Virus record (IMG/VR): IMGVR_UViG_3300033150_002389
DNA length: 56,517 bases
Strand: one strand, 5' to 3'
From: a virus
In this document: piece after piece, positions 1 through 56,517 of the stretch
How positions within the stretch are numbered: the first letter of the stretch is position 1
Layout of the letters: each line of letters begins with the position of its first letter
Position numbers and translations under genes: made by a program
Notes under the pieces: generated by a model
Databases searched by the model: none
What the model was told of the DNA's origin: nothing
The model's input: the letters and a program-made list of their open reading frames with translations, nothing else

Positions 1-70
1 TTCGCAATCTCGTATCGCCCGAATCTCCCCGTCTTGCACTTCGGAGATCCGGGCCGGAAGTCCCCCACGC
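1..70. repeat. terminal direct repeat; bases 1-70 are identical to 56448-56517 (circular or terminally redundant genome, unique length about 56447 bp)
   Basis: exact 70-nt identity between window start and window end, read directly. Confidence 0.9.
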
Positions 71-566
71 CTATCACCAGTCCGGCGCGGTTGATAATAT
101 CTGGCAGGGTATCCTTGATGAAGCTTTCGTTGAACATGTTCTCATCGATCCACATCTCCCACGTTGTCTCCCAGGGGAGGTCTATCCTGGCCCTGGAGCG
201 CAGGACCGCGTTCCCCTGCACTACCACCCTGCGGACATCCACTGCGTATTCGGTGATGCGTTTGCCATCACGCACCAGGATCAGCTCTTCCGGTTTCATC
301 TCCAGGATCGCGCCGCTCAGCACGCTCTTGACCGAGGTGCGACCCTGCTTGTAAGGCCCGGCGGCCTGGACGATGGATGAGCGAAATGCATCACCTGGCA
401 TGTAGAGAAATCCATCCTCGGTCTTGTACGCCGATAGCTCCGCTTCGTCTTCCGAGAGCGGGATTGACTGGCTGCGCGTCCTTACGCTGGCCTGGGCCAT
501 CATCGCTCTTGCGCTGTGCATCAGGATCGGCGTCAAACCTCTTACCGTTACTTCGATTTCATACAT
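1..566 (-). CDS. hypothetical protein, N-terminal 188 codons; frame runs off the window start and resumes across the junction (C-terminus at 56414)
   Basis: ATG at 566-564 preceded by AAGGAGG with 7-nt spacer; translation MYEIEVTVRGLTPILMH... is protein-like; absent from the ORF track because the window edge cuts it. Confidence 0.55.
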   Translation of the reverse strand, partial: MYEIEVTVRGLTPILMHSARAMMAQASVRTRSQSIPLSEDEAELSAYKTEDGFLYMPGDAFRSSIVQAAGPYKQGRTSVKSVLSGAILEMKPEELILVRDGKRITEYAVDVRRVVVQGNAVLRSRARIDLPWETTWEMWIDENMFNESFIKDTLPDIINRAGLVIGVGDFRPGSPKCKTGRFGRYEIA

Positions 567-802
567 CTGCTGTCCTCCTTACTGGTTTTTTGGTTTCCAT
601 GGCATGGCGAGGCTTGGCCCAACGTGGCCCAGCTTGGCAGGGCATGCCGTGGCTTGGCGGGGCGTGGCGGGGTTAGGCTAAACTCAAGCGTGACCAGGCC
701 TCCCTTAAACACCGCGGAGCAGAACTCCCAGCCCTGGCGCCTAAAATCGGCCTTGATGGTTTCGTAGAGATGCTGCTTGACTATGACGATTTTGGTGGTC
801 AT
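548..802 (-). CDS. hypothetical small protein
   Basis: ORF track; N-terminal 40 aa protein-like, C-terminal part is low complexity and runs through the GC-rich repeat block; no clear SD. Confidence 0.3.
   Translation of the reverse strand: MTTKIVIVKQHLYETIKADFRRQGWEFCSAVFKGGLVTLEFSLTPPRPAKPRHALPSWATLGQASPCHGNQKTSKEDSRCMKSK
598..676. repeat. GC-rich degenerate direct repeats (GGCATGGC, GCTTGGC, GGGTTAGGC motifs)
   Basis: repeated words read directly; a related block lies at 56341-56405 on the other side of the junction-spanning gene. Confidence 0.5.
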
Positions 803-965
803 GATTGGGGAAGTATATTAAAAGATTTACAACTTGTCAACTAAAAAAGATATGATTCGGCAATAAAAACCTACACTCAAGTGCCACTGGTGGAGAGATG
901 ATTGGCAAGGGTTAGTTATCTCGGTGGAAAGCTCTAGCGGGTATTATGAGGGAGGAATGAATGGC

Positions 966-1598
966 CTATAATTTGGGAATCTTTGTATCTATGAAATCCA
1001 CGTGTTCTTCCAGCTCCGGTTGAATAGGATTGCGTAGCGGATCAAGGCAAACCTGCATGCCTTCACGTCTCGCAAACTTCAAAGCAGGGACAATATCTGC
1101 ATCCCCGGTGATAATGATCAATAAATCAGCTATTCTTTTTATCGCTATGAGGGCTATATCAAGGCCGATCCTCATATCAACGGCCTTTTGCTCAATAAGG
1201 GGGCGAACATCGTGCTCAGAAAGATCATCAACAGATAGATTTTTGCTTATCAGTGATTTGAGTTTATCTGGAGCCAGTATCCATTCATTGTTTTTCCAAA
1301 CCGCCTTACCAAGGCGAAGGGCAAAGTTAGGCGTGGTTTTTATGGATTCGAATAACTTACTCTGGGCTTTGGCTACGGCGGTCTGACTGAAATCGATGGC
1401 TTTTTTTGATATGGGGTTATGCCCCTTTTTCTCTAAAGGGGCGGTATCATAATAGAAGATACGGTATAGATAATCGTTCTCCCGCAAATGCTTTAAGCAG
1501 TATTTGCGGATCTCAGGGCCTGAATAGTAAAATGTTTTGAGCTTATATATCCTTTTACGCATGAACCAACCATCAATCATGAATACAACTCTCCGCAT
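966..1598 (-). CDS. NYN-domain (PIN-like, LabA family) protein
   Basis: N-terminal VVFMIDGWF and central LLIIITGDADIVPALKFARREGMQV resemble NYN acidic motifs; AT-rich relative to the rest of the genome. Confidence 0.55.
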   Translation of the reverse strand: MRRVVFMIDGWFMRKRIYKLKTFYYSGPEIRKYCLKHLRENDYLYRIFYYDTAPLEKKGHNPISKKAIDFSQTAVAKAQSKLFESIKTTPNFALRLGKAVWKNNEWILAPDKLKSLISKNLSVDDLSEHDVRPLIEQKAVDMRIGLDIALIAIKRIADLLIIITGDADIVPALKFARREGMQVCLDPLRNPIQPELEEHVDFIDTKIPKL

Positions 1599-1723
1599 GA
1601 CTCCTCCACAAAAAGCAAAGCCCCTTGGTCGGCTCCGAGCTATTTCTTAATTTCCCGAAGCGTCACAAGGGGCACTTTTTACTCAAAGCAGCTTTTAACA
1701 CACGTAAATAATATCGTCATTTT

Positions 1724-2101
1724 CTAACAAAAATCAAGAGAAATTTCAGGCTCAGGCTTTGAAGGTATTTTCAATCTTATATCTCTTCCCCCGCTGTTTT
1801 CTGCACTCCAAAACTCTTGCCATACTTCTGCGGGGGCGGGACAGTAAAGGTTCTCAAGATTATCGTTGCTGAATGCGTAGTCGACCTGAGCGCATATGAG
1901 GGCAATTATGTCTTTCTGGGCTTGTTCGACACTCTCCGCGGTGGCAACGATATCGAGCTCCAGACAGTGAGCGACAAACATGCCATCGTCTTCTTTGATC
2001 AGGATATTGAAAATCATTCCGCTTTCATGGTTTTCCATAGCCCCTCCTAGTTTCATCAAGTTTTGCAAGCCAAAATCAATTCTTTCTTCAACTAAATTCA
2101 A
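1724..2101 (-). CDS. HicB-like (UPF0150) antitoxin-fold protein
   Basis: segment IKEDDGMFVAHCLELDIVATAESVEQAQKDIIALI resembles HicB N-terminal domain; no HicA partner seen. Confidence 0.45.
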   Translation of the reverse strand: MNLVEERIDFGLQNLMKLGGAMENHESGMIFNILIKEDDGMFVAHCLELDIVATAESVEQAQKDIIALICAQVDYAFSNDNLENLYCPAPAEVWQEFWSAENSGGRDIRLKIPSKPEPEISLDFC

Positions 2102-2107
2102 AGTATA

Positions 2108-2671
2108 TTACACTCTCTTTTTCTGCGTACCGATGCCATCTGCCTTTCCGGTAGAGGACTCTTGCTGGGGGCCGGCCAACTGCTCCAGATATCGCACTTT
2201 TTTTTCTAGCCTATCTATCTCTTGCTTTAGGTTCGTTTCGGTATGCTTCCATTTCTCTTCGCTCTGTTTCAACCTTGCCTCAGCTCGGACGGCTGCCTTA
2301 AAGGCTGCTATGTTTGCCCGCAAGGCAGCGATGATAATCTCATTTCGCGACTCCATGATTTCTTTTACGTCAGCCATTGCCTGGATAACGGCAAGATCTC
2401 TGGCCTCAATCTCTATTCCATTTTTTGGTGAAGACGGGACGCTATTAAAATAATACTGCAAGACATCCTTTTCGCCTAATGCCTGAAGGAGTTTTTCGCG
2501 GGTGGGTGTTTTGGGATTGCCTTTCAGATTATTATGGACGGCTGACTTTGTTTTCCCCATTCTCTGCGCCAATTCGTTATAAGAGATTTTCTTTGTCTTC
2601 ATGAACGACTTCAAAAGGCAAGTAAACTCCTTACCGGGGAGCAATAAAACCGTTGACGGGTCGTAAATCAT
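2108..2671 (-). CDS. HTH DNA-binding protein with coiled-coil C-terminus; repressor candidate (alternative start at 2602)
   Basis: HTH-like ISYNELAQRMGKTKSAVHNNLKG; divergent from a Cro-like gene; no S24 peptidase domain seen. Confidence 0.5.
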   Translation of the reverse strand: MIYDPSTVLLLPGKEFTCLLKSFMKTKKISYNELAQRMGKTKSAVHNNLKGNPKTPTREKLLQALGEKDVLQYYFNSVPSSPKNGIEIEARDLAVIQAMADVKEIMESRNEIIIAALRANIAAFKAAVRAEARLKQSEEKWKHTETNLKQEIDRLEKKVRYLEQLAGPQQESSTGKADGIGTQKKRV

Positions 2672-2681
2672 TTGATATACA
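2653..2681 (+). promoter_or_regulatory. candidate sigma70-like promoter TTGACG-N17-TATACA giving a near-leaderless transcript for the 2688 gene
   Basis: hexamers and spacing read directly; -10 ends 6 nt before the ATG; overlaps the 2108-2671 ORF unless that gene starts at 2602. Confidence 0.25.
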
Positions 2682-2687
2682 TTTCCT

Positions 2688-2939
2688 ATGCGGATAAAAG
2701 ACTATTTAGAGAAATATAAACTTAGTCAAGCAGGCTTTGCAAAACAGCTATCGATTTCGAAATCTGCTGTTAGCCTCATCCTGCGTGGTGCCCGTCGCCC
2801 CTCTCCTGAGCTTGCCCTTAAGATCCAGGAAGCCACCAATGGCGAGGTGACGGTCATGGAATTACTTTTTCCTGCTCTTGATGAACATGTAGATGAGCAG
2901 AAAGGGGACACCAATAAAAAAAGTGCCGAATGCCCATAA
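2688..2939 (+). CDS. XRE-family HTH regulator (Cro-like)
   Basis: YKLSQAGFAKQLSISKSAVSLILRG is a classic HTH_3-type motif; first gene of the plus-strand block, divergent from the repressor candidate. Confidence 0.6.
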   Translation: MRIKDYLEKYKLSQAGFAKQLSISKSAVSLILRGARRPSPELALKIQEATNGEVTVMELLFPALDEHVDEQKGDTNKKSAECP

Positions 2940-3269
2940 CTCGGAGTCCTCAAGAATCATCAGGGCGTAAAAAGCCCACAGGGCCAATAAAACGCAGGTA
3001 ATAATGGTGACGCGGTTTTCTCTCCATCTTTCAGGCGTTAACGCTGTCATAGCTTTGCTGATGAGAAGTATTGAACCACAACCCAGGAGCCAAACGCCAA
3101 AAACGTATACGGGTATAGAAATCAATGGCCTGAGGGGCAACTGGCGAGAATATACAATGTAGTAGAGGAGGCTGAGGTCTTTTGGTCCCCTTGAAAGGAT
3201 CGTCGCTGACCAGACCAAACTCCAGCAGGCAACAAGGCAAAGATTCAGGTGCGATTTTGTCTCGGACAT
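2862..3269 (-). CDS. integral membrane protein (about four hydrophobic helices)
   Basis: ATG at 3269 with AGGAGG 7 nt upstream; hydrophobic segments throughout. Confidence 0.5.
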   Translation of the reverse strand: MSETKSHLNLCLVACWSLVWSATILSRGPKDLSLLYYIVYSRQLPLRPLISIPVYVFGVWLLGCGSILLISKAMTALTPERWRENRVTIITCVLLALWAFYALMILEDSELWAFGTFFIGVPFLLIYMFIKSRKK

Positions 3270-3310
3270 GGCCATGCCTCCTATTCGGTCATCTATGAAC
3301 GGCATAACAA

Positions 3311-3604
3311 TCATGCGGGGGATTCCTCTGGGGCGAACCCGGGTTGGTTACGGAGGTTCACCGCTTCAAGCACTGCAACAACGAATGAGTGATCTAGAAG
3401 GACACGTCGCGGCTCTCCGCTGGGAGGCTTCGAAACCGTTGCCGAGAAGTAGGTCCCTCCTTCGTGGATTTCAGTGCAGGTCATGTAGTAAACGGGATTG
3501 CCCCTTTCGTCTGTGGCCTTTTCAGCCAGATCACTTGCAAGGTACGGATACCGGGCGATGCGTTCATCAAGAATAACCGTGTATATCTTGAGCTTGTGGC
3601 TCAT
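3311..3604 (-). CDS. hypothetical protein
   Basis: ORF track; AAGGAGGA upstream of ATG at 3604. Confidence 0.5.
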   Translation of the reverse strand: MSHKLKIYTVILDERIARYPYLASDLAEKATDERGNPVYYMTCTEIHEGGTYFSATVSKPPSGEPRRVLLDHSFVVAVLEAVNLRNQPGFAPEESPA

Positions 3605-3646
3605 GACATCCTCCTTCGCTGGCTACGGGCCTGGAGAAGGGTTGCT

Positions 3647-3916
3647 ATGAAACGCCACCTAAGTCCCATGACAGAGAAAAACAGCCAAAACCTCAAGGTT
3701 TTCAGGTTCTTGCGCTCACTGGAGTCGCCTAAAGTTCCACTGGAAACAATTCTTACTCTTATCATCAGGTTCCAATGGAAATCAATAAGAAATTTCGCGT
3801 CAGACCTGGGGTTGAGCCATACCTCGGTGCTTCGCGCACTGAAGGGGAGGCCTGTGTCCGCCCGGGTGAAAGACAAGATTAGAGATGCCCTCGGGTTTAA
3901 CCCCTGGGCAGAATGA
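3647..3916 (+). CDS. small HTH DNA-binding protein
   Basis: internal ATG at 3647 of ORF 3464-3916; HTH-like IRNFASDLGLSHTSVLRALKG. Confidence 0.4.
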   Translation: MKRHLSPMTEKNSQNLKVFRFLRSLESPKVPLETILTLIIRFQWKSIRNFASDLGLSHTSVLRALKGRPVSARVKDKIRDALGFNPWAE

Positions 3917-4042
3917 AGCACGAAATAGGCGGGGGCGCAGCCCCCTGTGTGGTGGCAGAGGAATAGGCAGCGGTAGGCCCCCAACCCCCTATTGCGCTAT
4001 CCTCTGCCTCTCGCACCATGAAAACCCTACAGGAGGCCTTTC

Positions 4043-4249
4043 ATGGCTCACAACAATGAGGCCCGGGAGACGATCTCCGTCAGCATGCCGGGATGGCTGA
4101 TCGAGCAGCTTGATGCTGCCAGGAACAAGGTGTTCAGGTCTCGCAGCGATTTTGTTTGTGAGGCGATCCGCAAACACATCCTGGCCACGATGGACTCCCC
4201 GGACTTTTGGGAAAAAGTATGCCAGGAACCTGAGGATGAGTCTTATTAA
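4043..4249 (+). CDS. ribbon-helix-helix (CopG/Arc-like) DNA-binding protein
   Basis: AGGAGG 6 nt upstream of ATG; ISVSMPGWLIEQLDAARNKVFRSRSDFVCEAIRKHI matches RHH beta-alpha-alpha pattern. Confidence 0.55.
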   Translation: MAHNNEARETISVSMPGWLIEQLDAARNKVFRSRSDFVCEAIRKHILATMDSPDFWEKVCQEPEDESY

Positions 4250-4402
4250 AAAATAATGAAAAAATTATTTTACAGAAAATATCAAGGATAACATGAAGTT
4301 ATTAAAGTTGACCAAAGGGAAATCTGCCAGAAACAGCAACAATGGACTATTCTATGAAACGACAGTGAATGAGTACTACCTTGCAATATAATCTGACGGG
4401 CA

Positions 4403-4723
4403 TCAGCGCCCATAATTACGGTAGCCTGAACCACGCCTCGAACCAGGGAGTCCTAATAAGCTATCATTATATGGGCTCGGGTTTGATGGGAATAGCCTTC
4501 TTGGGTTGTTTGAGTAGGGCGTTACCCGCCCGGTATTCGGGTTGTAGTTCCCTGGGTATGAGTAGTTATTCATCCGAGTTGAGTCAGGGGTAGTCCGCCA
4601 ATGCCCTTGAACATAGGTTCCGTCGCTACGGTAATAGCCTCTGACCCAGGTTTGGCCTGCTCCAGCATACAATGGCCAGAACAGAACAAAAAGTAAAGCA
4701 GCAAAAACAATAAGCTTTTTCAT
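4403..4723 (-). CDS. small secreted Tyr/Asn/Pro-rich protein with signal peptide
   Basis: N-terminal MKKLIVFAALLFVLFWPLYAGAG is signal-peptide-like. Confidence 0.5.
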   Translation of the reverse strand: MKKLIVFAALLFVLFWPLYAGAGQTWVRGYYRSDGTYVQGHWRTTPDSTRMNNYSYPGNYNPNTGRVTPYSNNPRRLFPSNPSPYNDSLLGLPGSRRGSGYRNYGR

Positions 4724-4956
4724 GAGCGGCCTCCTGCTTTTAAAGGTGTTTAAAGGGTTTAAACTCTGAATACCATAATATCGGAACTAAAAACAACAGG
4801 GAAAAACAGGTGGACGTAGTAGGAGAATTTTTGAATAGACGTCAGCATTGAAGCCCCCGTATTGAGGGTTGGCGGGAAGGTTAAGCTCTTGAAGAGTTTA
4901 ATAATATGCCCAGGGCATAAAATGCAAGCGAAAAACCAAGCCGTTAGAGGTTAGGG

Positions 4957-5229
4957 TTGGTATATCAACTGAGAGACGGGATAGAGTTTTTGAAATCACT
5001 TCCTGATAATTCCGTTGACGGAATTTTCACAGACCCACCGTGGAAACGTGGAACCAAAAAAAAGACATCATTGAGGGGTGCTGATATTTATTTTGCCCCT
5101 TTTGGCTCTCCCTGGCCAAAGAAGATAAGAGGTTTCAAGCCACAAGAGTACTTGAAAGCGTCTACCGGTAAAGTCGCTGGAAAGCTAACCGAAGAGGACG
5201 TCCGCAAAGCCTATGAGTTAGTGGGGTAA
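4957..5229 (+). pseudogene. N-terminal fragment of an N6A/N4C DNA methyltransferase (motif IV DPPW only)
   Basis: LKSLPDNSVDGIFTDPPW is a typical methyltransferase N-terminus, but the ORF stops after 90 aa and no FxGxG motif follows. Confidence 0.4.
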
Positions 5230-5232
5230 ACC

Positions 5233-6306
5233 ATGAGAGAATTCGGAAAAATCCACACAAGGTACTGGTCCTGGGCTCAAGCCCACAACCTCACGGACCA
5301 GGTCAAGCTGATAGGAGCATACCTCCTTTCATGTGAGCACGGGAACTCCTTAGGCTGCTTCCGGCTCCCAAGAAGCTACATTGCGGAGGATCTGGGATAT
5401 AGTGTGGACATCGTGTCCACATCATGTCGACACCTTGAAAAATTAGGTTTTTTGGAGTACTGCGAGACCTCAAAATTTGTGCTGATCAAAAAATACCTCA
5501 AATGGAACCCTCCAAAAAACGAAAGTCACGCCCAGGGAATCTTGTCTATGGTCTCACAAATTATTCCCTCATCCTTTACATTGCTGGAATCACTGATGGA
5601 ATCCCTCAGGAGGTACGGAGGGAAGCATCTTAAAAGACAAGATGTGGACACTTTGTATCACACCTTGTCCCCCATGGTGTCAACACAGTGTCCACAAAGT
5701 GTGGAGACAAAAGAGACAGAGACAGAGATAGAGAAGGAGATAGAGATAGAGACAAAGAAGGAGAAGGAGATAGAGAAGGAGAATATGAGGGCCGCACCTG
5801 CGGACCCTCCTCACCCTAAAAATTCAAAAAAATCCGAGGGAGAGAAATTTCACTTCAAAGTCAAGGTGCCACTCCCAAAGAATTTCTATCCCACCAGCGA
5901 GATGAAAGCTTATGCGAAAAGATATCACATGCCCGAAGAGGAGGTCCCCTTTCAATTCGAAAAGTTTAAAGCTCACCACCAAAAGCTCGAAAGTAAATTC
6001 AACGACTGGATCGCTGCGTGGAGGAACTGGGTGCTCAAGTGGGTGGAGTTCAATAAACCGACCAGCGGTCCGCCCCTCCAGGAGCCAGTACAGAGTTCAC
6101 GGTGTAAAGGTTGCGGAGCTACGAACGTGATGATCGATCTGGAAACCGGATTGTGCGCCAAATGCTTCAGGGCAGTGGCCGCCCCGGATCTAGCTGGACT
6201 GGTGGATAAAGCGACCAAAGGCATGGATATGAGCGAGGAGGAGCGATTGCAGCAGCTGAAAAAACAATCCGAACAGCTCAAATCAAAGGAGGTGCCCTAC
6301 GCATGA
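5233..6306 (+). CDS. hypothetical protein with winged-helix-like N-terminus, Glu-rich dipeptide repeat and C-terminal CxxC-x13-CxxC zinc ribbon; replication-initiator candidate
   Basis: ORF track; CKGCGATNVMIDLETGLCAKC zinc ribbon; position in early region. Confidence 0.5.
   Translation: MREFGKIHTRYWSWAQAHNLTDQVKLIGAYLLSCEHGNSLGCFRLPRSYIAEDLGYSVDIVSTSCRHLEKLGFLEYCETSKFVLIKKYLKWNPPKNESHAQGILSMVSQIIPSSFTLLESLMESLRRYGGKHLKRQDVDTLYHTLSPMVSTQCPQSVETKETETEIEKEIEIETKKEKEIEKENMRAAPADPPHPKNSKKSEGEKFHFKVKVPLPKNFYPTSEMKAYAKRYHMPEEEVPFQFEKFKAHHQKLESKFNDWIAAWRNWVLKWVEFNKPTSGPPLQEPVQSSRCKGCGATNVMIDLETGLCAKCFRAVAAPDLAGLVDKATKGMDMSEEERLQQLKKQSEQLKSKEVPYA
5708..5784. repeat. tandem hexanucleotide repeats (A[CTA][AG][GA]AG, about 11 units) inside the 5233-6306 gene
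   Basis: read directly: acagagacagagatagagaaggagatagagatagagacaaagaaggagaaggagatagagaaggag. Confidence 0.6.
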
Positions 6307-6704
6307 GGTTGCGGGCGACAGAGGAGCAGGTAAGCGAGTATATGGCCGAGTACAACCGGAAGATGGGGTTCGCTGAGACGAGAGAAGACCAGGAAGCGGA
6401 ACCCGGACCGGAGGGGCGTCTCCAAGGCAGGATAATGAAGTGGGCGAAGGACCGGGGGTACCCCTGCCAGTGAAACAGGCAGAGCGCTCGGGTCCGGGGG
6501 ATCCTGACACCTGGTTGGCCGGATTGAATGATTGCCATTGGGGGCGGCCGGTGGCTCGCCTTTGAGCTTAAGTCCAAGAGGGGGAGGTTGACCCCCGCAC
6601 AGAAGGCCATGAAGCTGAATTTTTCAAGGCTGGGTCACATCTACCCGGTCGTAAAAAGCTTTAGAGCGTTCTTAAAACTTTACGAGGAGAGGAGGAACAG
6701 GTGA
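6303..6704 (+). pseudogene. VRR-NUC-like nuclease frame with two in-frame TGA codons (6471-6473, 6525-6527); pseudogene or UGA readthrough gene
   Basis: single frame reads MRLRATEEQVSEYMAEY...IMKWAKDRGYPCQ-TGA-NRQSARVRGILTPGWPD-TGA-MIAIGGGRWLAFELKSKRGRLTPAQKAMKLNFSRLGHIYPVVKSF; PD...ELK resembles PD-(D/E)xK; start overlaps upstream stop as ATGA. Confidence 0.5.
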
Positions 6705-7453
6705 TGGAATTTTTATTCCACGAACTAAGTAGCGCTGTACTGGCTAGTAAATTTCGGAAATGGGCGGAGAATTCTATGTCTCATATTAAGGCTCCTCGCC
6801 CACAAGGAGCGGGGCTTTTACCGGGAAGCACAATAGCACTTTCTGAAGGGGGGCAAACTCCTAACTTCAGCCCTGGTACAGCTCTAGCTATTGCGGCAGG
6901 GTGCGTCTATTACCCTGGCCTACCGTCAGAGCGTTCCAAGTTCGTGCACTCACCCTATACGGGGACCAATTGTGCAAGCCCGGTCGTTGCACCTATACCT
7001 CAGAAACCGAAAAGGCCGAACAAACGGCAGCAACTGAAAGCGCAACGGGCTCCGTATAAATCCGAATGTAAGGCACAATTGCTTTTGAGGGATCTCATCG
7101 GATTTGAGCAGTGGAAGGTATACCGGAGGACGAACCGGGTGATTGTCATAGGTAAGCACAGCTGGATTATCGGCAACGTTTTTGGTGATTACCATAGATC
7201 ACAGCCATTCCTCGCTAAACCCGATGTTGTGAGGCTCGATGGAGTCCGGAGGTGGCGTGGCCACTATCCATCAACCAGCTTTTGCTTCCTGGACAGGTGC
7301 AACGAGCCCATACCTTACACCGACAAGGTCTACGCACTGGTCATGAACCTGATCAACGACGAAAAGGAATTCCTGCGCACCGGTAACCGGATCCGCGAGC
7401 AGAAACTTAAAACGGTCCCGGAATCGGCGGTATACAGCGTTGATAAGTGTTGA
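6701..7453 (+). CDS. hypothetical protein
   Basis: ORF track; C-terminal half protein-like. Confidence 0.4.
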   Translation: MMEFLFHELSSAVLASKFRKWAENSMSHIKAPRPQGAGLLPGSTIALSEGGQTPNFSPGTALAIAAGCVYYPGLPSERSKFVHSPYTGTNCASPVVAPIPQKPKRPNKRQQLKAQRAPYKSECKAQLLLRDLIGFEQWKVYRRTNRVIVIGKHSWIIGNVFGDYHRSQPFLAKPDVVRLDGVRRWRGHYPSTSFCFLDRCNEPIPYTDKVYALVMNLINDEKEFLRTGNRIREQKLKTVPESAVYSVDKC

Positions 7454-7472
7454 AGCAGAGGAGGTGGGGTAA

Positions 7473-7577
7473 ATGATGAAATCAGCCCTGATAGGCGCAA
7501 TCATCGGCTTGGGGCTTGCCGCAATCGTGATGATTTTCCAGTGGTTAGCTAGGAAGACCAAGGGAGATCGCAAATGA
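7473..7577 (+). CDS. 34-aa hydrophobic peptide
   Basis: GGAGGTG SD; MMKSALIGAIIGLGLAAIVMIFQWLARKTKGDRK; stop overlaps next start (ATGA). Confidence 0.3.
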   Translation: MMKSALIGAIIGLGLAAIVMIFQWLARKTKGDRK

Positions 7578-7783
7578 GTGCGAACATTATCGTTGGGCTT
7601 GGGGAGATAGCGAAAAAGCTTGGGGTAAGCAAGCGGACCGCGCGGAAGATACTGCGCCGAACAGACACGCCCATCCTCCAGGCTTATAGACCCAGGATTG
7701 CGGTTTTTGAGGAAGACCTCTTGGAGAGAGTGAAAGGCGTCACACTTCAACCTGCCTCAGAACCATGCGTCTCTACCGAATAG
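7574..7783 (+). CDS. HTH_17/excisionase-like DNA-binding protein
   Basis: LGEIAKKLGVSKRTARKILRR HTH-like. Confidence 0.5.
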   Translation: MSANIIVGLGEIAKKLGVSKRTARKILRRTDTPILQAYRPRIAVFEEDLLERVKGVTLQPASEPCVSTE

Positions 7784-7805
7784 GGGGTCAAAATTGACAA
7801 GGCCT

Positions 7806-7866
7806 CGATTTGCCCCGAAAGGGTATCATTCTTCCGCGATTTACCCCGAAAAAGCACCTTTCTTCC
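7806..7866. promoter_or_regulatory. two imperfect 30-bp direct repeats (CGATTTRCCCCGAAARRG...TTCTTCC)
   Basis: 7806-7835 and 7837-7866 read directly; intergenic, upstream of the 7895 gene and the packaging genes. Confidence 0.4.
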
Positions 7867-7894
7867 CCCCTTTTTTAGCTCCCGGACACTTGAC

Positions 7895-8365
7895 ATGGGG
7901 ATAAGAGGTAGGTTAAACTCCGCTAGACTTCGGATTTTTGCGCCAAAATGCACTTTTAACGGGAGTTTCGCATGTAAAGGCCAAGACAAAAAGACGTTTT
8001 TATGCCCAATCCAGGACGCCAGATTCACCGGTCTCCTGGATTTTTATTGTGAAGGGGGTGTGTGGGAGAAAGACGCTCCCCCTGGCGAATTCGACCCTAA
8101 CGCCGTACCCCGCCTAAAATCCATAGAGATCGCCTGCTGGTTCGACAACGACTTCACTGCACTTGATTCCTACTGCGCCTGGAAAGGCTCCGGAAAGCTC
8201 AATATGACCCCCGCTATGTGCCGCCAATTCAAGGTTGCATGGGCGCGGTATTACGTCAGGATGAGGCCCCTTAATCAGAGAAAGCCAAAGTGGCTAAAAG
8301 GGGAGTCGTCCTACCAGGGCGTGAGCCTCCGGTGGGCAAGGGACCATGGATTAGATGACCGGTAA
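7895..8365 (+). CDS. hypothetical Cys-rich protein
   Basis: ORF track. Confidence 0.4.
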   Translation: MGIRGRLNSARLRIFAPKCTFNGSFACKGQDKKTFLCPIQDARFTGLLDFYCEGGVWEKDAPPGEFDPNAVPRLKSIEIACWFDNDFTALDSYCAWKGSGKLNMTPAMCRQFKVAWARYYVRMRPLNQRKPKWLKGESSYQGVSLRWARDHGLDDR

Positions 8366-8549
8366 AAAGGGAAATGACAGGGAAAGGGAGCGCCACAGGA
8401 TAGAAGATAAGATTATTGCGGGCATCGACAAAGAGCGCGGCGAAGCTTGCTCCTGGCCAGAACCGGGACCCCTGCGCGTCCCCATCATTGATCTACTGGT
8501 GTGGAAGGCAACAATTCATAACCGACCAATAAAGGCGTGCTGTTTTTAG

Positions 8550-9110
8550 ATGGCAAAGAAAAAAGCGAGGAACCCAAAGCAAATAGCGTGGCTTAAAGCT
8601 TACCTCGACGAAGGCAGTCACACGTTCCTGAACGCCACCGCCTCGGCAATTGCCGCTGGCTATCGTGCCACCAGTCGACACAGCTTTGGGCAAATCGGGT
8701 ATCGGAACCGAAACCTGCTCGCCACCGAAATTGAGAGCTGGCTCGATGAGCATGGCTTTTCCGATAACCGCCTGAAACTCAAACTCCTCAATCTCATTGA
8801 GGCAAAGCAGACCGTCTTCCATAAACTCAAAGGCGTGATCAATGAGAAGGAACTACCCCAGGGCCACCGCTTAGTGGTCGCCTCAGAAGCGGGCGAGGAT
8901 CCCGGCGATTCGCTTATAGGGATCGACGTCGTTGCACTCGAGACTCAGCGCAGAGCCCTGGATATGGCTTTCAAAATCAAAGGCACATACGCCCCGGACA
9001 GGCACGAACACACCGGTAAAGATGGCAAGCCCATTGAGGTTGACGTAAGAGGTGAAATGAACCTCCAGGCACTCAATGAAGCCATCAAAAAAGACCAGGA
9101 AAACCACTGA
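8550..9110 (+). CDS. terS: terminase small subunit
   Basis: N-terminal NATASAIAAGYRATSRHS matches Terminase_2 signature; immediately upstream of the large subunit. Confidence 0.7.
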   Translation: MAKKKARNPKQIAWLKAYLDEGSHTFLNATASAIAAGYRATSRHSFGQIGYRNRNLLATEIESWLDEHGFSDNRLKLKLLNLIEAKQTVFHKLKGVINEKELPQGHRLVVASEAGEDPGDSLIGIDVVALETQRRALDMAFKIKGTYAPDRHEHTGKDGKPIEVDVRGEMNLQALNEAIKKDQENH

Positions 9111-9225
9111 AAACGCTCCGTTGCTACCAATGCGGTCAACTCCCCGCTGGTCGACGCGACCTCCTAAACCCTGAGCGCCGGGTCTTCAGGGCAATTGGTA
9201 GAAACCCGGCTTCATGTAAACAATC

Positions 9226-10980
9226 ATGGAAAATGCGATAAGAAAACCGAGCAACCTTGAGTACGCAAGGCAGGCCTCCGAGTATCTGCCTTTTGCATCG
9301 TATAGCGGTGCACTCCGGATCTACAGGGAGATGCTCAACGACCCTCATCTCGACGAGCAAGTCCTGGCGATAGTAGGTCTGTATGACCGCTTTTTCCTCA
9401 TCACGCAAGTGCTGCGCTTGCAGTCAGTCATAAATCGCACGTGGCGCCCCGAGTGGCTGTACGAGCGGTGCAGGGAAGTTGAAGCTAATCCCGACGGGCA
9501 CCTGGACTTATGGGCACGGGAGCATTTCAAGACGAGTATCATGACCTTCGCAGGTGCAATCCAGGAAATAGCCAAGGACAGCCCGCTTTACCAGGTCTTC
9601 GACCCACCCGACGCCTACTTCCGGGGTCCAGGGCAAGAGATAACCATCGGCATCTTCAGCCACAATACAAAGATAGCGCGCGACTTCGTGGTGCGCGTGA
9701 AGCGCGAACTGGAAAACAATCCGCTCCTCCCGAGATTCTACCCCACGGTGTTCTGGGATCAGCCCAGGAAGCAAGCCCCGGTCTGGTCGAGAGACGACGG
9801 GCTCATCTGCAAGAGAGTTTCCAACCCGAACGAGGCAACCCTTTCCGGCTGGGGCCTAGTTGACGGCCTTCCCACCTCAAAGCACTTCAAACTCATGATC
9901 TATGACGACGTCGTCACGGAGAAATCGGTGACGACACCCGATATGATCCTCAAGACGACAGAGGCGTGGGAGCTCTCCGACTTCCTGTCGTCCCGTATAG
10001 ACGAGAAGACTCCGCCCAGAAAGTGGTACGTGGGAACGAGGTACAATTTTGCCGATACCTATGGGGTTATGTTGGAGAGGGAAGCTGCAACGCCCCGCAT
10101 TTACCCTGCGACCGATAGCGGGACCCCCGATGGGGCGCCGGTGCTGCTGAGCCCGAAGGAGTGGGAGAAGAAAAAGCGAGACAGCTCGCCACGGACGATC
10201 GCCTGCCAGATGCTCCTCAACCCACTGGCCGGCGAAGAACAGGAACTCAAGCCTGAGTGGATCCGCAGGTGGGAAATCAGGCCTGAAACCCTCAACGTGG
10301 CAATCTGTGTTGACCCGGCGTCCTCGAAGAAGAAAGAGTCTTGCAACTCCGCTTTTGCGGTCATTGGCATTGACGCAGCCTGGAACAAGTATCTGCTGGA
10401 TGGTGCGTGTCACAAGATGGATCTGGCAGCCAGATGGAGGATGCTCAAGTATCTGCGGAACAAGTGGATCAAGCAGCCAGGGGTCCAGACCGTCATGGTA
10501 GCCTATGAAAAGTACGGCATGCAGTCCGACATTGAACACTATGAGCAAATGATGCAAATCGAAAAGGCGGCATTTCCGATCACTGAAGTCTCATGGCCCC
10601 GCGATCGGACCCAGGGCGCAAAGGACGACAGGATTCGCCGCCTCATTCCCGACCACCAGAACTGGAAGTTCTTCTACCCCGAAGTGGAGTATGACCGGGT
10701 TGCAGATCAGTTTAATTTCAAGCCCCGGGCGACCAAGCTCCAGGCCGATGCCATCAAAAGAGGGAAGCCCTATCTTGTAGCAACCAGGATCATGCGTAAG
10801 GACGAGAACGGCGAGCTTTACAACGTGGTTGAGCGCGTCATCAAAAACGAGTATCTGTTTTTTCCCGCAACCACATGGAAAGACTTCCTGGACGCTATGA
10901 GCAGGATTTATGACCTGGATATGCGGCCGCCCCAGGTGGTGAGGGAGCAAGACACTTTACCGGAACCAGAGACCGATTAG
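9226..10980 (+). CDS. terL: terminase large subunit
   Basis: 584 aa; ATPase-like N-terminus and RNase-H-like nuclease motif VAICVDPASS...AFAVIGID; gene order terS-terL-portal. Confidence 0.75.
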   Translation: MENAIRKPSNLEYARQASEYLPFASYSGALRIYREMLNDPHLDEQVLAIVGLYDRFFLITQVLRLQSVINRTWRPEWLYERCREVEANPDGHLDLWAREHFKTSIMTFAGAIQEIAKDSPLYQVFDPPDAYFRGPGQEITIGIFSHNTKIARDFVVRVKRELENNPLLPRFYPTVFWDQPRKQAPVWSRDDGLICKRVSNPNEATLSGWGLVDGLPTSKHFKLMIYDDVVTEKSVTTPDMILKTTEAWELSDFLSSRIDEKTPPRKWYVGTRYNFADTYGVMLEREAATPRIYPATDSGTPDGAPVLLSPKEWEKKKRDSSPRTIACQMLLNPLAGEEQELKPEWIRRWEIRPETLNVAICVDPASSKKKESCNSAFAVIGIDAAWNKYLLDGACHKMDLAARWRMLKYLRNKWIKQPGVQTVMVAYEKYGMQSDIEHYEQMMQIEKAAFPITEVSWPRDRTQGAKDDRIRRLIPDHQNWKFFYPEVEYDRVADQFNFKPRATKLQADAIKRGKPYLVATRIMRKDENGELYNVVERVIKNEYLFFPATTWKDFLDAMSRIYDLDMRPPQVVREQDTLPEPETD

Positions 10981-11000
10981 GCTGGAAGGAGTGCGAGATA

Positions 11001-11294
11001 ATGGCAAAGAAGGGGACATTGTTTGGTAGGCCTCGGGAGGAGGTAATCAAGCGTCCCGGGGCGTTCAGCGCAAAGGCAAAACGTGCCCACATGAGCACGA
11101 GTGAGTATGCAGATAAAGTGCTCAAGAAAGGGAATCGTGCCAGCGCAGAGACGCGAAAACAGGCAGGCTTGGCCAAGGCCTTCGAGACAATGAGGGAGAA
11201 AAAGCTCGCAAAAAAGTCAACCAAGTCAAGCCCGTCGGCCACGGATCGGGATATCGCCCAAGGATACAAGAAAGTGCCTTGGCCAGCGGACTAG
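11001..11294 (+). CDS. hypothetical basic protein
   Basis: ORF track. Confidence 0.4.
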   Translation: MAKKGTLFGRPREEVIKRPGAFSAKAKRAHMSTSEYADKVLKKGNRASAETRKQAGLAKAFETMREKKLAKKSTKSSPSATDRDIAQGYKKVPWPAD

Positions 11295-11453
11295 GGGGCA
11301 CACATGACGACGACATCAGACAAATCCTGGCTTTCTGAGGTTCTTGAGGCGGACCCGGAGCACAACGAGCCCGAGGACGTTTACGAGTTCAGCAACGGCC
11401 GTAAGCTCAAGAGTACCGACAAGACGGACCATGGGATATATGATGGGAGTTAG

Positions 11454-11879
11454 TTGGTGGAATCAAGGAAGCTAACAAGAAGGGGGTTCCTGAAGGTTTC
11501 GGCTGTCGCTATCGGTGCGGGTTCTTTACCCCTGGAGACCATAGAGGCCATTGCCCGGTCAGTTGAAGAAGCCTTCAAAAATGACAAGTTTAATCCAGGC
11601 CATGAATATGGCTCTTTGTTATACACGCCTTGGAACGGTGACAAAACAAAAGAATTAAATAAAACCGTTATTATACAACACCTTCTCCAAAACCTACGAA
11701 AACATGTGCCAGCCAAGTATCTACGCAAAGTTCAAATCAGGAGGAGCATTTCAGATTATTATAGGCCCTCTTCGATAGCTTGGTATTATGCACCTTGGAA
11801 TAAACCAGGATACCTTGGCCTACATGGCAAGTGGGAATATCAGACCAAGGAAGGCGTCTATCTTTGGGTTAAGGCCTAA
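11454..11879 (+). CDS. Tat-signal secreted protein (moron candidate)
   Basis: N-terminal SRKLTRRGFLKVSAVAIGAGS is a twin-arginine motif plus hydrophobic core; body of the gene is AT-rich. Confidence 0.5.
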   Translation: MVESRKLTRRGFLKVSAVAIGAGSLPLETIEAIARSVEEAFKNDKFNPGHEYGSLLYTPWNGDKTKELNKTVIIQHLLQNLRKHVPAKYLRKVQIRRSISDYYRPSSIAWYYAPWNKPGYLGLHGKWEYQTKEGVYLWVKA

Positions 11880-11889
11880 ACTGGGGGAG

Positions 11890-12090
11890 ATGGCCTTTGA
11901 CTTCGAAAAATGGCTCGCTGGTCCAGAGAGAGAGGAGACACGGTTCCAGCACGACCCGCGCTACGACGCACTGCCAGAATCGATCAAGTTCATGTACAGC
12001 CCCGAAGAGTACGCTTGGCTAAGCGACGAGGAGAAGGCACACATTGTCGAAAGAGAATGTATGCCCGACCCGGATGAATTTGGAGGATAA
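11890..12090 (+). CDS. hypothetical protein
   Basis: internal ATG of ORF 11788-12090 after GGGGGAG. Confidence 0.3.
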   Translation: MAFDFEKWLAGPEREETRFQHDPRYDALPESIKFMYSPEEYAWLSDEEKAHIVERECMPDPDEFGG

Positions 12091-12094
12091 AAGC

Positions 12095-12640
12095 ATGAGA
12101 AAAAGTTTTAGGCTGTTTTTGGTCCTTGCCAGCATGCTCCTGCTAGCATGGGCGGGGGCTGGGTGTGTGACGACTAGCGAACAGCCCGCCCCAACTTCCC
12201 AATCTTTCGAGGGATCTCGTTTCCACTACGGCACCATACAGTTTATTCAGCGGACAGTATCAAACGGCATTCTGCGCAAAGGGATTACCGAAAAAACCAT
12301 TCTGCTGCCGGAAGGGGTGCCTGACTTTACTTCCTTTGGTCCTGGCGTAGATCAATATCCCGATGACATAGTTCACCAAATTATGTATCCAACAAAGCCG
12401 GGAGCCAAGTTCAGCAATTATAGCCACTACGCCTTCTTTGCATGGTTCCACCAAGGTGAATTTATCCCCATCGGAATTTATTACACGGACATAGGCGCAG
12501 ATCCAGGCGAAATGTGCTGGATCTATCAACGCAATGTTCCAGGGGAAGCCAGCCCTGAAGACATGCAGGCTCTTGTGAGTTATTACGCTGAGCGCGAAAA
12601 GGCAGTCAAGCAAGATCAGGCGAGTAAACACGGCTTATGA
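12095..12640 (+). CDS. putative lipoprotein
   Basis: GGAGG 8 nt upstream; MRKSFRLFLVLASMLLLAWAGAGC signal peptide with lipobox-like Cys. Confidence 0.5.
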   Translation: MRKSFRLFLVLASMLLLAWAGAGCVTTSEQPAPTSQSFEGSRFHYGTIQFIQRTVSNGILRKGITEKTILLPEGVPDFTSFGPGVDQYPDDIVHQIMYPTKPGAKFSNYSHYAFFAWFHQGEFIPIGIYYTDIGADPGEMCWIYQRNVPGEASPEDMQALVSYYAEREKAVKQDQASKHGL

Positions 12641-12808
12641 CCGCGATCCCCGACAAGACCCTCTGCACAAACAACGAGTGCTGGATCAGGCACGACTGCC
12701 TGAGGTACACCTCCGAGCCACAGAAAGGCTATCGTTATGCATACTTCGTGCCTCGTCGCGTTTTAGGGGCCACCCTTGATTGCAAGCACAAGATCCAGGA
12801 GACGAACA

Positions 12809-13315
12809 ATGGGTAACGTCATCATTGACCCCACAACAAAGAGTACCACCTCAATCAGGGCACGCAAGGACGGCAACGTCTACTCCGTTGATAAGCGAAG
12901 CACGCAGAATGCCATGGCCAAATTCGGCATTATTGTGAAGCCCAAAGAGGAGATAGGAATCGAAGTCAACCCCTACGCACCGGACGGAAACGCGGACTTG
13001 GCCGCCAGGGCGATGAAAGTCCTCGTCGATCACTACCCGGGCTACACATGGATCGTGGAGGTGGACGATAGGCCCAGTGTCGCATGCCTGAATGTCTATA
13101 ACCAGGACGTGAACGCAGCGCTTTTCTCCGGGGCGCCCTACGGCTACAGGATTTTCCTCAGCACGGCCTATGACGACCCGAACCTGAAATGCGTCATGCG
13201 GGCCGGCGGCGAAATCTTGGAGAGGGCGCGTCTTGTGCGAGGGCGAAATCGGGGTGAAGCCCCTATTGCAGTTGACGGGGTTCTCAATAAGCACCAGCCA
13301 CGGAGAGTGAACTGA
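12809..13315 (+). CDS. hypothetical protein
   Basis: AGGAG upstream of internal ATG of ORF 12776-13315; stop overlaps portal start. Confidence 0.45.
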   Translation: MGNVIIDPTTKSTTSIRARKDGNVYSVDKRSTQNAMAKFGIIVKPKEEIGIEVNPYAPDGNADLAARAMKVLVDHYPGYTWIVEVDDRPSVACLNVYNQDVNAALFSGAPYGYRIFLSTAYDDPNLKCVMRAGGEILERARLVRGRNRGEAPIAVDGVLNKHQPRRVN

Positions 13316-15360
13316 TGTTAGAAGCGCAAGCGCACGTATTGCAAGCAAGGGACGACGAGCGGGTGTGGGTGCAGATTGCTCAAGACGCCTACCAAAAGTC
13401 GACGACCTATGTTGACAATAATTACCGAAAACAGTGGGAAAACAATTATCGGCACTTCATGAGCCGGCACCACGCTGGCTCAAAATACTACAAGGCGTCC
13501 TACCTCTACCGCTCGAGGATCTTCCGACCGAAAACCCGTTCTGCTATCCGCAACAATGAGGCGGCTGCCGTTGCAGCGTTCTTCTCAAACCAGGATGTGG
13601 TCTCGATACAAAGCCAGAACACGAATGACCCGATGCAAAGAGCAAGCGCAGACATCGTGGAGGCACTTCTCCAATACAGGTTGACGAAAACTATTCCCTG
13701 GTTTTTGATTTGCATCGGCGCATATCAGGACTCGATGGTTCCCGGAGTGGTCTGTAGCTACCAGAGCTGGGAGTACGAAGAAGCTGAGAGGGTTGACCGA
13801 GTAGCCCTTGTTGACGCTGATAGAAACCCCGTACTGGATGGGGACGGTAAGCCTCAATATACAACTATCAAAGAAAAAAAGGTGATCAAGGACCAACCAG
13901 CAATCAGGCTCATACCCGTGGAAAATTTGCGCATAGACCCCGCAGCTGACTGGACGGACCCTATCAATTCGAGCCCCTACGTAATTGAGCTGATGCCGAT
14001 GTATATCATGGACGTGAAGTTCAGAATGAACGCCTCGGACCCGAAGACAGGCCAGCCCAAATGGCGCGAATTGCCTGACGAGGTCCTGAAGACAGCAAGA
14101 AGCCAAAGGTTTGACATTACCCGCCAGGCCCGTGAGGGGCAGCGGACGGACAGGATGGAGCCACAGGCGTCCAGCAAAGAGCTGGCCCTCTATGACATTG
14201 TGTGGGTCCATCGCAATATCATCAAAATTAAGCACCAGGATTGGGTCTATTACACGCTCGGCACGGAACATCTTCTCTCCGACCCCAAACCTCTGGAGCA
14301 GGTCTATTTCCATGGCGAGAGGCCCTACGTAATGGGCATCTCCGTGATCGAGGCCCACAAAATATATCCAAGCGGGTTGGGTCAGCTGGGAGAAGGTATT
14401 CAGAAGGAGATAAACGAAAACGCCAATCAAAGGCTTGACAATGTAAAGCTCGTGCTAAACAAGCGCTACTTCGTGAAAAGGGGATCCCAGGTGGACCTCA
14501 AGTCCCTCGTGCGAAACGCCGCAGGGTCAATCACGATGGTCAATGATATCAATGGCGACGTAAAGGAGATGGAGTTCAATGATGTAACCCGATCCTCGTA
14601 CCAGGAACAGGATCGGCTGAACGTTGATTTCGACGAAGTGGTGGGCAACTTCTCAGTGTCCACCATCCAGACCAACCGCCGGCTCAATGAGACCGTCGGC
14701 GGAATGAACCTGCTCAAGGGCAACACAAATGCTCTGACCGAATATGCGCTGCGCACATTTTCAGAGACGTGGGTTGAGCCTGTTATGCGACAGCTCGTTA
14801 AGCTCGAACAGAAGTATGAAACGGACACCACCATTTTGGCCATTGCCGCGGAAAAGGCCAACATCTTCCAGAAGTACGGCATTGACGAGGTGACCGACGA
14901 GTTGCTCAATCAGGAGCTAACGACGACCGTGAACGTTGGCATGGGCGCAACTGACCCCCTGATGCGGCTGCGGAACTTTACCTTTGGGCTTAGAATCATC
15001 CTTGAGGTGGTGACAAAGACGCCGCCCGGGTCGCTCAACGTTATGGAGGTAGCGAAAGAAGTATTTGGCTATCTGGGTTTCAAGGACGGGGAGAGATTTT
15101 TTGTCGAGCAGATGGGAGACGATCCAGAGAAGATGCAGATGGGCATGATTATTCAGCAGTTGCAGCTGGCAATCCAACGACTCCAGGAGCAGCTTGATTC
15201 CAAGATGGTTGACAATGAGACGAAGCTTATAGCTGCGAAGATGAAAGAGCAGGGTGAAGACAGACGCAAGCTTGCCGACATCCGAGCAAAGCTCGAAATG
15301 AAAGCCATGGACCTGCTGAACCCGGTCGTTGGCGAGACGGTGCCCGCGAATGCTCACTGA
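13315..15360 (+). CDS. portal protein (putative)
   Basis: 681 aa, position after terminase and before scaffold and capsid. Confidence 0.6.
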   Translation: MLEAQAHVLQARDDERVWVQIAQDAYQKSTTYVDNNYRKQWENNYRHFMSRHHAGSKYYKASYLYRSRIFRPKTRSAIRNNEAAAVAAFFSNQDVVSIQSQNTNDPMQRASADIVEALLQYRLTKTIPWFLICIGAYQDSMVPGVVCSYQSWEYEEAERVDRVALVDADRNPVLDGDGKPQYTTIKEKKVIKDQPAIRLIPVENLRIDPAADWTDPINSSPYVIELMPMYIMDVKFRMNASDPKTGQPKWRELPDEVLKTARSQRFDITRQAREGQRTDRMEPQASSKELALYDIVWVHRNIIKIKHQDWVYYTLGTEHLLSDPKPLEQVYFHGERPYVMGISVIEAHKIYPSGLGQLGEGIQKEINENANQRLDNVKLVLNKRYFVKRGSQVDLKSLVRNAAGSITMVNDINGDVKEMEFNDVTRSSYQEQDRLNVDFDEVVGNFSVSTIQTNRRLNETVGGMNLLKGNTNALTEYALRTFSETWVEPVMRQLVKLEQKYETDTTILAIAAEKANIFQKYGIDEVTDELLNQELTTTVNVGMGATDPLMRLRNFTFGLRIILEVVTKTPPGSLNVMEVAKEVFGYLGFKDGERFFVEQMGDDPEKMQMGMIIQQLQLAIQRLQEQLDSKMVDNETKLIAAKMKEQGEDRRKLADIRAKLEMKAMDLLNPVVGETVPANAH

Positions 15361-15655
15361 TCACGAACTTGGGTATTATCACGCCAAGATCAGCATAGGC
15401 GAAGAGGCGCGCAGGTTCCTTGGCGAACGGGTGGGCAAGTACTTATTGCAGAAAGCACAGCAGGATGTGGACGCGGTTGTGGATGACTTTCAGTCCATTG
15501 ACCCCACAGACACTAAGGCGGTAATCGCATTGCAAATTCGGCTCAAGGCGGCCCTATCGGTACCCCAATGGCTCGAAGAGGCCGTGAGCGAAGGCGCAAA
15601 TGCTCTCAACGAGTATTTGGAGCGTAAAGAACTAGACAAAGAGGAAGGAGGATAA
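15350..15655 (+). CDS. hypothetical protein
   Basis: ORF track, internal start. Confidence 0.35.
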   Translation: MLTDHELGYYHAKISIGEEARRFLGERVGKYLLQKAQQDVDAVVDDFQSIDPTDTKAVIALQIRLKAALSVPQWLEEAVSEGANALNEYLERKELDKEEGG

Positions 15656-15660
15656 ACCCT

Positions 15661-16800
15661 ATGGCAGATCCCGAAAAACAGGACGCTACCCCCAAGGGCG
15701 CGGACAACGAGGATCTCACAGAAGAAGAAAAGCAGCAGCTGGAGAGTCAAGGCCGAGAGAAGGCCGCAGACGTGCGTCTGAGCGCTCTTGACCAGATTGC
15801 AGCCAATGTCGACCGTCAAAGAGTTGAAGAGGACGGAATGAAACTGGACATTGAAGAGCCTGCCCAGGAGGAACCAGAAGGGAACGAAACGGACCAGGCG
15901 GGGGAGGAGACTTCGGGGGAGCACGCGATCGACGAGGCTGAGGCTGCAAAGAAAGAGAAAGAGCAACAGGAGCTAGAGCGGTACGAAGAAGAGGTTACCC
16001 TTGTTATTGACGGGACCGAACAAAAAGTGCCATTGAGCAAGGTGAAGGAGGCCGGGATAAGGACGCTCCAGAAGGAGTCAGCTGCGGATAAACGCCTCGA
16101 AGAGGCATCACGGCTCAAAAAGCAGGCCGAAGAGTTGCTAGAGGAAGCGACGAAAAAAGCCGCCGAGGCACCCACAAAGACGGATGGGTCACCCGACGGC
16201 AAGACCCCGGAAGAGCGCGATGCCGAGTTCAATGAAAAGAAGCGCGCCTGGATACAGGCTATCCAGTACGGAGACGAAGACGAGGCAGCCGCTGCCATAG
16301 ACGAGATCATCGCGGCCGGACGCGGCACTACCCCCGCTATCACGCCCGAGATGATTCAGGAAGAGGTGCAGAAGGCCCTTGAGCAGCGAGAAGAGCAGGC
16401 TAAAGAGCAGGCTGCCGAAGTGATTCGTCAAAAGTTCTTTCAACCCGCGGAAAGTGGAGGCTTCCAGGACCTCGGGGAGAACCCCTACCTGATGGCGGAG
16501 GTTACCCGGATTGTCAATGAGAAACTGGCCGCCGGCGAACCCAATGTATGGGAAACGTACGCCGCAGCGGGCGCAGAGGTCAGAAAAGCCAGGGAAGAGG
16601 CCGTCAAACCCAAGCCCCCCCCTAAACCTAAAGTCGCGGACATGAAAGAAAAAGAAGAGAAGAAGAAGGGCATTGACGAGCCAAAACCCGTCAGTGCAAA
16701 ACAAGAAACCACTACCCCTTCGGACCAGGAGAAAACGGAAGAGCAGGCCCGCGCGGAGGCCGTGCAAGAAATCATGAAGGTCCGAGGGCAAACCAGATAG
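15661..16800 (+). CDS. scaffolding protein (putative)
   Basis: highly acidic Glu/Lys/Ala-rich helical protein between portal and capsid genes. Confidence 0.5.
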   Translation: MADPEKQDATPKGADNEDLTEEEKQQLESQGREKAADVRLSALDQIAANVDRQRVEEDGMKLDIEEPAQEEPEGNETDQAGEETSGEHAIDEAEAAKKEKEQQELERYEEEVTLVIDGTEQKVPLSKVKEAGIRTLQKESAADKRLEEASRLKKQAEELLEEATKKAAEAPTKTDGSPDGKTPEERDAEFNEKKRAWIQAIQYGDEDEAAAAIDEIIAAGRGTTPAITPEMIQEEVQKALEQREEQAKEQAAEVIRQKFFQPAESGGFQDLGENPYLMAEVTRIVNEKLAAGEPNVWETYAAAGAEVRKAREEAVKPKPPPKPKVADMKEKEEKKKGIDEPKPVSAKQETTTPSDQEKTEEQARAEAVQEIMKVRGQTR

Positions 16801-16815
16801 AAAGGAGTAAGAAGT

Positions 16816-16920
16816 ATGCCTGGACAGTTATGGGCGGTGAATACCTTGGGTGGGTACATGTATTCACTCAACCTGAGTAAAAAGCTCAGGATGGCTGTTC
16901 AGCCTCTGATCAAGTTCCGT
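16816..16920 (+). CDS. major capsid protein, exon 1 (35 codons)
   Basis: AAGGAG 9 nt upstream of ATG; MPGQLWAVNTLGGYMYSLNLSKKLRMAVQPLIKFR then TAA at 16921. Confidence 0.6.
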
Positions 16921-17168
16921 TAAGAATGGCGGAAGTAAAACCCGCTCTGATTGACTTGGAAGCCCGGGCGCGGGCGACAAGGCGCAAGCAACGCCACCCT
17001 AAAGGAGGGCGTGTGGGCAGCGTGAACGACTGAGCGAGCGGGCACTGGAGAGAAAATACCAATATCCAGTGATGCGACAGTCTGAACCCCGGCATAACGC
17101 CTCAAGAGAAACCGGGGAGGCTACCCCAACAGGGCGTCCGCCCATGCGGTCATGAAAGTAACAGATTG
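16921..17168 (+). ncRNA. putative group I self-splicing intron (248 nt, no ORF)
   Basis: preceded by U, ends with G, length 2 mod 3; P1, P3, P7, P8 and P9-like helices found by eye in canonical order (details in findings). Confidence 0.6.
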
Positions 17169-18056
17169 CAGTTTTGCGATGTAAAAGATGCAACGCAACA
17201 GGGGCTGAAAAAAGGCGATACGTTCCACTGGAATGTATACAGTGACGTTTCGACACAGGGCACGAAGCTCACTGAAACGAAAACCATGCCCGAAACACAA
17301 TTCACGATCACCCAGGGAACCTTGACCATTGATGAGTATGGCAATAGCGTTCCCTACTCCGGGAAGCTTGATAATCTTTCCGAGCACCCGGTCACGGAGA
17401 TCATCAACAAGGTCCTGAAGAATGACGCAAAGAAGGCCTTTGACATAGCGGCACATGCCCAGTTCAATGCCTGCGTTCTTCGCGTCGTTCCGACGGCTGG
17501 GACGTCTACCACGGCGGTTACTCTGACCACGAACGGAACCGCGACCCTGACCAACGACGTTGCCCTGAAGAAGCAGCACATTGGGCTGGTAGTCGACACC
17601 ATGAAGGAGCGGAACATCCCGCCCTACATTGAGGACGACTACTACGTACTCGCATGGCCGTCCACGTTCCGGCAGCTCAAAACGGACCTTGAGGGCGTCT
17701 ATCAGTATGTGACGCAGGGCTTCCAGCTCATCATGAACGGTGAGATTGGCCGGTACGACAATTGCCGTTTCGTGGAGCAGACCCAGATTCCGAAGGGCGG
17801 AGCGGCGGATTCCACAACCTGGGACGCCGATACGAAAACGGCCGATGCCTGGAACAAGGCCAAGAGCGACTGGGCGTTCTTCTTTGGGGAGGATACGGTC
17901 GCCGAGGCAATTGCGGTTCCCGAGGAGATGCGCGGGAAAATCCCCACAGACTATGGCCGGTCGAAGGGGGTAGCGTGGTATTACCTCGGGGGCTTCGGGA
18001 TCGTCCACACAGCGGCCGCCCAGTGTCGAATCCTCAAATGGGATTCGGCATCATAG
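17169..18056 (+). CDS. major capsid protein, exon 2 (295 codons)
   Basis: ORF track 17166-18056; position after scaffold; splicing would give ...LIKFR-QFCDVKDAT... Confidence 0.6.
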   Translation, partial: QFCDVKDATQQGLKKGDTFHWNVYSDVSTQGTKLTETKTMPETQFTITQGTLTIDEYGNSVPYSGKLDNLSEHPVTEIINKVLKNDAKKAFDIAAHAQFNACVLRVVPTAGTSTTAVTLTTNGTATLTNDVALKKQHIGLVVDTMKERNIPPYIEDDYYVLAWPSTFRQLKTDLEGVYQYVTQGFQLIMNGEIGRYDNCRFVEQTQIPKGGAADSTTWDADTKTADAWNKAKSDWAFFFGEDTVAEAIAVPEEMRGKIPTDYGRSKGVAWYYLGGFGIVHTAAAQCRILKWDSAS

Positions 18057-18074
18057 GAAGGGGGGTGAGGAAAT

Positions 18075-18467
18075 ATGCCAAGTTTCTACGACGACGCACA
18101 ATACGGCGTGAGGGAGAGGCTTTATCTCACCGCACACCAGGCGGAGAAGACGCTGGCCGGGGATAAAACTCTCGTGAAGAGGTTCTACCCCAAGGGTCCG
18201 ATCAAGATCTTGAAGTTTGGGATCCAGCACATCGCGACCCAGGGCGGTACCGAGGTAACAGTTAACCTCAAAAGGAATTCGTCAACGCTGGCTACAGTTG
18301 TTGCCTCCACGGATTCAGCACCGTGGACCATAGCCAGCAAGTCGCTCGACAAGAACTGCGACGCGGGCTCCTATCTCACCGTGGACAGCGCAGGTACCGT
18401 TGCGACAGGATCTATAATCTGTTTCATCGAGTACAGGCGGCGCTACAGCACTAAGTGGGACGTCTAG
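18075..18467 (+). CDS. 130-aa virion-associated protein, paralog 1 (decoration-protein candidate)
   Basis: GGGGGTGAGG SD; about 85 percent aa identity to the next gene. Confidence 0.55.
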   Translation: MPSFYDDAQYGVRERLYLTAHQAEKTLAGDKTLVKRFYPKGPIKILKFGIQHIATQGGTEVTVNLKRNSSTLATVVASTDSAPWTIASKSLDKNCDAGSYLTVDSAGTVATGSIICFIEYRRRYSTKWDV

Positions 18468-18499
18468 CGACGCCATATTCTAAAACTTCGTAAACGAAT

Positions 18500-18526
18500 G
18501 GGGGCTTTCAGGAGCCCCCTTCACTT
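18500..18526 (+). terminator. hairpin GGGGGCT-ttcagg-AGCCCCC followed by T-rich tract; candidate partial terminator
   Basis: perfect 7-bp stem read directly; weak U-tract. Confidence 0.35.
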
Positions 18527-18539
18527 AAAGGGGTGACTT

Positions 18540-18932
18540 ATGCCCTCATTTTATAGTGATGCACAGTATGGCGTTGTTGAGCGCCTTCACTTCCATGCCT
18601 ATCAGGATTCGGTCCTCATAAACGGTGACAACACCCTGGTGAAGAGGTTCTATCCCAAAGGCCCAATCAAGATTTTGAAATTCGGGATCCAGCACCGGGC
18701 AACGCAAGGTGGCACCGAGGTCACGGTCAACTTAAAGCGCAACTCTTCAACGCTCGCAACGGTAGTGGCTTCGACGGACTCGGCGCCCTGGACCATTGCG
18801 AGTAAGTCCATTGACAAGAATGTGGACGCAGGGAGCTATTTGACCATCGACAGCGCCGGTACCGTTGCCAGCGGAAGCATAATTTGCTTCATTGATTACA
18901 GGCGCAGATACAGCTCGAAGTGGGATACCTGA
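18540..18932 (+). CDS. 130-aa virion-associated protein, paralog 2
   Basis: tandem paralog; protein conserved while synonymous sites have diverged. Confidence 0.55.
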   Translation: MPSFYSDAQYGVVERLHFHAYQDSVLINGDNTLVKRFYPKGPIKILKFGIQHRATQGGTEVTVNLKRNSSTLATVVASTDSAPWTIASKSIDKNVDAGSYLTIDSAGTVASGSIICFIDYRRRYSSKWDT

Positions 18933-18955
18933 TCTGAAAGGGAGTTCTCTGTAAT

Positions 18956-19996
18956 ATGAAAATCGTCGAGATCGCGCGGCACTGTTGCATCAGAGTCCAA
19001 AAGCAAGCAATTCCGCTCATGGATAAGGGTTACGAGGTTCATTGCATCGCAAACAAGCCTCCAATGTTTGGCGACCGATATAAGACGCTTACCATCTACC
19101 AGCACAGGGCGCAGATGGAGGAGGCGATCAAGCTTCACGAGGATGCCGACATCTTCCACGCGCATAACGAGCCCTCGTGGTTCGTTACGATCATCAAGTC
19201 AATTTTCCCTGATAAGCCCGTTGTCCTTGATTGCCACGACAGCTTCCTTCTGAGGGTAGACCCGGATGCGCCTTACGACCCCGACAGACCTAAATGGAGC
19301 AAGGATGAGCGCGACAATATGGAGCTTGCGGATGCACTTGTCTTCGTCTCAGAGCCGATGGCGCAGATTGTCCGGGAGACCTACTGGCTAGAGCAACCTT
19401 ATGTAGTCCTCCCTTCGTATGTTCCAGAGGAGTTTTACAGGGTGGACGCCTGGAAGCTGCTCGGAGGAGTCTGCATGGAAGGAAGGGTTGATCTCCCCCA
19501 GGAAATCGAGCAGGGCAGGGAACACTGGTGCTTTTGGTATTGCGAATATACGGAGACCGCGCGGCAATTCCATGAGCGAGGAATCCCGTTCTATCTCTAC
19601 ACGCCTGGAGGGACGAAGGAGATACAGGAAACATACGGCCAGACAGCAACCTGGAAGGGATCGTATCCATTTGATCGGCTAATTCGTCAGATAGGCCGGC
19701 ATGAATACGGGTTGTGCGGGAATATCAGGCCTCACCCTGCCTGGCAGGCCGCTATGCCCAATAAGCTGTTTGAATACCTCGCCGCTGGCATACCCGTCAT
19801 CGCCCTAAATGCGAAGCACCCGGGCCAGTTCATTGAAGAGCACGGTTTCGGTATGGCGGTAGAAAACATGGGCCAGGTGAAAGAGCGCTGGATGGAGCAC
19901 CGGGATTTTAGGAAGAACATCGCTAGGCGCTCCAGAGACTGGGCTATGGAACGCCATATAGACAAACTCGAAGCGCTTTACAGGGAGCTTGTCTAA
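18956..19996 (+). CDS. GT-B fold glycosyltransferase (GT1/GT4-like)
   Basis: C-terminal PNKLFEYLAAGIPVIALNAKHPGQFIEEHGFG matches the E-x7-E family motif. Confidence 0.6.
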   Translation: MKIVEIARHCCIRVQKQAIPLMDKGYEVHCIANKPPMFGDRYKTLTIYQHRAQMEEAIKLHEDADIFHAHNEPSWFVTIIKSIFPDKPVVLDCHDSFLLRVDPDAPYDPDRPKWSKDERDNMELADALVFVSEPMAQIVRETYWLEQPYVVLPSYVPEEFYRVDAWKLLGGVCMEGRVDLPQEIEQGREHWCFWYCEYTETARQFHERGIPFYLYTPGGTKEIQETYGQTATWKGSYPFDRLIRQIGRHEYGLCGNIRPHPAWQAAMPNKLFEYLAAGIPVIALNAKHPGQFIEEHGFGMAVENMGQVKERWMEHRDFRKNIARRSRDWAMERHIDKLEALYRELV

Positions 19997-20619
19997 TGGG
20001 GCAGCATCCCTTGCAGCCAAAACGTACCCCAAGAGATGTCTGTTACTGGGACCTATTCGCGAAGACATGCGTCAATCGAGACACGTCTCATGTCTCATTC
20101 AATTCTCAGAAGGCCCGCACGATTTCGCATTACCTGCTGCGCTACTCTGTGGAAAACCTGAAGATACTGGAAATTGGCCTAGGCCGAGCCCTTATCGCTG
20201 GGACGTTGAAGAACCTCTGCTGGCAGTTCAATTATGTGGGTACGGACCTTTCTCACCGATTTTGTGACTGGGGAAAAAAGGCCTTTGGCCTGACGACCCT
20301 TCAGGCGCGGATAGATCGCCTGCCCTTTAGGGATGGGCTTTTTGATCACATACTTCTCTTCGACGTCCTCGAGCACGTGGACCCTGCAATCAGGAAGGTT
20401 GCCTACAGGGAAATAGGCAGAGTACTCAAGCTTCGTGAAGCCTATGTATTTATCAACAACCCTTGCGGCGGGCACTCCGGGCACCGGTCCTTTGATTGGG
20501 GATTTACCCAAACCGATATTGGCCTTATGGCCGATGCGCTTGGGGCGCTGATAAAGGACCTGCACCTTTACGAGTCCTCCCCTGGGGCGCTGTCTCAATT
20601 CGTGGTGCTTGCGAGGTAA
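19996..20619 (+). CDS. class I SAM-dependent methyltransferase
   Basis: motif I-like ILEIGLGRALIAG and motif II-like FDHILLFDVLEHV. Confidence 0.6.
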   Translation: MGQHPLQPKRTPRDVCYWDLFAKTCVNRDTSHVSFNSQKARTISHYLLRYSVENLKILEIGLGRALIAGTLKNLCWQFNYVGTDLSHRFCDWGKKAFGLTTLQARIDRLPFRDGLFDHILLFDVLEHVDPAIRKVAYREIGRVLKLREAYVFINNPCGGHSGHRSFDWGFTQTDIGLMADALGALIKDLHLYESSPGALSQFVVLAR

Positions 20620-20625
20620 GGGACG

Positions 20626-21546
20626 ATGAAGGCGCTATTACACTACCCTAAATGGGGGAATCGCTGGGCTCCGTACATTGAAACGGAACTCGGGTGCTTC
20701 TACGACCTCACTGTAACGGACTCCCTTGATGGCGAAACTCTCGGCGCCCAATCACAAGATGCGGATCTCCTTATCAGCATGTGGTGCAATGAGGCAACCT
20801 ATTTTTGGAGCCACTACTTCCCGGACAAGAAAATTATCAGCTACCTCCGGCGATATGAGCTCTGGACCCCCAATTTGATAGGCTCGATCAACTTTGATGC
20901 AGTAGATGCCATGATTTTTGTGAGTGAATATTACCGCTCCACATTCAATGATTTGCTGAAGGAAAACGCCCCACGTCGCCAATACGTCATCTACAACGGG
21001 GTTGATGTCAATGCAATTCCTTTCAGGCAAGAGACCCCAAAGAGCAAGAAAATAGCCTTTGTCTGCGCGGTAAGGGACGTGAAGAACTTTCCGCTTGCGT
21101 TCCAGATTCTGCTCAGTTTGCCGGAGGATTACACCATACACAATATTTGCTTCTCCGGTGATCCCCTACTCGTGCCCCAGCTTCTCTCCTATCGGGAGGT
21201 CTTGGGTCTGCAAGAGAGGTTTCGCTTTGAGGGCCGCGTAGAGCCTGACAAGGTGTATGACTGGTTGAGCGACAAAGGTTTTATTCTTTCAACGTCTATC
21301 AACGAAGGCAACCCCAACAACGTCATCGAGGCGATGGCAATGGGGATCAAGCCCGTAATTCATGCGTGGCCTGGGGCTACGGACCAGTTCGCTACGGAGT
21401 GGGTATTCAAAACGGTAGATGACGCGGTTAAGATGATTACCAACTCCGATTACGAGCCGGAACGTTACCGTAAATGGGTGGAAGATCACTACAGCCTCGA
21501 TAATTTCAGGAGAATCCACAAGGTCATAGAGGATGTCTGGCAATAG
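20626..21546 (+). CDS. GT-B fold glycosyltransferase (GT1/GT4-like)
   Basis: STSINEGNPNNVIEAMAMGIKPVI motif. Confidence 0.55.
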   Translation: MKALLHYPKWGNRWAPYIETELGCFYDLTVTDSLDGETLGAQSQDADLLISMWCNEATYFWSHYFPDKKIISYLRRYELWTPNLIGSINFDAVDAMIFVSEYYRSTFNDLLKENAPRRQYVIYNGVDVNAIPFRQETPKSKKIAFVCAVRDVKNFPLAFQILLSLPEDYTIHNICFSGDPLLVPQLLSYREVLGLQERFRFEGRVEPDKVYDWLSDKGFILSTSINEGNPNNVIEAMAMGIKPVIHAWPGATDQFATEWVFKTVDDAVKMITNSDYEPERYRKWVEDHYSLDNFRRIHKVIEDVWQ

Positions 21547-22239
21547 GTGAGGCTCATGCCACATACAATCTCAGTATCTTTAGGCCCGGAGTGGATCAAA
21601 AAGGCCATAGTGGTCAGTCATGAGCGGTCAGGGACACACTTTTTGATGAACACCCTAGCCGACAGTTTTCAATATGTCTCATATCCGTGGATTAACATGG
21701 ACATAGACCAGCCAATAAATTGGTGGGCGGCGGATAATCTGCTCTCGTTTCTGATGTCTATGAAAGGCGAGCCAGTCCTTAACATCGTAAAATCTCACCA
21801 TTCAGTAGAGTTTTTCCTCCCCGTGCTTGAGGAGGTTCTGGAAGAATTTCATCTCTTCTACATATACCGCGAACCTCAGGCCGTGATGGAAAGTTTGTGC
21901 AGGCACCTCAATGCCATCCCGTGGAACGCAGGACCGAAAGTGGAGAGCGGCGCTGCTTTGGCTGCTACTGAGCCCTCTGGTTCCCTTTTGAGATACCAGG
22001 CACGGCAGTACCCGAATATGCGGGAGCGCCTCTTAGCGCATCAAAAAGGCTGGAAAGAGGGTATTCCCGAGCACCTGAGAGGACAGATAATCTATGTGTC
22101 ATTCGAGGACCTGCGGGACCGCTTTGAGGCAACGGTGCGTTTCATCGGGCGACAGTTAAAAAGGGCCGTGCCCAAAGTAATAATCAAGCCAAGCCGGGAG
22201 GACAGGGTCGTTACTCCGGACGGCGTCTGGCTTCAATAA
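21547..22239 (+). CDS. sulfotransferase-fold protein (putative PAPS-dependent)
   Basis: 5'-PSB-like VVSHERSGTHFL and 3'-PB-like YREPQAVMES motifs. Confidence 0.45.
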   Translation: MRLMPHTISVSLGPEWIKKAIVVSHERSGTHFLMNTLADSFQYVSYPWINMDIDQPINWWAADNLLSFLMSMKGEPVLNIVKSHHSVEFFLPVLEEVLEEFHLFYIYREPQAVMESLCRHLNAIPWNAGPKVESGAALAATEPSGSLLRYQARQYPNMRERLLAHQKGWKEGIPEHLRGQIIYVSFEDLRDRFEATVRFIGRQLKRAVPKVIIKPSREDRVVTPDGVWLQ

Positions 22240-22257
22240 GAAGAAAGGAGACGAATC

Positions 22258-22455
22258 ATGGCAGATAAAGACAGCTTCAAGCATGTCGAGAACTCTGGAG
22301 TCAGTCAGCGGGATCTTGACAGAGGGTTCACGGATGCGTTGGTCACAGACGAGGAGCAGGGCCGGCGCGTCTACCCTGGAGGCTATGTCGGGGAGGACCC
22401 GGAAGAAATGCCAGCAGAAGGCTTTTTGGGGAGGGCTAAAGGATGGGAACGTTAA
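22258..22455 (+). CDS. hypothetical small protein
   Basis: ORF track. Confidence 0.3.
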   Translation: MADKDSFKHVENSGVSQRDLDRGFTDALVTDEEQGRRVYPGGYVGEDPEEMPAEGFLGRAKGWER

Positions 22456-22823
22456 ACAAATCAAGGCCATACGCGACGGTTTACGGCCAAGCGGGGCACG
22501 CCTATGAACAGGACGGCAAACTCTTTGACCATCATGGGAACGAAATAGGCGGCCCGACACCGGTTGGATCTCCCGGGCCGGTGGTTGAGCAGCGAGAACC
22601 GGCCAATGAGGCGGTAGCGCCTGCGCCTGAGGAACCACAGCTCAACGAATTGGATGCCGTCATTGAGGAGGCCAATGCTCAGGTGCCGGCACACGAGCTC
22701 ACTCGTAAAGAGATCATGGAAAAGCTTGATGCTCTTGACATCGCTTACGACAGGCGGGCCAGGAGGTCGGTCCTCCTTCGCAAACTACTTGAGGCTGAGG
22801 CAGATCAATTCAAGGAAGCATAG
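22443..22823 (+). CDS. hypothetical protein with Rho_N/SAP-like C-terminus
   Basis: HELTRKEIMEKLDALDIAYDRRARRSVLLRKL. Confidence 0.4.
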   Translation: MGTLNKSRPYATVYGQAGHAYEQDGKLFDHHGNEIGGPTPVGSPGPVVEQREPANEAVAPAPEEPQLNELDAVIEEANAQVPAHELTRKEIMEKLDALDIAYDRRARRSVLLRKLLEAEADQFKEA

Positions 22824-24311
22824 ATGCTTGATATCTTTAAGCCCCAGAACGTAAGAGCCCTTGAGGTCAAGTATGAGCTCGTGCCCTATACCAAAGGCGT
22901 GGTCCTTGACCTTGGCTGCGGCCCCTGGAAGACCTATCCCCACTTCATAGGCATAGACCTATGTCAGAACTGGCCTCCTCATATTCCGTGGAGGCCGGAT
23001 ATTGTGGCCGACTGCAGAAGCCTTTCCATGTTCGCTGGCCAGTCTGTGGATGCAGTTTTTTCGTCTCACCTCCTCAATGAGTTGGATGACCGGGCTGCCG
23101 TGCTCAAGGAGTGGTGGAGGGTGATAAAGCCGGGAGGACATCTCGTTCTCTACTTGCCTTATGGCGACCTCAGCGAGAAGGGCGTTGTCCATAGCATGGA
23201 AGCTATCCCTGGGGGATGGGATCTGGTTGTCAACGAAGTCAAGCCAGACCATAACTCGTTCCTGCAGGTCTACAGGAAGCGAAGCGATAAGGCCAAGCGC
23301 TACCCCTACCGGGATCTAAAGCCCGAGAAAATGTGCGCAGTGGTACGCTACGGTGGCGCCGGGGACATGATCCAGACATCAAGCGTTCTGCCAGAGCTCA
23401 AGAAACAGGGATACCACGTTACACTTTACACCTCAGAGGGGGGATACGAGGTCATAAAAGCGGACCCTCACGTTGACGAGTTCGTGGTCCAGCAAAGGGA
23501 GCAGGTGCCGAATAGGGAGCTTGGCGAATACTGGGGCGTGCTCAAAGGCAAATATACGAAATTCGTAAACCTCAGCGAGTCCGTGGAGGGCTCCCTCCTG
23601 GCTATGGAGGGAAGGACCATATTTGCGTGGCCACACGGAGCCCGGCATAAGGTCCTCAACTTCAACTACCTTGAAATCATGCACGACATTGCTGAAGTGC
23701 CCTTCCAAATTCACACAAGGTTCTACGCAACGAAGCAGGAAATAAAGTGGGCAAAGAGGCAGCGCAAAATGCCCTATAATCTACTGTGGGTTTTATCTGG
23801 CAGCTCGGTTCACAAAGCCTGGCCCTACATGGACCAGATCATTGCAAGGCTCCTGATTGAGCGAAACGACGTGGCCATAGTCCTCTCAGGCGACGAGCTA
23901 TCCCAAATGCTGGAAACTGGCTGGGAAAACGAGCCGAGGGTGATAAAGACCTCTGGCAAATGGTCTATGAGGCAGACTATGGCCTTTGGATGCCACGCCG
24001 CCGATCTGGTCATCGGACCGGAAACCGGAGTGCTCAACGCAGTTAGCATGCTTGACATACCGAAAATCATTTGCCTGAGTCACAGCTCAGTCGAAAACCT
24101 CACGAGAGACTGGGTCAACACGATAAGTTTAACCCCGGAGGGATGTACTTGTTACCCCTGCCACAGAATGCAGCACGGCTTTACCCACTGCTCAAGGGAT
24201 GAGGAGACAGGCGTCGCAGAGTGCCAAGCGAAGATCACCCCGGAAGCCGTGTGGGACGCAATTGAAAGGAGCTTTAAATGGCATCGTCCGGCTCTGCAGA
24301 TTATACGGTAA
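22824..24311 (+). CDS. bifunctional SAM methyltransferase / GT9 (heptosyltransferase-like) glycosyltransferase
   Basis: N-terminal VLDLGCGPWKT and LKPGGHLVL; C-terminal GSSVHKAWP and CHAADLVIGPETGVLNAV GT9-like motifs. Confidence 0.55.
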   Translation: MLDIFKPQNVRALEVKYELVPYTKGVVLDLGCGPWKTYPHFIGIDLCQNWPPHIPWRPDIVADCRSLSMFAGQSVDAVFSSHLLNELDDRAAVLKEWWRVIKPGGHLVLYLPYGDLSEKGVVHSMEAIPGGWDLVVNEVKPDHNSFLQVYRKRSDKAKRYPYRDLKPEKMCAVVRYGGAGDMIQTSSVLPELKKQGYHVTLYTSEGGYEVIKADPHVDEFVVQQREQVPNRELGEYWGVLKGKYTKFVNLSESVEGSLLAMEGRTIFAWPHGARHKVLNFNYLEIMHDIAEVPFQIHTRFYATKQEIKWAKRQRKMPYNLLWVLSGSSVHKAWPYMDQIIARLLIERNDVAIVLSGDELSQMLETGWENEPRVIKTSGKWSMRQTMAFGCHAADLVIGPETGVLNAVSMLDIPKIICLSHSSVENLTRDWVNTISLTPEGCTCYPCHRMQHGFTHCSRDEETGVAECQAKITPEAVWDAIERSFKWHRPALQIIR

Positions 24312-25219
24312 CCGCCAGTCAACTTATCCAAGACGCGCTTGAAGAGCTCGGGGTGGTTGGTGCAGGGCAAACCGTATCGGCGGAAGACTCGGCAACTGCG
24401 TTGCGCGCCCTGAATCTCCTTGTCAAGCAGTGGATGGGTCCCGGGAGCCCTGTCACGCCGGGTCTCAAAATGTGGAAACGGCGGCAACTCACTTTGGACC
24501 TAACATCTACCGACAAGTATGCCCTGCAAATTCGACGCCTAGCCTTCACCTCGGGGGGCACGACGGCCATTGCGGTAGGGGACACCATTGCTGGTGCAAC
24601 CTCCAGCGCAACTGCAAAAGTCATGGCGGTAGAGGTGACATCTGGCAGCTGGGCTGGTGGCGATGCGGCCGGCGAGCTCATAATTGAGGGCCAATCCGGG
24701 ACCTTTCAATCAGAAAATCTGAACGTTGGAGCAAGCTCCAACCTTGCGACAATATCCGGGAACAGCGAACAGTACGGGCCACCAACGGAAATCATGGACC
24801 CCCTAAGGCGTACCTCTGATGGCGAAGATACTCCCATGGATATCATATCCCAAGCTGAATACATGGGAATTGGCGATAAGGACGCAAGCGGCACCCCGAC
24901 TAAGATTTACTACGAAAAAAGGATTGACGAGCTGAGGATCTATCTCAACGCCACTCCGAGCGTCACTACAGACAGCATTGTGTTCGTGGCTCTACTTCCG
25001 ATAGAGGATTTTGATAGCACTAAGGACAATCCTGACTTTACACGTGAATGGCACAGAACGCTGAAGTGGAACCTGGCCAAGGAGCTACTCGCAAAGTTCC
25101 CGAGTAGCAAGGACAGGGCCGCAGTAATCATTGCGCACGCCAACGAATCCTTGGGTATAGCCAATATGTTTGAACCGGAGAACTCGGACGTCTACTTTGA
25201 GCCGGACAAAGACTTATGA
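24278..25219 (+). CDS. virion structural protein (head-tail adaptor or tail tube candidate)
   Basis: position in late operon. Confidence 0.4.
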   Translation: MASSGSADYTVTASQLIQDALEELGVVGAGQTVSAEDSATALRALNLLVKQWMGPGSPVTPGLKMWKRRQLTLDLTSTDKYALQIRRLAFTSGGTTAIAVGDTIAGATSSATAKVMAVEVTSGSWAGGDAAGELIIEGQSGTFQSENLNVGASSNLATISGNSEQYGPPTEIMDPLRRTSDGEDTPMDIISQAEYMGIGDKDASGTPTKIYYEKRIDELRIYLNATPSVTTDSIVFVALLPIEDFDSTKDNPDFTREWHRTLKWNLAKELLAKFPSSKDRAAVIIAHANESLGIANMFEPENSDVYFEPDKDL

Positions 25220-26610
25220 ACTTGCCACTTTTACACGAACTGCCAGGCGAAGGCGTTTATCCCATCAATCTGTTCTGGATGCCAGAACTTGACGACGGAC
25301 GTCCCGGACTGATGGGGACCCCGGGCCTCACGCTCTTTAGAGTGATCGACAGCGGGGGCGGAGAGATCCGCGGCATGTGGGATATGGACGGGTACCTCTA
25401 TATCGTCTGCAAGTCCTCCGTATACCGGTACATAGACGGCACGCTGACAACATGCACCGGGTCGCTGCTAACCTCAAGTGGCCGGGTCTCAATGGTGGAC
25501 AACGGGACACAGCTGATGATCATCGACGGCACCTATGGCTACTATGTTACCGGAACCACAGTTACCCAAATTACAGATGCCGACTTCCCCACACCTTCAT
25601 CCCTTGCCTTCCAGGACGGTTACGGCGTCGTCACGCAGGATGGGACCGGACGAATCTATATATCAGCCCTCAATGACTTTTCCACGTGGGACGCCCTGGA
25701 TTATTCCACCGCAGACGGAGAGCCTGATGATGCATTGGCGGTTATTTCCGATCACCGGGAGCTCTGGGTGTTTGGCGAAGAAAGCATCGAGCCCTACTAC
25801 AATTCCGGTAACGCGGATTTTCCCTTCGAGCGAATTTCCGGCGGCTATCAAACAAAAGGGATTGCTGCCGCAAAATCGTTAACTGCAGGCGACAACACCC
25901 TCTTTTGGCTATCCAATCACCGGCAGGTTTTGAGGTCAACTGGCCTGGGGTCTGCACCCGAGATCGTGTCTACCCGGCAGCTTGACAAGAAATTTGCAGC
26001 TTACAATACCGTCTCCGACGCCTTCGGCTTCTGCCTCGATACGGTCGGCGGCACTTGGTATGTGCTTGCCTTTCCAACCGAAAACGTCACCTGGGCCTAC
26101 AATACTGCCACCAAGCGCTGGCATCAATGGGCAAGCTATCCTATCACCGGAGATACCAATATTCGTCATCGAGCGAACTGTTACTGCTACCATGCGGGAA
26201 ACCACCTCATTGGAGACTATGATAACGGCAGAATCTATGAGGTGGATCCGTCCAGCTACACTGACTATGGAAATGCCATAAAATCCCAGGTGATCTTGCC
26301 CACCGTCACGAGAGATGGTAGGCAGATTTACCACAACCGGCTTGAGGTAGAATTCAAGGCAGGCGTCGGGCTCGCTACCGGGCAAGGCAGTGATCCCAAA
26401 GCTGTGCTGGATTGGTCCGACAATGGCATGAGGTCCTGGTCCAACGAGCTCTGGCGCAGTATCGGAAAGATCGGCGAGTATACCCGGCGCGTCACCTGGC
26501 ACCGCTTGGGTATGGCGAGGCGCAGGAACTACCGCCTCACGATAACAGATCCTGTTGAGAGGGTCATCTATAACCCCGCCGTCTTGGACCTCAATGTTGG
26601 TGGATACTGA
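25216..26610 (+). CDS. virion structural protein (tail hub candidate, similar size to P22 gp10)
   Basis: 464 aa, Gly/Thr/Tyr-rich beta-type composition; position. Confidence 0.4.
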   Translation: MNLPLLHELPGEGVYPINLFWMPELDDGRPGLMGTPGLTLFRVIDSGGGEIRGMWDMDGYLYIVCKSSVYRYIDGTLTTCTGSLLTSSGRVSMVDNGTQLMIIDGTYGYYVTGTTVTQITDADFPTPSSLAFQDGYGVVTQDGTGRIYISALNDFSTWDALDYSTADGEPDDALAVISDHRELWVFGEESIEPYYNSGNADFPFERISGGYQTKGIAAAKSLTAGDNTLFWLSNHRQVLRSTGLGSAPEIVSTRQLDKKFAAYNTVSDAFGFCLDTVGGTWYVLAFPTENVTWAYNTATKRWHQWASYPITGDTNIRHRANCYCYHAGNHLIGDYDNGRIYEVDPSSYTDYGNAIKSQVILPTVTRDGRQIYHNRLEVEFKAGVGLATGQGSDPKAVLDWSDNGMRSWSNELWRSIGKIGEYTRRVTWHRLGMARRRNYRLTITDPVERVIYNPAVLDLNVGGY

Positions 26611-26613
26611 TTC

Positions 26614-27153
26614 ATGGGAGCTAGGCGTCTAACCAAGGCGGTAGAACGAGCCCTCGCGCAACTAGGAAGACCGATTTTCAACTGGGCGCTGGAGCTGGCA
26701 GACAGCGTTGACAAGGTTGACGCAATTTCGGAGGTCGGGGCAACTTATCAGCCCTACAAGGACTACGACAAGAGGCTTAAGGAAGTTGAGCTAAAGTTAG
26801 AGCTGCTTCACGCCAAGGGTTACCAGAAATCTATTAACGAAGCCACACTAGCTGCAGCGCTTGATCTATATAAAGCCTCCGAAAACCCAACCGCAAACAG
26901 AGACTTTCAGGCGGAGATAGACGACGCTAGGCTGGCAGCCGCCCTTGGGTTGTATCAACCCCAAGCCCAGCGGCCGGACCCTTGGCCAGTCGGCTCCGTG
27001 TTTGTCAGTACAGTCAATGCCGACCCGAAAGATAGCCTTGGGTACGGAACTTGGGAGGCCTTTGGTGAAAGCATGGAGCTGGTAACGATTGATGCCACAA
27101 CAAGCGAAATCACTGTCGTAGGCACAATCTATCTATTTAAACGTACCGCATAG
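26614..27153 (+). CDS. virion structural protein (needle or plug candidate)
   Basis: coiled-coil-like N-terminal half; position. Confidence 0.35.
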   Translation: MGARRLTKAVERALAQLGRPIFNWALELADSVDKVDAISEVGATYQPYKDYDKRLKEVELKLELLHAKGYQKSINEATLAAALDLYKASENPTANRDFQAEIDDARLAAALGLYQPQAQRPDPWPVGSVFVSTVNADPKDSLGYGTWEAFGESMELVTIDATTSEITVVGTIYLFKRTA

Positions 27154-27167
27154 AGGAGGACCTAGTC

Positions 27168-27503
27168 ATGTCGCTCGTATTTAAAAACGCCTATGCAGGG
27201 CAGCCCGGGGCGGCCGCAACCGAGCTCTATGCATGCCCAGCAAATACCCAGGCCAGAATCGTCAAGTGCACAGCCTGCAATGACACAACAAGCGCGATCA
27301 CTTTCAAGGCGTACAAGGTGCCGTCCGGGCAAAGCGTAGGTGATGAGTACCTTATCCTTAACGACAAGGCACTGGGGAGCAAAGAGACCTACGAGTGCCC
27401 AGAAGTTACGGGCCAGGTCCTGGATGCAGGAGACAAGATTTACTTCCATCCCTCTGTCGCCGATCAACTGTCCGTAATGCTGGACGTAATGGAAAACGTG
27501 TGA
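27168..27503 (+). CDS. hypothetical protein
   Basis: AGGAGGA SD; ORF track. Confidence 0.4.
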   Translation: MSLVFKNAYAGQPGAAATELYACPANTQARIVKCTACNDTTSAITFKAYKVPSGQSVGDEYLILNDKALGSKETYECPEVTGQVLDAGDKIYFHPSVADQLSVMLDVMENV

Positions 27504-27814
27504 TGGACGCCCAGTCAATTGCAAATGTGTGCGGAGGGCTACTATTGGGAGGTTATGCAGCTTTGCGAGTAATAAATTTCTTTCGGTCGAGGTCGAGTAG
27601 TTCAGGCGCCAATTCAAGGCAGAACACCGCTAACCGCGCTCACTGCCCTGAGGACAGCTGCAAGGCGACGGTCATCAGCACAGCAGAGAGGGTCAGGACC
27701 CACGATGACCAAATCTCGAAGCTCTTTGAAACAACAAAGAAGATCTCAGAAGATGTAGCCTTTATGAGGGGCAAATTGAGCGGCGCGAAAATAGTTCGCT
27801 TCCAAGAGGAGTGA
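27503..27814 (+). CDS. small membrane-anchored protein (holin or spanin candidate)
   Basis: TGATG stop/start overlap; N-terminal hydrophobic helix IANVCGGLLLGGYAALRVINFF. Confidence 0.3.
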   Translation: MDAQSIANVCGGLLLGGYAALRVINFFRSRSSSSGANSRQNTANRAHCPEDSCKATVISTAERVRTHDDQISKLFETTKKISEDVAFMRGKLSGAKIVRFQEE

Positions 27815-28437
27815 CAGCAGTGAATGCTGAAAGCCACGACATCCTCAATGGCACCATGACAATTTATCGCACTTTGAAGGCCTACCGGAGGCAGAGGGCG
27901 ATTGAGGATCAGGATTGGGCTCTCATTCTGGCGTCCCTCAAGCGGATAGAGGGGGCATGTAAAACGTGCTACCGGAATGACTCTGCGAGCAAGGTAATCG
28001 CTTTGCGTCGGGTAGCCCTGCGGGTCGCTTGGAGCTTCCTTGGACGACCATACATTTGGGGCGGTGACGACCCATTGCAGGGATTTGACTGTTCTGGTTT
28101 CGTCATTGAATGTTTGAAATCCGCGGGTGTCCTTCCGCGCGTGGGTGATTGGACAGCGCAGGGGCTCTGGGATCGATTTGAGGATTGCAAAGTCCAGGAC
28201 GTCGAACCAGGCTGCCTCGTATTTTGGAAAAATGAAAAGGGCAGAGTAACCCATGTGGAAATCTGCATCGGCAACGGCCTCACCATCGGATCTAGCGGTG
28301 GCGGAAGTCACACGCTCACGGGTGCGGACGCCATCAAACAGAACGCGTACATCAAGGTACGCCCGATCCGCGATAGCCATAGCCTGAAGGGTTACCTGGA
28401 CCCGTTTCTGAAAGCAAAGGAAGGGGGTTTCAAATGA
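27811..28437 (+). CDS. NlpC/P60-family peptidoglycan endopeptidase
   Basis: GFDCSGFVIECL catalytic Cys motif and downstream VTHVEI His. Confidence 0.6.
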   Translation: MTAVNAESHDILNGTMTIYRTLKAYRRQRAIEDQDWALILASLKRIEGACKTCYRNDSASKVIALRRVALRVAWSFLGRPYIWGGDDPLQGFDCSGFVIECLKSAGVLPRVGDWTAQGLWDRFEDCKVQDVEPGCLVFWKNEKGRVTHVEICIGNGLTIGSSGGGSHTLTGADAIKQNAYIKVRPIRDSHSLKGYLDPFLKAKEGGFK

Positions 28438-29030
28438 CACCATTGATAGCGGCAGGGCTCTCACTCCTGCCCAAGCTGCCAGAGATATGGAGCTCAGTCG
28501 CGAGCCTGTTCGGCAAGAAAGCCCCCGATTCAGTGGAGGAGGCGGGGAAGCTCGCGGGAGACATCTTGGGGGCTATCTCCAAGGGCGCTGTTCCCATAGA
28601 GCGGCAGATACAGCTGAAGACAATCATGTATCAGCACGAGGAGAAGATCAGGGAATACACGCTCAAAGAGAGGGAGCTCGATTACCAGCACGAGCAGAAA
28701 AAATGGGAGACCTATGCCCAGATTGAGGCCCAAGATGCGGCAAGCACCAATAAATTTCGAGCGGAGACCCGACCGAAGATACTGAGAGACCTGTTCAAGC
28801 TCACAGCTGGATACGTGCTTTTTGCCCCACTCGCCCTCCTAGCCGCTAACGTGGCTGGGATGGCGGCGATCGCCGAATTTGCGGGCTTCTTGAAATGGAT
28901 AGGTGGGTTTCTTTTTTCCACCTTTGGTTCCGCATATCTCGGCTACTCGGTCGTGAGGTCCGCGTGGGACAAGAAAGGTGAGAACAGGCCGGATAACCCC
29001 TTGATGAACGCAATCTCCAAACTCATCTAA
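28434..29030 (+). CDS. membrane protein (ejection or lysis candidate)
   Basis: C-terminal hydrophobic helices. Confidence 0.4.
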   Translation: MTPLIAAGLSLLPKLPEIWSSVASLFGKKAPDSVEEAGKLAGDILGAISKGAVPIERQIQLKTIMYQHEEKIREYTLKERELDYQHEQKKWETYAQIEAQDAASTNKFRAETRPKILRDLFKLTAGYVLFAPLALLAANVAGMAAIAEFAGFLKWIGGFLFSTFGSAYLGYSVVRSAWDKKGENRPDNPLMNAISKLI

Positions 29031-29060
29031 CCTGGAGAGACATAGAGAGGAGACGAAAAA

Positions 29061-29702
29061 ATGTTAGGTGCAATTTTAGGAGTAGCTGCGGCCACATTGG
29101 GCGGAGCCTTAATCAGCTCCGGTGGGGCATCTAAGGCTGCCAGTACGGCGGCTGCCGCCACAGACCGCGCCGCAGAAGTACAACGCGAAATGTTTTACAC
29201 CAGCAGGGAGGACCTGGCTCCCTGGCGCGAAGCCGGGAAACGAGCCCTGAGTGCTCTCGAAGGAAGAATTGAGGCTGGCCCGGGTGAATTTGTGCCGGAG
29301 GAGGAACCCGGATTCAAGTTCGGCTACAGGGAGTTCGTCGAAAAGCCGCTTATGAGGCGAGCCTCGGCGCGAGGCGGTGTTGATAGTGGCAGGACCCTCA
29401 AGGAGCTCACTCGTTACGCAGAAGACTACGCCTCCACTCGGTACGACAATTTCCTCAACCGCTGGTACAAAAGCCTTACCCCATATCAGAGCCTTGCTGG
29501 TGTCGGTCAGACATCGGCTGCTCAAATGGGCGAGAACGCTCTAGTCGCTGGCGGGAACATTGGAAACGCCCTGATCACAGGCGGCCAGGCAAGGGCTTCC
29601 GGCTACGCTAATCAAGCCAATATCTGGGGAGGAACCGCAGCTGGCATAGGGCAAAACCTTCTTGATTACGCGATTCTAAAGAAAGCGGGAATACTAAATT
29701 GA
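29061..29702 (+). CDS. internal virion protein (putative)
   Basis: Gly/Ala-rich; position. Confidence 0.4.
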   Translation: MLGAILGVAAATLGGALISSGGASKAASTAAAATDRAAEVQREMFYTSREDLAPWREAGKRALSALEGRIEAGPGEFVPEEEPGFKFGYREFVEKPLMRRASARGGVDSGRTLKELTRYAEDYASTRYDNFLNRWYKSLTPYQSLAGVGQTSAAQMGENALVAGGNIGNALITGGQARASGYANQANIWGGTAAGIGQNLLDYAILKKAGILN

Positions 29703-29709
29703 CGGGGGA

Positions 29710-31242
29710 ATGAAAATGGCTAATTTTTTAGTGAATCCGCCGCCTGTCCCCTCAATAGGCAAGTCAATGCAAAACGCTTTAAGCCTGAAATACCTCCAGA
29801 CGAGGCAGGCATTGGCGGAGCGAGATTTGAGGGACGTAGGCAGAGCAGAGGAATACGAGAAGGCGAAACGAAGTCTGGATGCCTTTAACGCTTACATTGA
29901 CACCTATGAGAAAACCGGGAACAAGGACCTTGCTGACAAGGCCTTCAAGGCTTTGGAGCCAGATTCAGACCCTCCAGCTGAAACGTGGCGTATAGATAAA
30001 AACGACCGCCACTACACCTTTGCTGATGGCACCGAGGTAATTGGGGACCCCCAAGACGTCAAGACCGTGATGGAGGAACTCAGGCAGTATTTGCCCCAAA
30101 TTCACCAGAACCCGGAATACCAAGCCAGATTCTTTGATTTCGCAGCTGCACATAATGTCGGTATCAAGTTCGGTAAAGCTGGGGAAATTGAGCCCTTATA
30201 CGACACGGCTGAGCGGAGGGTTTATAACCTTCCCAAGGCGGAGGCTCGGGCGAAGAAAGCAGAAGATCCGGTGCGGTACCAGACCTATGATGAACGAATT
30301 GGAAAGAGGAAGAAGTGGGAGCCCTCCACCAAGGAAGAGTTGCTTGACCTTGAGGAAGCCAAGCAGAGAATCAGGGCAAAATACGAGCAGCCTGGATTGA
30401 CCCCGGCGCAAAAGAGCAGGCTGAACTTGCTCGAAGAGAAGGCAAAAGCAGAGATTGAAATAATACAGGCGTACCGCATGGGAGAAAAGGATCTTCAGGG
30501 CAACCCTGTTGTGCCTCCAGAACAGGCAGCGGCCGCAACTCGACGCCTCGAAGAAACCATGAAACAGATAGACCAAATCCGCGGCCAAAGACCAACCAAC
30601 GCTTTAGCTCAACCTACAGGAATAGCCCCTCGTGGAGCGCCTATAACGCCATCAGCATTACCGGAGGCTCCAAGAGCAACGGCACCTGCGGCGCCGACCC
30701 AACCGACTGCTGGCTCATTGTTTTCCAAGCTTGTCGCTATCCATGCCGAGCTACTCAAACAGGGCGTTGACCCTATGAGTCTTCCCAAGGTTCGGGCTGC
30801 AACAGAAGCTTACTTCAAGCAGAACCCGGAAGCGCAAGAGCGTTTTAGGGATGCCCTTAATGCCCAGCAGATTGAGGGTCCCCCTCCGGTTTCGCCAGAA
30901 GTCAACGCCATACGCCAGGAACTGCGCAAGGAGGCAACCCAGAACCTGACAATTGCTGAGGCGGCAAAAGAGATTGGGAAACGGCTTGTATCGGGCATGA
31001 GTCCCGAGCGCGCTGGCGCAGTAGCGGCAGAGTACCTCCCACTTTTACCGGAAGATGAAAAGGTGGTGGACTTCGACTCATTCAAGAAGTTCTTCAAGAA
31101 GGTGCGGAAGGCGGATAAGTGGACTGAGCAATACCTCCGGGAGGCCTTCAAGACCTATTGGAAAGGCTTGAATTGGGCTGGCAATGCCCTCTTGGGCATA
31201 AGGATTCCTGGAACAGCCGGACTCAGAAGCGAGGAGAAGTAA
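29710..31242 (+). CDS. internal virion / ejection protein (putative)
   Basis: 510 aa; position before the giant protein. Confidence 0.4.
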   Translation: MKMANFLVNPPPVPSIGKSMQNALSLKYLQTRQALAERDLRDVGRAEEYEKAKRSLDAFNAYIDTYEKTGNKDLADKAFKALEPDSDPPAETWRIDKNDRHYTFADGTEVIGDPQDVKTVMEELRQYLPQIHQNPEYQARFFDFAAAHNVGIKFGKAGEIEPLYDTAERRVYNLPKAEARAKKAEDPVRYQTYDERIGKRKKWEPSTKEELLDLEEAKQRIRAKYEQPGLTPAQKSRLNLLEEKAKAEIEIIQAYRMGEKDLQGNPVVPPEQAAAATRRLEETMKQIDQIRGQRPTNALAQPTGIAPRGAPITPSALPEAPRATAPAAPTQPTAGSLFSKLVAIHAELLKQGVDPMSLPKVRAATEAYFKQNPEAQERFRDALNAQQIEGPPPVSPEVNAIRQELRKEATQNLTIAEAAKEIGKRLVSGMSPERAGAVAAEYLPLLPEDEKVVDFDSFKKFFKKVRKADKWTEQYLREAFKTYWKGLNWAGNALLGIRIPGTAGLRSEEK

Positions 31243-31244
31243 AA

Positions 31245-34200
31245 TTGCCCAACCTCAATGCCCTCATTCAAAGCGCCGAACGGGAAGCACAAGCCGTTAC
31301 GGGCGTAAAAGCCAACGCCCTTACTACTGCAGCTAGCCCCTCAACCGAAGAAAAAGACTACCAAAATTACCTCCTTCAATACGCAGTAACAAACCCTGAA
31401 AATCCTGCCCACCATTACGACTATCGCTCTGCCTACAGGGCTGGCGTGAAACCGATTATGTGGGACGATCTACCCAAAGAGGTTAAAGAGGAGGATATCC
31501 AACAAGCAATTACAGGGGAACGGACTGGCCGCCCCATGTCGAGAGAAGAAGCAATCCAGTTTTACTCTGGTCATTACATGTGGCCCGACCAATTCAAGCT
31601 TCCCGGACACCCTGTACCGCCGAAAAAAGAGGCGATCAATGCCCTCATTGCGCAGGCAGCAGAAGAGGCCCAAGCCACATTGCAAGGCACGGAAACCGAG
31701 TATCATCCGTGGGGTGCCGCCAAGATGACAGTCTATGACGCGCTGTCTGGGCTTTCTGCGCTGCCGCGCACCATAGGCATGGGAGAGACCGCCCGCAATG
31801 TGGCTGAGTTCTACGATAAGCGGGCTGAAGCGGATCCGGATATCCGGGAATTCAAGAAGGCGTCCGAGCAAGGGCGGGAAAGTATATGGACTGAGGCACT
31901 GGGTTCCGCTGGCCCGACAGCCATGGCTCTGGGCATGAGATTCATCCCCTATGTGGGGTTTCCACTCGCAGCCTCTTATTTCTGGCACCTGAATAAAGAC
32001 GAGGTGAAGGACCTTGCGCTAGCAAAGGGTGCCGACGAAAAAACAGCGGAGAGGATTTCCTGGATAGGCGGCACCGTCAACTCTGCACTTGATGTCCTTG
32101 GCCTGGAGGCGATTGCTGGGAAAATGCCATTCCTTCGCGGGCCAGTGAAGAGCGTGAAGCACCGCCTGGTAGGTGCTGCAGTCCGCCTAATGGCCAGTAC
32201 AGGTGGCGAAGGTCTCACAGAGGGAATGCAGGAAGTCGTCGGCGAGCTATCGTCCGAATATGCGGCGAGCAAAGATGTCAGAGAATTTCTCGATCGAGTC
32301 AGCCAAAAGCAGTGGTGGGACAAAGCACTTGCCAAAGCTGAAAAGTCACTGAAAGTCGGCTCCATGATGGGGGCCGTCTTCGGTGGTGCTGCATCGGTGG
32401 CGGAAACCAGGCTTCAAAAGCGCCTTAAACCTGAGAAGGCAACCAAGCCCCTAGAGGCCCCGAAAGACCTGAGCGAGCTCATAGAAGAGGCTGAAAAAGA
32501 GTATACCGAAATCTTGCAACAGGAGGTGCCCCGTGATCGTAAAGAGGAAGAAAGGATATTACGTCGTGAGCGAGCACAAAGGCAAGGACGGAAAGAGGAG
32601 GAGGCTCGGCGGCCCGTACCCCACGAGGGAAGAGGCCGAGGAGAGGCTGGAGCAGGTGGAGTATTTCAAGGCCCGCAGCCGACACGCCCAACGGAAGAAG
32701 CGGTCCGCGTCGAGGAGGAATATCAGAAAGGAGACAGAGTAGAAACGCCGGAGGGCGCCGGCGAGGTCCTCAGGGTCGCGCCAGCGGAAACATCTGGGGA
32801 GGAAAAGCTGACAGTGAAGCTGGACGAGGGAGAAACTGTCGAGGTCTCTCCCGCCGAAGAGAAGGTGGAAAAGCCGTCCCCCCCACCGGAGGAAGTCGAC
32901 GAGGCGGCACAGGAAGCCGAGCCTGCCCCTACCGAGGCGCAGAAGGAAGCTGGCAATTACAAGAAGGGTCATATCAATATACAGGGGATGGATATCTCCA
33001 TTGAGAATCCAAAAGGTTCGATAAGGGAGGGCGTAGACAAGCAAGGGAAAAAGTGGAAATCAAAGGTCGCGGCCCACTATGGCTACATCAGGCGCACAGA
33101 GGGCAAAGACGGCGATCAGGTAGATGTCTTTATCGGCCCGCGCCCTGAAACCAACAGGGTATTCGTGATAGACCAGGTTGACCCAGAGACCGGCCTGTTT
33201 GACGAACACAAAGCGATGGTCGGTTTCCCTACGAAGAAGATGGCCAAGACGGCCTACCTCCGCAGCTACACCAAGGATTGGAAGGGCCTGGGGGCGATCA
33301 CGGAAATGACCGTCAATCAATTCAAAGATTGGATTAGGACGGGAGACTCGTCGGCGCCCCTGGGTCTTAAAGAAAAGCGCAAGGTAGCAAAGGACGCTAC
33401 ACGGGGGGCTGCCGGCAACCTGCTTATAAAGACCTCAGATCAGACGATCTACGAATCCAGGCAACCCGTTCACGCCCTGATGCTCGGCGAATTTGGCGTA
33501 AAGCCAGAAGATGTTATTGACACTGGCTTGATTGATAAAACCGGGAAAGAGATGTGGGCCGGCAGCAAAGAGATCAAGCCGCTAACTGAAGAAGTCGCCG
33601 CAGCTGTCCGAGAGCAGAGGAAGCGGGAGCAGCAGAAAAAGAGGGCGCAGCGCGCAGCTAAAGCCAAGACCTTTCGGCAATGGGTCGCCCTCACAGGGGG
33701 CATTAATCCCCAGGACAAGACCTGGCGTGGCGAAATCCGAGACATGCGCTATACAATGAATGCCGCCGGCAAAAAAGTTCCAGCGCCGGGCTGGCCAGTT
33801 GGCATTTGGAATCGCAAGGCAAGAGGCGTGGATGAGCGGACCCATGACGCTATTGAGGCCGGGTGGCTTCCCACAGCGGCTACAGAAGACGACTTCATGC
33901 AGGCCCTAGAGCAAAACATTACGACCAAAATAACAAAGGCTGGTGCCCAGGAAGATGTTGACACCGTCGTAAAAGAAGAGGAAGATAAGTTAGAGCAAGA
34001 GTACGAGAGGGAGCTGGCCCGCCTTAAGGTTAAAATCAAGGAGGAATGGGATGCCGGAGGACAAGAATACACACCCGCCGATCTCGAAGGAGCTGCGCGA
34101 GAGCTTGAAGCCTACCTTGCGGCGAATGAACGTGACGAGATTAAAGCTGCGAGTATTGAAGAACTTGAGGAAATCTGGCGTCTTTTCGACGAAGCAGTAA

Positions 34201-37200
34201 AGCCAGAACCCCCAGTTGTTGAACAAGCCCTAGACGAAGCATGGAAGGAGATTTCCCAAGAAGACCAGGACTGGCTTGATAAAGAGCTCGGCCTGAAACC
34301 CGCCGAAGAGAAGCAGGCAGAAAGACCCCCCGCCAGAAAGAGCCCTCCTGAGAGCAAATCTATAGACGATGCCATTGGATGGGTTCACGCTGTGCAGCAA
34401 AGCGTGTGGGATCCCACGGAAAAGAAATGGCATTACACCCCGCGTGAAAAGATTATCAGGGCTATTGAAAAAGCCAAGAAAGCCGGGGCTCGGGTCGAAC
34501 GCCTGCCCGGTACGGGAAGGGAAAGCGCTGAGACCTGGAAGCTCTATGACGACGAAAAGGGCCTTGTCTACGTCCTTCAGAGGGAACCAAATGGGCGGAC
34601 CACTTGGACAAGTCGCAGGATTCCCCCATCCGCGTCCAAAAAATCCTATGAAGACATCGTGAAGCAACTTGAAGCCAAAGGTTTTTACGGGACGATTGAT
34701 CGGTTGAAGCGCGGCCTAATAACACTGGATGAAGCGCACAAGGAACTTTTGGGAGCAAGGCTGAAAATTAAGGTAGTACCGCTAAACCCCGAAGAGTTCG
34801 CAGCGGAACTTAAAGCCAAGGGTGTTGGTAGGCAGGAATCCTGGAGCCACTGGATTAGAAAGACTGGCTTAAAGCCGGGCATGGACGCGAAAGACTGGTA
34901 TAAGATATACGATTCCGTTACACTGAGTAAGCTGGAGGCTGCGCAGAAACCCAAAGAAGTCGAGAAAGCACAGCCAAGGGAGAAGGCTGCAAGACCAGCC
35001 CTTGAACTCAAACCGACCGAGCCAACGCCTCAAGAGAGGGTCGAATTACTGAGGGCAAAAGGCGAGATTGAAAAGCCCATCAAGGCATATCGGGAAGGGG
35101 ATCGAGAAATCATTAAACTCCCCGATGGCCGCAAGCTCATAAGAGGCAGGGACAGTGAAGGCCGGATCTACTACGAAGTCGAAGGCTCCTGGGAGGGCCT
35201 CAAAGAACTGGGCTTTGACCCGGAAACCTTTACGATTGACCAGGCAAAGGCCGCCCGAGTCTTTCAGCAATACCTCAAGCCTAAAGCCGCTATCCCCAAA
35301 GAAAAGGTTAAACCCCCTACCACCGGCAAACAGAAGAGTCTGCTTGCCCCGGAGAAGGGGGAAACGCTTGATATTTTTGAGAGAGGTGTTGACAAGATAG
35401 GTGAAAGCGGGGCACAATACATTTATGCACCTACCACGCCCCAAGAGCAATATTCACTATTTGATTTCAAGCCTGCCGAACGGCAAGAGGATCGTAAAGT
35501 ACCTCCCCGTAGACGTGTGCGAGTTTCCACAACCGGACGAATTAGAGCGGCGGGAGAACTCGTATCAGGCCCAGAGGATGTTGCAGCCCTCCTCGCCTTC
35601 CTCAGAAAATCGCCACAAGAATTCCTTTACACGGTAACGACTGATAAAGAAGGTGGAATCCTTGAGATCCACAAGTACGCCAAGGGTCACAGCGCCGGTG
35701 CCATAGCCAACCCCGTTGAACTTGCTGGGCGGATACTGAACATACCTGGGGCATCTGAAGCTTATCTCGTCCACAACCATCCCACAGGTGACCCGAAACC
35801 AGGCAAAGAAGATTACCAGATAACTTCAAGCGTCAGGAGCCTTCTTGAGGCTGGCGATGTGGAACTGACATCACTTATTCTTGGTGGAACCGAATACGTT
35901 GAGATGCGCCCAGGGGAAGTGGCAGAGACAACAAGGAAGATCCGCCCCAGAATTCGCAAAATTAGCCTTCCGGTGAAAGAGCGCAGCCTGCTTCTCGGCG
36001 GCGCCCCACAGACTAGAATCGTCGATTCGGAGGACGCGCTCAAAGCCCTGAAGGAGCAATTCAATAATGACGATGGCGTTATGCTCCTTGACCGCAAAAA
36101 CAGGGTGCTTGCCTTTGTGCCCTTTATCAAAGGCAGAAGCATGAAGCAGACCACCGCCGACGTTCTAAGGATCGCCGAAGCCACCAACGCCAGCGGAATG
36201 ATCGTCAACAACAGCGTGCTAACCCAGGCGCGCTCGGACTACGTCAATGCCCTGTGGAACGGAATTGAAGGTTTGACGATAGTAGACGTATTTTGGGAAG
36301 CCCAATCGTGGGCTTCGCGACAAGGGCGTGGCAAAGGTCCCACAAAATATGCCACGCTTCTTTCCGAAACCAAACTAGCTCTCCGCGGCGAACAACCATA
36401 CCGCCTATCCCCGCGCCAATTCCGAAATATCAAAAGGACCGCCAAGCTGGTTCACTCCTGGCTCGAAAAAGCCGGAGCACCTCCCGAAGTGCTTGAGCGC
36501 ATTGATGTAGAGCTAAAGCCCATAATCTCCTTGAGCGGAAAAAATATTGCCAAGTCAGTGAAGGAGTGGCAGGAACAGGGCATGGGGATACGCCAGATTT
36601 TTGGTGCTACCACCTTTGACGATTATCGCGCGATTATGGAACTTGCCCTGTCGCTTCAGAATTTGAAAGGGCTGGAACGCACCACCTATCACGAATACAT
36701 GCACGTGGCCCAGAGATGGCTACTGACAAAATCCGATGCGGAGCACTTGATAAAATATTTTGGTAGCGAGGAGGCCGCTGCGGATGCCTTTGCGGAATTC
36801 ATGGTGAATCGCTCATCGCTCAAAGATAAGCCCAACATGATCCGCGCAATCATGATGAGGTTGCGCCGCTACCTGCAAATCATTAGGAACGGGCTCAAGG
36901 GACAGGGTTTTACCCGTCCCGAGGATATCTGGGGCAAAATGGTCACCGGGCAGTATGTCCCGCATTTTGGCGCACCAGAGATCGAAGAGACTACGACGGC
37001 TTTCTCTTTGGCGGAGCCCCCGGGGAAAGAAGCAGAAGTCGAGCCCCGCATAGTTCCGACCAAGCATTTCTCAGGCACATTTGATGACTGGAACAGGCAC
37101 GTGATCGAGACCTGGGAAAAATACGGCGGACGCAAAGGCACTTTTCAGGCTGAAGAGAAGAAATACGAACAGGGTTTTTCAAGGGGGTCCTTAGGCCCCC

Positions 37201-40200
37201 TCCGCACGCTTGGGGAAATATGGAAGAACCGCAAAGCTGGGTGGAAAGCTCAAAAGCCAGATACCACGGTCCTCGACCGCCTCATATCAGTGCCGGCACA
37301 TCACTTTGAGAAGGTCCCCGCTTTAAGGAGAATGTACGAGGCGGCTCTTGCCAGGCCCGACACCTACTATGAGTACCTGAATCTCCTAACCAAGAACAGT
37401 AAAGGTGAATACCTTACCAAAAAGCTGGAGGACTTCAGAAAGCGCCACAAACAGGACTACGCTAAGGTCAAGGCGTACCTAGTCAACCGCGACCGCAACC
37501 AAATAGGGTACAGGGTTGAGAAAGACGAGGGTAGCGACCTATGGAAGCTCAGGAAACCAAACGGCCAGTTAGTGGGCAGTTATGACTCTGAGGCCAAGGC
37601 ATGGGGCGCTGCCGTTCAAATGGAGGCTCAGGACCTTAGAAAGCGCGGCTTTCCCGACCAAGCCGTTGACGCGGTGGTGTCCTTCCGGCTAATCATGCAT
37701 AAAGGCTTTAATATCCTGTCAGCTTCGATGCGCGAAATTATCAGCCAATATGAGGAGTCGGGTACGGCACTACCCTCAGTAGCGGTCAGGCTGGACAACA
37801 AAAGGGTAGAAGTTGACCTCAAAACCGCCCTAGCCATGATGGGGGATATGCGAGGTTACTACTTCCCGCGCATAAGAAGGCCCGGGCGATTCGTGCTGTA
37901 CGCCGAAAAGAAGGGCGAAAACCCGATCATGGAATTCTTTGACACCAAAACGCTTCTTGCCAAGCGGCACACAGAACTCCAAAGGAAAGGGTACACCGTC
38001 ACGAAGGATCTCTCCCCCAAGATGCCGGAAGACGTCTTCGAAATGGCAGGCCAGGTCATTGCCATGCAGGCGCAGATCAATCAGGCCCTTGAGCGTATAC
38101 ATGCGCGCGGACTATCTTTAGAGGACTTTAACCTCCAGTGGACCGACAGGATGGTAAGGCCAGGGCTCAGGGACTTCGTTATCACCGGACCGACATCCAA
38201 GAGGATGACACGGGTCTTTAAGGAGCTGGGCGGAAAGTTCTATTCAGCGTATGAAGGGGAGCCGAGGGCCTGGCATTTCTACAACCCTGGCCCGAATTTC
38301 GACAAAAAGGTCGCAAAGGCGCTGGCCAACTCAGTTGGCATAGTTGACCAAGAGGTGCAGGTACTGTTCGCAAAAGCCATGGCCGAGCAAGTGGCCAACA
38401 TCATAAAGGGTCGTGGGCACCGTGCCCACATGATCCAGCGCCAAATGGCCAAGGGCAAGGATGTCTGGATCGGTTATGAGGAGGACCCGGCTATTGCCGC
38501 GGCGAAATATGCGTCGGGGTTGGCCGCAGGGGAGGCTAAAAGGATCGCAGCGCTTGACATGGTTCGAGCGTTCACTGGCACAGACATTACCTGGCAGCAG
38601 TACAAGACCCTTGAGGGCGAGGACGCCACGTATGAGGAGTGGCTCAACATGGTGGAGGACCGGCGGGTCAACCCCACGAAACAGCCCAATGCCTTCAGGG
38701 AAGGCAAAGCGTACCTGCAGGACGTGCTCAGGAACGAAGAGTGGATTGACCGGTTCGTGGGCACAGTCAAGGGCGTGGCGGTGCTGAAATATCTAGGCGG
38801 CCGCATCAGCGCCCCCTTGGTGAACCTCACTGCCATGGTAACGTCAGTCCCGGCAGCTATGGAAGGTATCGCTGGGATCCCGATACACAAGACCTTCCGT
38901 CTCATCGGCAACGCCTCCAGGCTTTACGGCCACTATAAATTCGGTGACAAGGATAAATTACCGCAGCACGTCAAGGACCTTTTTGAGGAGATCGAACAGA
39001 AAGGCTGGCACAAGTCGCAATACAATCGCGAAGCGCTGTCAGTTCTTGAGAGCAAGCTAGGCCGAGGGTGGAACAGGGCAATCGAATGGGCCATGCTCGG
39101 CTTCGGGGCTACCGAGCAACTCAACAGGGTTTCGACAATTGCAGGCACTTACCTTGGATTGAAGCTCCAAACACCCCAAGGGAGCTTTAACCACGACGAA
39201 GCCCTGCGCATTGCAAAGGAGGTCTCAGACAAGGCTCACGGAGTTTACGGAAAGGCGAATATCCCATACCTCGCTAGGGGCGCCAATCCTGCCGCGCAAA
39301 TTGCCAGAATGTTTTACGTATTCCGGACCTTTTCGCACAACTACCTTCTGACCATGAAGCGAGTGTGGGGTCCCGGCTGGAAGCCCGAGCACGCAAAGGC
39401 TTTTTCGTGGATGCTCCTGAGTCCAGCCGTGCTGGCCGGGACTGGGGCGACTGTCTCTACGCCTATCATAACGGCAATCGCTCAAGCCCTGGGCATAGGC
39501 GGAGAAGACCCAGAGGAAAAATTTTACGACTGGTTGAACCGGAATTTTGGCGAATACGCTGAGCGATTCGGCAGGTTCGGCGCTTTCGGTCTCGCAGGCG
39601 TATCCCTTAAGGGTTCGCTTCAGATCGGAATTACCGACATCCCAACGACGATACCCGAAATCCTTGGCGCTCCTGGAAGCGTCATATCTGAAACATTCTA
39701 CCGCGGTCCACAAAGCATTTTGCGTGGCGACGTCCTAAAGGGCATCGAAAATGAACTACCGCTCTTCATGGCCGGAATAGTAAAGGCATATAGAGAGACC
39801 ACAGAGGGGGTGACCACCAGAAACAATGCACCCGTCTTCTGGGGCAATGAACCGCTCCTCCCGGAGACGATTGATGCACTTTACAGAGCTCTCTCCTTTA
39901 ATCCCGCAAGGATCGCGGGGATTAGGGAGAAGCAATGGAAGGAGAGGCGCATTGAACAGAAATATCGAGAAATGAGGACGGATATCTACGCCAAGATCAA
40001 GCGCTTTTACCTGCGTCCCCTATCTGAACGGTCCAAGGCGGATTGGTTGGATATCATCGCTGAAATTCAAGATTACAACGAAGCGGTAAGGGCGCACGGG
40101 CTTGAGCGCCTCGCACCCCTCATCACCCGGAAATCCATACGAAACAATATCAGGCGGGCATTCCGGCCCCCAAAAAGGGAACGCCTAAGGCAGGCGATGC

Positions 40201-40205
40201 CATAA
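31245..40205 (+). CDS. giant polyvalent ejection protein (about 2986 aa) with pyrophosphatase-like, JAB/MPN and zincin HExxH domains
   Basis: TTG start with GAGGAG 8 nt upstream; DGDQVDVFIG (PPase signature-like), LVHNHPTGDPKPGKEDYQIT (JAB), HEYMH (zincin); C-terminal hydrophobic segments. Confidence 0.6.
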   Translation: MPNLNALIQSAEREAQAVTGVKANALTTAASPSTEEKDYQNYLLQYAVTNPENPAHHYDYRSAYRAGVKPIMWDDLPKEVKEEDIQQAITGERTGRPMSREEAIQFYSGHYMWPDQFKLPGHPVPPKKEAINALIAQAAEEAQATLQGTETEYHPWGAAKMTVYDALSGLSALPRTIGMGETARNVAEFYDKRAEADPDIREFKKASEQGRESIWTEALGSAGPTAMALGMRFIPYVGFPLAASYFWHLNKDEVKDLALAKGADEKTAERISWIGGTVNSALDVLGLEAIAGKMPFLRGPVKSVKHRLVGAAVRLMASTGGEGLTEGMQEVVGELSSEYAASKDVREFLDRVSQKQWWDKALAKAEKSLKVGSMMGAVFGGAASVAETRLQKRLKPEKATKPLEAPKDLSELIEEAEKEYTEILQQEVPRDRKEEERILRRERAQRQGRKEEEARRPVPHEGRGRGEAGAGGVFQGPQPTRPTEEAVRVEEEYQKGDRVETPEGAGEVLRVAPAETSGEEKLTVKLDEGETVEVSPAEEKVEKPSPPPEEVDEAAQEAEPAPTEAQKEAGNYKKGHINIQGMDISIENPKGSIREGVDKQGKKWKSKVAAHYGYIRRTEGKDGDQVDVFIGPRPETNRVFVIDQVDPETGLFDEHKAMVGFPTKKMAKTAYLRSYTKDWKGLGAITEMTVNQFKDWIRTGDSSAPLGLKEKRKVAKDATRGAAGNLLIKTSDQTIYESRQPVHALMLGEFGVKPEDVIDTGLIDKTGKEMWAGSKEIKPLTEEVAAAVREQRKREQQKKRAQRAAKAKTFRQWVALTGGINPQDKTWRGEIRDMRYTMNAAGKKVPAPGWPVGIWNRKARGVDERTHDAIEAGWLPTAATEDDFMQALEQNITTKITKAGAQEDVDTVVKEEEDKLEQEYERELARLKVKIKEEWDAGGQEYTPADLEGAARELEAYLAANERDEIKAASIEELEEIWRLFDEAVKPEPPVVEQALDEAWKEISQEDQDWLDKELGLKPAEEKQAERPPARKSPPESKSIDDAIGWVHAVQQSVWDPTEKKWHYTPREKIIRAIEKAKKAGARVERLPGTGRESAETWKLYDDEKGLVYVLQREPNGRTTWTSRRIPPSASKKSYEDIVKQLEAKGFYGTIDRLKRGLITLDEAHKELLGARLKIKVVPLNPEEFAAELKAKGVGRQESWSHWIRKTGLKPGMDAKDWYKIYDSVTLSKLEAAQKPKEVEKAQPREKAARPALELKPTEPTPQERVELLRAKGEIEKPIKAYREGDREIIKLPDGRKLIRGRDSEGRIYYEVEGSWEGLKELGFDPETFTIDQAKAARVFQQYLKPKAAIPKEKVKPPTTGKQKSLLAPEKGETLDIFERGVDKIGESGAQYIYAPTTPQEQYSLFDFKPAERQEDRKVPPRRRVRVSTTGRIRAAGELVSGPEDVAALLAFLRKSPQEFLYTVTTDKEGGILEIHKYAKGHSAGAIANPVELAGRILNIPGASEAYLVHNHPTGDPKPGKEDYQITSSVRSLLEAGDVELTSLILGGTEYVEMRPGEVAETTRKIRPRIRKISLPVKERSLLLGGAPQTRIVDSEDALKALKEQFNNDDGVMLLDRKNRVLAFVPFIKGRSMKQTTADVLRIAEATNASGMIVNNSVLTQARSDYVNALWNGIEGLTIVDVFWEAQSWASRQGRGKGPTKYATLLSETKLALRGEQPYRLSPRQFRNIKRTAKLVHSWLEKAGAPPEVLERIDVELKPIISLSGKNIAKSVKEWQEQGMGIRQIFGATTFDDYRAIMELALSLQNLKGLERTTYHEYMHVAQRWLLTKSDAEHLIKYFGSEEAAADAFAEFMVNRSSLKDKPNMIRAIMMRLRRYLQIIRNGLKGQGFTRPEDIWGKMVTGQYVPHFGAPEIEETTTAFSLAEPPGKEAEVEPRIVPTKHFSGTFDDWNRHVIETWEKYGGRKGTFQAEEKKYEQGFSRGSLGPLRTLGEIWKNRKAGWKAQKPDTTVLDRLISVPAHHFEKVPALRRMYEAALARPDTYYEYLNLLTKNSKGEYLTKKLEDFRKRHKQDYAKVKAYLVNRDRNQIGYRVEKDEGSDLWKLRKPNGQLVGSYDSEAKAWGAAVQMEAQDLRKRGFPDQAVDAVVSFRLIMHKGFNILSASMREIISQYEESGTALPSVAVRLDNKRVEVDLKTALAMMGDMRGYYFPRIRRPGRFVLYAEKKGENPIMEFFDTKTLLAKRHTELQRKGYTVTKDLSPKMPEDVFEMAGQVIAMQAQINQALERIHARGLSLEDFNLQWTDRMVRPGLRDFVITGPTSKRMTRVFKELGGKFYSAYEGEPRAWHFYNPGPNFDKKVAKALANSVGIVDQEVQVLFAKAMAEQVANIIKGRGHRAHMIQRQMAKGKDVWIGYEEDPAIAAAKYASGLAAGEAKRIAALDMVRAFTGTDITWQQYKTLEGEDATYEEWLNMVEDRRVNPTKQPNAFREGKAYLQDVLRNEEWIDRFVGTVKGVAVLKYLGGRISAPLVNLTAMVTSVPAAMEGIAGIPIHKTFRLIGNASRLYGHYKFGDKDKLPQHVKDLFEEIEQKGWHKSQYNREALSVLESKLGRGWNRAIEWAMLGFGATEQLNRVSTIAGTYLGLKLQTPQGSFNHDEALRIAKEVSDKAHGVYGKANIPYLARGANPAAQIARMFYVFRTFSHNYLLTMKRVWGPGWKPEHAKAFSWMLLSPAVLAGTGATVSTPIITAIAQALGIGGEDPEEKFYDWLNRNFGEYAERFGRFGAFGLAGVSLKGSLQIGITDIPTTIPEILGAPGSVISETFYRGPQSILRGDVLKGIENELPLFMAGIVKAYRETTEGVTTRNNAPVFWGNEPLLPETIDALYRALSFNPARIAGIREKQWKERRIEQKYREMRTDIYAKIKRFYLRPLSERSKADWLDIIAEIQDYNEAVRAHGLERLAPLITRKSIRNNIRRAFRPPKRERLRQAMP
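32533..32742 (+). CDS. embedded +1-frame ORF, 69-aa basic protein
   Basis: GTG with AGGAGG 6 nt upstream; GC3-rich codons in this frame while the host frame is low complexity with A-ending codons. Confidence 0.4.
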   Translation: MIVKRKKGYYVVSEHKGKDGKRRRLGGPYPTREEAEERLEQVEYFKARSRHAQRKKRSASRRNIRKETE

Positions 40206-40248
40206 GATGCCATAAAACGCCATAAACTGCCACGACTTGCCATACTTT
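40199..40248. repeat. five tandem 10-bp repeats (consensus GCCATAAnnT) overlapping the stop codon of the giant gene
   Basis: gccataagat gccataaaac gccataaact gccacgactt gccatacttt read directly. Confidence 0.55.
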
Positions 40249-40259
40249 GCGATGACCGA

Positions 40260-40288
40260 GGCGGCGCTTCAGCGCCGCCTGTTTTTTT
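40260..40288 (+). terminator. rho-independent terminator
   Basis: GGCGGCGC-ttca-GCGCCGCC stem followed by seven T. Confidence 0.7.
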
Positions 40289-40307
40289 ACCAAAAAGGAG
40301 ATTTGTC

Positions 40308-42875
40308 ATGAAATCCAGGCACTTAAAAATCGTTTTTCAGGCGCTTCTGATTATCTTTATGCTTCTCGCCCACCTTTCTTGGGCGGGAACCCTCATGTCC
40401 AATCCCAAGTTTCAAGCGTTCGACTCTTCCGGTGTACCCCTTGCCGGAGGAAAGCTCTACAGCTATCTCCCGGGTACCACGACAAGCAAGGCTACATACT
40501 CTGACCGCAACCTTTCGACGCCCAACACCAATCCTGTCATTTTGGATAGTCGCGGTGAGGCGACGATCTATGGGTCCGGGCTTTACAAGCTTGTCCTTAA
40601 AGATTCGTCCGATGTCACTATCTGGACCATGGATAACGTGGAATTCGTGGGGGGAGGGGGATCTTACAATCTCTATCCTAACCCCTCGGAAAGTGACCAT
40701 GGCGCTGCTGGAAACGGATCGTCACTTTACGACCTCCTTACGGCACTAGGCACCAGCAAAAAAGCGACCGTGGCGTTCACCCATAACGGCTCCTCGAACA
40801 CCACCACCTACACGGTCAACACCACCTACGACATTTCTTCCTACACCAACGTAACGTTTCAATTCGAAAACGGTGCCCTCCTCTCTCCTGCTGCTGGAGT
40901 GACGGTAACGATTTATTCGCCGGAGAATATTAATGCGCCGGCAACACAACAGATTTTTGATGGTGATGGATCAATCGCCTATTCTGTTCCAGGGCACATA
41001 TATACCGGCTGGTACGGGTCTGACACTGATGCTTATCAAGATGCTTTTGGCAACGCAAATTGCCATATCACCTGCACTCATGATGTCAGCCTTACAGATA
41101 AAATTACAATACAAGATGGTCAGTGGATTGACTTTCTCCCAGGTGTGGTACTAACTCAGACCGGCACAGATAAAAATACTTTTTATGCTTCTTCAAAAAA
41201 TAATATCACCATTGATGGCCGAGGCGGAAAACTGGTTGGCAGATTGGTTACAGAGCAGCTTACAGACAGAGGATTAATCCATTTTGATGGTTGCACAGAT
41301 GTCAGAGTAACTGATCTTGAGGTAATGACCGGCTTTGATTTGGTTTGGATTGCTAATTCGGATCGTGTATGGGTAGAGAGAAACGAGCTGCATAACTACC
41401 AGCGTGTTGCACTGAATGGCACGAGCAATACAAAATTTCATTTTGATAAAAATACTATTTACGACAATCAGGAAACAGGGAAGCAGAATTGTTATGCTAT
41501 CCAAGCAACAGGTGATAATGATGGCGGCAGCCCGCTTGAATATTCCTCAATCAATTTTAACAAGATAACAGGTCCTCGGGCCTGGGATGGCATTATGTCT
41601 CATGACTGTGACGATCTTGAGATTATAGGCAATGTCATAAAAGATGTTCGCCAGGGGATTGATGTTGGGCTGGCAGGCAGCACAAATATAGTTAAGAATG
41701 TAAGGATCATTGGAAATTATCTTGAAGGCACCTCAACGGATACTTGGTCTGGCACAGGTGCTAATAATTCCGGCATTCAAATCTCTGGTCAACCTGTGGC
41801 AGGCGATTGGACAGATTTTGATGCTATTTCAGATGTAGTAGTGTCAGACAATATCATTACTGGCTTCAATAAGCACACAACATCCGCTGGAAATGCAGGG
41901 ATTTTTGCTCAATATATCAGAAATTTCTCGCTTACAGGAAATGTGATTTACGGCTTGGAAGATAATTGGACTCATGGTGCTGGGATTGTATTAGTTGGTG
42001 CGACGGTTTCTGGGACAATTTCAGGAAACACTATCACAGCTAAATCAGGCGAAACAGGTCCTATGAATCAGGGAATTCGTCTGTATAACCTTGATCTATG
42101 TTACGGTGTTACAGTTGTTGGCAATACAATTGCCGATGAATCAGGCAATATGGATTATGCTATTCGGGTAACAGGTTCAAATTTTATAGATGCAGTAGTT
42201 GAAAAGAATAACTTTTACGGTTTTACCACACCTTACAATTTTGGAGCCACTGGAAACAAAGGCCCTCTGCCATTTTGTGATGTAGGCTATTGGAATGGTA
42301 ATGCTTGGGCTAATCCCGTTACCTATTTAGGCGCGAAGATGCGTTATTATACTGCTACTGATAAAGTTGACACTGGGGGGTTGGTTCTTAGAAAGCGTAT
42401 AGAAGATACAATTGCCTCAGTGGACGACACTGATACGATTACTATAAATGGATCAACATCTAATATGGCAGTTGGAGACGTAATTCACATTTTCAAAGAT
42501 ACAGATGAGTCTAGTCCTTATGTTCATAGTACTACAATCGCAACGATTGTCGATGCTGATACTATAGACATTACAGGTGCACTTGGAGCAACAACGGAGG
42601 TCTCAGCGGGGAATAAAATCTACGTTGTAGAATGGGAAAAGCCGTATGCATCAGGGACGGGGACAATTGCCAGTGGAACAACAAGCAAGGTTATTACTCA
42701 TGGATTAGGATTTACCCCCGACCCACAAGATATAACCATTACTCTAATAGAAAATCCTACAAATACCCCAGGGGCAATCTGGGTAGATAGTATTGGCGAT
42801 ACAACTTTTACGGTAAACTGTGAGAATGACCCTGGTGCATCAAATCTGGATTTTGCTTGGAAATATAGGAAATAA
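40308..42875 (+). CDS. tailspike / tail fiber with right-handed beta-helix (pectate-lyase-like) domain
   Basis: AAGGAG SD; conserved tail-fiber N-terminal motif ...GVPLAGGKLYSYLPGTTTSKATYSD...NTNPVILDSRGEA; beta-helix repeat motifs; AT-rich C-terminal two-thirds. Confidence 0.65.
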   Translation: MKSRHLKIVFQALLIIFMLLAHLSWAGTLMSNPKFQAFDSSGVPLAGGKLYSYLPGTTTSKATYSDRNLSTPNTNPVILDSRGEATIYGSGLYKLVLKDSSDVTIWTMDNVEFVGGGGSYNLYPNPSESDHGAAGNGSSLYDLLTALGTSKKATVAFTHNGSSNTTTYTVNTTYDISSYTNVTFQFENGALLSPAAGVTVTIYSPENINAPATQQIFDGDGSIAYSVPGHIYTGWYGSDTDAYQDAFGNANCHITCTHDVSLTDKITIQDGQWIDFLPGVVLTQTGTDKNTFYASSKNNITIDGRGGKLVGRLVTEQLTDRGLIHFDGCTDVRVTDLEVMTGFDLVWIANSDRVWVERNELHNYQRVALNGTSNTKFHFDKNTIYDNQETGKQNCYAIQATGDNDGGSPLEYSSINFNKITGPRAWDGIMSHDCDDLEIIGNVIKDVRQGIDVGLAGSTNIVKNVRIIGNYLEGTSTDTWSGTGANNSGIQISGQPVAGDWTDFDAISDVVVSDNIITGFNKHTTSAGNAGIFAQYIRNFSLTGNVIYGLEDNWTHGAGIVLVGATVSGTISGNTITAKSGETGPMNQGIRLYNLDLCYGVTVVGNTIADESGNMDYAIRVTGSNFIDAVVEKNNFYGFTTPYNFGATGNKGPLPFCDVGYWNGNAWANPVTYLGAKMRYYTATDKVDTGGLVLRKRIEDTIASVDDTDTITINGSTSNMAVGDVIHIFKDTDESSPYVHSTTIATIVDADTIDITGALGATTEVSAGNKIYVVEWEKPYASGTGTIASGTTSKVITHGLGFTPDPQDITITLIENPTNTPGAIWVDSIGDTTFTVNCENDPGASNLDFAWKYRK

Positions 42876-43127
42876 ACCGATTACCGTACTCAAACAAGAC
42901 AGTTATGGAAGCGGATGAGCATACCCAATGGATGGTGTAACTGAACAAATTCTATCATCATGTTCTATTAGTACGGAGATGGTAGCAAAGACATTCTTCC
43001 CAGAGCGCTTTCGTCTACCATTCGCCAAAGAGATTCATGGGAAGATTTTTAACCTCATTAAGTTGGGCTATGTTTTACCATCTTTTTGCCGCTAGGTGGG
43101 TAAGGTCCTGAAAGTATTACTCAGTCC

Positions 43128-43155
43128 GCTGGTTCAAATCCAGTCGTCCCGACCA
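43128..43155 (+). other. tRNA 3'-end-like sequence (T-arm GCTGG-TTCAAAT-CCAGT, acceptor 3' strand, CCA); attP core candidate
   Basis: T-loop and acceptor read directly; no matching 5' acceptor strand or anticodon arm upstream; 20 nt from the integrase stop. Confidence 0.45.
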
Positions 43156-43175
43156 GCGATTTGCAATAATATCGG

Positions 43176-44396
43176 TTAGTTATCGCTTTCGGAGTGCCTA
43201 AATTTCTTTGCCACTTTTTTGCCACCCCTAGCATCGGAATAGATGGCCCTGAGGTCGTCTCCTTCCTCCCAGTAGTAGCGGTCAAATGCCTTGGTAGTGC
43301 TCCTCATCGAGCCATAGCGGATCTCCTCCGGGGTGCGGTATTTTCTGAGAGCCCTGGTGGTTGAGTGGGTAGTGCCCCCGTAGAGGTCCACTCCCTGGAT
43401 TCCGAGCTTGGCACAGGCCCGCTTCCACCACTTGTAAAAATGTTTCTCGCCGAATTGCCTCCCATTCTTATGGCGGAAGAAATAGGCGTCAGGATCTATG
43501 CAAGGGGGTAGGGCCCCCAAGATCTCCACGTCTTCGTCAATGAGATACACGATTTTGGACCTATTCTCCTTGGGGTGCCGTATCAGGATCTCTCTTGCCT
43601 TCAGGTTGATGTCCCCTTCCCGGATATTGCGCCATTCCTCGGGCCGCACGTTAAAGTAGGTGGTCATCCATTTGATGCCCAGCCAGGTCTTGTAGGGGGC
43701 CCACCCCTTCAGCGTATCCAAGATACCGAATTGGTCTGCCTTCGTAACAGTCTTTCGCCGGCGAAGCTCAAACTGGACCTTCGGGAACTTGGGCATTACC
43801 GAGATCTCATCATTATCGTAAAGCCACTTGAAGAACTGCTTAAGTGTCTGAATATAATTGAATTTGCTCTTATTGCTGACGTTATACTGGGTGAGAAAAA
43901 ACTGGAAGTCTTTCAGGCGCAGGCGTTTTACGCTGACAGGGCCAAAAACTCGAATCGCCTTCCAAATATGGTCTTCAAGGGCCCGATAGGTGTTTGGGCT
44001 GATGCCGTCCGGCCTGATCTCCGCCTCTCGGAGGCGGAGCCACTCATTGGCTAGATTTTCAAACCCAAGGGGATTATCAGCCCGATATTCCCTGGGGTCG
44101 AACGTTCCCTCATCCTCCTTGAACCTGAGGCCAGTGAGGCATTTTTGAGCGGCCTCGTAGCTCCTGAAACGCCGTGTGACCCCCCTGAAGTAGATCCGAA
44201 ACCGCCTGCTGGCCCTTTGCTCTGGATGGTTCGGGCAGAAGAGTCCCCTCCGACCATCATCTTTAAACCTGCCCCCGCATAAGGGGCACTTTTCATCAGA
44301 ATAGATTCCCCCTTTCATGCAATCGCCCCCAACCCCAGATTTGGCTGATACGGGGCCGATCTTACGTTGGTAAGGGGTAGATGTCAAGGAGGCCAT
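43176..44396 (-). CDS. int: tyrosine recombinase / phage integrase
   Basis: C-terminal HSTTRAL (HxxR) and AFDRYY catalytic Tyr region; adjacent to tRNA-like att sequence. Confidence 0.7.
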   Translation of the reverse strand: MASLTSTPYQRKIGPVSAKSGVGGDCMKGGIYSDEKCPLCGGRFKDDGRRGLFCPNHPEQRASRRFRIYFRGVTRRFRSYEAAQKCLTGLRFKEDEGTFDPREYRADNPLGFENLANEWLRLREAEIRPDGISPNTYRALEDHIWKAIRVFGPVSVKRLRLKDFQFFLTQYNVSNKSKFNYIQTLKQFFKWLYDNDEISVMPKFPKVQFELRRRKTVTKADQFGILDTLKGWAPYKTWLGIKWMTTYFNVRPEEWRNIREGDINLKAREILIRHPKENRSKIVYLIDEDVEILGALPPCIDPDAYFFRHKNGRQFGEKHFYKWWKRACAKLGIQGVDLYGGTTHSTTRALRKYRTPEEIRYGSMRSTTKAFDRYYWEEGDDLRAIYSDARGGKKVAKKFRHSESDN

Positions 44397-44617
44397 AGAA
44401 AATCAAGTCTCGTTCAAAAATTGCCAACTGAGTTGGGGTAATTTTGGCCTACCTAAGATAGGCCGAGACGGAATCCTGAATTACTTTCGGGTTGCCACCC
44501 TTTTTCTTTCGACCAGGGTCTTTCCCAATGCGATATCGGTGCAAGGGACAACTTGTGCTTGGGCATTCAGTGACCGCCTTATAGGGCTTCCGGCCCTTGC
44601 CCGCTCCAATGCCCCGA

Positions 44618-44860
44618 TTATCGTTCGTCAGCGAACGACATGAATATCCACCGCTGACCACCGCATAGGAGAATCGAGGCGGAGGTCAAATTGCCATCCG
44701 GATCTGTGCCAATCTCCGGCTCACTAAACAGCGGGCACCAGTCTCCACATGGGACCAATTGCTCTGTTTGGTGGGGGCATAGTTGCTCCATCGCACGGGA
44801 ACCGTGCTTGGATGGCCTGTAAATAACAAGATGCCCTTGCTCATTAATCTCGCCGTTCAT
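44618..44860 (-). CDS. hypothetical small Cys-containing protein
   Basis: GGGAGAAAGGA SD upstream of ATG at 44860. Confidence 0.35.
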   Translation of the reverse strand: MNGEINEQGHLVIYRPSKHGSRAMEQLCPHQTEQLVPCGDWCPLFSEPEIGTDPDGNLTSASILLCGGQRWIFMSFADER

Positions 44861-44928
44861 TCCTTTCTCCCTTCTAAGCTCAACCGTCTAAGTATTTTTG
44901 GGCTGCCCTCACGAGGTCATATCTCAGC

Positions 44929-46587
44929 TCAATCCATGCCCCATAATCTTACCTGTGTCGGCACCCTGCGCTTTTTGCCCCTCGGCGGGCTGGTAGCAGA
45001 GCGCCCCTCCCTGCCGTTTAGGGGATAGGCGTATTGAACGAATTTCAAGCACTCCTCAAGTTCACGCAGCGTCATATTCCGTCTGGCCTTACGGAAATGC
45101 GCCTTGACCTCGGCGTTTATCCTCTGGGGCTTGTACCGATTCTCGAAGCTGAACCTGGCAATGTGGCGGCTTATCCGGGCAAGGAGCTCCTCCTCCATAT
45201 CTTTTACCGTAATCGTTTGCGAGGGCCTCCCTGCATCCGAGGCTGCCCCATACATGGAGATCTCGCGCGACCCGGTAATTTCTCCGCCCAAAGGAGTAAT
45301 CCAGGGCTCTCTTTCTGGCTCCCGACTATCTCCTGCAGCCTTGTTGGGCGCCCTTTCTACGTCACCGACTATGGGCACCTGCTCTTGACGAATAGCCTCA
45401 ACCACCTCGGAAAATAGGGGGTCGTCCGGCGCGAAAACGTAGGCAACCTGGCTTTCATAGGGTCCAGCGCTGGGATCAATGCGGACCGCCCTGGAGATCA
45501 TCTGCTCTATCCAGGGGAGCGTCCGGATGTGCGTGAGGCATATAATGTGCGAGATCTGCGGGACATCGAGCCCCTCATAGGCCATTGCTATGGTCACCAA
45601 AATATCCAGCCCCCCGAATCTAAACTCCTTTATGTTCTTCAGGGCCACCGGGCTGTCATGAGACGTTGCTATTTTCGCCTTATAGCCCATCGCCTTGAGC
45701 AACCCAGCAAAGTGCTTGGCATGCGAGTAGTTGGCTGTGACGACAAGAAGCTTTGATATTGTGCTGCGTTCTTTATGGCGGGACCAATGTTCGAGGCCTC
45801 TTTTCAGGATTTGCTCTGCAAATTGGGTGCTCAAGGCGGTAAAAAGGGCTGCCGAGGCCTCCTCGTTCATCTTGGACAGTTTCCCGGACCGCCGCACGCC
45901 CTGTTTCGTTTCCCATTCCACGTAACCGTCCGATAGGTAAAAGCGCAAAGGAATGATTGCTTGCTCCATCAATGCGGCGCTCCGGGAATATCGAATAAAG
46001 GCGGACTCCTCTCCCTGGGCAGGGGCGGGTCGAAATATTCCTGGCTCTTCTTCAATGTAGGGGATAAATGCAATGCGGGCATTATCTCCACGCTCAAGGG
46101 TACCAGACATAAGGATTCGGTATTCGGCAAGTCGCACAATATCACGTAGGCAGCCAGCCCAAGCACCGCCGTACTCGCAGTGGTGGAACTCATCGAGAAT
46201 GAGGATATATCGCCTTCGGAGAAACTCTCGGTATACCGTCCGATCATGGTCTACCCCCAATGCTTGGTATGTGGTGATAAAGCCGCTCTGCCCTCGGCAC
46301 GGATCCGTTTCATTCGTAGACGATCGGATGGTCAACTGGTGGTCAAACATACGGCGAAAGAACGGATCAAGGAAATTGCGTTCTCCCTGGTCCTGGAGCG
46401 ATTTGCGCGGCACCACCCAGCAGAGCCGATCGGCCAACCCTGCGGTGATCAGCCGACCGGCAATGATTGGAATGGCCGACTTCCCTCCCCCAGGGACCAC
46501 ATGAAGCGTAATCGTGTGAATGGGATCCCCGCTAATAATGCGCTCCATCACGCAATCAAACTCTGCTTGGTGCTTTCGCTTCTGCAT
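44929..46587 (-). CDS. superfamily 2 helicase (DEAD/DEAH-like)
   Basis: Walker A VVPGGGKSAIP, motif II LDEFHH, motif III MSGT. Confidence 0.6.
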   Translation of the reverse strand: MQKRKHQAEFDCVMERIISGDPIHTITLHVVPGGGKSAIPIIAGRLITAGLADRLCWVVPRKSLQDQGERNFLDPFFRRMFDHQLTIRSSTNETDPCRGQSGFITTYQALGVDHDRTVYREFLRRRYILILDEFHHCEYGGAWAGCLRDIVRLAEYRILMSGTLERGDNARIAFIPYIEEEPGIFRPAPAQGEESAFIRYSRSAALMEQAIIPLRFYLSDGYVEWETKQGVRRSGKLSKMNEEASAALFTALSTQFAEQILKRGLEHWSRHKERSTISKLLVVTANYSHAKHFAGLLKAMGYKAKIATSHDSPVALKNIKEFRFGGLDILVTIAMAYEGLDVPQISHIICLTHIRTLPWIEQMISRAVRIDPSAGPYESQVAYVFAPDDPLFSEVVEAIRQEQVPIVGDVERAPNKAAGDSREPEREPWITPLGGEITGSREISMYGAASDAGRPSQTITVKDMEEELLARISRHIARFSFENRYKPQRINAEVKAHFRKARRNMTLRELEECLKFVQYAYPLNGREGRSATSPPRGKKRRVPTQVRLWGMD

Positions 46588-46741
46588 CCTCAGTCAGTTT
46601 CTCCAGGTATTCGTACAATTCAATGCCTATGGCCTCTATCAGCTCACGTTCTTGGTCTTTAGCCAAGTCATAGCTATTCTTGGGAGGCTCCGCCAGGATC
46701 TCATAGGGATCCCTGTCATCGTTGGATGAATAGGGTGCCAT
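46556..46741 (-). CDS. hypothetical small acidic protein
   Basis: ORF track. Confidence 0.3.
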   Translation of the reverse strand: MAPYSSNDDRDPYEILAEPPKNSYDLAKDQERELIEAIGIELYEYLEKLTEDAEAKAPSRV

Positions 46742-46765
46742 AAGCTTATTGCTTTCATTGGTTGG

Positions 46766-47140
46766 TTAACCTCTTAAAGCAGTTATTATCTTTTTCTTTA
46801 TAAACTGGAGTAATGTCATATTTTCCAGTTCTCTGATCTTCTTTCTTAATCGAGCATTCTCGCGATAATCACTTTCACGCCTCTTCTCTTGGGCTTCGAA
46901 AACTGCAAAGGGCAAGCCAAGCGCTGTCTGGGTAGCTTGATCCCACCCTATTACCACATCAAGGCCATAGAAATTACGGAACCTTTTCCCCTTAACCATT
47001 TCTCTGGTTATTACAATCTCTTTATTCGGTTCAAATAAACCGTGTGCCAACAAATATTCTGGGCCATAGCGAGCAATAGGCTGGAAATCATTAGGTTTTA
47101 CCTTTTCAATTTTTACGTCCCTTACAAGTATCATCTCCAA
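46766..47140 (-). CDS. hypothetical protein
   Basis: ORF track. Confidence 0.4.
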   Translation of the reverse strand: MEMILVRDVKIEKVKPNDFQPIARYGPEYLLAHGLFEPNKEIVITREMVKGKRFRNFYGLDVVIGWDQATQTALGLPFAVFEAQEKRRESDYRENARLRKKIRELENMTLLQFIKKKIITALRG

Positions 47141-47342
47141 ACCTACTTCTTCTTAGACACGAGACCTTGGAGATCTCTCCACCGTTCTCTAGCCATTTTG
47201 CTAGGGCCTTACCGGAAATCAGATGTTTGCCGCCCAACCTCCGCGATGGAAGGGCAGCCCTATGGATCAGCGCATATACCGTGAGCTCATGTACCCGGAG
47301 GAACTTTGCTACCTCTTTGACACTATAGATCTCATCTTCCAT
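47106..47342 (-). CDS. HTH_17 (excisionase/MerR-like) DNA-binding protein
   Basis: internal ATG at 47342 of ORF 47106-47537; YSVKEVAKFLRVHELTVYALIHRAALPSRRLGGKHLI. Confidence 0.45.
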   Translation of the reverse strand: MEDEIYSVKEVAKFLRVHELTVYALIHRAALPSRRLGGKHLISGKALAKWLENGGEISKVSCLRRSRFGDDTCKGRKN

Positions 47343-47361
47343 TCGCTTCCACCTACCTAAC

Positions 47362-47553
47362 TTATTTCGCATATCCCTCCAGTCCCTTCTCAATGACGAG
47401 CCATTCTGGTAACAGCAACTCGTTCGCTGTCCGATCCTCCCAGAGTATTTGGCTTTCGGGGATCCATGCTTCGTCATCACCAAACCTAAAGAGCCGCGCC
47501 CTGCCGGTATCACAGAGCTGACCATCATAAATGACAATCATCTCCTTGGGCAT
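47362..47553 (-). CDS. hypothetical small protein
   Basis: GGAGG SD; ORF track. Confidence 0.4.
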   Translation of the reverse strand: MPKEMIVIYDGQLCDTGRARLFRFGDDEAWIPESQILWEDRTANELLLPEWLVIEKGLEGYAK

Positions 47554-47562
47554 ACCCCCTCC

Positions 47563-48465
47563 CTACTTCAGCGGAAAGGGTAATTCCTGACAGACAAAAC
47601 CAGCAGCAGCCTTGTGTCCGCCGCCTCCATATTCTTTTGCTATCTCGGAAACATCAACCTCCGGCTTGGCGCTGTACAGGTAAACTACCCATTTATCCTT
47701 TTGGTATGCAAACGCGATCATGGCATCATATTGGCCTGTATCTACTGAGTTGAAAAGCTTGGTATTGCCGAATGCCCGATTAATCGCAATGCACTTTAGG
47801 TTGTTGAAATAAACAGGGAACCACGTAGCTTGGGCATACTTCTTGTTGTCCCGTTCAATGTATTTGAGCACCACCTCGCCCTCATTGATAATTCTTTCGC
47901 ATATGCTTTGGTAGAAAAGGCTACGCCAGAAGTCCTGATTTTCAGGTGCTGTGTCATGCAGGCGAACCCCATATTGGAAAGGCAGGGTTCGCGGGTCGAA
48001 GTGATCCCAAACGTCGTATTCTGCAAGCAACCGAACGAAAAGGGGCGGTCCTTCCGGTAAGCCCTGAAGGAGAGGATGAAGGCGCTTCCTCAAATATCTC
48101 CAAACAAGCTCGCATGCACCAGCACCAACCTCCCTGATGCCACAAATGGAAAGATATGCGGGATGCCTGTTGTTCCATTCCTTATGGGCCTCTATCGCTG
48201 ACTTGTGGTGATCTATCCAAATGAGCTTGTTATCCGTTAATTGCTGCAGCTTGACCATCTCTTCAAAAGGCTGAAGGGAGAAATCCACCATGAAAATTCT
48301 GCCTATCTCGGCCAGTGAATCAAGCCTTACAAGGTCCCAGGGGAATTTGTCACCATAGTCAATAGGGTGCAATTCACATTCAGGATATGCCATCTTGACG
48401 AGAGCACCTGAACAATGCCCGTCAAGATCTGCGGAGTGATAAAAGCACAATATTCTATTTGACAT
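47563..48465 (-). CDS. DHH-family phosphoesterase (NrnA/RecJ-like)
   Basis: CFYHSADLDGHCSG (DHH motif I), IWIDHHKS, GGGGHKAAAGF (DHHA1); AAGGAGG upstream of ATG at 48465. Confidence 0.6.
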   Translation of the reverse strand: MSNRILCFYHSADLDGHCSGALVKMAYPECELHPIDYGDKFPWDLVRLDSLAEIGRIFMVDFSLQPFEEMVKLQQLTDNKLIWIDHHKSAIEAHKEWNNRHPAYLSICGIREVGAGACELVWRYLRKRLHPLLQGLPEGPPLFVRLLAEYDVWDHFDPRTLPFQYGVRLHDTAPENQDFWRSLFYQSICERIINEGEVVLKYIERDNKKYAQATWFPVYFNNLKCIAINRAFGNTKLFNSVDTGQYDAMIAFAYQKDKWVVYLYSAKPEVDVSEIAKEYGGGGHKAAAGFVCQELPFPLK

Positions 48466-48850
48466 GAGTTCCTCCTTCCCACACAACATTTTCAAGTGTT
48501 CTAATTATCATGTGAGTGGCTTCTGTAATATCGTCTACCCCAAGAGCAAACCTTTGCTCGATCATTCCCACCAAAGGGGCAAGAAATAGTTCCATGACTT
48601 CGTGAAAAGCTGTTCGCTCAATTAATGCCTTGTCTATTGAAATGTCTTCATATTCCCGAAATTCTGTGTTCAACGCAAATATTGCCTGTCGATGAATGAG
48701 GTTATATCTTATTTGCGCTCGCTCGTTGGCGAGCGTCTCTGTGGTAAAGTGGAGTTGCCAGCATTTGAGCCCAAAAACATCAACCCACTTTCCGACATGC
48801 TTCTTAAATAACTCAAAATCAGCCTTGCTTGTTTTATAGGTCCTTGCCAC
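48455..48850 (-). CDS. hypothetical protein
   Basis: ORF track. Confidence 0.4.
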   Translation of the reverse strand: MARTYKTSKADFELFKKHVGKWVDVFGLKCWQLHFTTETLANERAQIRYNLIHRQAIFALNTEFREYEDISIDKALIERTAFHEVMELFLAPLVGMIEQRFALGVDDITEATHMIIRTLENVVWEGGTHVK

Positions 48851-48877
48851 CCGTGTATATACTCCCTGTCGTGCCTC

Positions 48878-51181
48878 CTATGCGCCTGCGTTCACCTCAA
48901 CTCCGCCGCTCTGAAACAGCACCTGGTGATCCGCCATGGCCACGCACTCTGGCTTATGGCTGATGAAAAAGCATGATTCAAACCCGCCAGAGACCATGAA
49001 CGCTCTATACAGGCGAATGAAGTTCAAGGCGTTTTCTACGTCCAGCGCCCCATCTTCCTCGTCGGCCAAACACGTGAGGAAATTGTGGCCGCTCTTTTCT
49101 TTGCTGATCAGCGTCATTGCCAGGCGCAGAGCCTTTAGTATCCATATTTTCTCCCCGCCTGAGAGGTTCTCAAGCAGCGGCTCGCTGCCGTCCTCCCGCA
49201 TGACGAGGACTTGCAGAACTTCCCTGCCCTCCTCGTCCTGGGTCCGGAGGCGCACCGTGAACAGAGGGCCAAAAGCCTGGCTGAGCAATTCGTTCGCGTA
49301 TGCGCTGATGGCCGGCGCGACGCTATCAATCTCCAGCGCCCTGAGGCCATTCGCCCCGCACGCCGTCTGTAGGTATGCCCACTCAGACACCTCGTTCTTC
49401 ACCCTCCCAATTTCTCCTTGTAGCGCAGCAAGCTTTTCTTTCTCCCGTTCCGCCTGTTGAAGCTGATTTTCAAGCACCGCGATGTTCCTGGAGGTTTCGG
49501 CGCACGCCTTTTCACCCTGGGCGAACTCCCCTTGCAGAGCCTCAATCTTCCCTTTCAGCTCCGCGACCCTTGACTCCGCTTTCTCGTCTATCCCCGCTTT
49601 GACCTCCTCTTTCATCTTTGCGAGTACCCTGATTTCCTCCTGCTTGGCGCGTACCTTCTTATCCCATTTCTCCTTGGCCAGATGGCGATCCTTCACCAGA
49701 GCGAACAGCCGGTCGTCTGTAGAGGAAACTGCTGCACGCGCCGTCTCAAGTTGGGATGCCTTATCCCCGAATGCCTTGTTCCGGCTGATTATCTGTTGCT
49801 GCTCTGTGATCGCTTTTTTGACCCGCGCGATGCTCTCACCGAGTTTACCCTGCTCACCCTCAAGGGAGCGCAACCTTTCGGTAGCGGAGCGGATGTCTTT
49901 TTCCACCGCCTCAAGCCGCTTTTCCTGCTCGGCTTTTAATTCTCCTATCTGGCGTTCGAGGCCCGGAATCGCTTTTTGGGATTCTATGGACCTGGCGATA
50001 AATGAGCAGGTAGTGGACCGGCAGGCAGGGTCGCGGAGATTTAAAGTCTTCAAATCCTCCTTCGCTGCCTTGAGCCTGGCCTCAAGGACTGCGAGGTCCT
50101 TAGCTTCGCTCAAGCTCGCTTTTTCAGCCTTCGCTTTGGCGAGCTCCTCCTTTACTCTGCCAATAGAACCTTGGGCTTCATCATTTTTTGCCCTCGTATC
50201 CTCCAGATCCTTTAGGAGACCTGCTAGCCTCGCAGCGGCCTCCTCTGATTCCCTCACCGCACTGGTGATCCTGTCGCCTTCCTCAAGGATGCCCTTATAG
50301 CGCGCAATTTCCCCCTCAAGCTTAGCTATTTCCCGGCCAAACCTTTCAATCTCCTCCCGGGCATCCCCCTCAATGGCTGCAAGGTCCCTCCGGGCGGCCT
50401 CATGGCTTTCGCTGTAGGCATCGAGCTTAGCGCGCAGGACCCTGTTCTTGCTCTCAGTCTCGCTGGCAATGTCAAGCTCATTCTTTACGCGCTCCAACTC
50501 ACCTGCCAGCCCCTGGGTTCGCTTATTCTGTTGCTCATACCGCTGCCTTTCCGTGATCAGCTTTATCCTCAGCCCTTCGATCTCGCCCACTATGCGTTCA
50601 AGGTGCTGGACCTCTTTTTGCAACTGGTTTGCCTTTCCACTCAGGACCTGGCCAATTTGCTTCGCGGTCTGCTCCCATTCAACGTAGCGGTCCAGGCGGA
50701 GGAATTCGGTAAACAACGATTTAAGCTGCCCCGGGGTCATGTCCGTGATTTTTTCTGCGCCCTGGGCGCAGAACACGCTGTTGAAAAAGAGCCGAGAACT
50801 ACCGAAGAGCCCCTCAATATAGCGATCGTAGTCCCGCACCTTGCCGTTCACCTGGGGATCCCCGTTCTTCCAGATAAACCCTTCCTGGCGCTCGCTGTCA
50901 CAATCAATCTTCAGGAGGGTCCGGTAGACATCGCCATTCCACCTGAAGGAAAGCTCCCTGTAGCTATCCCTCAAGAACACGTGGTGCTGCAGCGCCCTCT
51001 TGCGTGATGCGAAGGCGCGAAACGGTTGGAGGTTCTCAAGGAGTGAGGTCTTCCCCCTGCCGTTTTGCCCGGCAATAGCAACCAGACCGGAAAGACTGGA
51101 CAGATCAAGGGCGAGGTCGTCGAGCCCCAGCCCTTTCTTGATGCCGATGAATCCGCGCAGTTTGATCGACTCAATTTTCAT
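48878..51181 (-). CDS. sbcC: SbcC/Rad50-like ATPase
   Basis: Walker A GQNGRGKTSLLE, long coiled coil with central Cys hook-like CRSTTC, signature LSGGEKIW, Walker B/D-loop ADEEDGALD. Confidence 0.7.
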   Translation of the reverse strand: MKIESIKLRGFIGIKKGLGLDDLALDLSSLSGLVAIAGQNGRGKTSLLENLQPFRAFASRKRALQHHVFLRDSYRELSFRWNGDVYRTLLKIDCDSERQEGFIWKNGDPQVNGKVRDYDRYIEGLFGSSRLFFNSVFCAQGAEKITDMTPGQLKSLFTEFLRLDRYVEWEQTAKQIGQVLSGKANQLQKEVQHLERIVGEIEGLRIKLITERQRYEQQNKRTQGLAGELERVKNELDIASETESKNRVLRAKLDAYSESHEAARRDLAAIEGDAREEIERFGREIAKLEGEIARYKGILEEGDRITSAVRESEEAAARLAGLLKDLEDTRAKNDEAQGSIGRVKEELAKAKAEKASLSEAKDLAVLEARLKAAKEDLKTLNLRDPACRSTTCSFIARSIESQKAIPGLERQIGELKAEQEKRLEAVEKDIRSATERLRSLEGEQGKLGESIARVKKAITEQQQIISRNKAFGDKASQLETARAAVSSTDDRLFALVKDRHLAKEKWDKKVRAKQEEIRVLAKMKEEVKAGIDEKAESRVAELKGKIEALQGEFAQGEKACAETSRNIAVLENQLQQAEREKEKLAALQGEIGRVKNEVSEWAYLQTACGANGLRALEIDSVAPAISAYANELLSQAFGPLFTVRLRTQDEEGREVLQVLVMREDGSEPLLENLSGGEKIWILKALRLAMTLISKEKSGHNFLTCLADEEDGALDVENALNFIRLYRAFMVSGGFESCFFISHKPECVAMADHQVLFQSGGVEVNAGA

Positions 51182-51404
51182 TTATTCCTCCGTCCCAGCC
51201 GTTGGCCTTGCGGCCATGCTTCGTCAACGCATCGCCCAGTTCTATCGCTTGATCTCCAGTCATGGCGAGCCACAACACGGGCACGCCGAAACTGACCACG
51301 ACCTTTTCCCCATCGGTCGGGATGCCGATCCGGAGCTCGCCCTCATCATGCTCGTTAATCTTGCCCTCCGGAAATCTGCCGGTAGGGCCTATCTTCTTCT
51401 CCAT
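51171..51404 (-). CDS. hypothetical small protein between sbcD and sbcC
   Basis: AAGGAGG 4 nt upstream of ATG at 51404. Confidence 0.4.
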   Translation of the reverse strand: MEKKIGPTGRFPEGKINEHDEGELRIGIPTDGEKVVVSFGVPVLWLAMTGDQAIELGDALTKHGRKANGWDGGINEN

Positions 51405-51445
51405 TACGCCTCCTTTCAAAGCTATTAACCCCTGGGGTTAATCTT

Positions 51446-52681
51446 TTAGCGTGATACCCGCTCGACAAGCTCCTGTGCTGGCAGGGCTTCGAGGCTATCG
51501 GCCTTTTCCAGAATGCTCTCCGGCACCCCGTTTTCTCCGGACACCCGGGCTCGCTCAAGAATTTTCTCTCTCAGCTTTTGCGCTTTCAGGATAGTTTCGC
51601 ACCTCACATTCTCCCTGGGTACTCGCACGATCCGCACCTCAACCGAGCTTGCCCTGTAAACGCTAAAGTCGCCGTCAAGGTAGAATTTCTTGATTCCCTC
51701 AGGGTCCAACTGTTCCGCTTCATCCTGCCACACCCTCAGCTCCACGCGCAGGGCAGCCCCCTGGACCTCTTCAGGGGCCAGGCTATACAGCACGATGTCT
51801 AGGTCGTGCAGCGTATCCTCCTCATGGCGGGTGAAGTCATATATGAGCCTTGTGAGTTTGCGGTGGGGTGTTTTGATGAATTGGGACAGCGTTGCGGTCC
51901 CATCAATTGTCTGTATGTAATAGCCCTTATCTTCCTTCTCGCCATAATTGAGAGGGTAAAGGGACCCGGAATAGAAGATGTTGGGTTCGATACTCTGGCG
52001 CTTGTGTATGTGCCCGAGGAGAACCAGGTGGGCGTTGGCCAGTGAAAGCTGGTCTTTGCCAATCTCAATCTCGCGCCCGACCATGACCTGGCTTTCAGAT
52101 ATCTCTGCGCCCCGGACAGAGAAGTGGCCCACTAAAATGTGGGGGCAGCTAAACTGCGAAGCGATGTCCCCGAACCCTGCGAAGATGCCGCTCATGGTCT
52201 GAGAGATTTCCTGGTCCGTCTCGAGGATCCCGCCGCGGCTGTCCCAGAACTGCTTTGTCGGCGCGGGAACAAGACTTACGATCAAGTCGCAATCGCTTAT
52301 GTCAGGGGATGCGGTGTCCCAGAAATCCTGCATTGTCCAGATTTCCCCCTTCGCGACTACGATCTGCTCCGGCACCGCAGATACCCAGATGCCCGGGTTA
52401 TTGATGTGTGCCAGTATTTCGGGCGCTTTGCCGTCGTGCGACGGCGTTCCCGTTACACATATCACCGGCGCAATAGCTGCTATCTGGGAGAACCAGCCCA
52501 CCGCGAGCCTTGCCGAATCCGACCCGAGCTTGACCGCCTGGTTGTCGAAAATATCTCCCGCCACGACCACGAGGTCGGGCCGCTCCACCTGCGCCTTTTC
52601 TGTTACAGCATGCAGGCAACGCCAGCACTGATCTATATCGTGGTCACGAATATGCAGGTCTGCCAAGTGGAATATCTTCAC
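51446..52681 (-). CDS. sbcD: SbcD/Mre11-like metallophosphoesterase nuclease
   Basis: calcineurin-like motifs HLADLHI, GDIFD, LVGHFS, LLGHIH. Confidence 0.7.
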   Translation of the reverse strand: MKIFHLADLHIRDHDIDQCWRCLHAVTEKAQVERPDLVVVAGDIFDNQAVKLGSDSARLAVGWFSQIAAIAPVICVTGTPSHDGKAPEILAHINNPGIWVSAVPEQIVVAKGEIWTMQDFWDTASPDISDCDLIVSLVPAPTKQFWDSRGGILETDQEISQTMSGIFAGFGDIASQFSCPHILVGHFSVRGAEISESQVMVGREIEIGKDQLSLANAHLVLLGHIHKRQSIEPNIFYSGSLYPLNYGEKEDKGYYIQTIDGTATLSQFIKTPHRKLTRLIYDFTRHEEDTLHDLDIVLYSLAPEEVQGAALRVELRVWQDEAEQLDPEGIKKFYLDGDFSVYRASSVEVRIVRVPRENVRCETILKAQKLREKILERARVSGENGVPESILEKADSLEALPAQELVERVSR

Positions 52682-52953
52682 GAGCCTGCCTCCGAGTTTT
52701 TGAAGTTGAATGAGACTTGCTCGGCATCGACATAGTCGATGGTCGAGTCCTTGACCTTATCCTTCACGAAGCTGATCGAGGTCTCTACTTTGAAGCGGCC
52801 GTTGTCGGTCTCCTCAATCTTTGTTCCCAGCGCTATGGAGAATTTCCTCTCGTCGCATTTGAGATAGGCTTCATTCAGTTCATCCTTGTATTCCGACAAG
52901 AGCCTGCTTACGCTCTCCTCAATCGTTTGAATCACCTCTTGGTTCAATCTCAT
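52678..52953 (-). CDS. hypothetical protein
   Basis: ORF track; overlapping stop/start chain. Confidence 0.4.
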   Translation of the reverse strand: MRLNQEVIQTIEESVSRLLSEYKDELNEAYLKCDERKFSIALGTKIEETDNGRFKVETSISFVKDKVKDSTIDYVDAEQVSFNFKNSEAGS

Positions 52954-53156
52954 GGCGTTGCCTCCTCGCTTTCCACTTCGACCGCGAACACGGTCTTCGT
53001 GTCCGCGCCGTCCGCCCGCTCAAGCTGGCTGAAGCACTCCGCCGGGGTCTCGCCCACGCAGAGGACCTTCGAGAGCGGACCCTTCTGCTCCACGCCGACC
53101 CAGCGCCGCACGGCCATGGAGTATTGGATCTCATAGGTTTTGCCCATCTCCCTCAT
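52950..53156 (-). CDS. hypothetical protein
   Basis: ORF track. Confidence 0.35.
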   Translation of the reverse strand: MREMGKTYEIQYSMAVRRWVGVEQKGPLSKVLCVGETPAECFSQLERADGADTKTVFAVEVESEEATP

Positions 53157-53449
53157 CTCCTTATTTTCTCGATCTCAAAGGGACCTTCCGCCACCTTGCT
53201 GAGGGCCTCCACGACGTAGGCGGCAAAGGACGCGCTGTGGAAACGCCTTGCCCTGCGCTTCGAGCCGAGCTCGTACCGACCGCCATCTGCATGACCTACA
53301 AAATACAGCCCCATCTTCCTGTCCTTTATTACGTACTCCTTCGTCATCTCCCTCTCCCATCGTTTGAGCACCCAGCCTGCAAACAGCCCCAAAACCAGTA
53401 CAGCGGTGATCACGCCCAACAGAAAGAATATGCTTGCAAACAACCGCAT
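53153..53449 (-). CDS. membrane protein with N-terminal TM helix
   Basis: MRLFASIFFLLGVITAVLVLGLFAGWVL. Confidence 0.45.
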   Translation of the reverse strand: MRLFASIFFLLGVITAVLVLGLFAGWVLKRWEREMTKEYVIKDRKMGLYFVGHADGGRYELGSKRRARRFHSASFAAYVVEALSKVAEGPFEIEKIRR

Positions 53450-53581
53450 TTATCGCCTCATCAGCCTCAGCATGCCAAGCATTAACAGAAATCCAAGCAG
53501 GTTCGCCCAGGGGAAATAGTCGCCCTCGTTCATGGCCAGAGACATGCCCAGCACGAAAACTATCCCTATTATCCAGTTCAT
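53450..53581 (-). CDS. 43-aa hydrophobic membrane peptide
   Basis: MNWIIGIVFVLGMSLAMNEGDYFPWANLLGFLLMLGMLRLMRR; TAAATG junction with next gene; below ORF-track length cutoff. Confidence 0.35.
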   Translation of the reverse strand: MNWIIGIVFVLGMSLAMNEGDYFPWANLLGFLLMLGMLRLMRR

Positions 53582-53585
53582 CAGC

Positions 53586-54707
53586 CTAGTACGGGTTCTC
53601 CTCTTTGTCGGGCATGGAATTAAGCTTCCGGAAGAAGCCTATGCGGTGTTCAGGCTCCCACTGTAGTATGGGCCTCTTGAGCTGCGTCATGTCATAGCCC
53701 TTACGCGCTGCAAGCAGAGTCAGGGTCTTTATCTGGTCATCCACGCCGCTGTTGATGAAATCAACTTCCCTGCTGTCCCCCTCGGGCGGTCCTCCCTCTG
53801 CCTCTCCGTTTTCAGGGTCCGGGGGTTCCTCGGGTTCTACGTCGATGATGGTGTGAGACCCAGGGGGCCGTTGTTGATCCGGCGGCTTCCCAGGACCAGG
53901 GTCAGAGCCCGGCGCCGGCGCCCCCGCTTTGTATGCGCCCCTGGGGGGGCCGTAGATGCTCGTCATAGCGTCTATGGACGCCTCGGTGAGCTGCCGCCTA
54001 ACCTCCGGGTCCGAGTAATCGGGACGGAATACAACCCGGGCCACAACAAAGGGCTGTTCCAGCTCCTTTTTGGTGTAGGTGCTTTTCATCCCGAGGACGG
54101 CGCGGATCACCCTGTTCATTGCGCCGGATTCGGCCAGTTTCAGTTTATGCTTCCGCTTCTGGAGCAGGTCCCTCCGGATGCAGCGCTGAATGTAAGCTTC
54201 CTTTTCATCCTCAGTCTTCTTCTGCCACCAGGTGGCGTCCTCGTCGGCCTCGTATTTCTCGGCCTTGTTGCGGTACTGCTCCTCCAGCTCCATCTCGATG
54301 ACCTCAAAGTCGAGGTCGTACTCCCCCTTCCAGAACACCCAGGTGCCGTCGGACTTGCGCACCCCGCCGACTGCTTGATAGCTCACATAATTCTTATCGC
54401 TTCTGTCATCCGTGCGCCTTGTCTCGGCAGGGTGCCACATGATGCCAGCGCAAAGGCTCAGCTTCATGAGTGCCTGCTTAGTAAGCGCGTATTTGGTGGG
54501 CTTCCTTTGATTCCCCTGCTCCTGGACGTACACGTCGCCGTCGTCCGGGTTGGGTGATAGGAACACCTGCTCAAGGACGGGCTCGTGCATGTCGGAATAG
54601 GTCCTGAGGGTTTGGGTGGGGACTAACACGTTGAACGACCTTGCCCTGTATTCCTCCAGGGAAAACTCCTTTTGTTCCTGTGCTGATGCGCTATCGTGTT
54701 TGCTCAT
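53586..54707 (-). CDS. hypothetical protein (recombination or replication candidate)
   Basis: 373 aa; Pro/Gly-rich linker; position. Confidence 0.4.
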   Translation of the reverse strand: MSKHDSASAQEQKEFSLEEYRARSFNVLVPTQTLRTYSDMHEPVLEQVFLSPNPDDGDVYVQEQGNQRKPTKYALTKQALMKLSLCAGIMWHPAETRRTDDRSDKNYVSYQAVGGVRKSDGTWVFWKGEYDLDFEVIEMELEEQYRNKAEKYEADEDATWWQKKTEDEKEAYIQRCIRRDLLQKRKHKLKLAESGAMNRVIRAVLGMKSTYTKKELEQPFVVARVVFRPDYSDPEVRRQLTEASIDAMTSIYGPPRGAYKAGAPAPGSDPGPGKPPDQQRPPGSHTIIDVEPEEPPDPENGEAEGGPPEGDSREVDFINSGVDDQIKTLTLLAARKGYDMTQLKRPILQWEPEHRIGFFRKLNSMPDKEENPY

Positions 54708-54912
54708 TTTTCCTCCTCGGTAAGTTATATTTCAGAACCTTCACGATAAGCCCCAACGTCCTCCTGAGTCGCCTGTTTTCCGCAAGGACACTGCCGAGCC
54801 TCTGCCGCAATTCCAGGTTCTGCTGGTAGAGGCGGTCAAGTTCACTATAGATTGGGTTATCAATCATTGAGCTGCACCTCCGTATGCCATCCGCAATCTC
54901 TGCAATAGACAA
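54691..54912 (-). CDS. hypothetical small coiled-coil protein
   Basis: ORF track. Confidence 0.35.
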   Translation of the reverse strand: MSIAEIADGIRRCSSMIDNPIYSELDRLYQQNLELRQRLGSVLAENRRLRRTLGLIVKVLKYNLPRRKNEQTR

Positions 54913-55132
54913 TCGCCTTCGACTTGGAGTTCAAGTAATTCCAGTGGAAGTAGAGCGGTTTTCCGCATTCGATACAGTTCTCACCTTCGACCCGCTGGAG
55001 GCCTCCGTACCATTGCTTCGCAAGGGAATCCAAAACCATTATGCGCATGTCGGCAGCTTCGCGCTCTTCTGAGAATGCACGGCCAAGAGGAGTGAAAAGC
55101 GGTAGCTGCTGCCTTGTGTCCTTTCGGGGCAC
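54860..55132 (-). CDS. zinc-ribbon protein
   Basis: CIECGKPL...YCRDCGWH (CxxC-x18-CxxC). Confidence 0.4.
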   Translation of the reverse strand: MPRKDTRQQLPLFTPLGRAFSEEREAADMRIMVLDSLAKQWYGGLQRVEGENCIECGKPLYFHWNYLNSKSKAIVYCRDCGWHTEVQLND

Positions 55133-55287
55133 GAACCTCTCCCTTCTGGGGCGGGGCCATGGGCCTGGCGGAGACCCCGGCTTTGGCTCCGCAGGCCACT
55201 AGGTCCCGCCCGGGCTCAAAAGGTTATGCTGTTAGGTTGCCCGGTTACGCGCCCCTGCCTAACCTCCTACGCTTTATTTTCTTGGCC

Positions 55288-55515
55288 CTACCTGTCACCG
55301 TCGCGCTTGCGGTCCCAACCCCACCCTTGTTGGGGCGACCGGGCGCTAAACGGATTCCCAGACGAATCCGGGGTAGGGTCCCACATGCGTCCCAGAGCTT
55401 TCTGGATCGGGAAGAAGGCCTCAGGCCCCATGCGCGAGATGATCTCCTCGCTCACAATGGCGACCTTCTTGCGTCTTCCCTCATGAATTTCGAAAAGCTC
55501 CAGGTCCGACATCAT
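55288..55515 (-). CDS. hypothetical small protein
   Basis: ORF track. Confidence 0.3.
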   Translation of the reverse strand: MMSDLELFEIHEGRRKKVAIVSEEIISRMGPEAFFPIQKALGRMWDPTPDSSGNPFSARSPQQGWGWDRKRDGDR

Positions 55516-55527
55516 CAGTGCCTCCCT

Positions 55528-56313
55528 TTAGAGCACGGCGTCCTCCGCCTCGTCGGGGACGAATTCAGGCTCATCGGGGTTGATTTCCCGGCTGAGGCGA
55601 AACACTGTCTCCTTCAGTCGTCTTACCTGCTCCTTCAGCTTCTCGTTCTCCTTCTCGAGGGCGAGCCTGATCTCCAGCTCCCTCTCGTAGCGCTCGCGCC
55701 AGTCTATCACTGGCTCATCGGGTTTTCTTTCCGCCCCCTGCCTGGTGGGGCTCTCGAAGATCCTGTTGACCTTCTTTTGCTCCTCATCTTCCTTGATTTT
55801 GGGCTGGACAAGGTCACTGCGGGATGGCTTCTTGAATATTGCTGAGTCTGCGTGCGTTATTGCGCGTCTGAGCTTGGGATCCGCGACGCCTTTCTGCCTC
55901 GCGTGCTTTAGCTTGGTAATTTTCACACTCAGGGCTTCGGCTATCAGCTCCGGCTTCATTCCGGCCTTTGTGCCGATCAGGTAGCATCTGGCGTAGTCAA
56001 CCTCTGACAGGTTCTGGCCGTGCGTGGAATTCCAGGCCATTGCCCAGAACAGGAGATCCTTATCATCCTCAAATTCGTAGAGCTCTGCTTTGATGGTATC
56101 GGATTTATTCCTGGTGCAGGCGGCGACGCGGTGAAATCCGTCCACCACCCGCATTGACCTGGCCTCCACCCTCACGGGAGGGAACTCGGCCCCCAGGCTG
56201 TAGGCCTCCTGATACTTCCTGGCGGTGCTGTCGCTTATCGTGTGCCGGGGGTAGATGTTGAAGTCCAGCACCAGCTCTGCGATGTTGACTTCTTTACTCT
56301 CCAGATGCTTCAT
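55528..56313 (-). CDS. ParB N-terminal domain (ParB/Srx-like) protein
   Basis: VVDGFHRVAA resembles the ParB DGxHR box; AAGGGAG SD. Confidence 0.55.
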   Translation of the reverse strand: MKHLESKEVNIAELVLDFNIYPRHTISDSTARKYQEAYSLGAEFPPVRVEARSMRVVDGFHRVAACTRNKSDTIKAELYEFEDDKDLLFWAMAWNSTHGQNLSEVDYARCYLIGTKAGMKPELIAEALSVKITKLKHARQKGVADPKLRRAITHADSAIFKKPSRSDLVQPKIKEDEEQKKVNRIFESPTRQGAERKPDEPVIDWRERYERELEIRLALEKENEKLKEQVRRLKETVFRLSREINPDEPEFVPDEAEDAVL

Positions 56314-56340
56314 GCTGTGTCGCTCCCTTGATCATAATAA

Positions 56341-56405
56341 GCTTGGCTTGGCTTGGCGCGGCCGGACCCGGCTCGGCCGGGCTCGGCATGGCCGGGCTAG
56401 GCGTG
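56341..56405. repeat. GC-rich degenerate direct repeats (GCTTGGC x3, GGCTCGGCCGGGCTCGGCATGGCCGGGCTAGGC)
   Basis: read directly; related to the 598-676 block. Confidence 0.5.
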
Positions 56406-56413
56406 TAAAAGCA

Positions 56414-56517
56414 TTACTTGCCCCCCTTCTTAACCGGGAACTCATACTTCGCAATCTCGTATCGCCCGAATCTCCCCGTCTTGCACTTCGGAGATCCGGG
56501 CCGGAAGTCCCCCACGC
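56414..56517 (-). CDS. C-terminal end of the junction-spanning hypothetical gene (stop TAA at 56416-56414)
   Basis: frame continues from window position 1 through 56447 and reads ...RYEIAKYEFPVKKGGK-stop. Confidence 0.5.
   Translation of the reverse strand, partial: VGDFRPGSPKCKTGRFGRYEIAKYEFPVKKGGK
56448..56517. repeat. terminal direct repeat, second copy (identical to 1-70)
   Basis: exact identity. Confidence 0.9.

What the first reader, a model, noticed from the sequence alone, without database searches (positions are those of the whole stretch)
40199..40288. Helically phased 10-bp tandem repeats overlapping the giant gene's stop codon, followed by a strong terminator
Five consecutive 10-bp units with consensus GCCATAAnnT start within the last codons of the giant gene, placing the motif on one face of the helix. 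A textbook terminator follows 12 nt later, and then the tailspike SD and ATG. The array could be a protein-binding site such as a packaging or regulatory site, or an anti-termination target controlling tailspike expression.
Basis: seen in the sequence. Interest (0 to 1): 0.5.

Follow-up and report, generated by a model that had tools for sequence, protein, structure and literature searches.

The report
Decamer repeat before tailspike terminator
A real but lineage-specific 10-bp tandem repeat fills the non-conserved spacer between the stop codon of a giant phage ejection gene and a strong terminator; the terminator in front of the tailspike gene recurs in several relatives, the repeat occurs in none, so the finding is largely ordinary.

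Summary
Positions 40199-40248 are five head-to-tail decamers (GCCATAAGAT, GCCATAAAAC, GCCATAAACT, GCCACGACTT, GCCATACTTT), followed by a degenerate sixth unit. The giant gene's TAA (40203-40205) lies in unit 1. A 9-bp, 8-GC hairpin with a T7 tail follows at 40259-40288, then an SD and the ATG at 40308.

The repeat exceeds chance: 28-29 of 40 matches at lag 10, against a maximum of 26 in 200 shuffles.

No relative carries the array. This covers about 12 lineages at 59% identity or less in the giant protein's C-terminus, and five lineages sharing the tailspike N-domain. Four lineages do have an intrinsic terminator at the same junction, each followed directly by the SD and ATG.

The motif is not dispersed in the genome, lies 31 kb from terS and 2.9 kb from the likely attP, and is not notably C-rich or curved.

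Best reading (confidence about 0.5): a slippage expansion of the gene's last 10 nt in a free 3'-UTR spacer. The functional part is the terminator, which gates tailspike transcription as at the P22 gene 16/gene 9 junction.

One result points the other way. Mismatches in the older units avoid a TGCCAT core (p 0.006-0.02), so a phased binding array remains possible (about 0.2). Interest is low.

The parts
40197..40248 (+). Tandem decamer array: five units GCCATAAGAT/GCCATAAAAC/GCCATAAACT/GCCACGACTT/GCCATACTTT from 40199. In the register GATGCCATAA the first two copies (40197-40216) are identical.
40249..40258 (+). Degenerate sixth unit GCGATGACCG, which abuts the terminator stem
   Evidence: unit comparison
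40203..40205 (+). TAA stop of the giant gene, inside unit 1. Units 2 and 3 carry TAA in the other two frames (40213, 40223).
31158..40205 (+). Giant ORF (3015 aa as listed; the true start was not determined). It is a polyvalent ejection-type protein with InPase (593-726) and RadC/JAB (1471-1583) domains.
   Evidence: PMC5512222
40259..40288 (+). Intrinsic terminator: 9-bp stem (8 G-C), loop TTCA, G+T7 tail; hairpin -18.6 kcal/mol. Strongest plus-strand candidate in the window.
40295..40310 (+). Shine-Dalgarno AAGGAG (40295-40300), 7-nt spacer, ATG 40308. Only 27 nt separate the terminator stem from the ATG, which leaves no room for a promoter.
40308..42875 (+). Tailspike-like beta-helix protein (855 aa). 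Residues 1-29 form a Sec-signal-like extension. Homologues start at the equivalent of the internal ATG 40395.

Best explanation
The array is a lineage-specific short tandem repeat. It was most likely made by replication slippage of the decamer GATGCCATAA, which is the last 10 nt (Met-Pro-stop) of the giant ejection gene. Extra copies fall after the stop codon, so they cost nothing and decay with distance from the gene: copies 1-2 are identical, copy 3 matches 8/10, and copies 4-6 match 6-7/10.

The array occupies the 3'-UTR spacer between the stop codon and an intrinsic terminator. In relatives that spacer is 26-58 nt of unrelated, non-repetitive sequence.

The functional element of the locus is the terminator. 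It sits at the junction between the ejection-protein genes and the tailspike gene of a distant P22-like temperate podovirus. It is followed within 27 nt by the tailspike SD and ATG. The tailspike can therefore only be transcribed by polymerases that read through the terminator, either by leakage or because late transcription is antiterminated at its promoter, as in lambdoid phages. This sets tailspike dosage and blocks unmodified transcription.

Shown: the repeat, the terminator, the gene order, the absence of the array from relatives and the recurrence of the terminator. Inferred: the slippage origin, neutrality of the array, and read-through or antitermination. Possible incidental effects of the array are an unstructured spacer (-3.7 kcal/mol over 60 nt) and stop codons in all three frames ahead of the hairpin.
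For: The repeat is real and graded.

No array follows the homologous gene in L001-L003 or L008-L019 (giant C-terminus 36-59% identical). None precedes tailspikes sharing the N-domain in L140-L151. No lag-7-13 arrays occur anywhere in those relatives' fetched DNA.

Canonical terminators lie at the same junction in L010/L012, L017, L018 and L140-144, each followed directly by SD and ATG.

The motif is not dispersed. GCCATAA occurs 11 times against 6.2 expected, three of them in the array. GCCA-N6-GCCA pairs occur only inside arrays. TGCCAT does not cluster elsewhere.

The phage has a P22-like structural module: Hc3/gp10-like, Ad3, a DNA-ejection protein, and its nearest cultured relatives are podoviruses at 41% identity or less. 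PMC2629481 describes the P22 gene 16/gene 9 junction as a region of rapid flux thought to affect how often late transcription reaches the tailspike gene.
Against: Mismatches in units 4-6 are not spread evenly. A contiguous 6-bp core TGCCAT has 2 mismatches in 18 positions, while the other four positions have 9 in 12 (p 0.006-0.02 after allowing for post hoc choice of the core). Purifying selection on a motif predicts this better than neutral decay does, although ascertainment bias contributes.

The exact 10-bp period is kept over six units.

No close relative or population data were available, so neutrality is not demonstrated.

No Q/gp23-like antiterminator was recognised in the window, so the read-through mechanism is inferred only.
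Confidence: 0.5

Rival explanations
1. The array is a helically phased DNA-binding site. Six TGCCAT cores, one per helical turn and all in the same orientation, would be bound head-to-tail by a small phage protein, either an excisionase/MerR-like HTH_17 protein or a ribbon-helix-helix protein. The resulting filament would act as a roadblock or alter terminator efficiency, tuning or silencing transcription into the tailspike gene. Analogues are Arc/Mnt in the P22 immI region at the same junction and D29 Gp36 on direct repeats at gene ends.
For: Exact 10-bp phasing over six units. Mismatches avoid the core. The window encodes candidate binders: an HTH_17 domain in 47106..47537(-) (E 6e-13), a weak HTH in 7574..7783(+), and a sub-threshold RHH in 4043..4249(+). 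Core-conserved, spacer-variable GCCA-N6 arrays occur in other viral contigs; one is retained in three contigs that look related (P4-like, L059/L095/L129), next to an AlpA/Vis-like gene in L059, the only one whose ORFs were read and identified by inspection. D29 Gp36 binds direct repeats and represses downstream genes (PMC12266134). The P22 junction has a regulatory role (PMC2629481).
Against: The array is absent from all retrievable relatives, including those that keep the terminator. It is the only site of its kind in the genome. No promoter is nearby. Nothing links it to any particular protein. Predicted curvature is only moderate, about 20 degrees or the 97th-98th percentile, using wedge parameters recalled from memory.
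Confidence: 0.2
2. The array acts at the RNA level. It would be an unstructured 3'-UTR segment with five or six GCCAU motifs that serves as a Rho-loading (rut-like) site, as a binding platform for an oligomeric RNA-binding protein that modulates the adjacent terminator, or as the body of a 3'-UTR-derived small RNA ending at the terminator.
For: The array RNA is essentially unstructured (-3.7 kcal/mol over 60 nt). It has C 15 against G 7 in 50 nt, within a G-skewed operon. It lies directly upstream of a hairpin with a U-tail. It is in sense orientation.
Against: The C>G excess is only in the top 5-10% of late-operon windows. The 10-nt spacing is outside the 11-13-nt C periodicity used for rut prediction (my recollection of Alifano 1991 and RhoTermPredict). 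No Rfam family matches; the best is SorY at 25 bits against a gathering score of 111. It is not conserved in relatives.
Confidence: 0.08
3. The array is recognised by the same factor as the (GCCNN)n pentamer arrays at 602-678 and 56341-56402. All three read GCCAN every 10 nt on the sense strand of their operon, in intergenic gaps.
For: The only period-10 GCCA runs of three or more units in the genome are 40199 (+, 5 units) and 638 (-, 4 units), with 0.01 expected. All three arrays are in sense orientation and lie in gene gaps. (GCCNN)n arrays recur in distant phages that carry a homologue of the flanking gene.
Against: My rough estimate is that two arbitrary decamer arrays share a 4-mer core about 10-30% of the time. 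The unit composition is otherwise different: an AT-rich second pentamer here, against GCC-rich pentamers at both half-turns there. GCCA-N6 arrays with unrelated units are common.
Confidence: 0.08
4. The array is a packaging (pac) recognition site bound by the small terminase.
For: Phased direct repeats are typical of some TerS sites (general knowledge, for example SPP1 pacL). The contig is circular, which is consistent with headful packaging.
Against: terS (8550..9110) and terL (9226..10980) lie 31 kb away. In P22-like phages pac lies within the terS gene (established knowledge). The array is absent from relatives. No read-end data exist for this assembly.
Confidence: 0.03

Closest known systems
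Terminator-controlled tail protein expression at the P22 gene 16 / gene 9 junction (immI or 'ant moron' region)
   Same: The position in the late operon is the same: between the ejection-protein genes and the tailspike gene of a P22-type podovirus module. Transcription into the tailspike must pass a terminator. This junction is known to be variable and to influence how often late transcription reaches the tailspike gene (PMC2629481; the primary work by Berget et al. 1983 is cited from memory).
   Different: Here the junction is only 102 nt and carries no genes (no mnt, arc, ant or sar). No homologue of the Q/gp23 antiterminator was recognised. The upstream gene is a 3015-aa polyvalent protein rather than gp16.
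Short tandem repeats (VNTR-like) generated by replication slippage in non-coding DNA
   Same: The copies are head-to-tail, the two gene-proximal copies are identical, identity falls with distance, the array is not conserved in relatives, and it lies in a spacer whose sequence is otherwise unconstrained.
   Different: Mismatches in the older units avoid a 6-bp core. Copy-number polymorphism, the hallmark of slippage repeats, could not be examined.
Helically phased direct-repeat arrays bound head-to-tail by small winged-helix or MerR-like proteins (lambda Xis, P2 Cox boxes, 186 Apl, Streptomyces BldC, mycobacteriophage D29 Gp36)
   Same: It has five or six same-orientation repeats spaced one helical turn apart, with a short conserved core. 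D29 Gp36 binds repeats at a gene end inside an operon and represses downstream genes (PMC12266134).
   Different: No cognate protein has been identified. The array is not at attP (2.9 kb away) or at a promoter. It is a single site and is not conserved. The comparisons with Xis, Cox and Apl rest on my knowledge, not on tests done here.

Membership tests
Intrinsic (Rho-independent) terminator | G+C-rich stem-loop immediately followed by a U/T tract, on the sense strand downstream of a gene | tested here: met
   9-bp stem with 8 G-C pairs, tetraloop and T7 tail at 40259-40288. Hairpin -18.6 kcal/mol. Present in the MFE and centroid folds.
P22-type terminator-gated tailspike junction | Located between ejection-protein genes and the tailspike gene of a P22-like podovirus late operon | tested here: met
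   phrog_598 DNA-ejection protein, Hc3 and Ad3 lie upstream, and a beta-helix protein lies downstream. The nearest cultured relatives are podoviruses with 'stabilization protein' annotations.
P22-type terminator-gated tailspike junction | Downstream gene has no promoter of its own after the terminator, so it depends on read-through | tested here: met
   Only 27 nt separate the stem end (40280) from the ATG (40308). The only promoter-like match overlaps the ATG. The layout is the same in L017, L018, L010 and L140.
P22-type terminator-gated tailspike junction | Late antiterminator (Q/gp23-like) that lets late transcripts pass terminators | tested here: inconclusive
   The ORFs before the late promoter (6701..7453, 7895..8365) have no Pfam or PHROG match. 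Absence of a match does not exclude a novel antiterminator.
Slippage-derived short tandem repeat | Head-to-tail copies with the highest identity between adjacent, youngest copies | tested here: met
   Copies 1 and 2 match 10/10, copy 3 matches 8/10, and copies 4-6 match 6-7/10 to copy 1. TRF reports 3.6 copies at 84% identity.
Slippage-derived short tandem repeat | Copy-number variation among closely related genomes | not testable with these tools
   The window's own contig, or a second contig with the same tailspike, could not be retrieved. The nearest relatives are 66% identical or less.
Phased protein-binding array (Xis/Cox/Apl/BldC/Gp36 or RHH type) | Three or more same-orientation repeats at 10-11 bp spacing with a conserved core | tested here: met
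   Six units at exactly 10 bp. The TGCCAT core has 2 mismatches in 18 positions in units 4-6, against 9 in 12 outside it (p 0.006-0.02).
Phased protein-binding array (Xis/Cox/Apl/BldC/Gp36 or RHH type) | Located at a promoter/operator or in attP arms, or repeated at other regulated sites | tested here: not met
   No promoter is nearby. The attP candidate at about 43127-43155 is 2.9 kb away. The motif is not found elsewhere.
Phased protein-binding array (Xis/Cox/Apl/BldC/Gp36 or RHH type) | Conserved in related genomes | tested here: not met
   Absent from all relatives retrieved. Caveat: all of them are distant.
Phased protein-binding array (Xis/Cox/Apl/BldC/Gp36 or RHH type) | Specific binding by a cognate protein | not testable with these tools
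   Candidate HTH_17 and RHH genes exist, but binding needs EMSA or footprinting.
pac site (small-terminase recognition) | Within or next to the terminase genes, with packaging-series ends starting there | tested here: not met
   terS is at 8550..9110 and terL at 9226..10980, 31 kb away. Ends cannot be mapped from an assembled contig.
Rho utilisation (rut) site | C-rich, G-poor, unstructured stretch of about 60-80 nt that stands out from its surroundings | tested here: inconclusive
   The stretch is unstructured. Its C-G excess ranks only in the top 5-10% of late-operon windows.

The most novel reading that the evidence does not exclude
The six in-phase TGCCAT cores are a selected binding array for a small phage-encoded protein that polymerises head-to-tail (excisionase/MerR-like or ribbon-helix-helix). 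Bound directly against the terminator stem, it would set how much late transcription reaches the tailspike gene, or would silence that gene in the lysogen. This would be a gene-free functional counterpart of the Arc/Mnt-controlled immI region that occupies the same junction in P22. It might share its recognition principle with the (GCCNN)n arrays of the early operon.
Probability: 0.2. Interest if true: 0.45.

Novelty: new member of a known kind. Interest (0 to 1): 0.18.

Why it matters
If the main reading is right, the result is mostly housekeeping. It shows that an eye-catching, helically phased repeat in a phage intergenic gap need not be a regulatory site. It also shows that the conserved signal at this junction is the terminator, which makes the last late gene (the tailspike) depend on read-through. 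That extends a P22-type arrangement to a very distant, uncultured temperate podovirus that is probably deltaproteobacterial. Useful for annotation, not surprising.

If the minority reading is right, the locus would be a compact, testable example of a roadblock or terminator-tuning array that controls receptor-binding-protein dosage.

Tried and rejected
- **DNA similarity to cultured phages:** none found.
- **Retrieving the window's own contig or a near-identical one for copy-number comparison:** failed. Exact-protein look-ups with the tailspike, P0047 and the integrase returned nothing, and the cluster listing gave no accession.
- **Searching viral contigs for GCCATAA-N3 x3:** four loci, all unrelated in context: a giant-virus contig full of repeats, a repeat after what looks by inspection like a primase/Toprim-type gene, and two sibling contigs. 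I rejected these as evidence for a shared element, because the conserved part there is a different portion of the unit.
- **Sigma-54 promoter on the minus strand:** rejected. The TGGC spacing gives GG-N9-GC rather than GG-N10-GC (inspection).
- **Sigma-70 promoter in or after the array:** none.
- **attP arm sites:** rejected on distance.
- **Mosaic boundary at the array:** rejected. The G+C drop lies about 700 bp further on, inside the tailspike gene.
- **Stop-codon read-through fusing the giant protein to the tailspike:** the two ORFs are in frame with no stop over the 102 nt between the TAA and the ATG. I estimate about a 1-in-15 chance of this arising by accident, and nothing else supports it.
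- **Rfam:** no family matched.
- **DNA curvature:** the array is only moderately curved. The strong peak at 40288 comes from the T7/A5 tracts of the terminator tail (wedge parameters recalled from memory).
Full report
**What is in the sequence**

Positions 40199-40248 read GCCATAAGAT GCCATAAAAC GCCATAAACT GCCACGACTT GCCATACTTT. These are followed by GCGATGACCG (40249-58), a decayed sixth unit that runs straight into a hairpin. In the register GATGCCATAA the first two copies (40197-40216) are identical. Tandem Repeats Finder reports period 10, 3.6 copies, score 51.

The 3015-codon ORF 31158..40205 ends ...GCG ATG CCA TAA, so its stop codon lies in unit 1. With a period of 10, the TAAs of units 1-3 fall in all three reading frames.

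The hairpin at 40259-40280 has 9 pairs (8 G-C) and loop TTCA, and is followed by G plus T7. It folds at -18.6 kcal/mol. It is the strongest plus-strand terminator candidate in the whole window. AAGGAG (40295-40300) and ATG 40308 open an 855-aa beta-helix protein.

**Is the repeat more than chance?**

Yes. Lag-10 self-identity over 40 nt is 28-29, while the largest value at any lag from 4 to 30 in 200 dinucleotide-preserving shuffles was 26. Five GCCA at exact 10-nt spacing are expected 0.01 times per genome. The gap before the terminator is 10 nt and is itself a decayed unit. The core shared by all units is (T)GCCA(T), not GCCATAA.

**Genomic context**

The first and last 70 nt of the window are identical, so this is a circular or complete genome of 56,447 bp. 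It is a temperate podovirus with a distant P22-type structural module:
- terS and terL at 8550-10980
- portal 13315..15360
- major head protein 17166..18056
- Ad3 adaptor and Hc3 (the "stabilization protein" of P22 relatives) at 24278-26610
- a DNA-ejection protein (phrog_598) at 29061..29702
- the giant gene, with InPase and RadC/JAB domains; this is the "polyvalent protein" class of Iyer et al. (PMC5512222)
- the tailspike-like gene
- a convergent tyrosine integrase at 43176..44396

A T-arm/acceptor-like sequence, GGTTCAAATCCAGTCGTCCCGACCA, lies just beyond the integrase's 3' end. Rfam supports only a weak T-arm match.

The nearest cultured phages are podoviruses at 41% protein identity or less, and there is no DNA match in INPHARED. 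Protein relatives come from Desulfobacterales and Smithella MAGs and from sediment-type metagenomes.

The array and terminator therefore sit inside the late operon, in front of its last gene. This is the equivalent of the P22 gene 16/gene 9 junction.

**Comparative evidence**

I retrieved the end of the homologous giant gene from about a dozen lineages at 36-59% identity over the last 400 residues. None has a repeat after the stop codon. A lag-7-13 scan of all their fetched DNA found no comparable array.

Three of those lineages (L010/L012, L017, L018) have a canonical intrinsic terminator in a gap of about 90-110 nt, followed directly by SD and ATG.

Proteins sharing the tailspike N-terminal domain (56-66% identity) gave five further lineages. 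In one of them, seen in five contigs from different samples (L140-144), the layout is the same: stop codon, 30-nt non-repetitive spacer, terminator, SD, ATG. The other four have tightly packed genes at this position.

So the recurrent feature is the terminator in front of the gene that follows the big ejection gene. The spacer before it is free sequence, and the array is peculiar to this genome. No relative closer than 66% could be found, and the window's own source contig could not be retrieved. Conservation at short evolutionary distance and copy-number polymorphism therefore remain untested.

**Tests of specific functional ideas**

- *Dispersed sites.* GCCATAA occurs 11 times against 6.2 expected, three of them in the array. 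GCCA-N6-GCCA pairs occur only inside arrays. TGCCAT does not cluster anywhere else, and many minus-strand hits are simply ATGGCA start codons.
- *pac site.* The terminase genes are 31 kb away.
- *attP arm or Xis sites.* The likely attP is 2.9 kb away.
- *Promoter.* There is no sigma-70 match in or after the array. The minus-strand TGGC spacing gives GG-N9-GC, one base short of a sigma-54 promoter (inspection).
- *rut-like site.* The RNA is unstructured (-3.7 kcal/mol over 60 nt), but its C>G excess ranks only in the top 5-10% of late-operon windows.
- *Intrinsic bend.* A wedge-model calculation, with parameters recalled from memory, gives about 20 degrees in the array (97th-98th percentile). 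The strong peak at 40288 comes from the T7/A5 tracts.
- *Known RNA family.* None.
- *Mosaic joint.* The G+C drop is about 700 bp further on, inside the tailspike gene, at the boundary between the N-domain and the receptor-binding domain.

**Evidence pointing towards function**

In the older units 4-6, mismatches to unit 1 are not evenly spread. A contiguous 6-bp core TGCCAT has 2 mismatches in 18 positions, whereas the other four positions have 9 in 12, which is saturation. Random placement of the same number of mismatches gives so clean a 6-column window in 0.6% of trials for units 4-6, and in 1.3-2.1% when units 2-3 are included. Ascertainment inflates this, because the units were recognised by their core. 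It is still what a phased binding array would look like.

The window does encode small proteins of the kinds that bind such arrays: an HTH_17 excisionase-family domain (E 6e-13), a weaker HTH and a sub-threshold RHH. Comparable core-conserved GCCA-N6 arrays exist in other viral contigs. One is retained in three contigs that look related (P4-like); in L059, the only one whose ORFs I read, it lies next to what appears by inspection to be an AlpA/Vis-type gene. D29 Gp36 binds direct repeats at a gene end and represses downstream genes (PMC12266134).

Decamer arrays are common, and the GCCA core is not diagnostic.

**A possible link within the genome**

The only other strong lag-10 arrays are at 602-678 and 56341-56402. 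Read on the minus strand, which is the sense strand of the leftward early operon, they are (GCCNN)n pentamer arrays flanking gene 566->56414. All three arrays therefore show GCCAN every 10 nt in sense orientation, in gaps between genes. My rough estimate is that two arbitrary decamer arrays share a 4-mer core with 10-30% probability, and the units otherwise differ. I treat this as a low-probability rival.

**Most likely mechanism**

I commit, at about 0.5, to the following. The decamer that ends the giant gene (GATGCCATAA) was expanded by slippage. Copies after the stop codon are free to decay, and they fill a spacer that is arbitrary sequence in relatives.

The working element is the terminator. 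The tailspike SD and ATG follow it within 27 nt. The tailspike is therefore transcribed only by polymerases that pass the hairpin, either through incomplete termination or because late transcription is antiterminated at its promoter. This parallels the account of P22 in PMC2629481, where passage of late transcription through the 16/9 region is thought to influence tailspike level. I cite the primary work (Berget et al. 1983) from memory.

No Q/gp23-like gene was recognised, so the read-through mechanism is inferred. The phased DNA-binding array is the main rival (0.2). An RNA-level role, a factor shared with the (GCCNN)n arrays, and a pac site follow at lower probability.

**Novelty and verdict**

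The terminator before the tailspike is a known arrangement, seen here in a very distant lineage. The array is a new instance of a common kind of feature (a short tandem repeat) with an unresolved hint of core constraint. Interest is low (0.18). The decisive data would be read-level variation, closely related genomes, a read-through reporter with and without the array, and footprinting with the small DNA-binding proteins.

Noticed in passing
window 602-678 and 56341-56402 (minus strand); loci L053 6410-6640 and L090: (GCCNN)n pentanucleotide arrays on the sense strand flank gene 566->56414 (199 aa, phrog_4652) in the leftward early operon. Distant homologues of that gene in two viral contigs sit in an operon preceded by a (GCCNN)n array of more than 200 nt. 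About 14 of 121 GCCA-N6 hits in viral contigs are of this pentamer type. Function is unknown; this may be a recurrent element worth its own study.
   Followed up: partly
window 40308-40394 versus ATG 40395; L140 2501: The tailspike ORF as called from the strong SD and ATG 40308 begins with a 29-residue Sec-signal-like peptide, MKSRHLKIVFQALLIIFMLLAHLSWAGTL. The closest N-domain homologue (66% identity, L140-144) starts at the equivalent of the internal ATG 40395. There may be two isoforms, or an exported depolymerase form. The genes after the giant gene in L002 and L013 also start with signal peptides.
   Followed up: partly
window 43095-43155: A tRNA-3'-end-like sequence (T-arm GGTTCAAATCC plus acceptor strand and CCA) lies directly beside the 3' end of the integrase gene 43176..44396(-). 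It is a likely attP core targeting a tRNA or tmRNA gene. Rfam gives only a weak T-arm match (11.5 bits).
   Followed up: partly
window 1-70 and 56448-56517: An exact 70-nt terminal overlap shows that the window is a circularly closed assembly of a 56,447-bp genome. A gene (566->56414, minus strand) spans the junction.
   Followed up: yes
window 812-840 (minus strand) and ATG 802: A near-consensus sigma-70 promoter (TTGACA-17-TATACT) sits so close to the ATG at 802 that the first early-left transcript would be leaderless or nearly so. The 84-codon ORF it opens reads through the 602-678 array.
   Followed up: no
window 5710-5783 within gene 5233..6306: AGAGAY-type 6/12/18/30-bp repeats lie inside the DnaD-like replication initiator gene. 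They look like origin iterons embedded in the initiator gene, as in lambda O.
   Followed up: no
window 18075..18467 and 18540..18932: Two tandem paralogous 130-aa genes (300 nt at 75% identity) lie directly after the major head protein gene. They could be duplicated decoration or head-fibre-type genes.
   Followed up: no
window 40900-41000: G+C falls from about 0.53 to about 0.41 roughly 200 codons into the tailspike gene. Homologues share only the first ~25% of the protein. This is a classic N-domain/receptor-binding-domain exchange boundary.
   Followed up: partly
window 40203-40310: The giant gene's stop and the tailspike ATG are in the same frame, with no stop codon in the 102 nt between them. 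Within the array spacers, an AC dinucleotide recurs with a 9-nt period (40217, 40226, 40235, 40244), so the spacers run AAAAC > AAACT > GACTT > ACTTT. Both may be accidents and are unexplained.
   Followed up: no
window 7574-7919: A small HTH gene (7574..7783), a 31-bp x2 direct repeat (7806-7866) and a promoter-like site (7890-7919, TTGACA-18-TAAACT) lie just before terS. This is a candidate late-promoter control region.
   Followed up: no

What the first reader, a model, noticed from the sequence alone, without database searches (positions are those of the whole stretch)
40308..42875. Mosaic tailspike: conserved GC-rich N-terminal anchor fused to an AT-rich beta-helix domain, with a signal-peptide-like extension
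The first 600 nt or so match the genome's GC content and encode a widely shared tail-fibre N-terminal motif. From about 40950 onward the composition turns AT-rich and encodes parallel beta-helix repeats, consistent with a horizontally acquired depolymerase or receptor-binding module. The SD-supported start adds a hydrophobic 25-residue N-terminus (IVFQALLIIFMLLAHLSWAG), which is unusual for a tail fibre.
Basis: partly seen in the sequence, partly recalled or inferred. Interest (0 to 1): 0.5.

Follow-up and report, generated by a model that had tools for sequence, protein, structure and literature searches.

The report
Mosaic phage tailspike carrying export signal
This gene encodes the receptor-binding tailspike of a complete 56-kb temperate short-tailed phage: its front end is native, its enzyme body was swapped in from an AT-richer relative, and, unusually, it and at least 27 uncultured relatives start with a classic secretion signal, which suggests the spike is exported to the periplasm before it joins the virus particle.

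Summary
All three observations hold. ORF 40308-42875 (855 aa) is the only large receptor-binding protein of a complete, circular, integrase-bearing podovirus genome.

**Mosaic.** Third-position GC falls from 0.625 to 0.326 at codon ~175-215 (nt ~40830-40950). The genome's other ORFs average 0.605 +/- 0.083. Identity to N-terminal relatives drops at the same point. The beta-helix has few relatives (best 48%). The last 76 residues are a third, widely shared module (60-78% identity).

**Tailspike.** Residues 36-111 match a solved "tailspike head-binding domain" (7EEQ). Pfam, AlphaFold2 and Foldseek (P22, HK620, Sf6 tailspikes) confirm the beta-helix.

**Signal peptide.** This is the interesting part, and it is not a start-codon artefact. 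A strong Shine-Dalgarno sequence precedes the ATG. I counted 28 distinct homologues, the window included, with unrelated but textbook Sec/SPase-I signals (charged n-region, 9-24-residue hydrophobic core, mostly AxA site). The predicted cut lies mostly 4-9 residues before the conserved PKF motif, about where signal-less homologues begin. None of the cultured-phage relatives I inspected has one, and seven full-text literature searches found no precedent.

**Most likely mechanism (inferred).** Sec export, periplasmic folding, and attachment to tailless particles at lysis, possibly with receptor destruction from within.

The mosaic is ordinary. The exported-tailspike subfamily looks new.

The parts
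40259..40288 (+). Intrinsic-terminator-like hairpin (9-bp stem, 8 G-C pairs, loop of 4) followed by a T7 run. It lies between the stop of the giant upstream gene (40205) and the tailspike start.
   Evidence: scan; sequence. No promoter-like site lies between it and the ATG, so the tailspike is probably made by read-through or antitermination (inference).
40295..40300 (+). Shine-Dalgarno sequence AAGGAG, 7 nt upstream of the ATG at 40308.
   Evidence: All five other signal-bearing homologues examined at DNA level also have an SD (GGAGG or AGGGG type) before the signal-peptide ATG.
40308..40385 (+). Predicted Sec/SPase-I signal peptide, residues 1-26: n-region MKSRHLK (+3), hydrophobic h-region, c-region HLSWA, predicted cut SWA|GT.
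   Evidence: AF2 models residues 3-23 as a lone helix followed by a disordered linker at 23-27.
40395..40646 (+). Domain D1, residues 30-113: tailspike head-binding (virion-attachment) domain, with native GC3.
   Evidence: PDB 7EEQ 'Tailspike head-binding domain' E 6e-6 and 9VYG tail spike; PHROG 26190; 55-65% identity to over 100 proteins; high pLDDT.
40665..41003 (+). Domain D2, residues 120-232: second conserved N-terminal module. It contains the recombination junction.
   Evidence: AF2. It is shared with the close relatives and also with P0002, P0072 and P0089, which lack D1.
40830..40950 (+). Composition and ancestry break (codons ~175-215): GC3 goes from 0.625 to 0.326, and identity to the P0003/P0004-type relatives falls from ~65% to ~46% and then ~38%.
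41064..42218 (+). Right-handed parallel beta-helix, residues 253-637: the presumed glycan-binding and glycan-cleaving body.
   Evidence: Pfam PF13229. AF2 pLDDT is mostly above 90 in the N-terminal half and more mixed (about 67-97) towards its C-terminal end. Foldseek hits P22, HK620, Det7, CBA120 TSP3 and Sf6 tailspikes. The nearest sequence relatives are only 48% (P0126) and 41% (P0002) identical.
42237..42644 (+). Residues 644-779: a poorly modelled C-terminal region shared only with P0126 and P0002.
42645..42875 (+). Residues 780-855 plus the stop codon: a small C-terminal module 60-78% identical to many of the listed proteins, some of which (87-140 aa) consist of little else.
42876..43095 (+). 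AT-rich (~0.40 GC) non-coding tail that continues the imported segment.

Best explanation
The gene encodes the single tailspike (receptor-binding, probably glycan-cleaving protein) of a complete temperate P22-style podovirus. It is a recombinant. The signal peptide, the head-binding domain D1 and the first half of D2 are native to this genome. Everything from about residue 190 onward was acquired by a crossover inside the conserved D2 coding sequence from a relative living in an AT-richer background. That imported part comprises the rest of D2, the beta-helix, the C-terminal modules and ~220 nt of 3' flank.

The protein is translated from the ATG at 40308 as a precursor with a cleavable Sec signal peptide. 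The inferred pathway is as follows:
1. SecYEG exports the unfolded chain.
2. Signal peptidase I cuts after Ala26. This gives a mature N-terminus (GTLMSNPKF...) equivalent to that of signal-less homologues.
3. The trimer folds in the periplasm.
4. It meets DNA-filled, spike-less particles only when lysis merges the compartments. It then docks through D1 on the tail hub.

While in the periplasm it may also cut the cell's own nascent surface polysaccharide. That would strip receptors from the dying cell and its debris.

My estimates for the separate steps:
- Mosaic tailspike: ~0.95.
- Signal peptide translated and Sec-targeting: ~0.85.
- Signal peptide cleaved: ~0.7.
- Periplasmic maturation with attachment at lysis: ~0.4.
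- Receptor destruction from within: ~0.25.

The overall confidence given (0.6) is for the statement as a whole up to and including export and cleavage.
For: **Genome context**
- A 70-nt terminal repeat shows a circular, complete genome.
- TerL, portal, MCP, adaptor, a P22-gp10-like hub, ejection proteins and a 3015-aa internal protein precede the gene. An integrase follows it.
- No other large fibre or spike gene is present.

**Tailspike identity:**

**Mosaic**
- GC3 change point and genome-wide comparison.
- The identity profile breaks at the same place.
- The word-indexed search found 8 hits to residues 240-855. The exhaustive HMMER search gave a best hit of 48% identity.

**Signal peptide is real**
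- A strong SD precedes the ATG.
- 20 protein-database homologues, 3 GTDB loci and 5 further IMG/VR loci carry N-terminal extensions. These have no mutual sequence similarity, yet all have a net-positive n-region, a 9-24-residue uncharged hydrophobic core and a -3/-1 small-residue site, mostly AxA.
- The predicted cut falls 4-9 residues before the invariant Pro of the PKF motif in most of them. This is about where signal-less homologues start (M-G/P/S-x-L-L-x-Y-P-K-F).
- The same heuristic flags only 2 of 47 ORFs in this genome.
- Signal-bearing genes sit in the same syntenic slot as signal-less ones. In L001 the start overlaps the upstream stop, ATGA.
- Five of the six signal-bearing genes examined at DNA level have no in-frame start between the cut site and D1.
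- Met30 of the window aligns with a conserved hydrophobic position (I/L/M) in homologues. It does not align with their start codon.

**Host is probably diderm:** the hub and D1 co-occur only in phages of Proteobacteria and Cyanobacteria among cultured records.

**Plausibility of periplasmic action:** a periplasmic beta-helix lyase (VexL) degrades capsule in transit, whereas a cytosolic version does not (PMC6003464). WceF is a Tat-exported tailspike-fold EPS hydrolase (PMC7949094).

**Plausibility of late attachment:** P22 heads and tailspikes assemble in vitro. This is established knowledge that I did not test here.
Against: - No export, cleavage or enzyme activity has been shown. Everything after translation is inference.
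- SignalP and similar trained predictors were not available. Only a rule-based check was run.
- Assembly of a tailed-phage component outside the cytoplasm has no documented precedent that I could find, and dilution at lysis would cost efficiency.
- The window alone has an in-frame ATG at codon 30, so a cytoplasmic isoform cannot be excluded here.
- The host is unknown. MAG bin labels (Bacteroidales, Dehalococcoidia, Patescibacteria, Deltaproteobacteria) are unreliable for phage contigs. If the host is monoderm, 'periplasm' becomes 'outside the cell'.
- The donor of the AT-rich module was not found.
- The NJ tree used to judge gains and losses rests on 85 residues and is weak.
Confidence: 0.6

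Rival explanations
1. Two products from one gene. The ATG at 40308 gives an exported, free depolymerase that loosens capsule or biofilm or destroys receptors. An internal start at Met30 (40395) gives the cytoplasmic spike that is built into virions.
For: The window has an in-frame ATG at codon 30, one residue before the conserved NPKF, with a weak G-rich stretch (GGGCGGGA) upstream. Free and virion-bound forms of phage depolymerases are discussed in the literature (PMC10521650).
Against: Five of the six signal-bearing genes examined at DNA level have no ATG, GTG or TTG between the cut site and D1, so this cannot be the general logic of the subfamily. Met30 aligns with a conserved hydrophobic residue (I/L/M), and signal-less relatives start about 3 residues further upstream. 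There is no canonical SD before codon 30.
Confidence: 0.15
2. Uncleaved signal-anchor. The N-terminal helix tethers the spike to the inner membrane until holin-induced depolarisation releases it, in the manner of SAR endolysins. Alternatively it localises late assembly at the membrane.
For: AF2 models residues 3-23 as a single helix of transmembrane length. Some homologues have long h-regions of 20-24 residues (P0029, P0031, P0040) that could act as anchors. P0126, the nearest beta-helix relative, has an N-terminal hydrophobic segment without an obvious AxA site.
Against: The core is Leu/Ile/Phe-rich (Kyte-Doolittle 3.25), unlike the Gly/Ala/Ser-rich, weakly hydrophobic SAR domains. This comparison rests on my own knowledge of SAR endolysins. 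The window and nearly all of the 23 homologues tested have a -3/-1 site, mostly AxA, at a conserved distance from D1. That conservation is hard to explain without cleavage.
Confidence: 0.1
3. Annotation artefact. Translation really starts at Met30, and the hydrophobic stretch is untranslated leader that happens to be open.
For: Most family members (about 90 of 113) start at the position equivalent to residues 26-30. Cultured-phage matches that seemed to extend upstream (Vibrio phages) turned out to be spurious non-hydrophobic read-through.
Against: There is a strong SD with ideal spacing at 40295-40300 and none at codon 30. Tripartite signal-peptide features recur in 28 diverged sequences, against 2 of 47 ORFs in this genome. 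Close variants P0023, P0024 and P0025 differ in the extension only by conservative changes (K/R, I/L, A/T). In L001 the start is translationally coupled.
Confidence: 0.05
4. Not a virion protein any more. It would be a spike-derived exoenzyme (a moron) that the prophage secretes for lysogenic conversion or superinfection exclusion.
For: A terminator-like hairpin separates it from the structural operon. The phage is temperate (integrase). Bacterial tailspike-fold enzymes with export signals exist: WceF and VexL.
Against: The phage would then have no receptor-binding protein. D1 remains 60-80% identical to virion-anchoring domains. No promoter-like site lies between the terminator and the ATG. 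A signal-bearing homologue occurs in a phage with DNA polymerase A and no integrase in the 22 kb seen (L002), so the trait is not tied to lysogeny.
Confidence: 0.05

Closest known systems
P22-type podovirus tailspikes (P22 gp9, HK620, Sf6) and the solved 'tailspike head-binding domain' 7EEQ / tail spike 9VYG
   Same: It has an N-terminal head-binding domain (sequence match to 7EEQ and 9VYG) followed by a right-handed parallel beta-helix. It is the last gene of the structural operon in a phage with a gp10-like hub. Modular exchange occurs downstream of the anchor.
   Different: None of those proteins has a signal peptide (my own knowledge). Nor did the cultured-phage relatives I inspected: two Vibrio records translated and a Rhodoferax-phage homologue, P0086, that starts MAFLMPQG. 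There is an extra D2 domain and a widely shared 76-residue C-terminal module. Beta-helix sequence identity to solved spikes is only 10-17%.
Pantoea stewartii WceF and Burkholderiales VexL (exported bacterial beta-helix polysaccharide depolymerases)
   Same: They are tailspike-like or pectate-lyase-like beta-helices preceded by an export signal, and they act on the cell's own polysaccharide in or beyond the periplasm (PMC7949094; PMC6003464).
   Different: They are encoded in polysaccharide-biosynthesis loci, not in a phage structural operon. WceF uses a Tat signal. Neither has a virion head-binding domain.
Secretory and SAR endolysins (e.g. Oenococcus phage fOg44 Lys44; P1 Lyz) - from my own knowledge
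   Same: They are tailed-phage late proteins that use the host Sec system to reach the periplasm or cell wall before lysis.
   Different: They are lysis enzymes, not virion components. SAR domains are weakly hydrophobic and uncleaved, whereas this signal is strongly hydrophobic with an AxA-type site.
Filamentous-phage receptor-binding protein g3p - from my own knowledge
   Same: It is a phage receptor-binding protein made with a cleavable Sec signal peptide.
   Different: Inoviruses assemble at and extrude through the envelope. This is a tailed dsDNA phage with an HK97-type capsid, terminase and portal, whose heads are packaged in the cytoplasm.

Membership tests
Podovirus tailspike (P22-like architecture) | N-terminal head-binding/virion-attachment domain | tested here: met
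   Residues 36-111 match PDB 7EEQ 'Tailspike head-binding domain' (E 6e-6) and 9VYG tail spike chains. The top Foldseek hits are full-length P22 tailspike 2XC1/8U1O.
Podovirus tailspike (P22-like architecture) | Right-handed parallel beta-helix body | tested here: met
   Pfam PF13229, E 6e-11. AF2 shows strands at residues 253-637, with pLDDT mostly above 90 in the N-terminal half and more mixed towards the end. Foldseek hits HK620, Sf6, Det7 and CBA120 spikes.
Podovirus tailspike (P22-like architecture) | Encoded with a podovirus tail hub (gp10-like 'stabilisation' protein), at the end of the structural operon | tested here: met
   PHROG 578 Hc3, E 2.5e-99, at 25216-26610. The same synteny is seen in L001-L004. 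Hub and D1 co-occur in the same cultured phages.
Podovirus tailspike (P22-like architecture) | Homotrimer present on virions; glycanase or receptor-binding activity | not testable with these tools
   This needs virion proteomics, cryo-EM and an enzyme assay.
Sec-type (SPase I) signal peptide | Positively charged n-region, 7-15+ residue hydrophobic h-region, small residues at -3 and -1 | tested here: met
   Window: charge +3, hydrophobic core with KD 3.25, S-W-A|G. All 23 homologues tested have an n-region and h-region of this kind, and nearly all have a comparable site. Five more IMG/VR loci also show the features.
Sec-type (SPase I) signal peptide | Not a lipoprotein (no lipobox Cys at +1) and not Tat (no S/T-R-R-x-F-L-K) | tested here: met
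   The window sequence MKSRHLKIVFQALLIIFMLLAHLSWAG has no Cys and no twin arginine. A few homologues (P0023-25, LTSC) could be lipoproteins.
Sec-type (SPase I) signal peptide | Score from a trained predictor (SignalP/DeepTMHMM) | not tested
   No such tool was available. A rule-based test was used instead, with 2 of 47 positives among this genome's ORFs as background.
Sec-type (SPase I) signal peptide | Demonstrated export and cleavage | not testable with these tools
   This needs PhoA/Bla fusions and N-terminal sequencing.
SAR (signal-anchor-release) domain | Weakly hydrophobic, Gly/Ala/Ser-rich N-terminal TM segment, not cleaved | tested here: not met
   The h-region is Leu/Ile/Phe-rich (10-residue KD mean 3.25) and is followed by an AxA-type site.
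Exported bacterial EPS/CPS depolymerases (WceF/VexL type) | Encoded within a polysaccharide biosynthesis locus; no virion-attachment domain | tested here: not met
   The gene sits in a phage structural operon and carries a head-binding domain.

The most novel reading that the evidence does not exclude
A clade of uncultured podoviruses routes its only tailspike through the Sec pathway. The spike would then mature in the periplasm and the virion would be completed only at lysis. That is a two-compartment assembly pathway for a tailed phage. The exported spike could double as a receptor-destroying enzyme that acts on the infected cell from within. Signal-bearing and signal-less versions are interleaved among close relatives, which would mean the trait is gained and lost readily and is under ecological selection.
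Probability: 0.35. Interest if true: 0.8.

Novelty: new variant of a known kind. Interest (0 to 1): 0.6.

Why it matters
Tailed-phage virions are taken to be assembled entirely in the cytoplasm. A receptor-binding protein that carries a conserved, precisely placed secretion signal challenges that assumption. It also gives a directly testable system: is the spike exported, where does it join the particle, and does it strip the host's own surface glycan?

If the signal is functional, there are practical consequences. Phage host-range prediction and depolymerase mining pipelines often discard signal-peptide-bearing proteins as 'not structural'. Such pipelines would miss real tailspikes.

The mosaic itself is a clean, datable example of cassette exchange that uses a conserved N-terminal domain as the homology arm.

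Tried and rejected
1. **Cultured phages with the signal.** tblastn hits to Vibrio phages 41E34.2 and 1.184.A seemed to cover query residues 1-29. Translation showed non-hydrophobic upstream read-through and annotated starts at MAVAMIGPKF, so they have no signal.
2. **Disulfide-folding rationale for export.** Cysteine content of mature signal-bearing spikes (median 1.0%) does not differ from signal-less clade members (0.95%; Mann-Whitney p 0.47). I dropped this idea.
3. **Internal-start (dual product) logic as a general rule.** It is not supported in 5 of 6 genes.
4. **Host identification.**
   - The exact protein is not on record in the contig index.
   - GTDB hits are MAG bins of conflicting phyla.
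   - ARAGORN found no tRNA.
   - Rfam found nothing in 42850-43250. The tRNA-like 3' fragment next to the integrase therefore remains a visual impression only.
5. **Donor of the AT-rich module.** The word-indexed search gave 8 hits. The exhaustive search gave a best hit of 48% identity. No donor was found.
6. **Literature precedent for a signal peptide on a tail fibre or tailspike.** Seven full-text searches returned only endolysin and esterase cases, bacterial tailspike-like enzymes, or routine 'no signal peptide' statements.
7. **Promoter between terminator and ATG.** None was found.
8. **C-terminal 200 residues.** The AF2 model there is low-confidence (pLDDT below 50), so I made no structural claim about them.
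Full report
**1. What is there**

The window is a complete circular phage genome. Its first and last 70 bases are identical. It reads as a temperate podovirus:

| Coordinates | Feature |
|---|---|
| 9226 | large terminase |
| 13315 | portal |
| 17166 | HK97-type major capsid protein |
| 24278 | adaptor |
| 25216 | P22-gp10-like hub ('stabilisation/Hc3', PHROG 578, E 2.5e-99) |
| 27811 | NlpC/P60 hydrolase |
| 29061, 29710 | ejection proteins |
| 31158-40205 | 3015-aa internal protein with InPase and RadC/JAB domains |
| 40308-42875 | the gene in question |
| 43176-44396 (-) | tyrosine integrase |
| beyond 44929 | leftward early genes |

The 855-aa ORF is the only large candidate receptor-binding protein.

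**2. The observation**

All three parts of the observation are confirmed.

- *Composition.* GC drops from ~0.52 to ~0.41 near 40900. The change is at synonymous sites. GC3 is 0.625 before and 0.326 after a change point at codon 192, with a likelihood plateau over codons 175-215 and a log-likelihood gain of 27. The other 41 ORFs average GC3 0.605 +/- 0.083. The N-part (0.625) is typical, and the C-part (0.325) is the lowest in the genome. The AT-rich tract runs ~220 nt past the stop.
- *Start site.* AAGGAG lies 7 nt upstream of the ATG at 40308.
- *N-terminus.* MKSRHLKIVFQALLIIFMLLAHLSWA|GT has a +3 n-region, a strongly hydrophobic core and an S-W-A site.

**3. It is a tailspike**

- Residues 36-111 match the PDB entries 7EEQ ('Tailspike head-binding domain', E 6e-6) and 9VYG ('Tail spike protein').
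- Pfam finds Beta_helix at residues 324-482.
- AlphaFold2 (mean pLDDT 76, pTM 0.71) gives this layout:
  - a lone helix at 3-23;
  - a disordered linker at 23-27;
  - a beta domain D1 at 30-113;
  - a second domain D2 at 120-232;
  - a long beta-helix at 253-637, with pLDDT mostly above 90 in its first half and more mixed towards the end;
  - a poorly modelled tail at 644-855.
- Foldseek against the PDB returns full-length P22 tailspike first (2XC1, 8U1O; E ~2e-7). HK620, Det7, CBA120 TSP3 and Sf6 spikes follow.
- Among cultured phages, the same D1 and the same hub protein co-occur in small podophages of Vibrio, Rhodoferax, Shewanella, Thalassomonas, Xanthomonas, Ralstonia and (hub only) Pseudanabaena. 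All these hosts are diderm. By inference, the host here is probably diderm too.

**4. The mosaic**

Of the 120 listed homologues, 113 align across the D1 region. Most share only residues ~28-112 at 55-65% identity. About 40 share residues 28-240. Their C-terminal parts are unrelated to this one.

For residues 240-855, the word-indexed search found 8 proteins (best 39%). An exhaustive HMMER pass over 1.84 billion representatives found a best hit of 48% (P0126) and 41% (P0002), both with different N-termini.

The last 76 residues are a separate, widely shared module. It is 60-78% identical to many of the listed proteins, and some of those, only 87-140 aa long, consist of little else.

The junction is not at a domain border. 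Identity to the closest N-terminal relatives (P0003, P0004 and others) is 60-70% up to residue 190. It then falls to 46% (190-215), 38% (215-240) and 13% (beyond 240). Residues 190-215 resemble a different lineage, at 76% to P0006. This coincides with the GC3 break. The simplest reading is a homologous crossover inside the conserved D2 coding sequence, which imported the remainder of the gene and its 3' flank from an AT-richer relative. The donor is not in the databases.

**5. The signal peptide is a selected, recurrent feature**

Among the 113 homologues that contain D1, 20 (the window's own protein included) carry an N-terminal extension. Three more were found in GTDB contigs (L007, L009, L059). 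Seven of 80 IMG/VR loci have one, five of them new (L080, L081, L083, L086, L092). The total is 28 distinct signal-bearing sequences, the window included.

- The extensions do not resemble one another in sequence. All have a net-positive n-region (+1 to +4) and an uncharged hydrophobic core of 9-24 residues. Nearly all have a -3/-1 small-residue site, mostly AxA.
- The predicted cut lies 4-9 residues before the invariant Pro of the PKF motif in most of them. That is about the position where signal-less relatives begin (M-G/P/S-x-L-L-x-Y-P-K-F), so both kinds would yield the same mature N-terminus.
- The same rule flags only 2 of 47 ORFs in this genome.
- All six signal-bearing genes examined at DNA level have a good SD before the signal-peptide ATG. 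In L001 the ATG overlaps the upstream stop.
- Five of the six have no alternative in-frame start between the cut site and D1. The window's Met30 aligns with a conserved hydrophobic position, not with the start codon of homologues.
- Signal-bearing genes occupy the same slot as signal-less ones, directly after a large ejection protein.
- The trait occurs in a phage with DNA polymerase A and no integrase in the 22 kb seen (L002), so it is not tied to lysogeny.
- On a (weak) NJ tree of D1, the signal-bearing sequences are confined to one clade but interleaved with signal-less ones. This needs at least ~13 state changes. The closest pair illustrates it: P0004 (66% identical, genuinely signal-less, with its own SD) against the window.
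- Two spike-like relatives with different N-terminal domains (P0072, P0126) also start with a hydrophobic signal-like segment.

**6. How it most likely works**

*Shown:* a tailspike precursor with all the sequence hallmarks of a Sec/SPase-I substrate.

*Inferred:*
- Sec export of the unfolded chain.
- Cleavage after Ala26.
- Folding and trimerisation in the periplasm.
- Docking on spike-less, DNA-filled particles once holin and endolysin action merges the compartments.

P22 heads and spikes assemble efficiently in vitro. This is established knowledge that I did not test here.

A plausible benefit is degradation of the cell's own nascent polysaccharide, so that progeny are not trapped on debris and late superinfection is blocked. 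Periplasmic VexL degrades capsule in transit, whereas a cytosolic derivative does not (PMC6003464). WceF is a Tat-exported tailspike-fold EPS hydrolase (PMC7949094). A disulfide-folding rationale is not supported, because cysteine content is unchanged.

*Rivals, with my estimates:*
- dual products from Met1 and Met30 (possible for this gene only), 0.15;
- an uncleaved membrane anchor, 0.10;
- a start-codon artefact, 0.05;
- a non-virion secreted enzyme, 0.05.

**7. Comparison with what is known, and novelty**

In architecture and context this is a member of the P22-style tailspike family, with a Pam1-type (7EEQ-like) head-binding domain. The mosaicism is the family's normal mode of evolution and is ordinary.

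The Sec signal is not ordinary. The cultured relatives I inspected lack it. Seven full-text searches found no description of a signal peptide on a tailed-phage fibre or spike. The library does not cover most subscription journals, so a precedent cannot be excluded.

The nearest analogues are secretory and SAR endolysins and inovirus g3p (my own knowledge), and the bacterial enzymes WceF and VexL. I therefore rate it a new variant of a known kind. Interest is moderate to high for the signal peptide and low for the mosaic.

Noticed in passing
window 1-70 and 56448-56517: There is an exact 70-nt terminal direct repeat. The contig is therefore a circular assembly, a complete phage genome of ~56.4 kb, and not a prophage with host flanks.
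   Followed up: partly
window 31158-40205 (+): A giant 3015-aa ORF sits immediately upstream of the tailspike. It has an inorganic-pyrophosphatase-like domain (PF18823, E 1e-59), a RadC-like JAB domain and an HEYMH (HExxH) motif. It is probably an internal or ejected virion protein. Homologous positions in related phages hold 927-1594-aa proteins.
   Followed up: partly
window 18956-24311 (+): A cluster of two glycosyltransferases, two methyltransferase-domain proteins and a sulfotransferase-like protein is embedded in the structural operon between the capsid and adaptor genes. Related phages carry other glycan genes: NeuB, CMP-sugar synthetase and aminotransferase in L001, and radical SAM plus SASA esterase next to the spike in L003. 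This may mean virion or host-glycan modification linked to spike specificity.
   Followed up: no
window 18075-18467 and 18540-18932 (+): Two tandem 130-aa paralogues lie directly after the major capsid gene, with near-identical N-termini (MPSFY.DAQYGV.ERL...KRFYPKGPIKILKFGIQH). They have no family match and may be decoration proteins.
   Followed up: no
window ~43100-43160 (+), next to integrase stop at 43176: The sequence ...GCTGGTTCAAATCCAGTCGTCCCGACCA looks like the T-arm and 3' acceptor end of a tRNA. That would fit an attP core for integration into a tRNA gene. ARAGORN and Rfam report nothing, so this is unconfirmed.
   Followed up: partly
window 11454-11879, 12044-12640 (+), 4403-4723 (-): There are three other small exported-looking proteins. 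One has a Tat-type signal (PF10518, below cutoff). One is a lipoprotein if started at the internal Met (MRKSFRLFLVLASMLLLAWAGAGC). One is a secreted 106-aa protein (MKKLIVFAALLFVLFWPLYA|GAG). The first two lie between the terminase and portal genes and are relatively AT-rich.
   Followed up: no
window 42645-42872 (+), residues 780-855: This 76-residue C-terminal module (...GTIASGTTSKVITHGLGFTP...NCENDPGASNLDFAW...) is 60-78% identical to many otherwise unrelated proteins and also occurs nearly alone in 87-140-aa proteins. It has no Pfam or PHROG match and its function is unknown.
   Followed up: partly
window 40259-40288 (+): A strong terminator-like hairpin lies between the giant gene and the tailspike, with only 19 nt before the ATG. 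Spike expression would need read-through or antitermination. A similar GC-hairpin/T-run precedes the signal-less homologue in L003/L004.
   Followed up: partly
P0126 and P0072 (database proteins): P0126 is the nearest relative of the beta-helix and has a different N-domain. P0072 is a D2-containing relative with a different first domain. Both also begin with hydrophobic signal-like segments. Export signals on spike-like proteins may therefore extend beyond the D1 family.
   Followed up: no
window 26614-27153 (+) and 27811-28437 (+): A 179-aa tail protein carries a T4 Gp10_C-like domain (PF21939), which may be a fibre or spike adaptor. A 208-aa NlpC/P60 peptidoglycan hydrolase is a candidate endolysin or virion-associated lysin. 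No canonical holin, spanin or lysozyme cassette was identified.
   Followed up: no

What the first reader, a model, noticed from the sequence alone, without database searches (positions are those of the whole stretch)
43128..44396. Integrase with adjacent tRNA 3'-end mimic as attP core
A T-arm, a 7-nt acceptor 3' strand, discriminator and CCA are present 20 nt from the integrase stop, but no 5' acceptor strand or anticodon arm precedes them. That is the expected attP signature of a phage that integrates into the 3' end of a host tRNA gene and regenerates it.
Basis: partly seen in the sequence, partly recalled or inferred. Interest (0 to 1): 0.45.

Follow-up and report, generated by a model that had tools for sequence, protein, structure and literature searches.

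The report
Phage attachment site copying tRNA-Pro end
Next to its integrase gene, this complete phage genome carries an exact 29-base copy of the end of a bacterial proline tRNA gene, the ordinary, well-known mark of a phage that inserts into that tRNA gene and repairs it; the one oddity is that the integrase lacks a normally essential catalytic arginine.

Summary
Window 43127-43155 (+) is a single-copy 29-nt block. It is identical to positions 48-76 of bacterial tRNA-Pro genes (C48, T-arm, 3' acceptor strand, discriminator A, CCA). Nothing tRNA-like lies upstream, and the block ends 20 nt from the stop of a convergent tyrosine integrase gene (43176-44318/44396, -). The window is a closed phage genome with a 70-nt terminal overlap, so this is the attP state. 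The five loci that carry the four closest integrase relatives looked up (55-64% identity) all have the same tRNA-Pro 3' end, convergent with the integrase and 24-32 nt from its stop. Four of these five loci hold a complete tRNA-Pro (two are followed by a non-phage gene, an attL-like junction). One holds a 3' fragment only, a second attP. Across the family, 16 of 42 loci have a tRNA or tRNA 3' fragment within 150 nt of the integrase stop, about 100 times background. Identity starting at the T-stem points to a crossover in the T-loop or 3' end, as in mycobacteriophage Ms6. The likely hosts are Desulfobacterales. This is a new member of a known kind and of low interest. One caveat: this integrase alone has Thr at catalytic Arg-II and Arg at His-II, so its activity is uncertain. 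No lysogen of this exact phage was found.

The parts
43127..43155 (+). attP core: a 29-nt block identical to positions 48-76 of bacterial tRNA-Pro genes (C48, T-arm, 3' acceptor strand, A73, CCA). Identity extends to 43126 and to 43157 for some Desulfobacteraceae/deltaproteobacterial tRNA-Pro genes.
   Evidence: A 30-mer extended 4 nt upstream (AGTC...) has 0 matches in the genome and viral collections.
43133..43139 (+). T-loop TTCAAAT, the candidate 7-bp overlap (strand-exchange) region, flanked by the inverted T-stem arms 43128-43132 and 43140-43144. Inferred, not mapped.
   Evidence: Identity blocks start at C47/48 in the window and at T54 in the second attP, L191. The analogy is the 26-nt Ms6 attP core (PMC1762012).
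43156..43175 (+). 20-nt AT-rich spacer between CCA and the integrase stop. It contains ATAATATCGG (43166-43175), which resembles ATGATATCAGG at the same place in the L191 attP. Possibly an integrase core-type site; inferred.
43176..44318 (-). Tyrosine integrase gene, 380 aa from the probable start M27. The longest ORF runs to 44396 (406 aa). It has an N-terminal CxxC..CxxH zinc ribbon plus a beta-sheet/helix domain, a SAM-like core-binding domain and a catalytic domain with Arg-I R251 and Tyr Y374, but Thr343 at Arg-II and Arg365 at His-II.
43074..43092 (-). Left-arm copy of a direct repeat (TTTACCATCTTTTTGCC on the + strand; contains GCGGCAAA on the - strand). Candidate arm-type integrase site; weak and inferred.
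   Evidence: (D7).
43207..43225 (-). Right-arm copy of the same repeat (TTTGCCACTTTTTTGCC on the + strand; two GTGGCAAA units on the - strand), inside the 3' end of the integrase gene. Candidate arm-type site; weak and inferred.
   Evidence: (D7).
43099..43112 (+). GGTAAGGTCCTGAA, 10 of 14 bases identical to GGTATGGGTCTAAA just upstream of the core in the L191 attP. Possibly a protein-binding site; based on two sequences only.

Best explanation
The block at 43127-43155 is the core of the phage attachment site (attP) of a temperate tailed phage. It is a DNA copy of the last 29 nt of a host tRNA-Pro gene. The adjacent tyrosine integrase (43176-44318, minus strand) pairs this core with the identical stretch of a chromosomal tRNA-Pro gene (attB). 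It exchanges strands within the shared sequence, most likely in or just 3' of the T-loop.

The fragment points towards the integrase gene. Integration would therefore leave, at one prophage end (attL), the host's 5' two-thirds of the tRNA fused to the phage-borne 3' third, followed after 20 nt by the end of int. The tRNA gene stays intact. At the other end (attR), the displaced host 3' fragment would sit after the tail-fibre gene.

Shown: the sequence identity, the adjacency and orientation, the free circular state, and the same arrangement (complete tRNA or fragment) beside the closest relatives' integrases. Inferred: the position of the crossover, the arm-type sites, the host (Desulfobacterales), and that this particular enzyme is active. 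Its Arg-II is Thr, so I put activity at roughly 60-70%.
For: 1. The identity is exact. The 29 nt match tRNA-Pro positions 48-76, occur once in the window, and ARAGORN finds no tRNA gene.

2. The block is 20 nt from the stop of a convergent gene. That gene has the tyrosine-recombinase fold: Foldseek E about 1e-9 to XerA, Tn1549 Int and lambda Int; PHROG integrase 6e-19.

3. The window is a closed phage genome. It has a 70-nt terminal overlap and terminase, portal and helicase genes. The fragment is therefore in the attP state, not at a prophage border.

4. The closest relatives show the same arrangement. P0002 (64% identical; L194 and L195), P0004 (60%; L190) and P0009 (55%; L192 and L193, the same element as viral contig L003) each carry the same tRNA-Pro 3' end, convergent, 24-32 nt after the int stop. 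The tRNA-Pro is complete in L190, L192, L193 and L194. In L195 the contig ends inside the tRNA. NUDIX (L190) and guanylate-cyclase (L192/L003) genes lie beyond the tRNA, with phage capsid, protease and portal genes on the int side. P0003 (59%; L191) has only the fragment, with identity from the T-loop to CCA.

5. The pattern holds across the family. Of 42 evaluable loci, 16 have a complete tRNA (Pro, His, Lys) or a strict T-arm/acceptor/CCA fragment within 150 nt of the int stop. Background is 8 such patterns in 614 kb. Two more loci have a convergent tmRNA gene 1.8 kb downstream.

6. The literature describes exactly this signature. attP holds a tDNA fragment that restores the gene, 3760 of 3919 islands carry 3' fragments, and crossovers fall in the anticodon loop, the T-loop or the T/acceptor junction (PMC4383910). 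The Ms6 attP core is a 26-nt T-arm-to-3'-end block of tRNA-Ala (PMC1762012).
Against: 1. No lysogen of this phage was found, and no attR. Integration is inferred from relatives.

2. The integrase has Thr at Arg-II. Among 120 homologues this position is R in 114 and K in 4. The window protein is the only one with T (its own database copy P0001 is the second T in that count), and the motif was not found in one truncated homologue. It also has Arg at His-II. The mapping rests on an alignment of the catalytic-domain profile to XerA 5hxy (E 8e-4). Arg-II is retained in every described tyrosine-recombinase type (PMC8371274), so the enzyme may be inactive.

3. The identity block (29-32 nt) is shorter than the 45-50 nt tRNA-Pro fragments in other viral contigs, and the crossover has not been mapped.

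4. The Pfam PF00589 score (23.0) is below the gathering cut-off of 27.1.

5. The same 3' end occurs in many phyla, so the host cannot be pinned down from it alone.
Confidence: 0.8

Rival explanations
1. Same origin, but the module is now defective. The tRNA-Pro fragment is a genuine attP, but the integrase has lost catalysis (Arg-II to Thr, His-II to Arg). The phage would then be effectively virulent or episomal, or would depend on a helper integrase. This is nested within the best explanation as to what the element is, and differs only on present function.
For: T343 and R365 are unique among 120 homologues and align with Arg-II and His-II of XerA. Arg-II is conserved in all described bacterial and archaeal types.
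Against: The gene is a full-length intact ORF. It departs from the family at only 5 of 89 highly conserved columns, within the family's range of 0-9, so there is no general decay. The attP core is still a perfect match to tRNA-Pro. The paired change (Arg lost at one phosphate-contacting position, Arg gained at another) could be compensatory. A metagenome assembly or sequencing variant cannot be excluded.
Confidence: 0.3
2. The block is the remnant of a phage-encoded tRNA gene that lost its 5' two-thirds by deletion, and has nothing to do with integration.
For: Phages often carry tRNA genes. Two viral contigs with the same 22-mer hold it inside tRNA arrays (L002, L009).
Against: The surviving part is a perfect copy with a sharp boundary at the T-stem. 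A decaying pseudogene would not stay perfect. It sits 20 nt from int in the same orientation as in the relatives, several of which have the complete host tRNA with a non-phage gene beyond it. There are no other tRNAs in the window.
Confidence: 0.03
3. The fragment is host DNA carried on the contig: a prophage border (attL or attR), imprecise excision, or a chimeric assembly.
For: Metagenomic 'viral' contigs often include host flanks, for example L003, L005 and L011.
Against: The 70-nt terminal overlap closes the contig into a circle. The block is single-copy. Phage genes lie on both sides (tail-fibre-like ORF to 42875, int from 43176). Only 29 nt of the tRNA are present.
Confidence: 0.03
4. 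The element acts at the RNA level. A T-arm/acceptor-like 3' end on a phage transcript would serve as a processing, stability or terminator signal between the convergent tail-fibre and int transcripts.
For: The T-arm hairpin lies between convergent genes, and tRNA-like 3' ends are used by some viruses (own knowledge).
Against: There is no 5' acceptor strand to form a minihelix and no T-run. Exact identity to a specific host tRNA, together with the complete tRNAs next to relatives' integrases, is explained by DNA recombination and not by RNA mimicry.
Confidence: 0.03

Closest known systems
Mycobacteriophage Ms6 attP/Int (T-loop class of tRNA integration; tRNA-Ala)
   Same: The attP core is a short block (26 nt in Ms6, 29 nt here) running from the T-stem to the 3' end of a tRNA gene. 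attP and attB cores are identical. The 7-nt T-loop is proposed as the strand-exchange site. Several isoacceptor genes that share the 3' end are potential targets (PMC1762012).
   Different: The target is tRNA-Pro rather than tRNA-Ala. The host is probably Desulfobacterales rather than Mycobacterium. The integrase belongs to a divergent family with an N-terminal zinc ribbon and has no tblastn match in GenBank phages. Nothing here has been tested experimentally.
Islander-type tDNA islands and prophages (Williams 2002 sublocation scheme; Hudson et al. 2015)
   Same: attP holds a 3' tDNA fragment that restores the split gene. A tyrosine integrase gene lies next to it. The crossover subsite is 'J' (T-stem region), which accounts for 1836 of 3919 islands in that database (PMC4383910).
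   Different: Here the element is seen as a free circular phage genome, so the island signature (tDNA plus displaced fragment in one replicon) could not be observed for it.
Lambda-type heterobivalent tyrosine integrases (lambda Int, Tn1549 Int, XerA as structural neighbours)
   Same: The predicted fold matches full-length lambda Int and Tn1549 Int. The Arg-I, Lys-region and Tyr motifs align. The N-terminal beta-sheet plus helix is compatible with an arm-binding domain.
   Different: His-I is Gly throughout this family. In this protein Arg-II is Thr and His-II is Arg. An extra CxxC..CxxH zinc ribbon sits at the N-terminus. Arm-type sites are only conjectured.

Membership tests
Tyrosine recombinase / phage integrase superfamily | Two-domain fold (core-binding domain plus catalytic domain) | tested here: met
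   The AlphaFold2 model has mean pLDDT 85.5. Foldseek matches XerA, Tn1549 Int, lambda Int, IntI4, XerH and Cre at E 1e-9 to 1e-4.
Tyrosine recombinase / phage integrase superfamily | Arg-I and the tyrosine nucleophile | tested here: met
   R251 (NVRPEE) aligns with Arg-I of XerD and XerA. Y374 (DRY) aligns with the XerA catalytic Tyr. Both are invariant in the family.
Tyrosine recombinase / phage integrase superfamily | Arg-II of the HxxR motif | tested here: not met
   The window has GGT-T343-HS, where 114 of 120 homologues have R and 4 have K. The position aligns with R of XerA HVLRH and of IntI4 HTLRH. The family as a whole meets this feature; this protein does not.
Tyrosine recombinase / phage integrase superfamily | His-II (or Trp), nine residues before the Tyr | tested here: not met
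   The window has R365 (SMRSTT), where 93 homologues have H. It aligns with H of XerA LGHAS.
Tyrosine recombinase / phage integrase superfamily | Pfam PF00589 score above the gathering cut-off | tested here: not met
   Score 23.0 bits against a cut-off of 27.1 (E 7e-5). PHROG phrog_1 integrase scores 6e-19. The family is divergent.
tDNA-targeting integrative elements (Islander signature) | attP carries an end fragment of a tRNA or tmRNA gene that reaches the gene's 3' end | tested here: met
   29 nt are identical to tRNA-Pro positions 48-76, including CCA.
tDNA-targeting integrative elements (Islander signature) | A tyrosine integrase gene within or adjacent to the element's att site | tested here: met
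   The int stop is 20 nt from the CCA.
tDNA-targeting integrative elements (Islander signature) | In lysogens, a complete tDNA at one end and a displaced cognate fragment in the same orientation at the other end | tested here: inconclusive
   No lysogen of this phage was found. The exact protein has no encoding contig on record, and no family integrase lies on the genome loci that carry the 25-mer (L003, the only hit in that search, is a viral contig). For relatives, attL-like junctions (int, complete tRNA-Pro, non-phage gene) were seen, but the contigs were too short to reach attR.
T-loop / T-acceptor-junction sublocation class of tRNA integration | The identity block between attP and the tRNA begins at the T-stem/T-loop rather than at the anticodon arm | tested here: met
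   Identity begins at C47/C48 in the window and at T54 in the related L191 attP.
T-loop / T-acceptor-junction sublocation class of tRNA integration | [quoted passage not shown] | not testable with these tools
   This needs attL and attR sequences from a host whose tRNA differs from the phage copy, or in vitro cleavage mapping.
Heterobivalent (lambda-like) integrases | An N-terminal arm-binding domain and repeated arm-type sites flanking the core | tested here: inconclusive
   The model shows strands 30-32, 66-70 and 73-77 plus helix 80-95, and full-length lambda Int aligns over 350-360 columns. A 17-nt direct repeat lies at 43074 and 43207, and three GNGGYAAA units on one strand lie within 141 nt of each other, against 25 in the whole window. 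The motif was defined after seeing the data.

The most novel reading that the evidence does not exclude
The integrase is active despite lacking the canonical Arg-II. Its active site would be remodelled, with the phosphate-contacting arginine moved to the His-II position (R343T plus H365R, possibly helped by D264N). That would be a natural tyrosine recombinase with a non-canonical catalytic set. It belongs to a divergent, zinc-ribbon-bearing integrase family of uncultured Desulfobacterota phages that targets the 3' ends of tRNA and tmRNA genes.
Probability: 0.12. Interest if true: 0.5.

Novelty: new member of a known kind. Interest (0 to 1): 0.2.

Why it matters
The block marks this uncultured 56.4-kb phage as temperate, or recently temperate. 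It predicts the phage's integration site (tRNA-Pro GGG or CGG genes) and the exact prophage borders (attL 20 nt beyond the int stop; attR after the tail-fibre-like gene). It also narrows the likely host to Desulfobacterales-like bacteria. This helps with host assignment and prophage delimitation in metagenomes, but it adds no new principle: tRNA 3'-end attP sites have been known since the late 1980s. The only point of wider interest is the integrase's missing Arg-II. If the enzyme proved active, that would bear on how tyrosine recombinases build their active site.

Tried and rejected
1. A 30-mer that adds 4 upstream bases (AGTCCGCTGG...) was searched to find a host tRNA or a prophage copy with longer identity. 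It gave 0 hits in the genome and viral collections, so the identity really ends at C47/C48.

2. Exact-protein look-ups of the integrase (406 aa and the 380-aa call P0001) found no contig on record. The source contig and any integrated copy could not be retrieved.

3. The search for related loci with the single protein found nothing in the viral collection and only two distant loci in metagenomes. An alignment-based scan was needed.

4. An Rfam scan of 42900-43300 found no tRNA. Only when the stretch was cut to the fragment did the tRNA/tmRNA clan appear, and then weakly.

The Arg-II mapping therefore rests on the XerA and IntI4 alignments and on motif spacing.

6. tblastn of the integrase against GenBank phages gave no match. 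NCBIfam gave only sub-threshold Xer hits.

7. Williams 2002 (PMC100330) is not held in the library. It is cited through PMC4383910 and PMC1762012.

8. My first geometry script overshot the stop codon for loci that had gene coordinates. It was corrected.

9. Rejected readings: a prophage border or chimera (the contig closes into a circle and the block is single-copy), a decayed phage tRNA gene, and an RNA-level mimic.

Full report
**What is in the sequence.** On the plus strand, 43128-43144 is a T-arm (GCTGG TTCAAAT CCAGT). It is followed by CGTCCCG (3' acceptor strand, 43145-43151), A (discriminator, 43152) and CCA (43153-43155). After 20 nt comes the stop codon (43176-43178) of a 406-codon ORF on the minus strand, 43176-44396. 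ARAGORN finds no tRNA or tmRNA in the whole window. Nothing upstream can supply a 5' acceptor strand or an anticodon arm. The 29-mer 43127-43155 occurs once in the window even with 3 mismatches allowed, and never in 100 shuffles.

**Which tRNA it copies.** The 22-mer GGTTCAAATCCAGTCGTCCCGA occurs in 17 viral contigs. In seven it lies in a complete tRNA-Pro (GGG or CGG). In ten it is a bare fragment. Of 121 matches, 108 are inside complete tRNA-Pro genes: 60 GGG, 46 CGG and 2 UGG. In 108 of the 121, CCA follows.

A 30-mer that adds the window's next four upstream bases has no match in genomes or viral contigs. The copy therefore begins at C48. It begins at C47 in nine sampled matches. Eight of these are in tRNA-Pro genes of Desulfobacteraceae or 'deltaproteobacterial' genomes, where identity reaches 30-32 nt. 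The ninth is a bare fragment on a Coriobacteriaceae contig. Rfam, given only the fragment, reports only the tRNA/tmRNA clan, as a 5'-truncated match.

**The genome is a free phage.** The window's first 70 nt repeat its last 70 nt, so the contig closes into a circle of about 56,447 bp. It encodes a large terminase, a portal, a helicase and an SbcC-like protein. The fragment is single-copy. This is the attP configuration, not a prophage border.

**The neighbouring gene.** The ORF is a tyrosine recombinase. PHROG integrase scores 6e-19. Pfam PF00589 is sub-threshold at 23.0 against 27.1 bits. The AlphaFold2 model has pLDDT 85.5, and its best structural matches are XerA, Tn1549 Int, lambda Int, IntI4, XerH and Cre. 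It belongs to a large family: 458 hits, mostly unnamed or called 'integrase', and the few with an organism name come from Deltaproteobacteria, Desulfobacteraceae or Thermodesulfobacteriota. Family members are about 380 aa, with an N-terminal CxxC...CxxH zinc ribbon. Homologues start at the window's M27, the public gene call is 380 aa, and residues 1-26 are disordered. The real start is therefore probably 44318.

**Comparative test of the interpretation.** If the fragment is attP, a lysogen should show a complete tRNA-Pro followed within a few tens of nt by the 3' end of int, in convergent orientation. That is what the closest relatives show.
- **P0002** (64% identical): a complete tRNA-Pro(CGG) lies 24 nt after the stop in L194. 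A second, shorter contig (L195) shows the same 3' end but stops inside the tRNA.
- **P0004** (60% identical; an NCBI MAG): a complete tRNA-Pro(CGG) lies 24 nt after the stop in L190, followed by a NUDIX gene.
- **P0009** (55% identical; also viral contig L003/L145, 54% by tblastn): a complete tRNA-Pro(GGG) lies 32 nt after the stop, followed by a guanylate-cyclase gene. Phage capsid, protease and portal genes lie on the int side.
- **P0003** (59% identical; L191): no tRNA, only ...CTGATTCAAATCCAGTCGTCCCGACCA. This is a second attP whose identity starts at the T-loop.

All of these share the window's 3'-end sequence.

Across 42 evaluable family loci, 4 have a complete convergent tRNA (Pro, Pro, His, Lys). 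Eight, including the window, have a convergent fragment only. Four have a fragment on the same strand as int. All of these lie within 150 nt of the int stop. The same strict pattern occurs only 8 times in 614 kb of the remaining sequence. Two further members have a convergent tmRNA gene 1.8 kb downstream.

**How it most likely works.** This is integrase-mediated site-specific recombination between the 29-nt core and the identical part of a chromosomal tRNA-Pro gene. The phage needs to carry only the part of the gene that lies 3' of the crossover. The left edges of identity (C47/48 here, T54 in L191) therefore place the crossover in the T-loop or further 3'. This is the 'T-loop' or 'J' subsite of the Williams/Islander scheme (PMC4383910). 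It matches the 26-nt Ms6 core, where T-loop changes lower integration efficiency (PMC1762012).

After integration, attL would read host tRNA 5' part, phage 3' part, 20 nt, then the end of int. attR would read the tail-fibre-like gene (ending 42875), about 250 nt of P arm, the displaced host 3' fragment, then host DNA. GGG, CGG and UGG isoacceptor genes often share this 3' end, so more than one attB may exist per host.

Possible protein-binding sites are inferred only. They are a 17-nt direct repeat on either side of the core (43074-43090 and 43207-43223), three GNGGYAAA units on one strand within 141 nt of each other, and two short motifs shared with the L191 attP (43099-43112 and 43166-43175).

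**The caveat.** Aligning a profile of the catalytic domain to XerA (5hxy, E 8e-4) puts the window's R251 on Arg-I, T343 on Arg-II, R365 on His-II and Y374 on the tyrosine. A weaker IntI4 alignment agrees, as does the spacing (343 to 365 is 22 residues; 365 to 374 is 9), which matches lambda Int and XerD from my own knowledge. Among the 120 listed homologues, Arg-II is R in 114 and K in 4, and it is T only in this protein. His-II is H in 93, and it is R only here.

The protein otherwise departs from the family at just 5 of 89 highly conserved columns, which is within the family's normal range of 0-9. It is not a decaying pseudogene. Arg-II is kept in all described bacterial and archaeal integrase types, whereas His-I varies (PMC8371274). 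In this family His-I is Gly. So this allele is either catalytically impaired or has a rearranged active site. I cannot decide between these.

**Comparison with what is known, and novelty.** This is the classic tRNA-gene attP signature. The closest described case in layout is Ms6. The integrase family is divergent: there is no tblastn match in 50,697 GenBank phage records and only sub-threshold Xer hits in NCBIfam. The principle is nonetheless the same. It is a new member of a known kind and of low interest (0.2). The most novel reading still open is an active integrase without the canonical Arg-II (probability about 0.12).

**What is not shown.** No lysogen or attR of this phage was found. The crossover point, the arm sites, the host and the enzyme's activity are all unestablished.

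Noticed in passing
window 1-70 and 56448-56517: An exact 70-nt terminal direct overlap. The contig closes into a circle of about 56,447 bp, so it is a complete phage genome (or terminally redundant).
   Followed up: yes
window 43176-44396 (-), codons 343 and 365 (also 264): The integrase has Thr at catalytic Arg-II and Arg at His-II, both unique among 120 homologues, plus D264N at a position that is Asp in all 35 other aligned family members. The rest of the protein is normally conserved.
   Followed up: partly
window 31158-40205 (+): A single 3015-aa ORF in the structural module, upstream of the 855-aa tail-fibre-like ORF (40308-42875). It was not characterised.
   Followed up: no
window 40001-44000: GC content drops to 0.46-0.47 across the tail-fibre-like gene, attP and int, against 0.52-0.56 in the flanking modules. 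This suggests a mosaic or exchanged host-specificity/integration module.
   Followed up: no
L006 2619-2640 and 4699-4720 (IMGVR_UViG_3300017687_000002): Two tRNA-Pro(CGG) 3' fragments of about 48 nt lie 2,080 nt apart in the same orientation, with no complete tRNA. This could be a tandem or nested att arrangement.
   Followed up: no
L140 5001-8446 and L141 5001-8349: Family integrases (45-46% identical) are separated from a convergent tmRNA gene by about 1.8 kb of cargo (a NACHT gene in L140; SocA_Panacea and a toxin-antitoxin-like gene in L141), next to smpB. These look like small islands in ssrA that carry defence-like genes.
   Followed up: no
L147, L158, L162, L170 (viral contigs): In four family loci the tRNA 3' fragment lies 9-41 nt after the int stop but on the same strand as int, the opposite orientation to the window. 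The att/int geometry is therefore not fixed in this family.
   Followed up: no
window 44397-44928 (-): Two small overlapping ORFs (70 and 80 aa) lie between int and the helicase gene, with no PHROG match. This is the position where an excisionase or regulator might be expected.
   Followed up: partly
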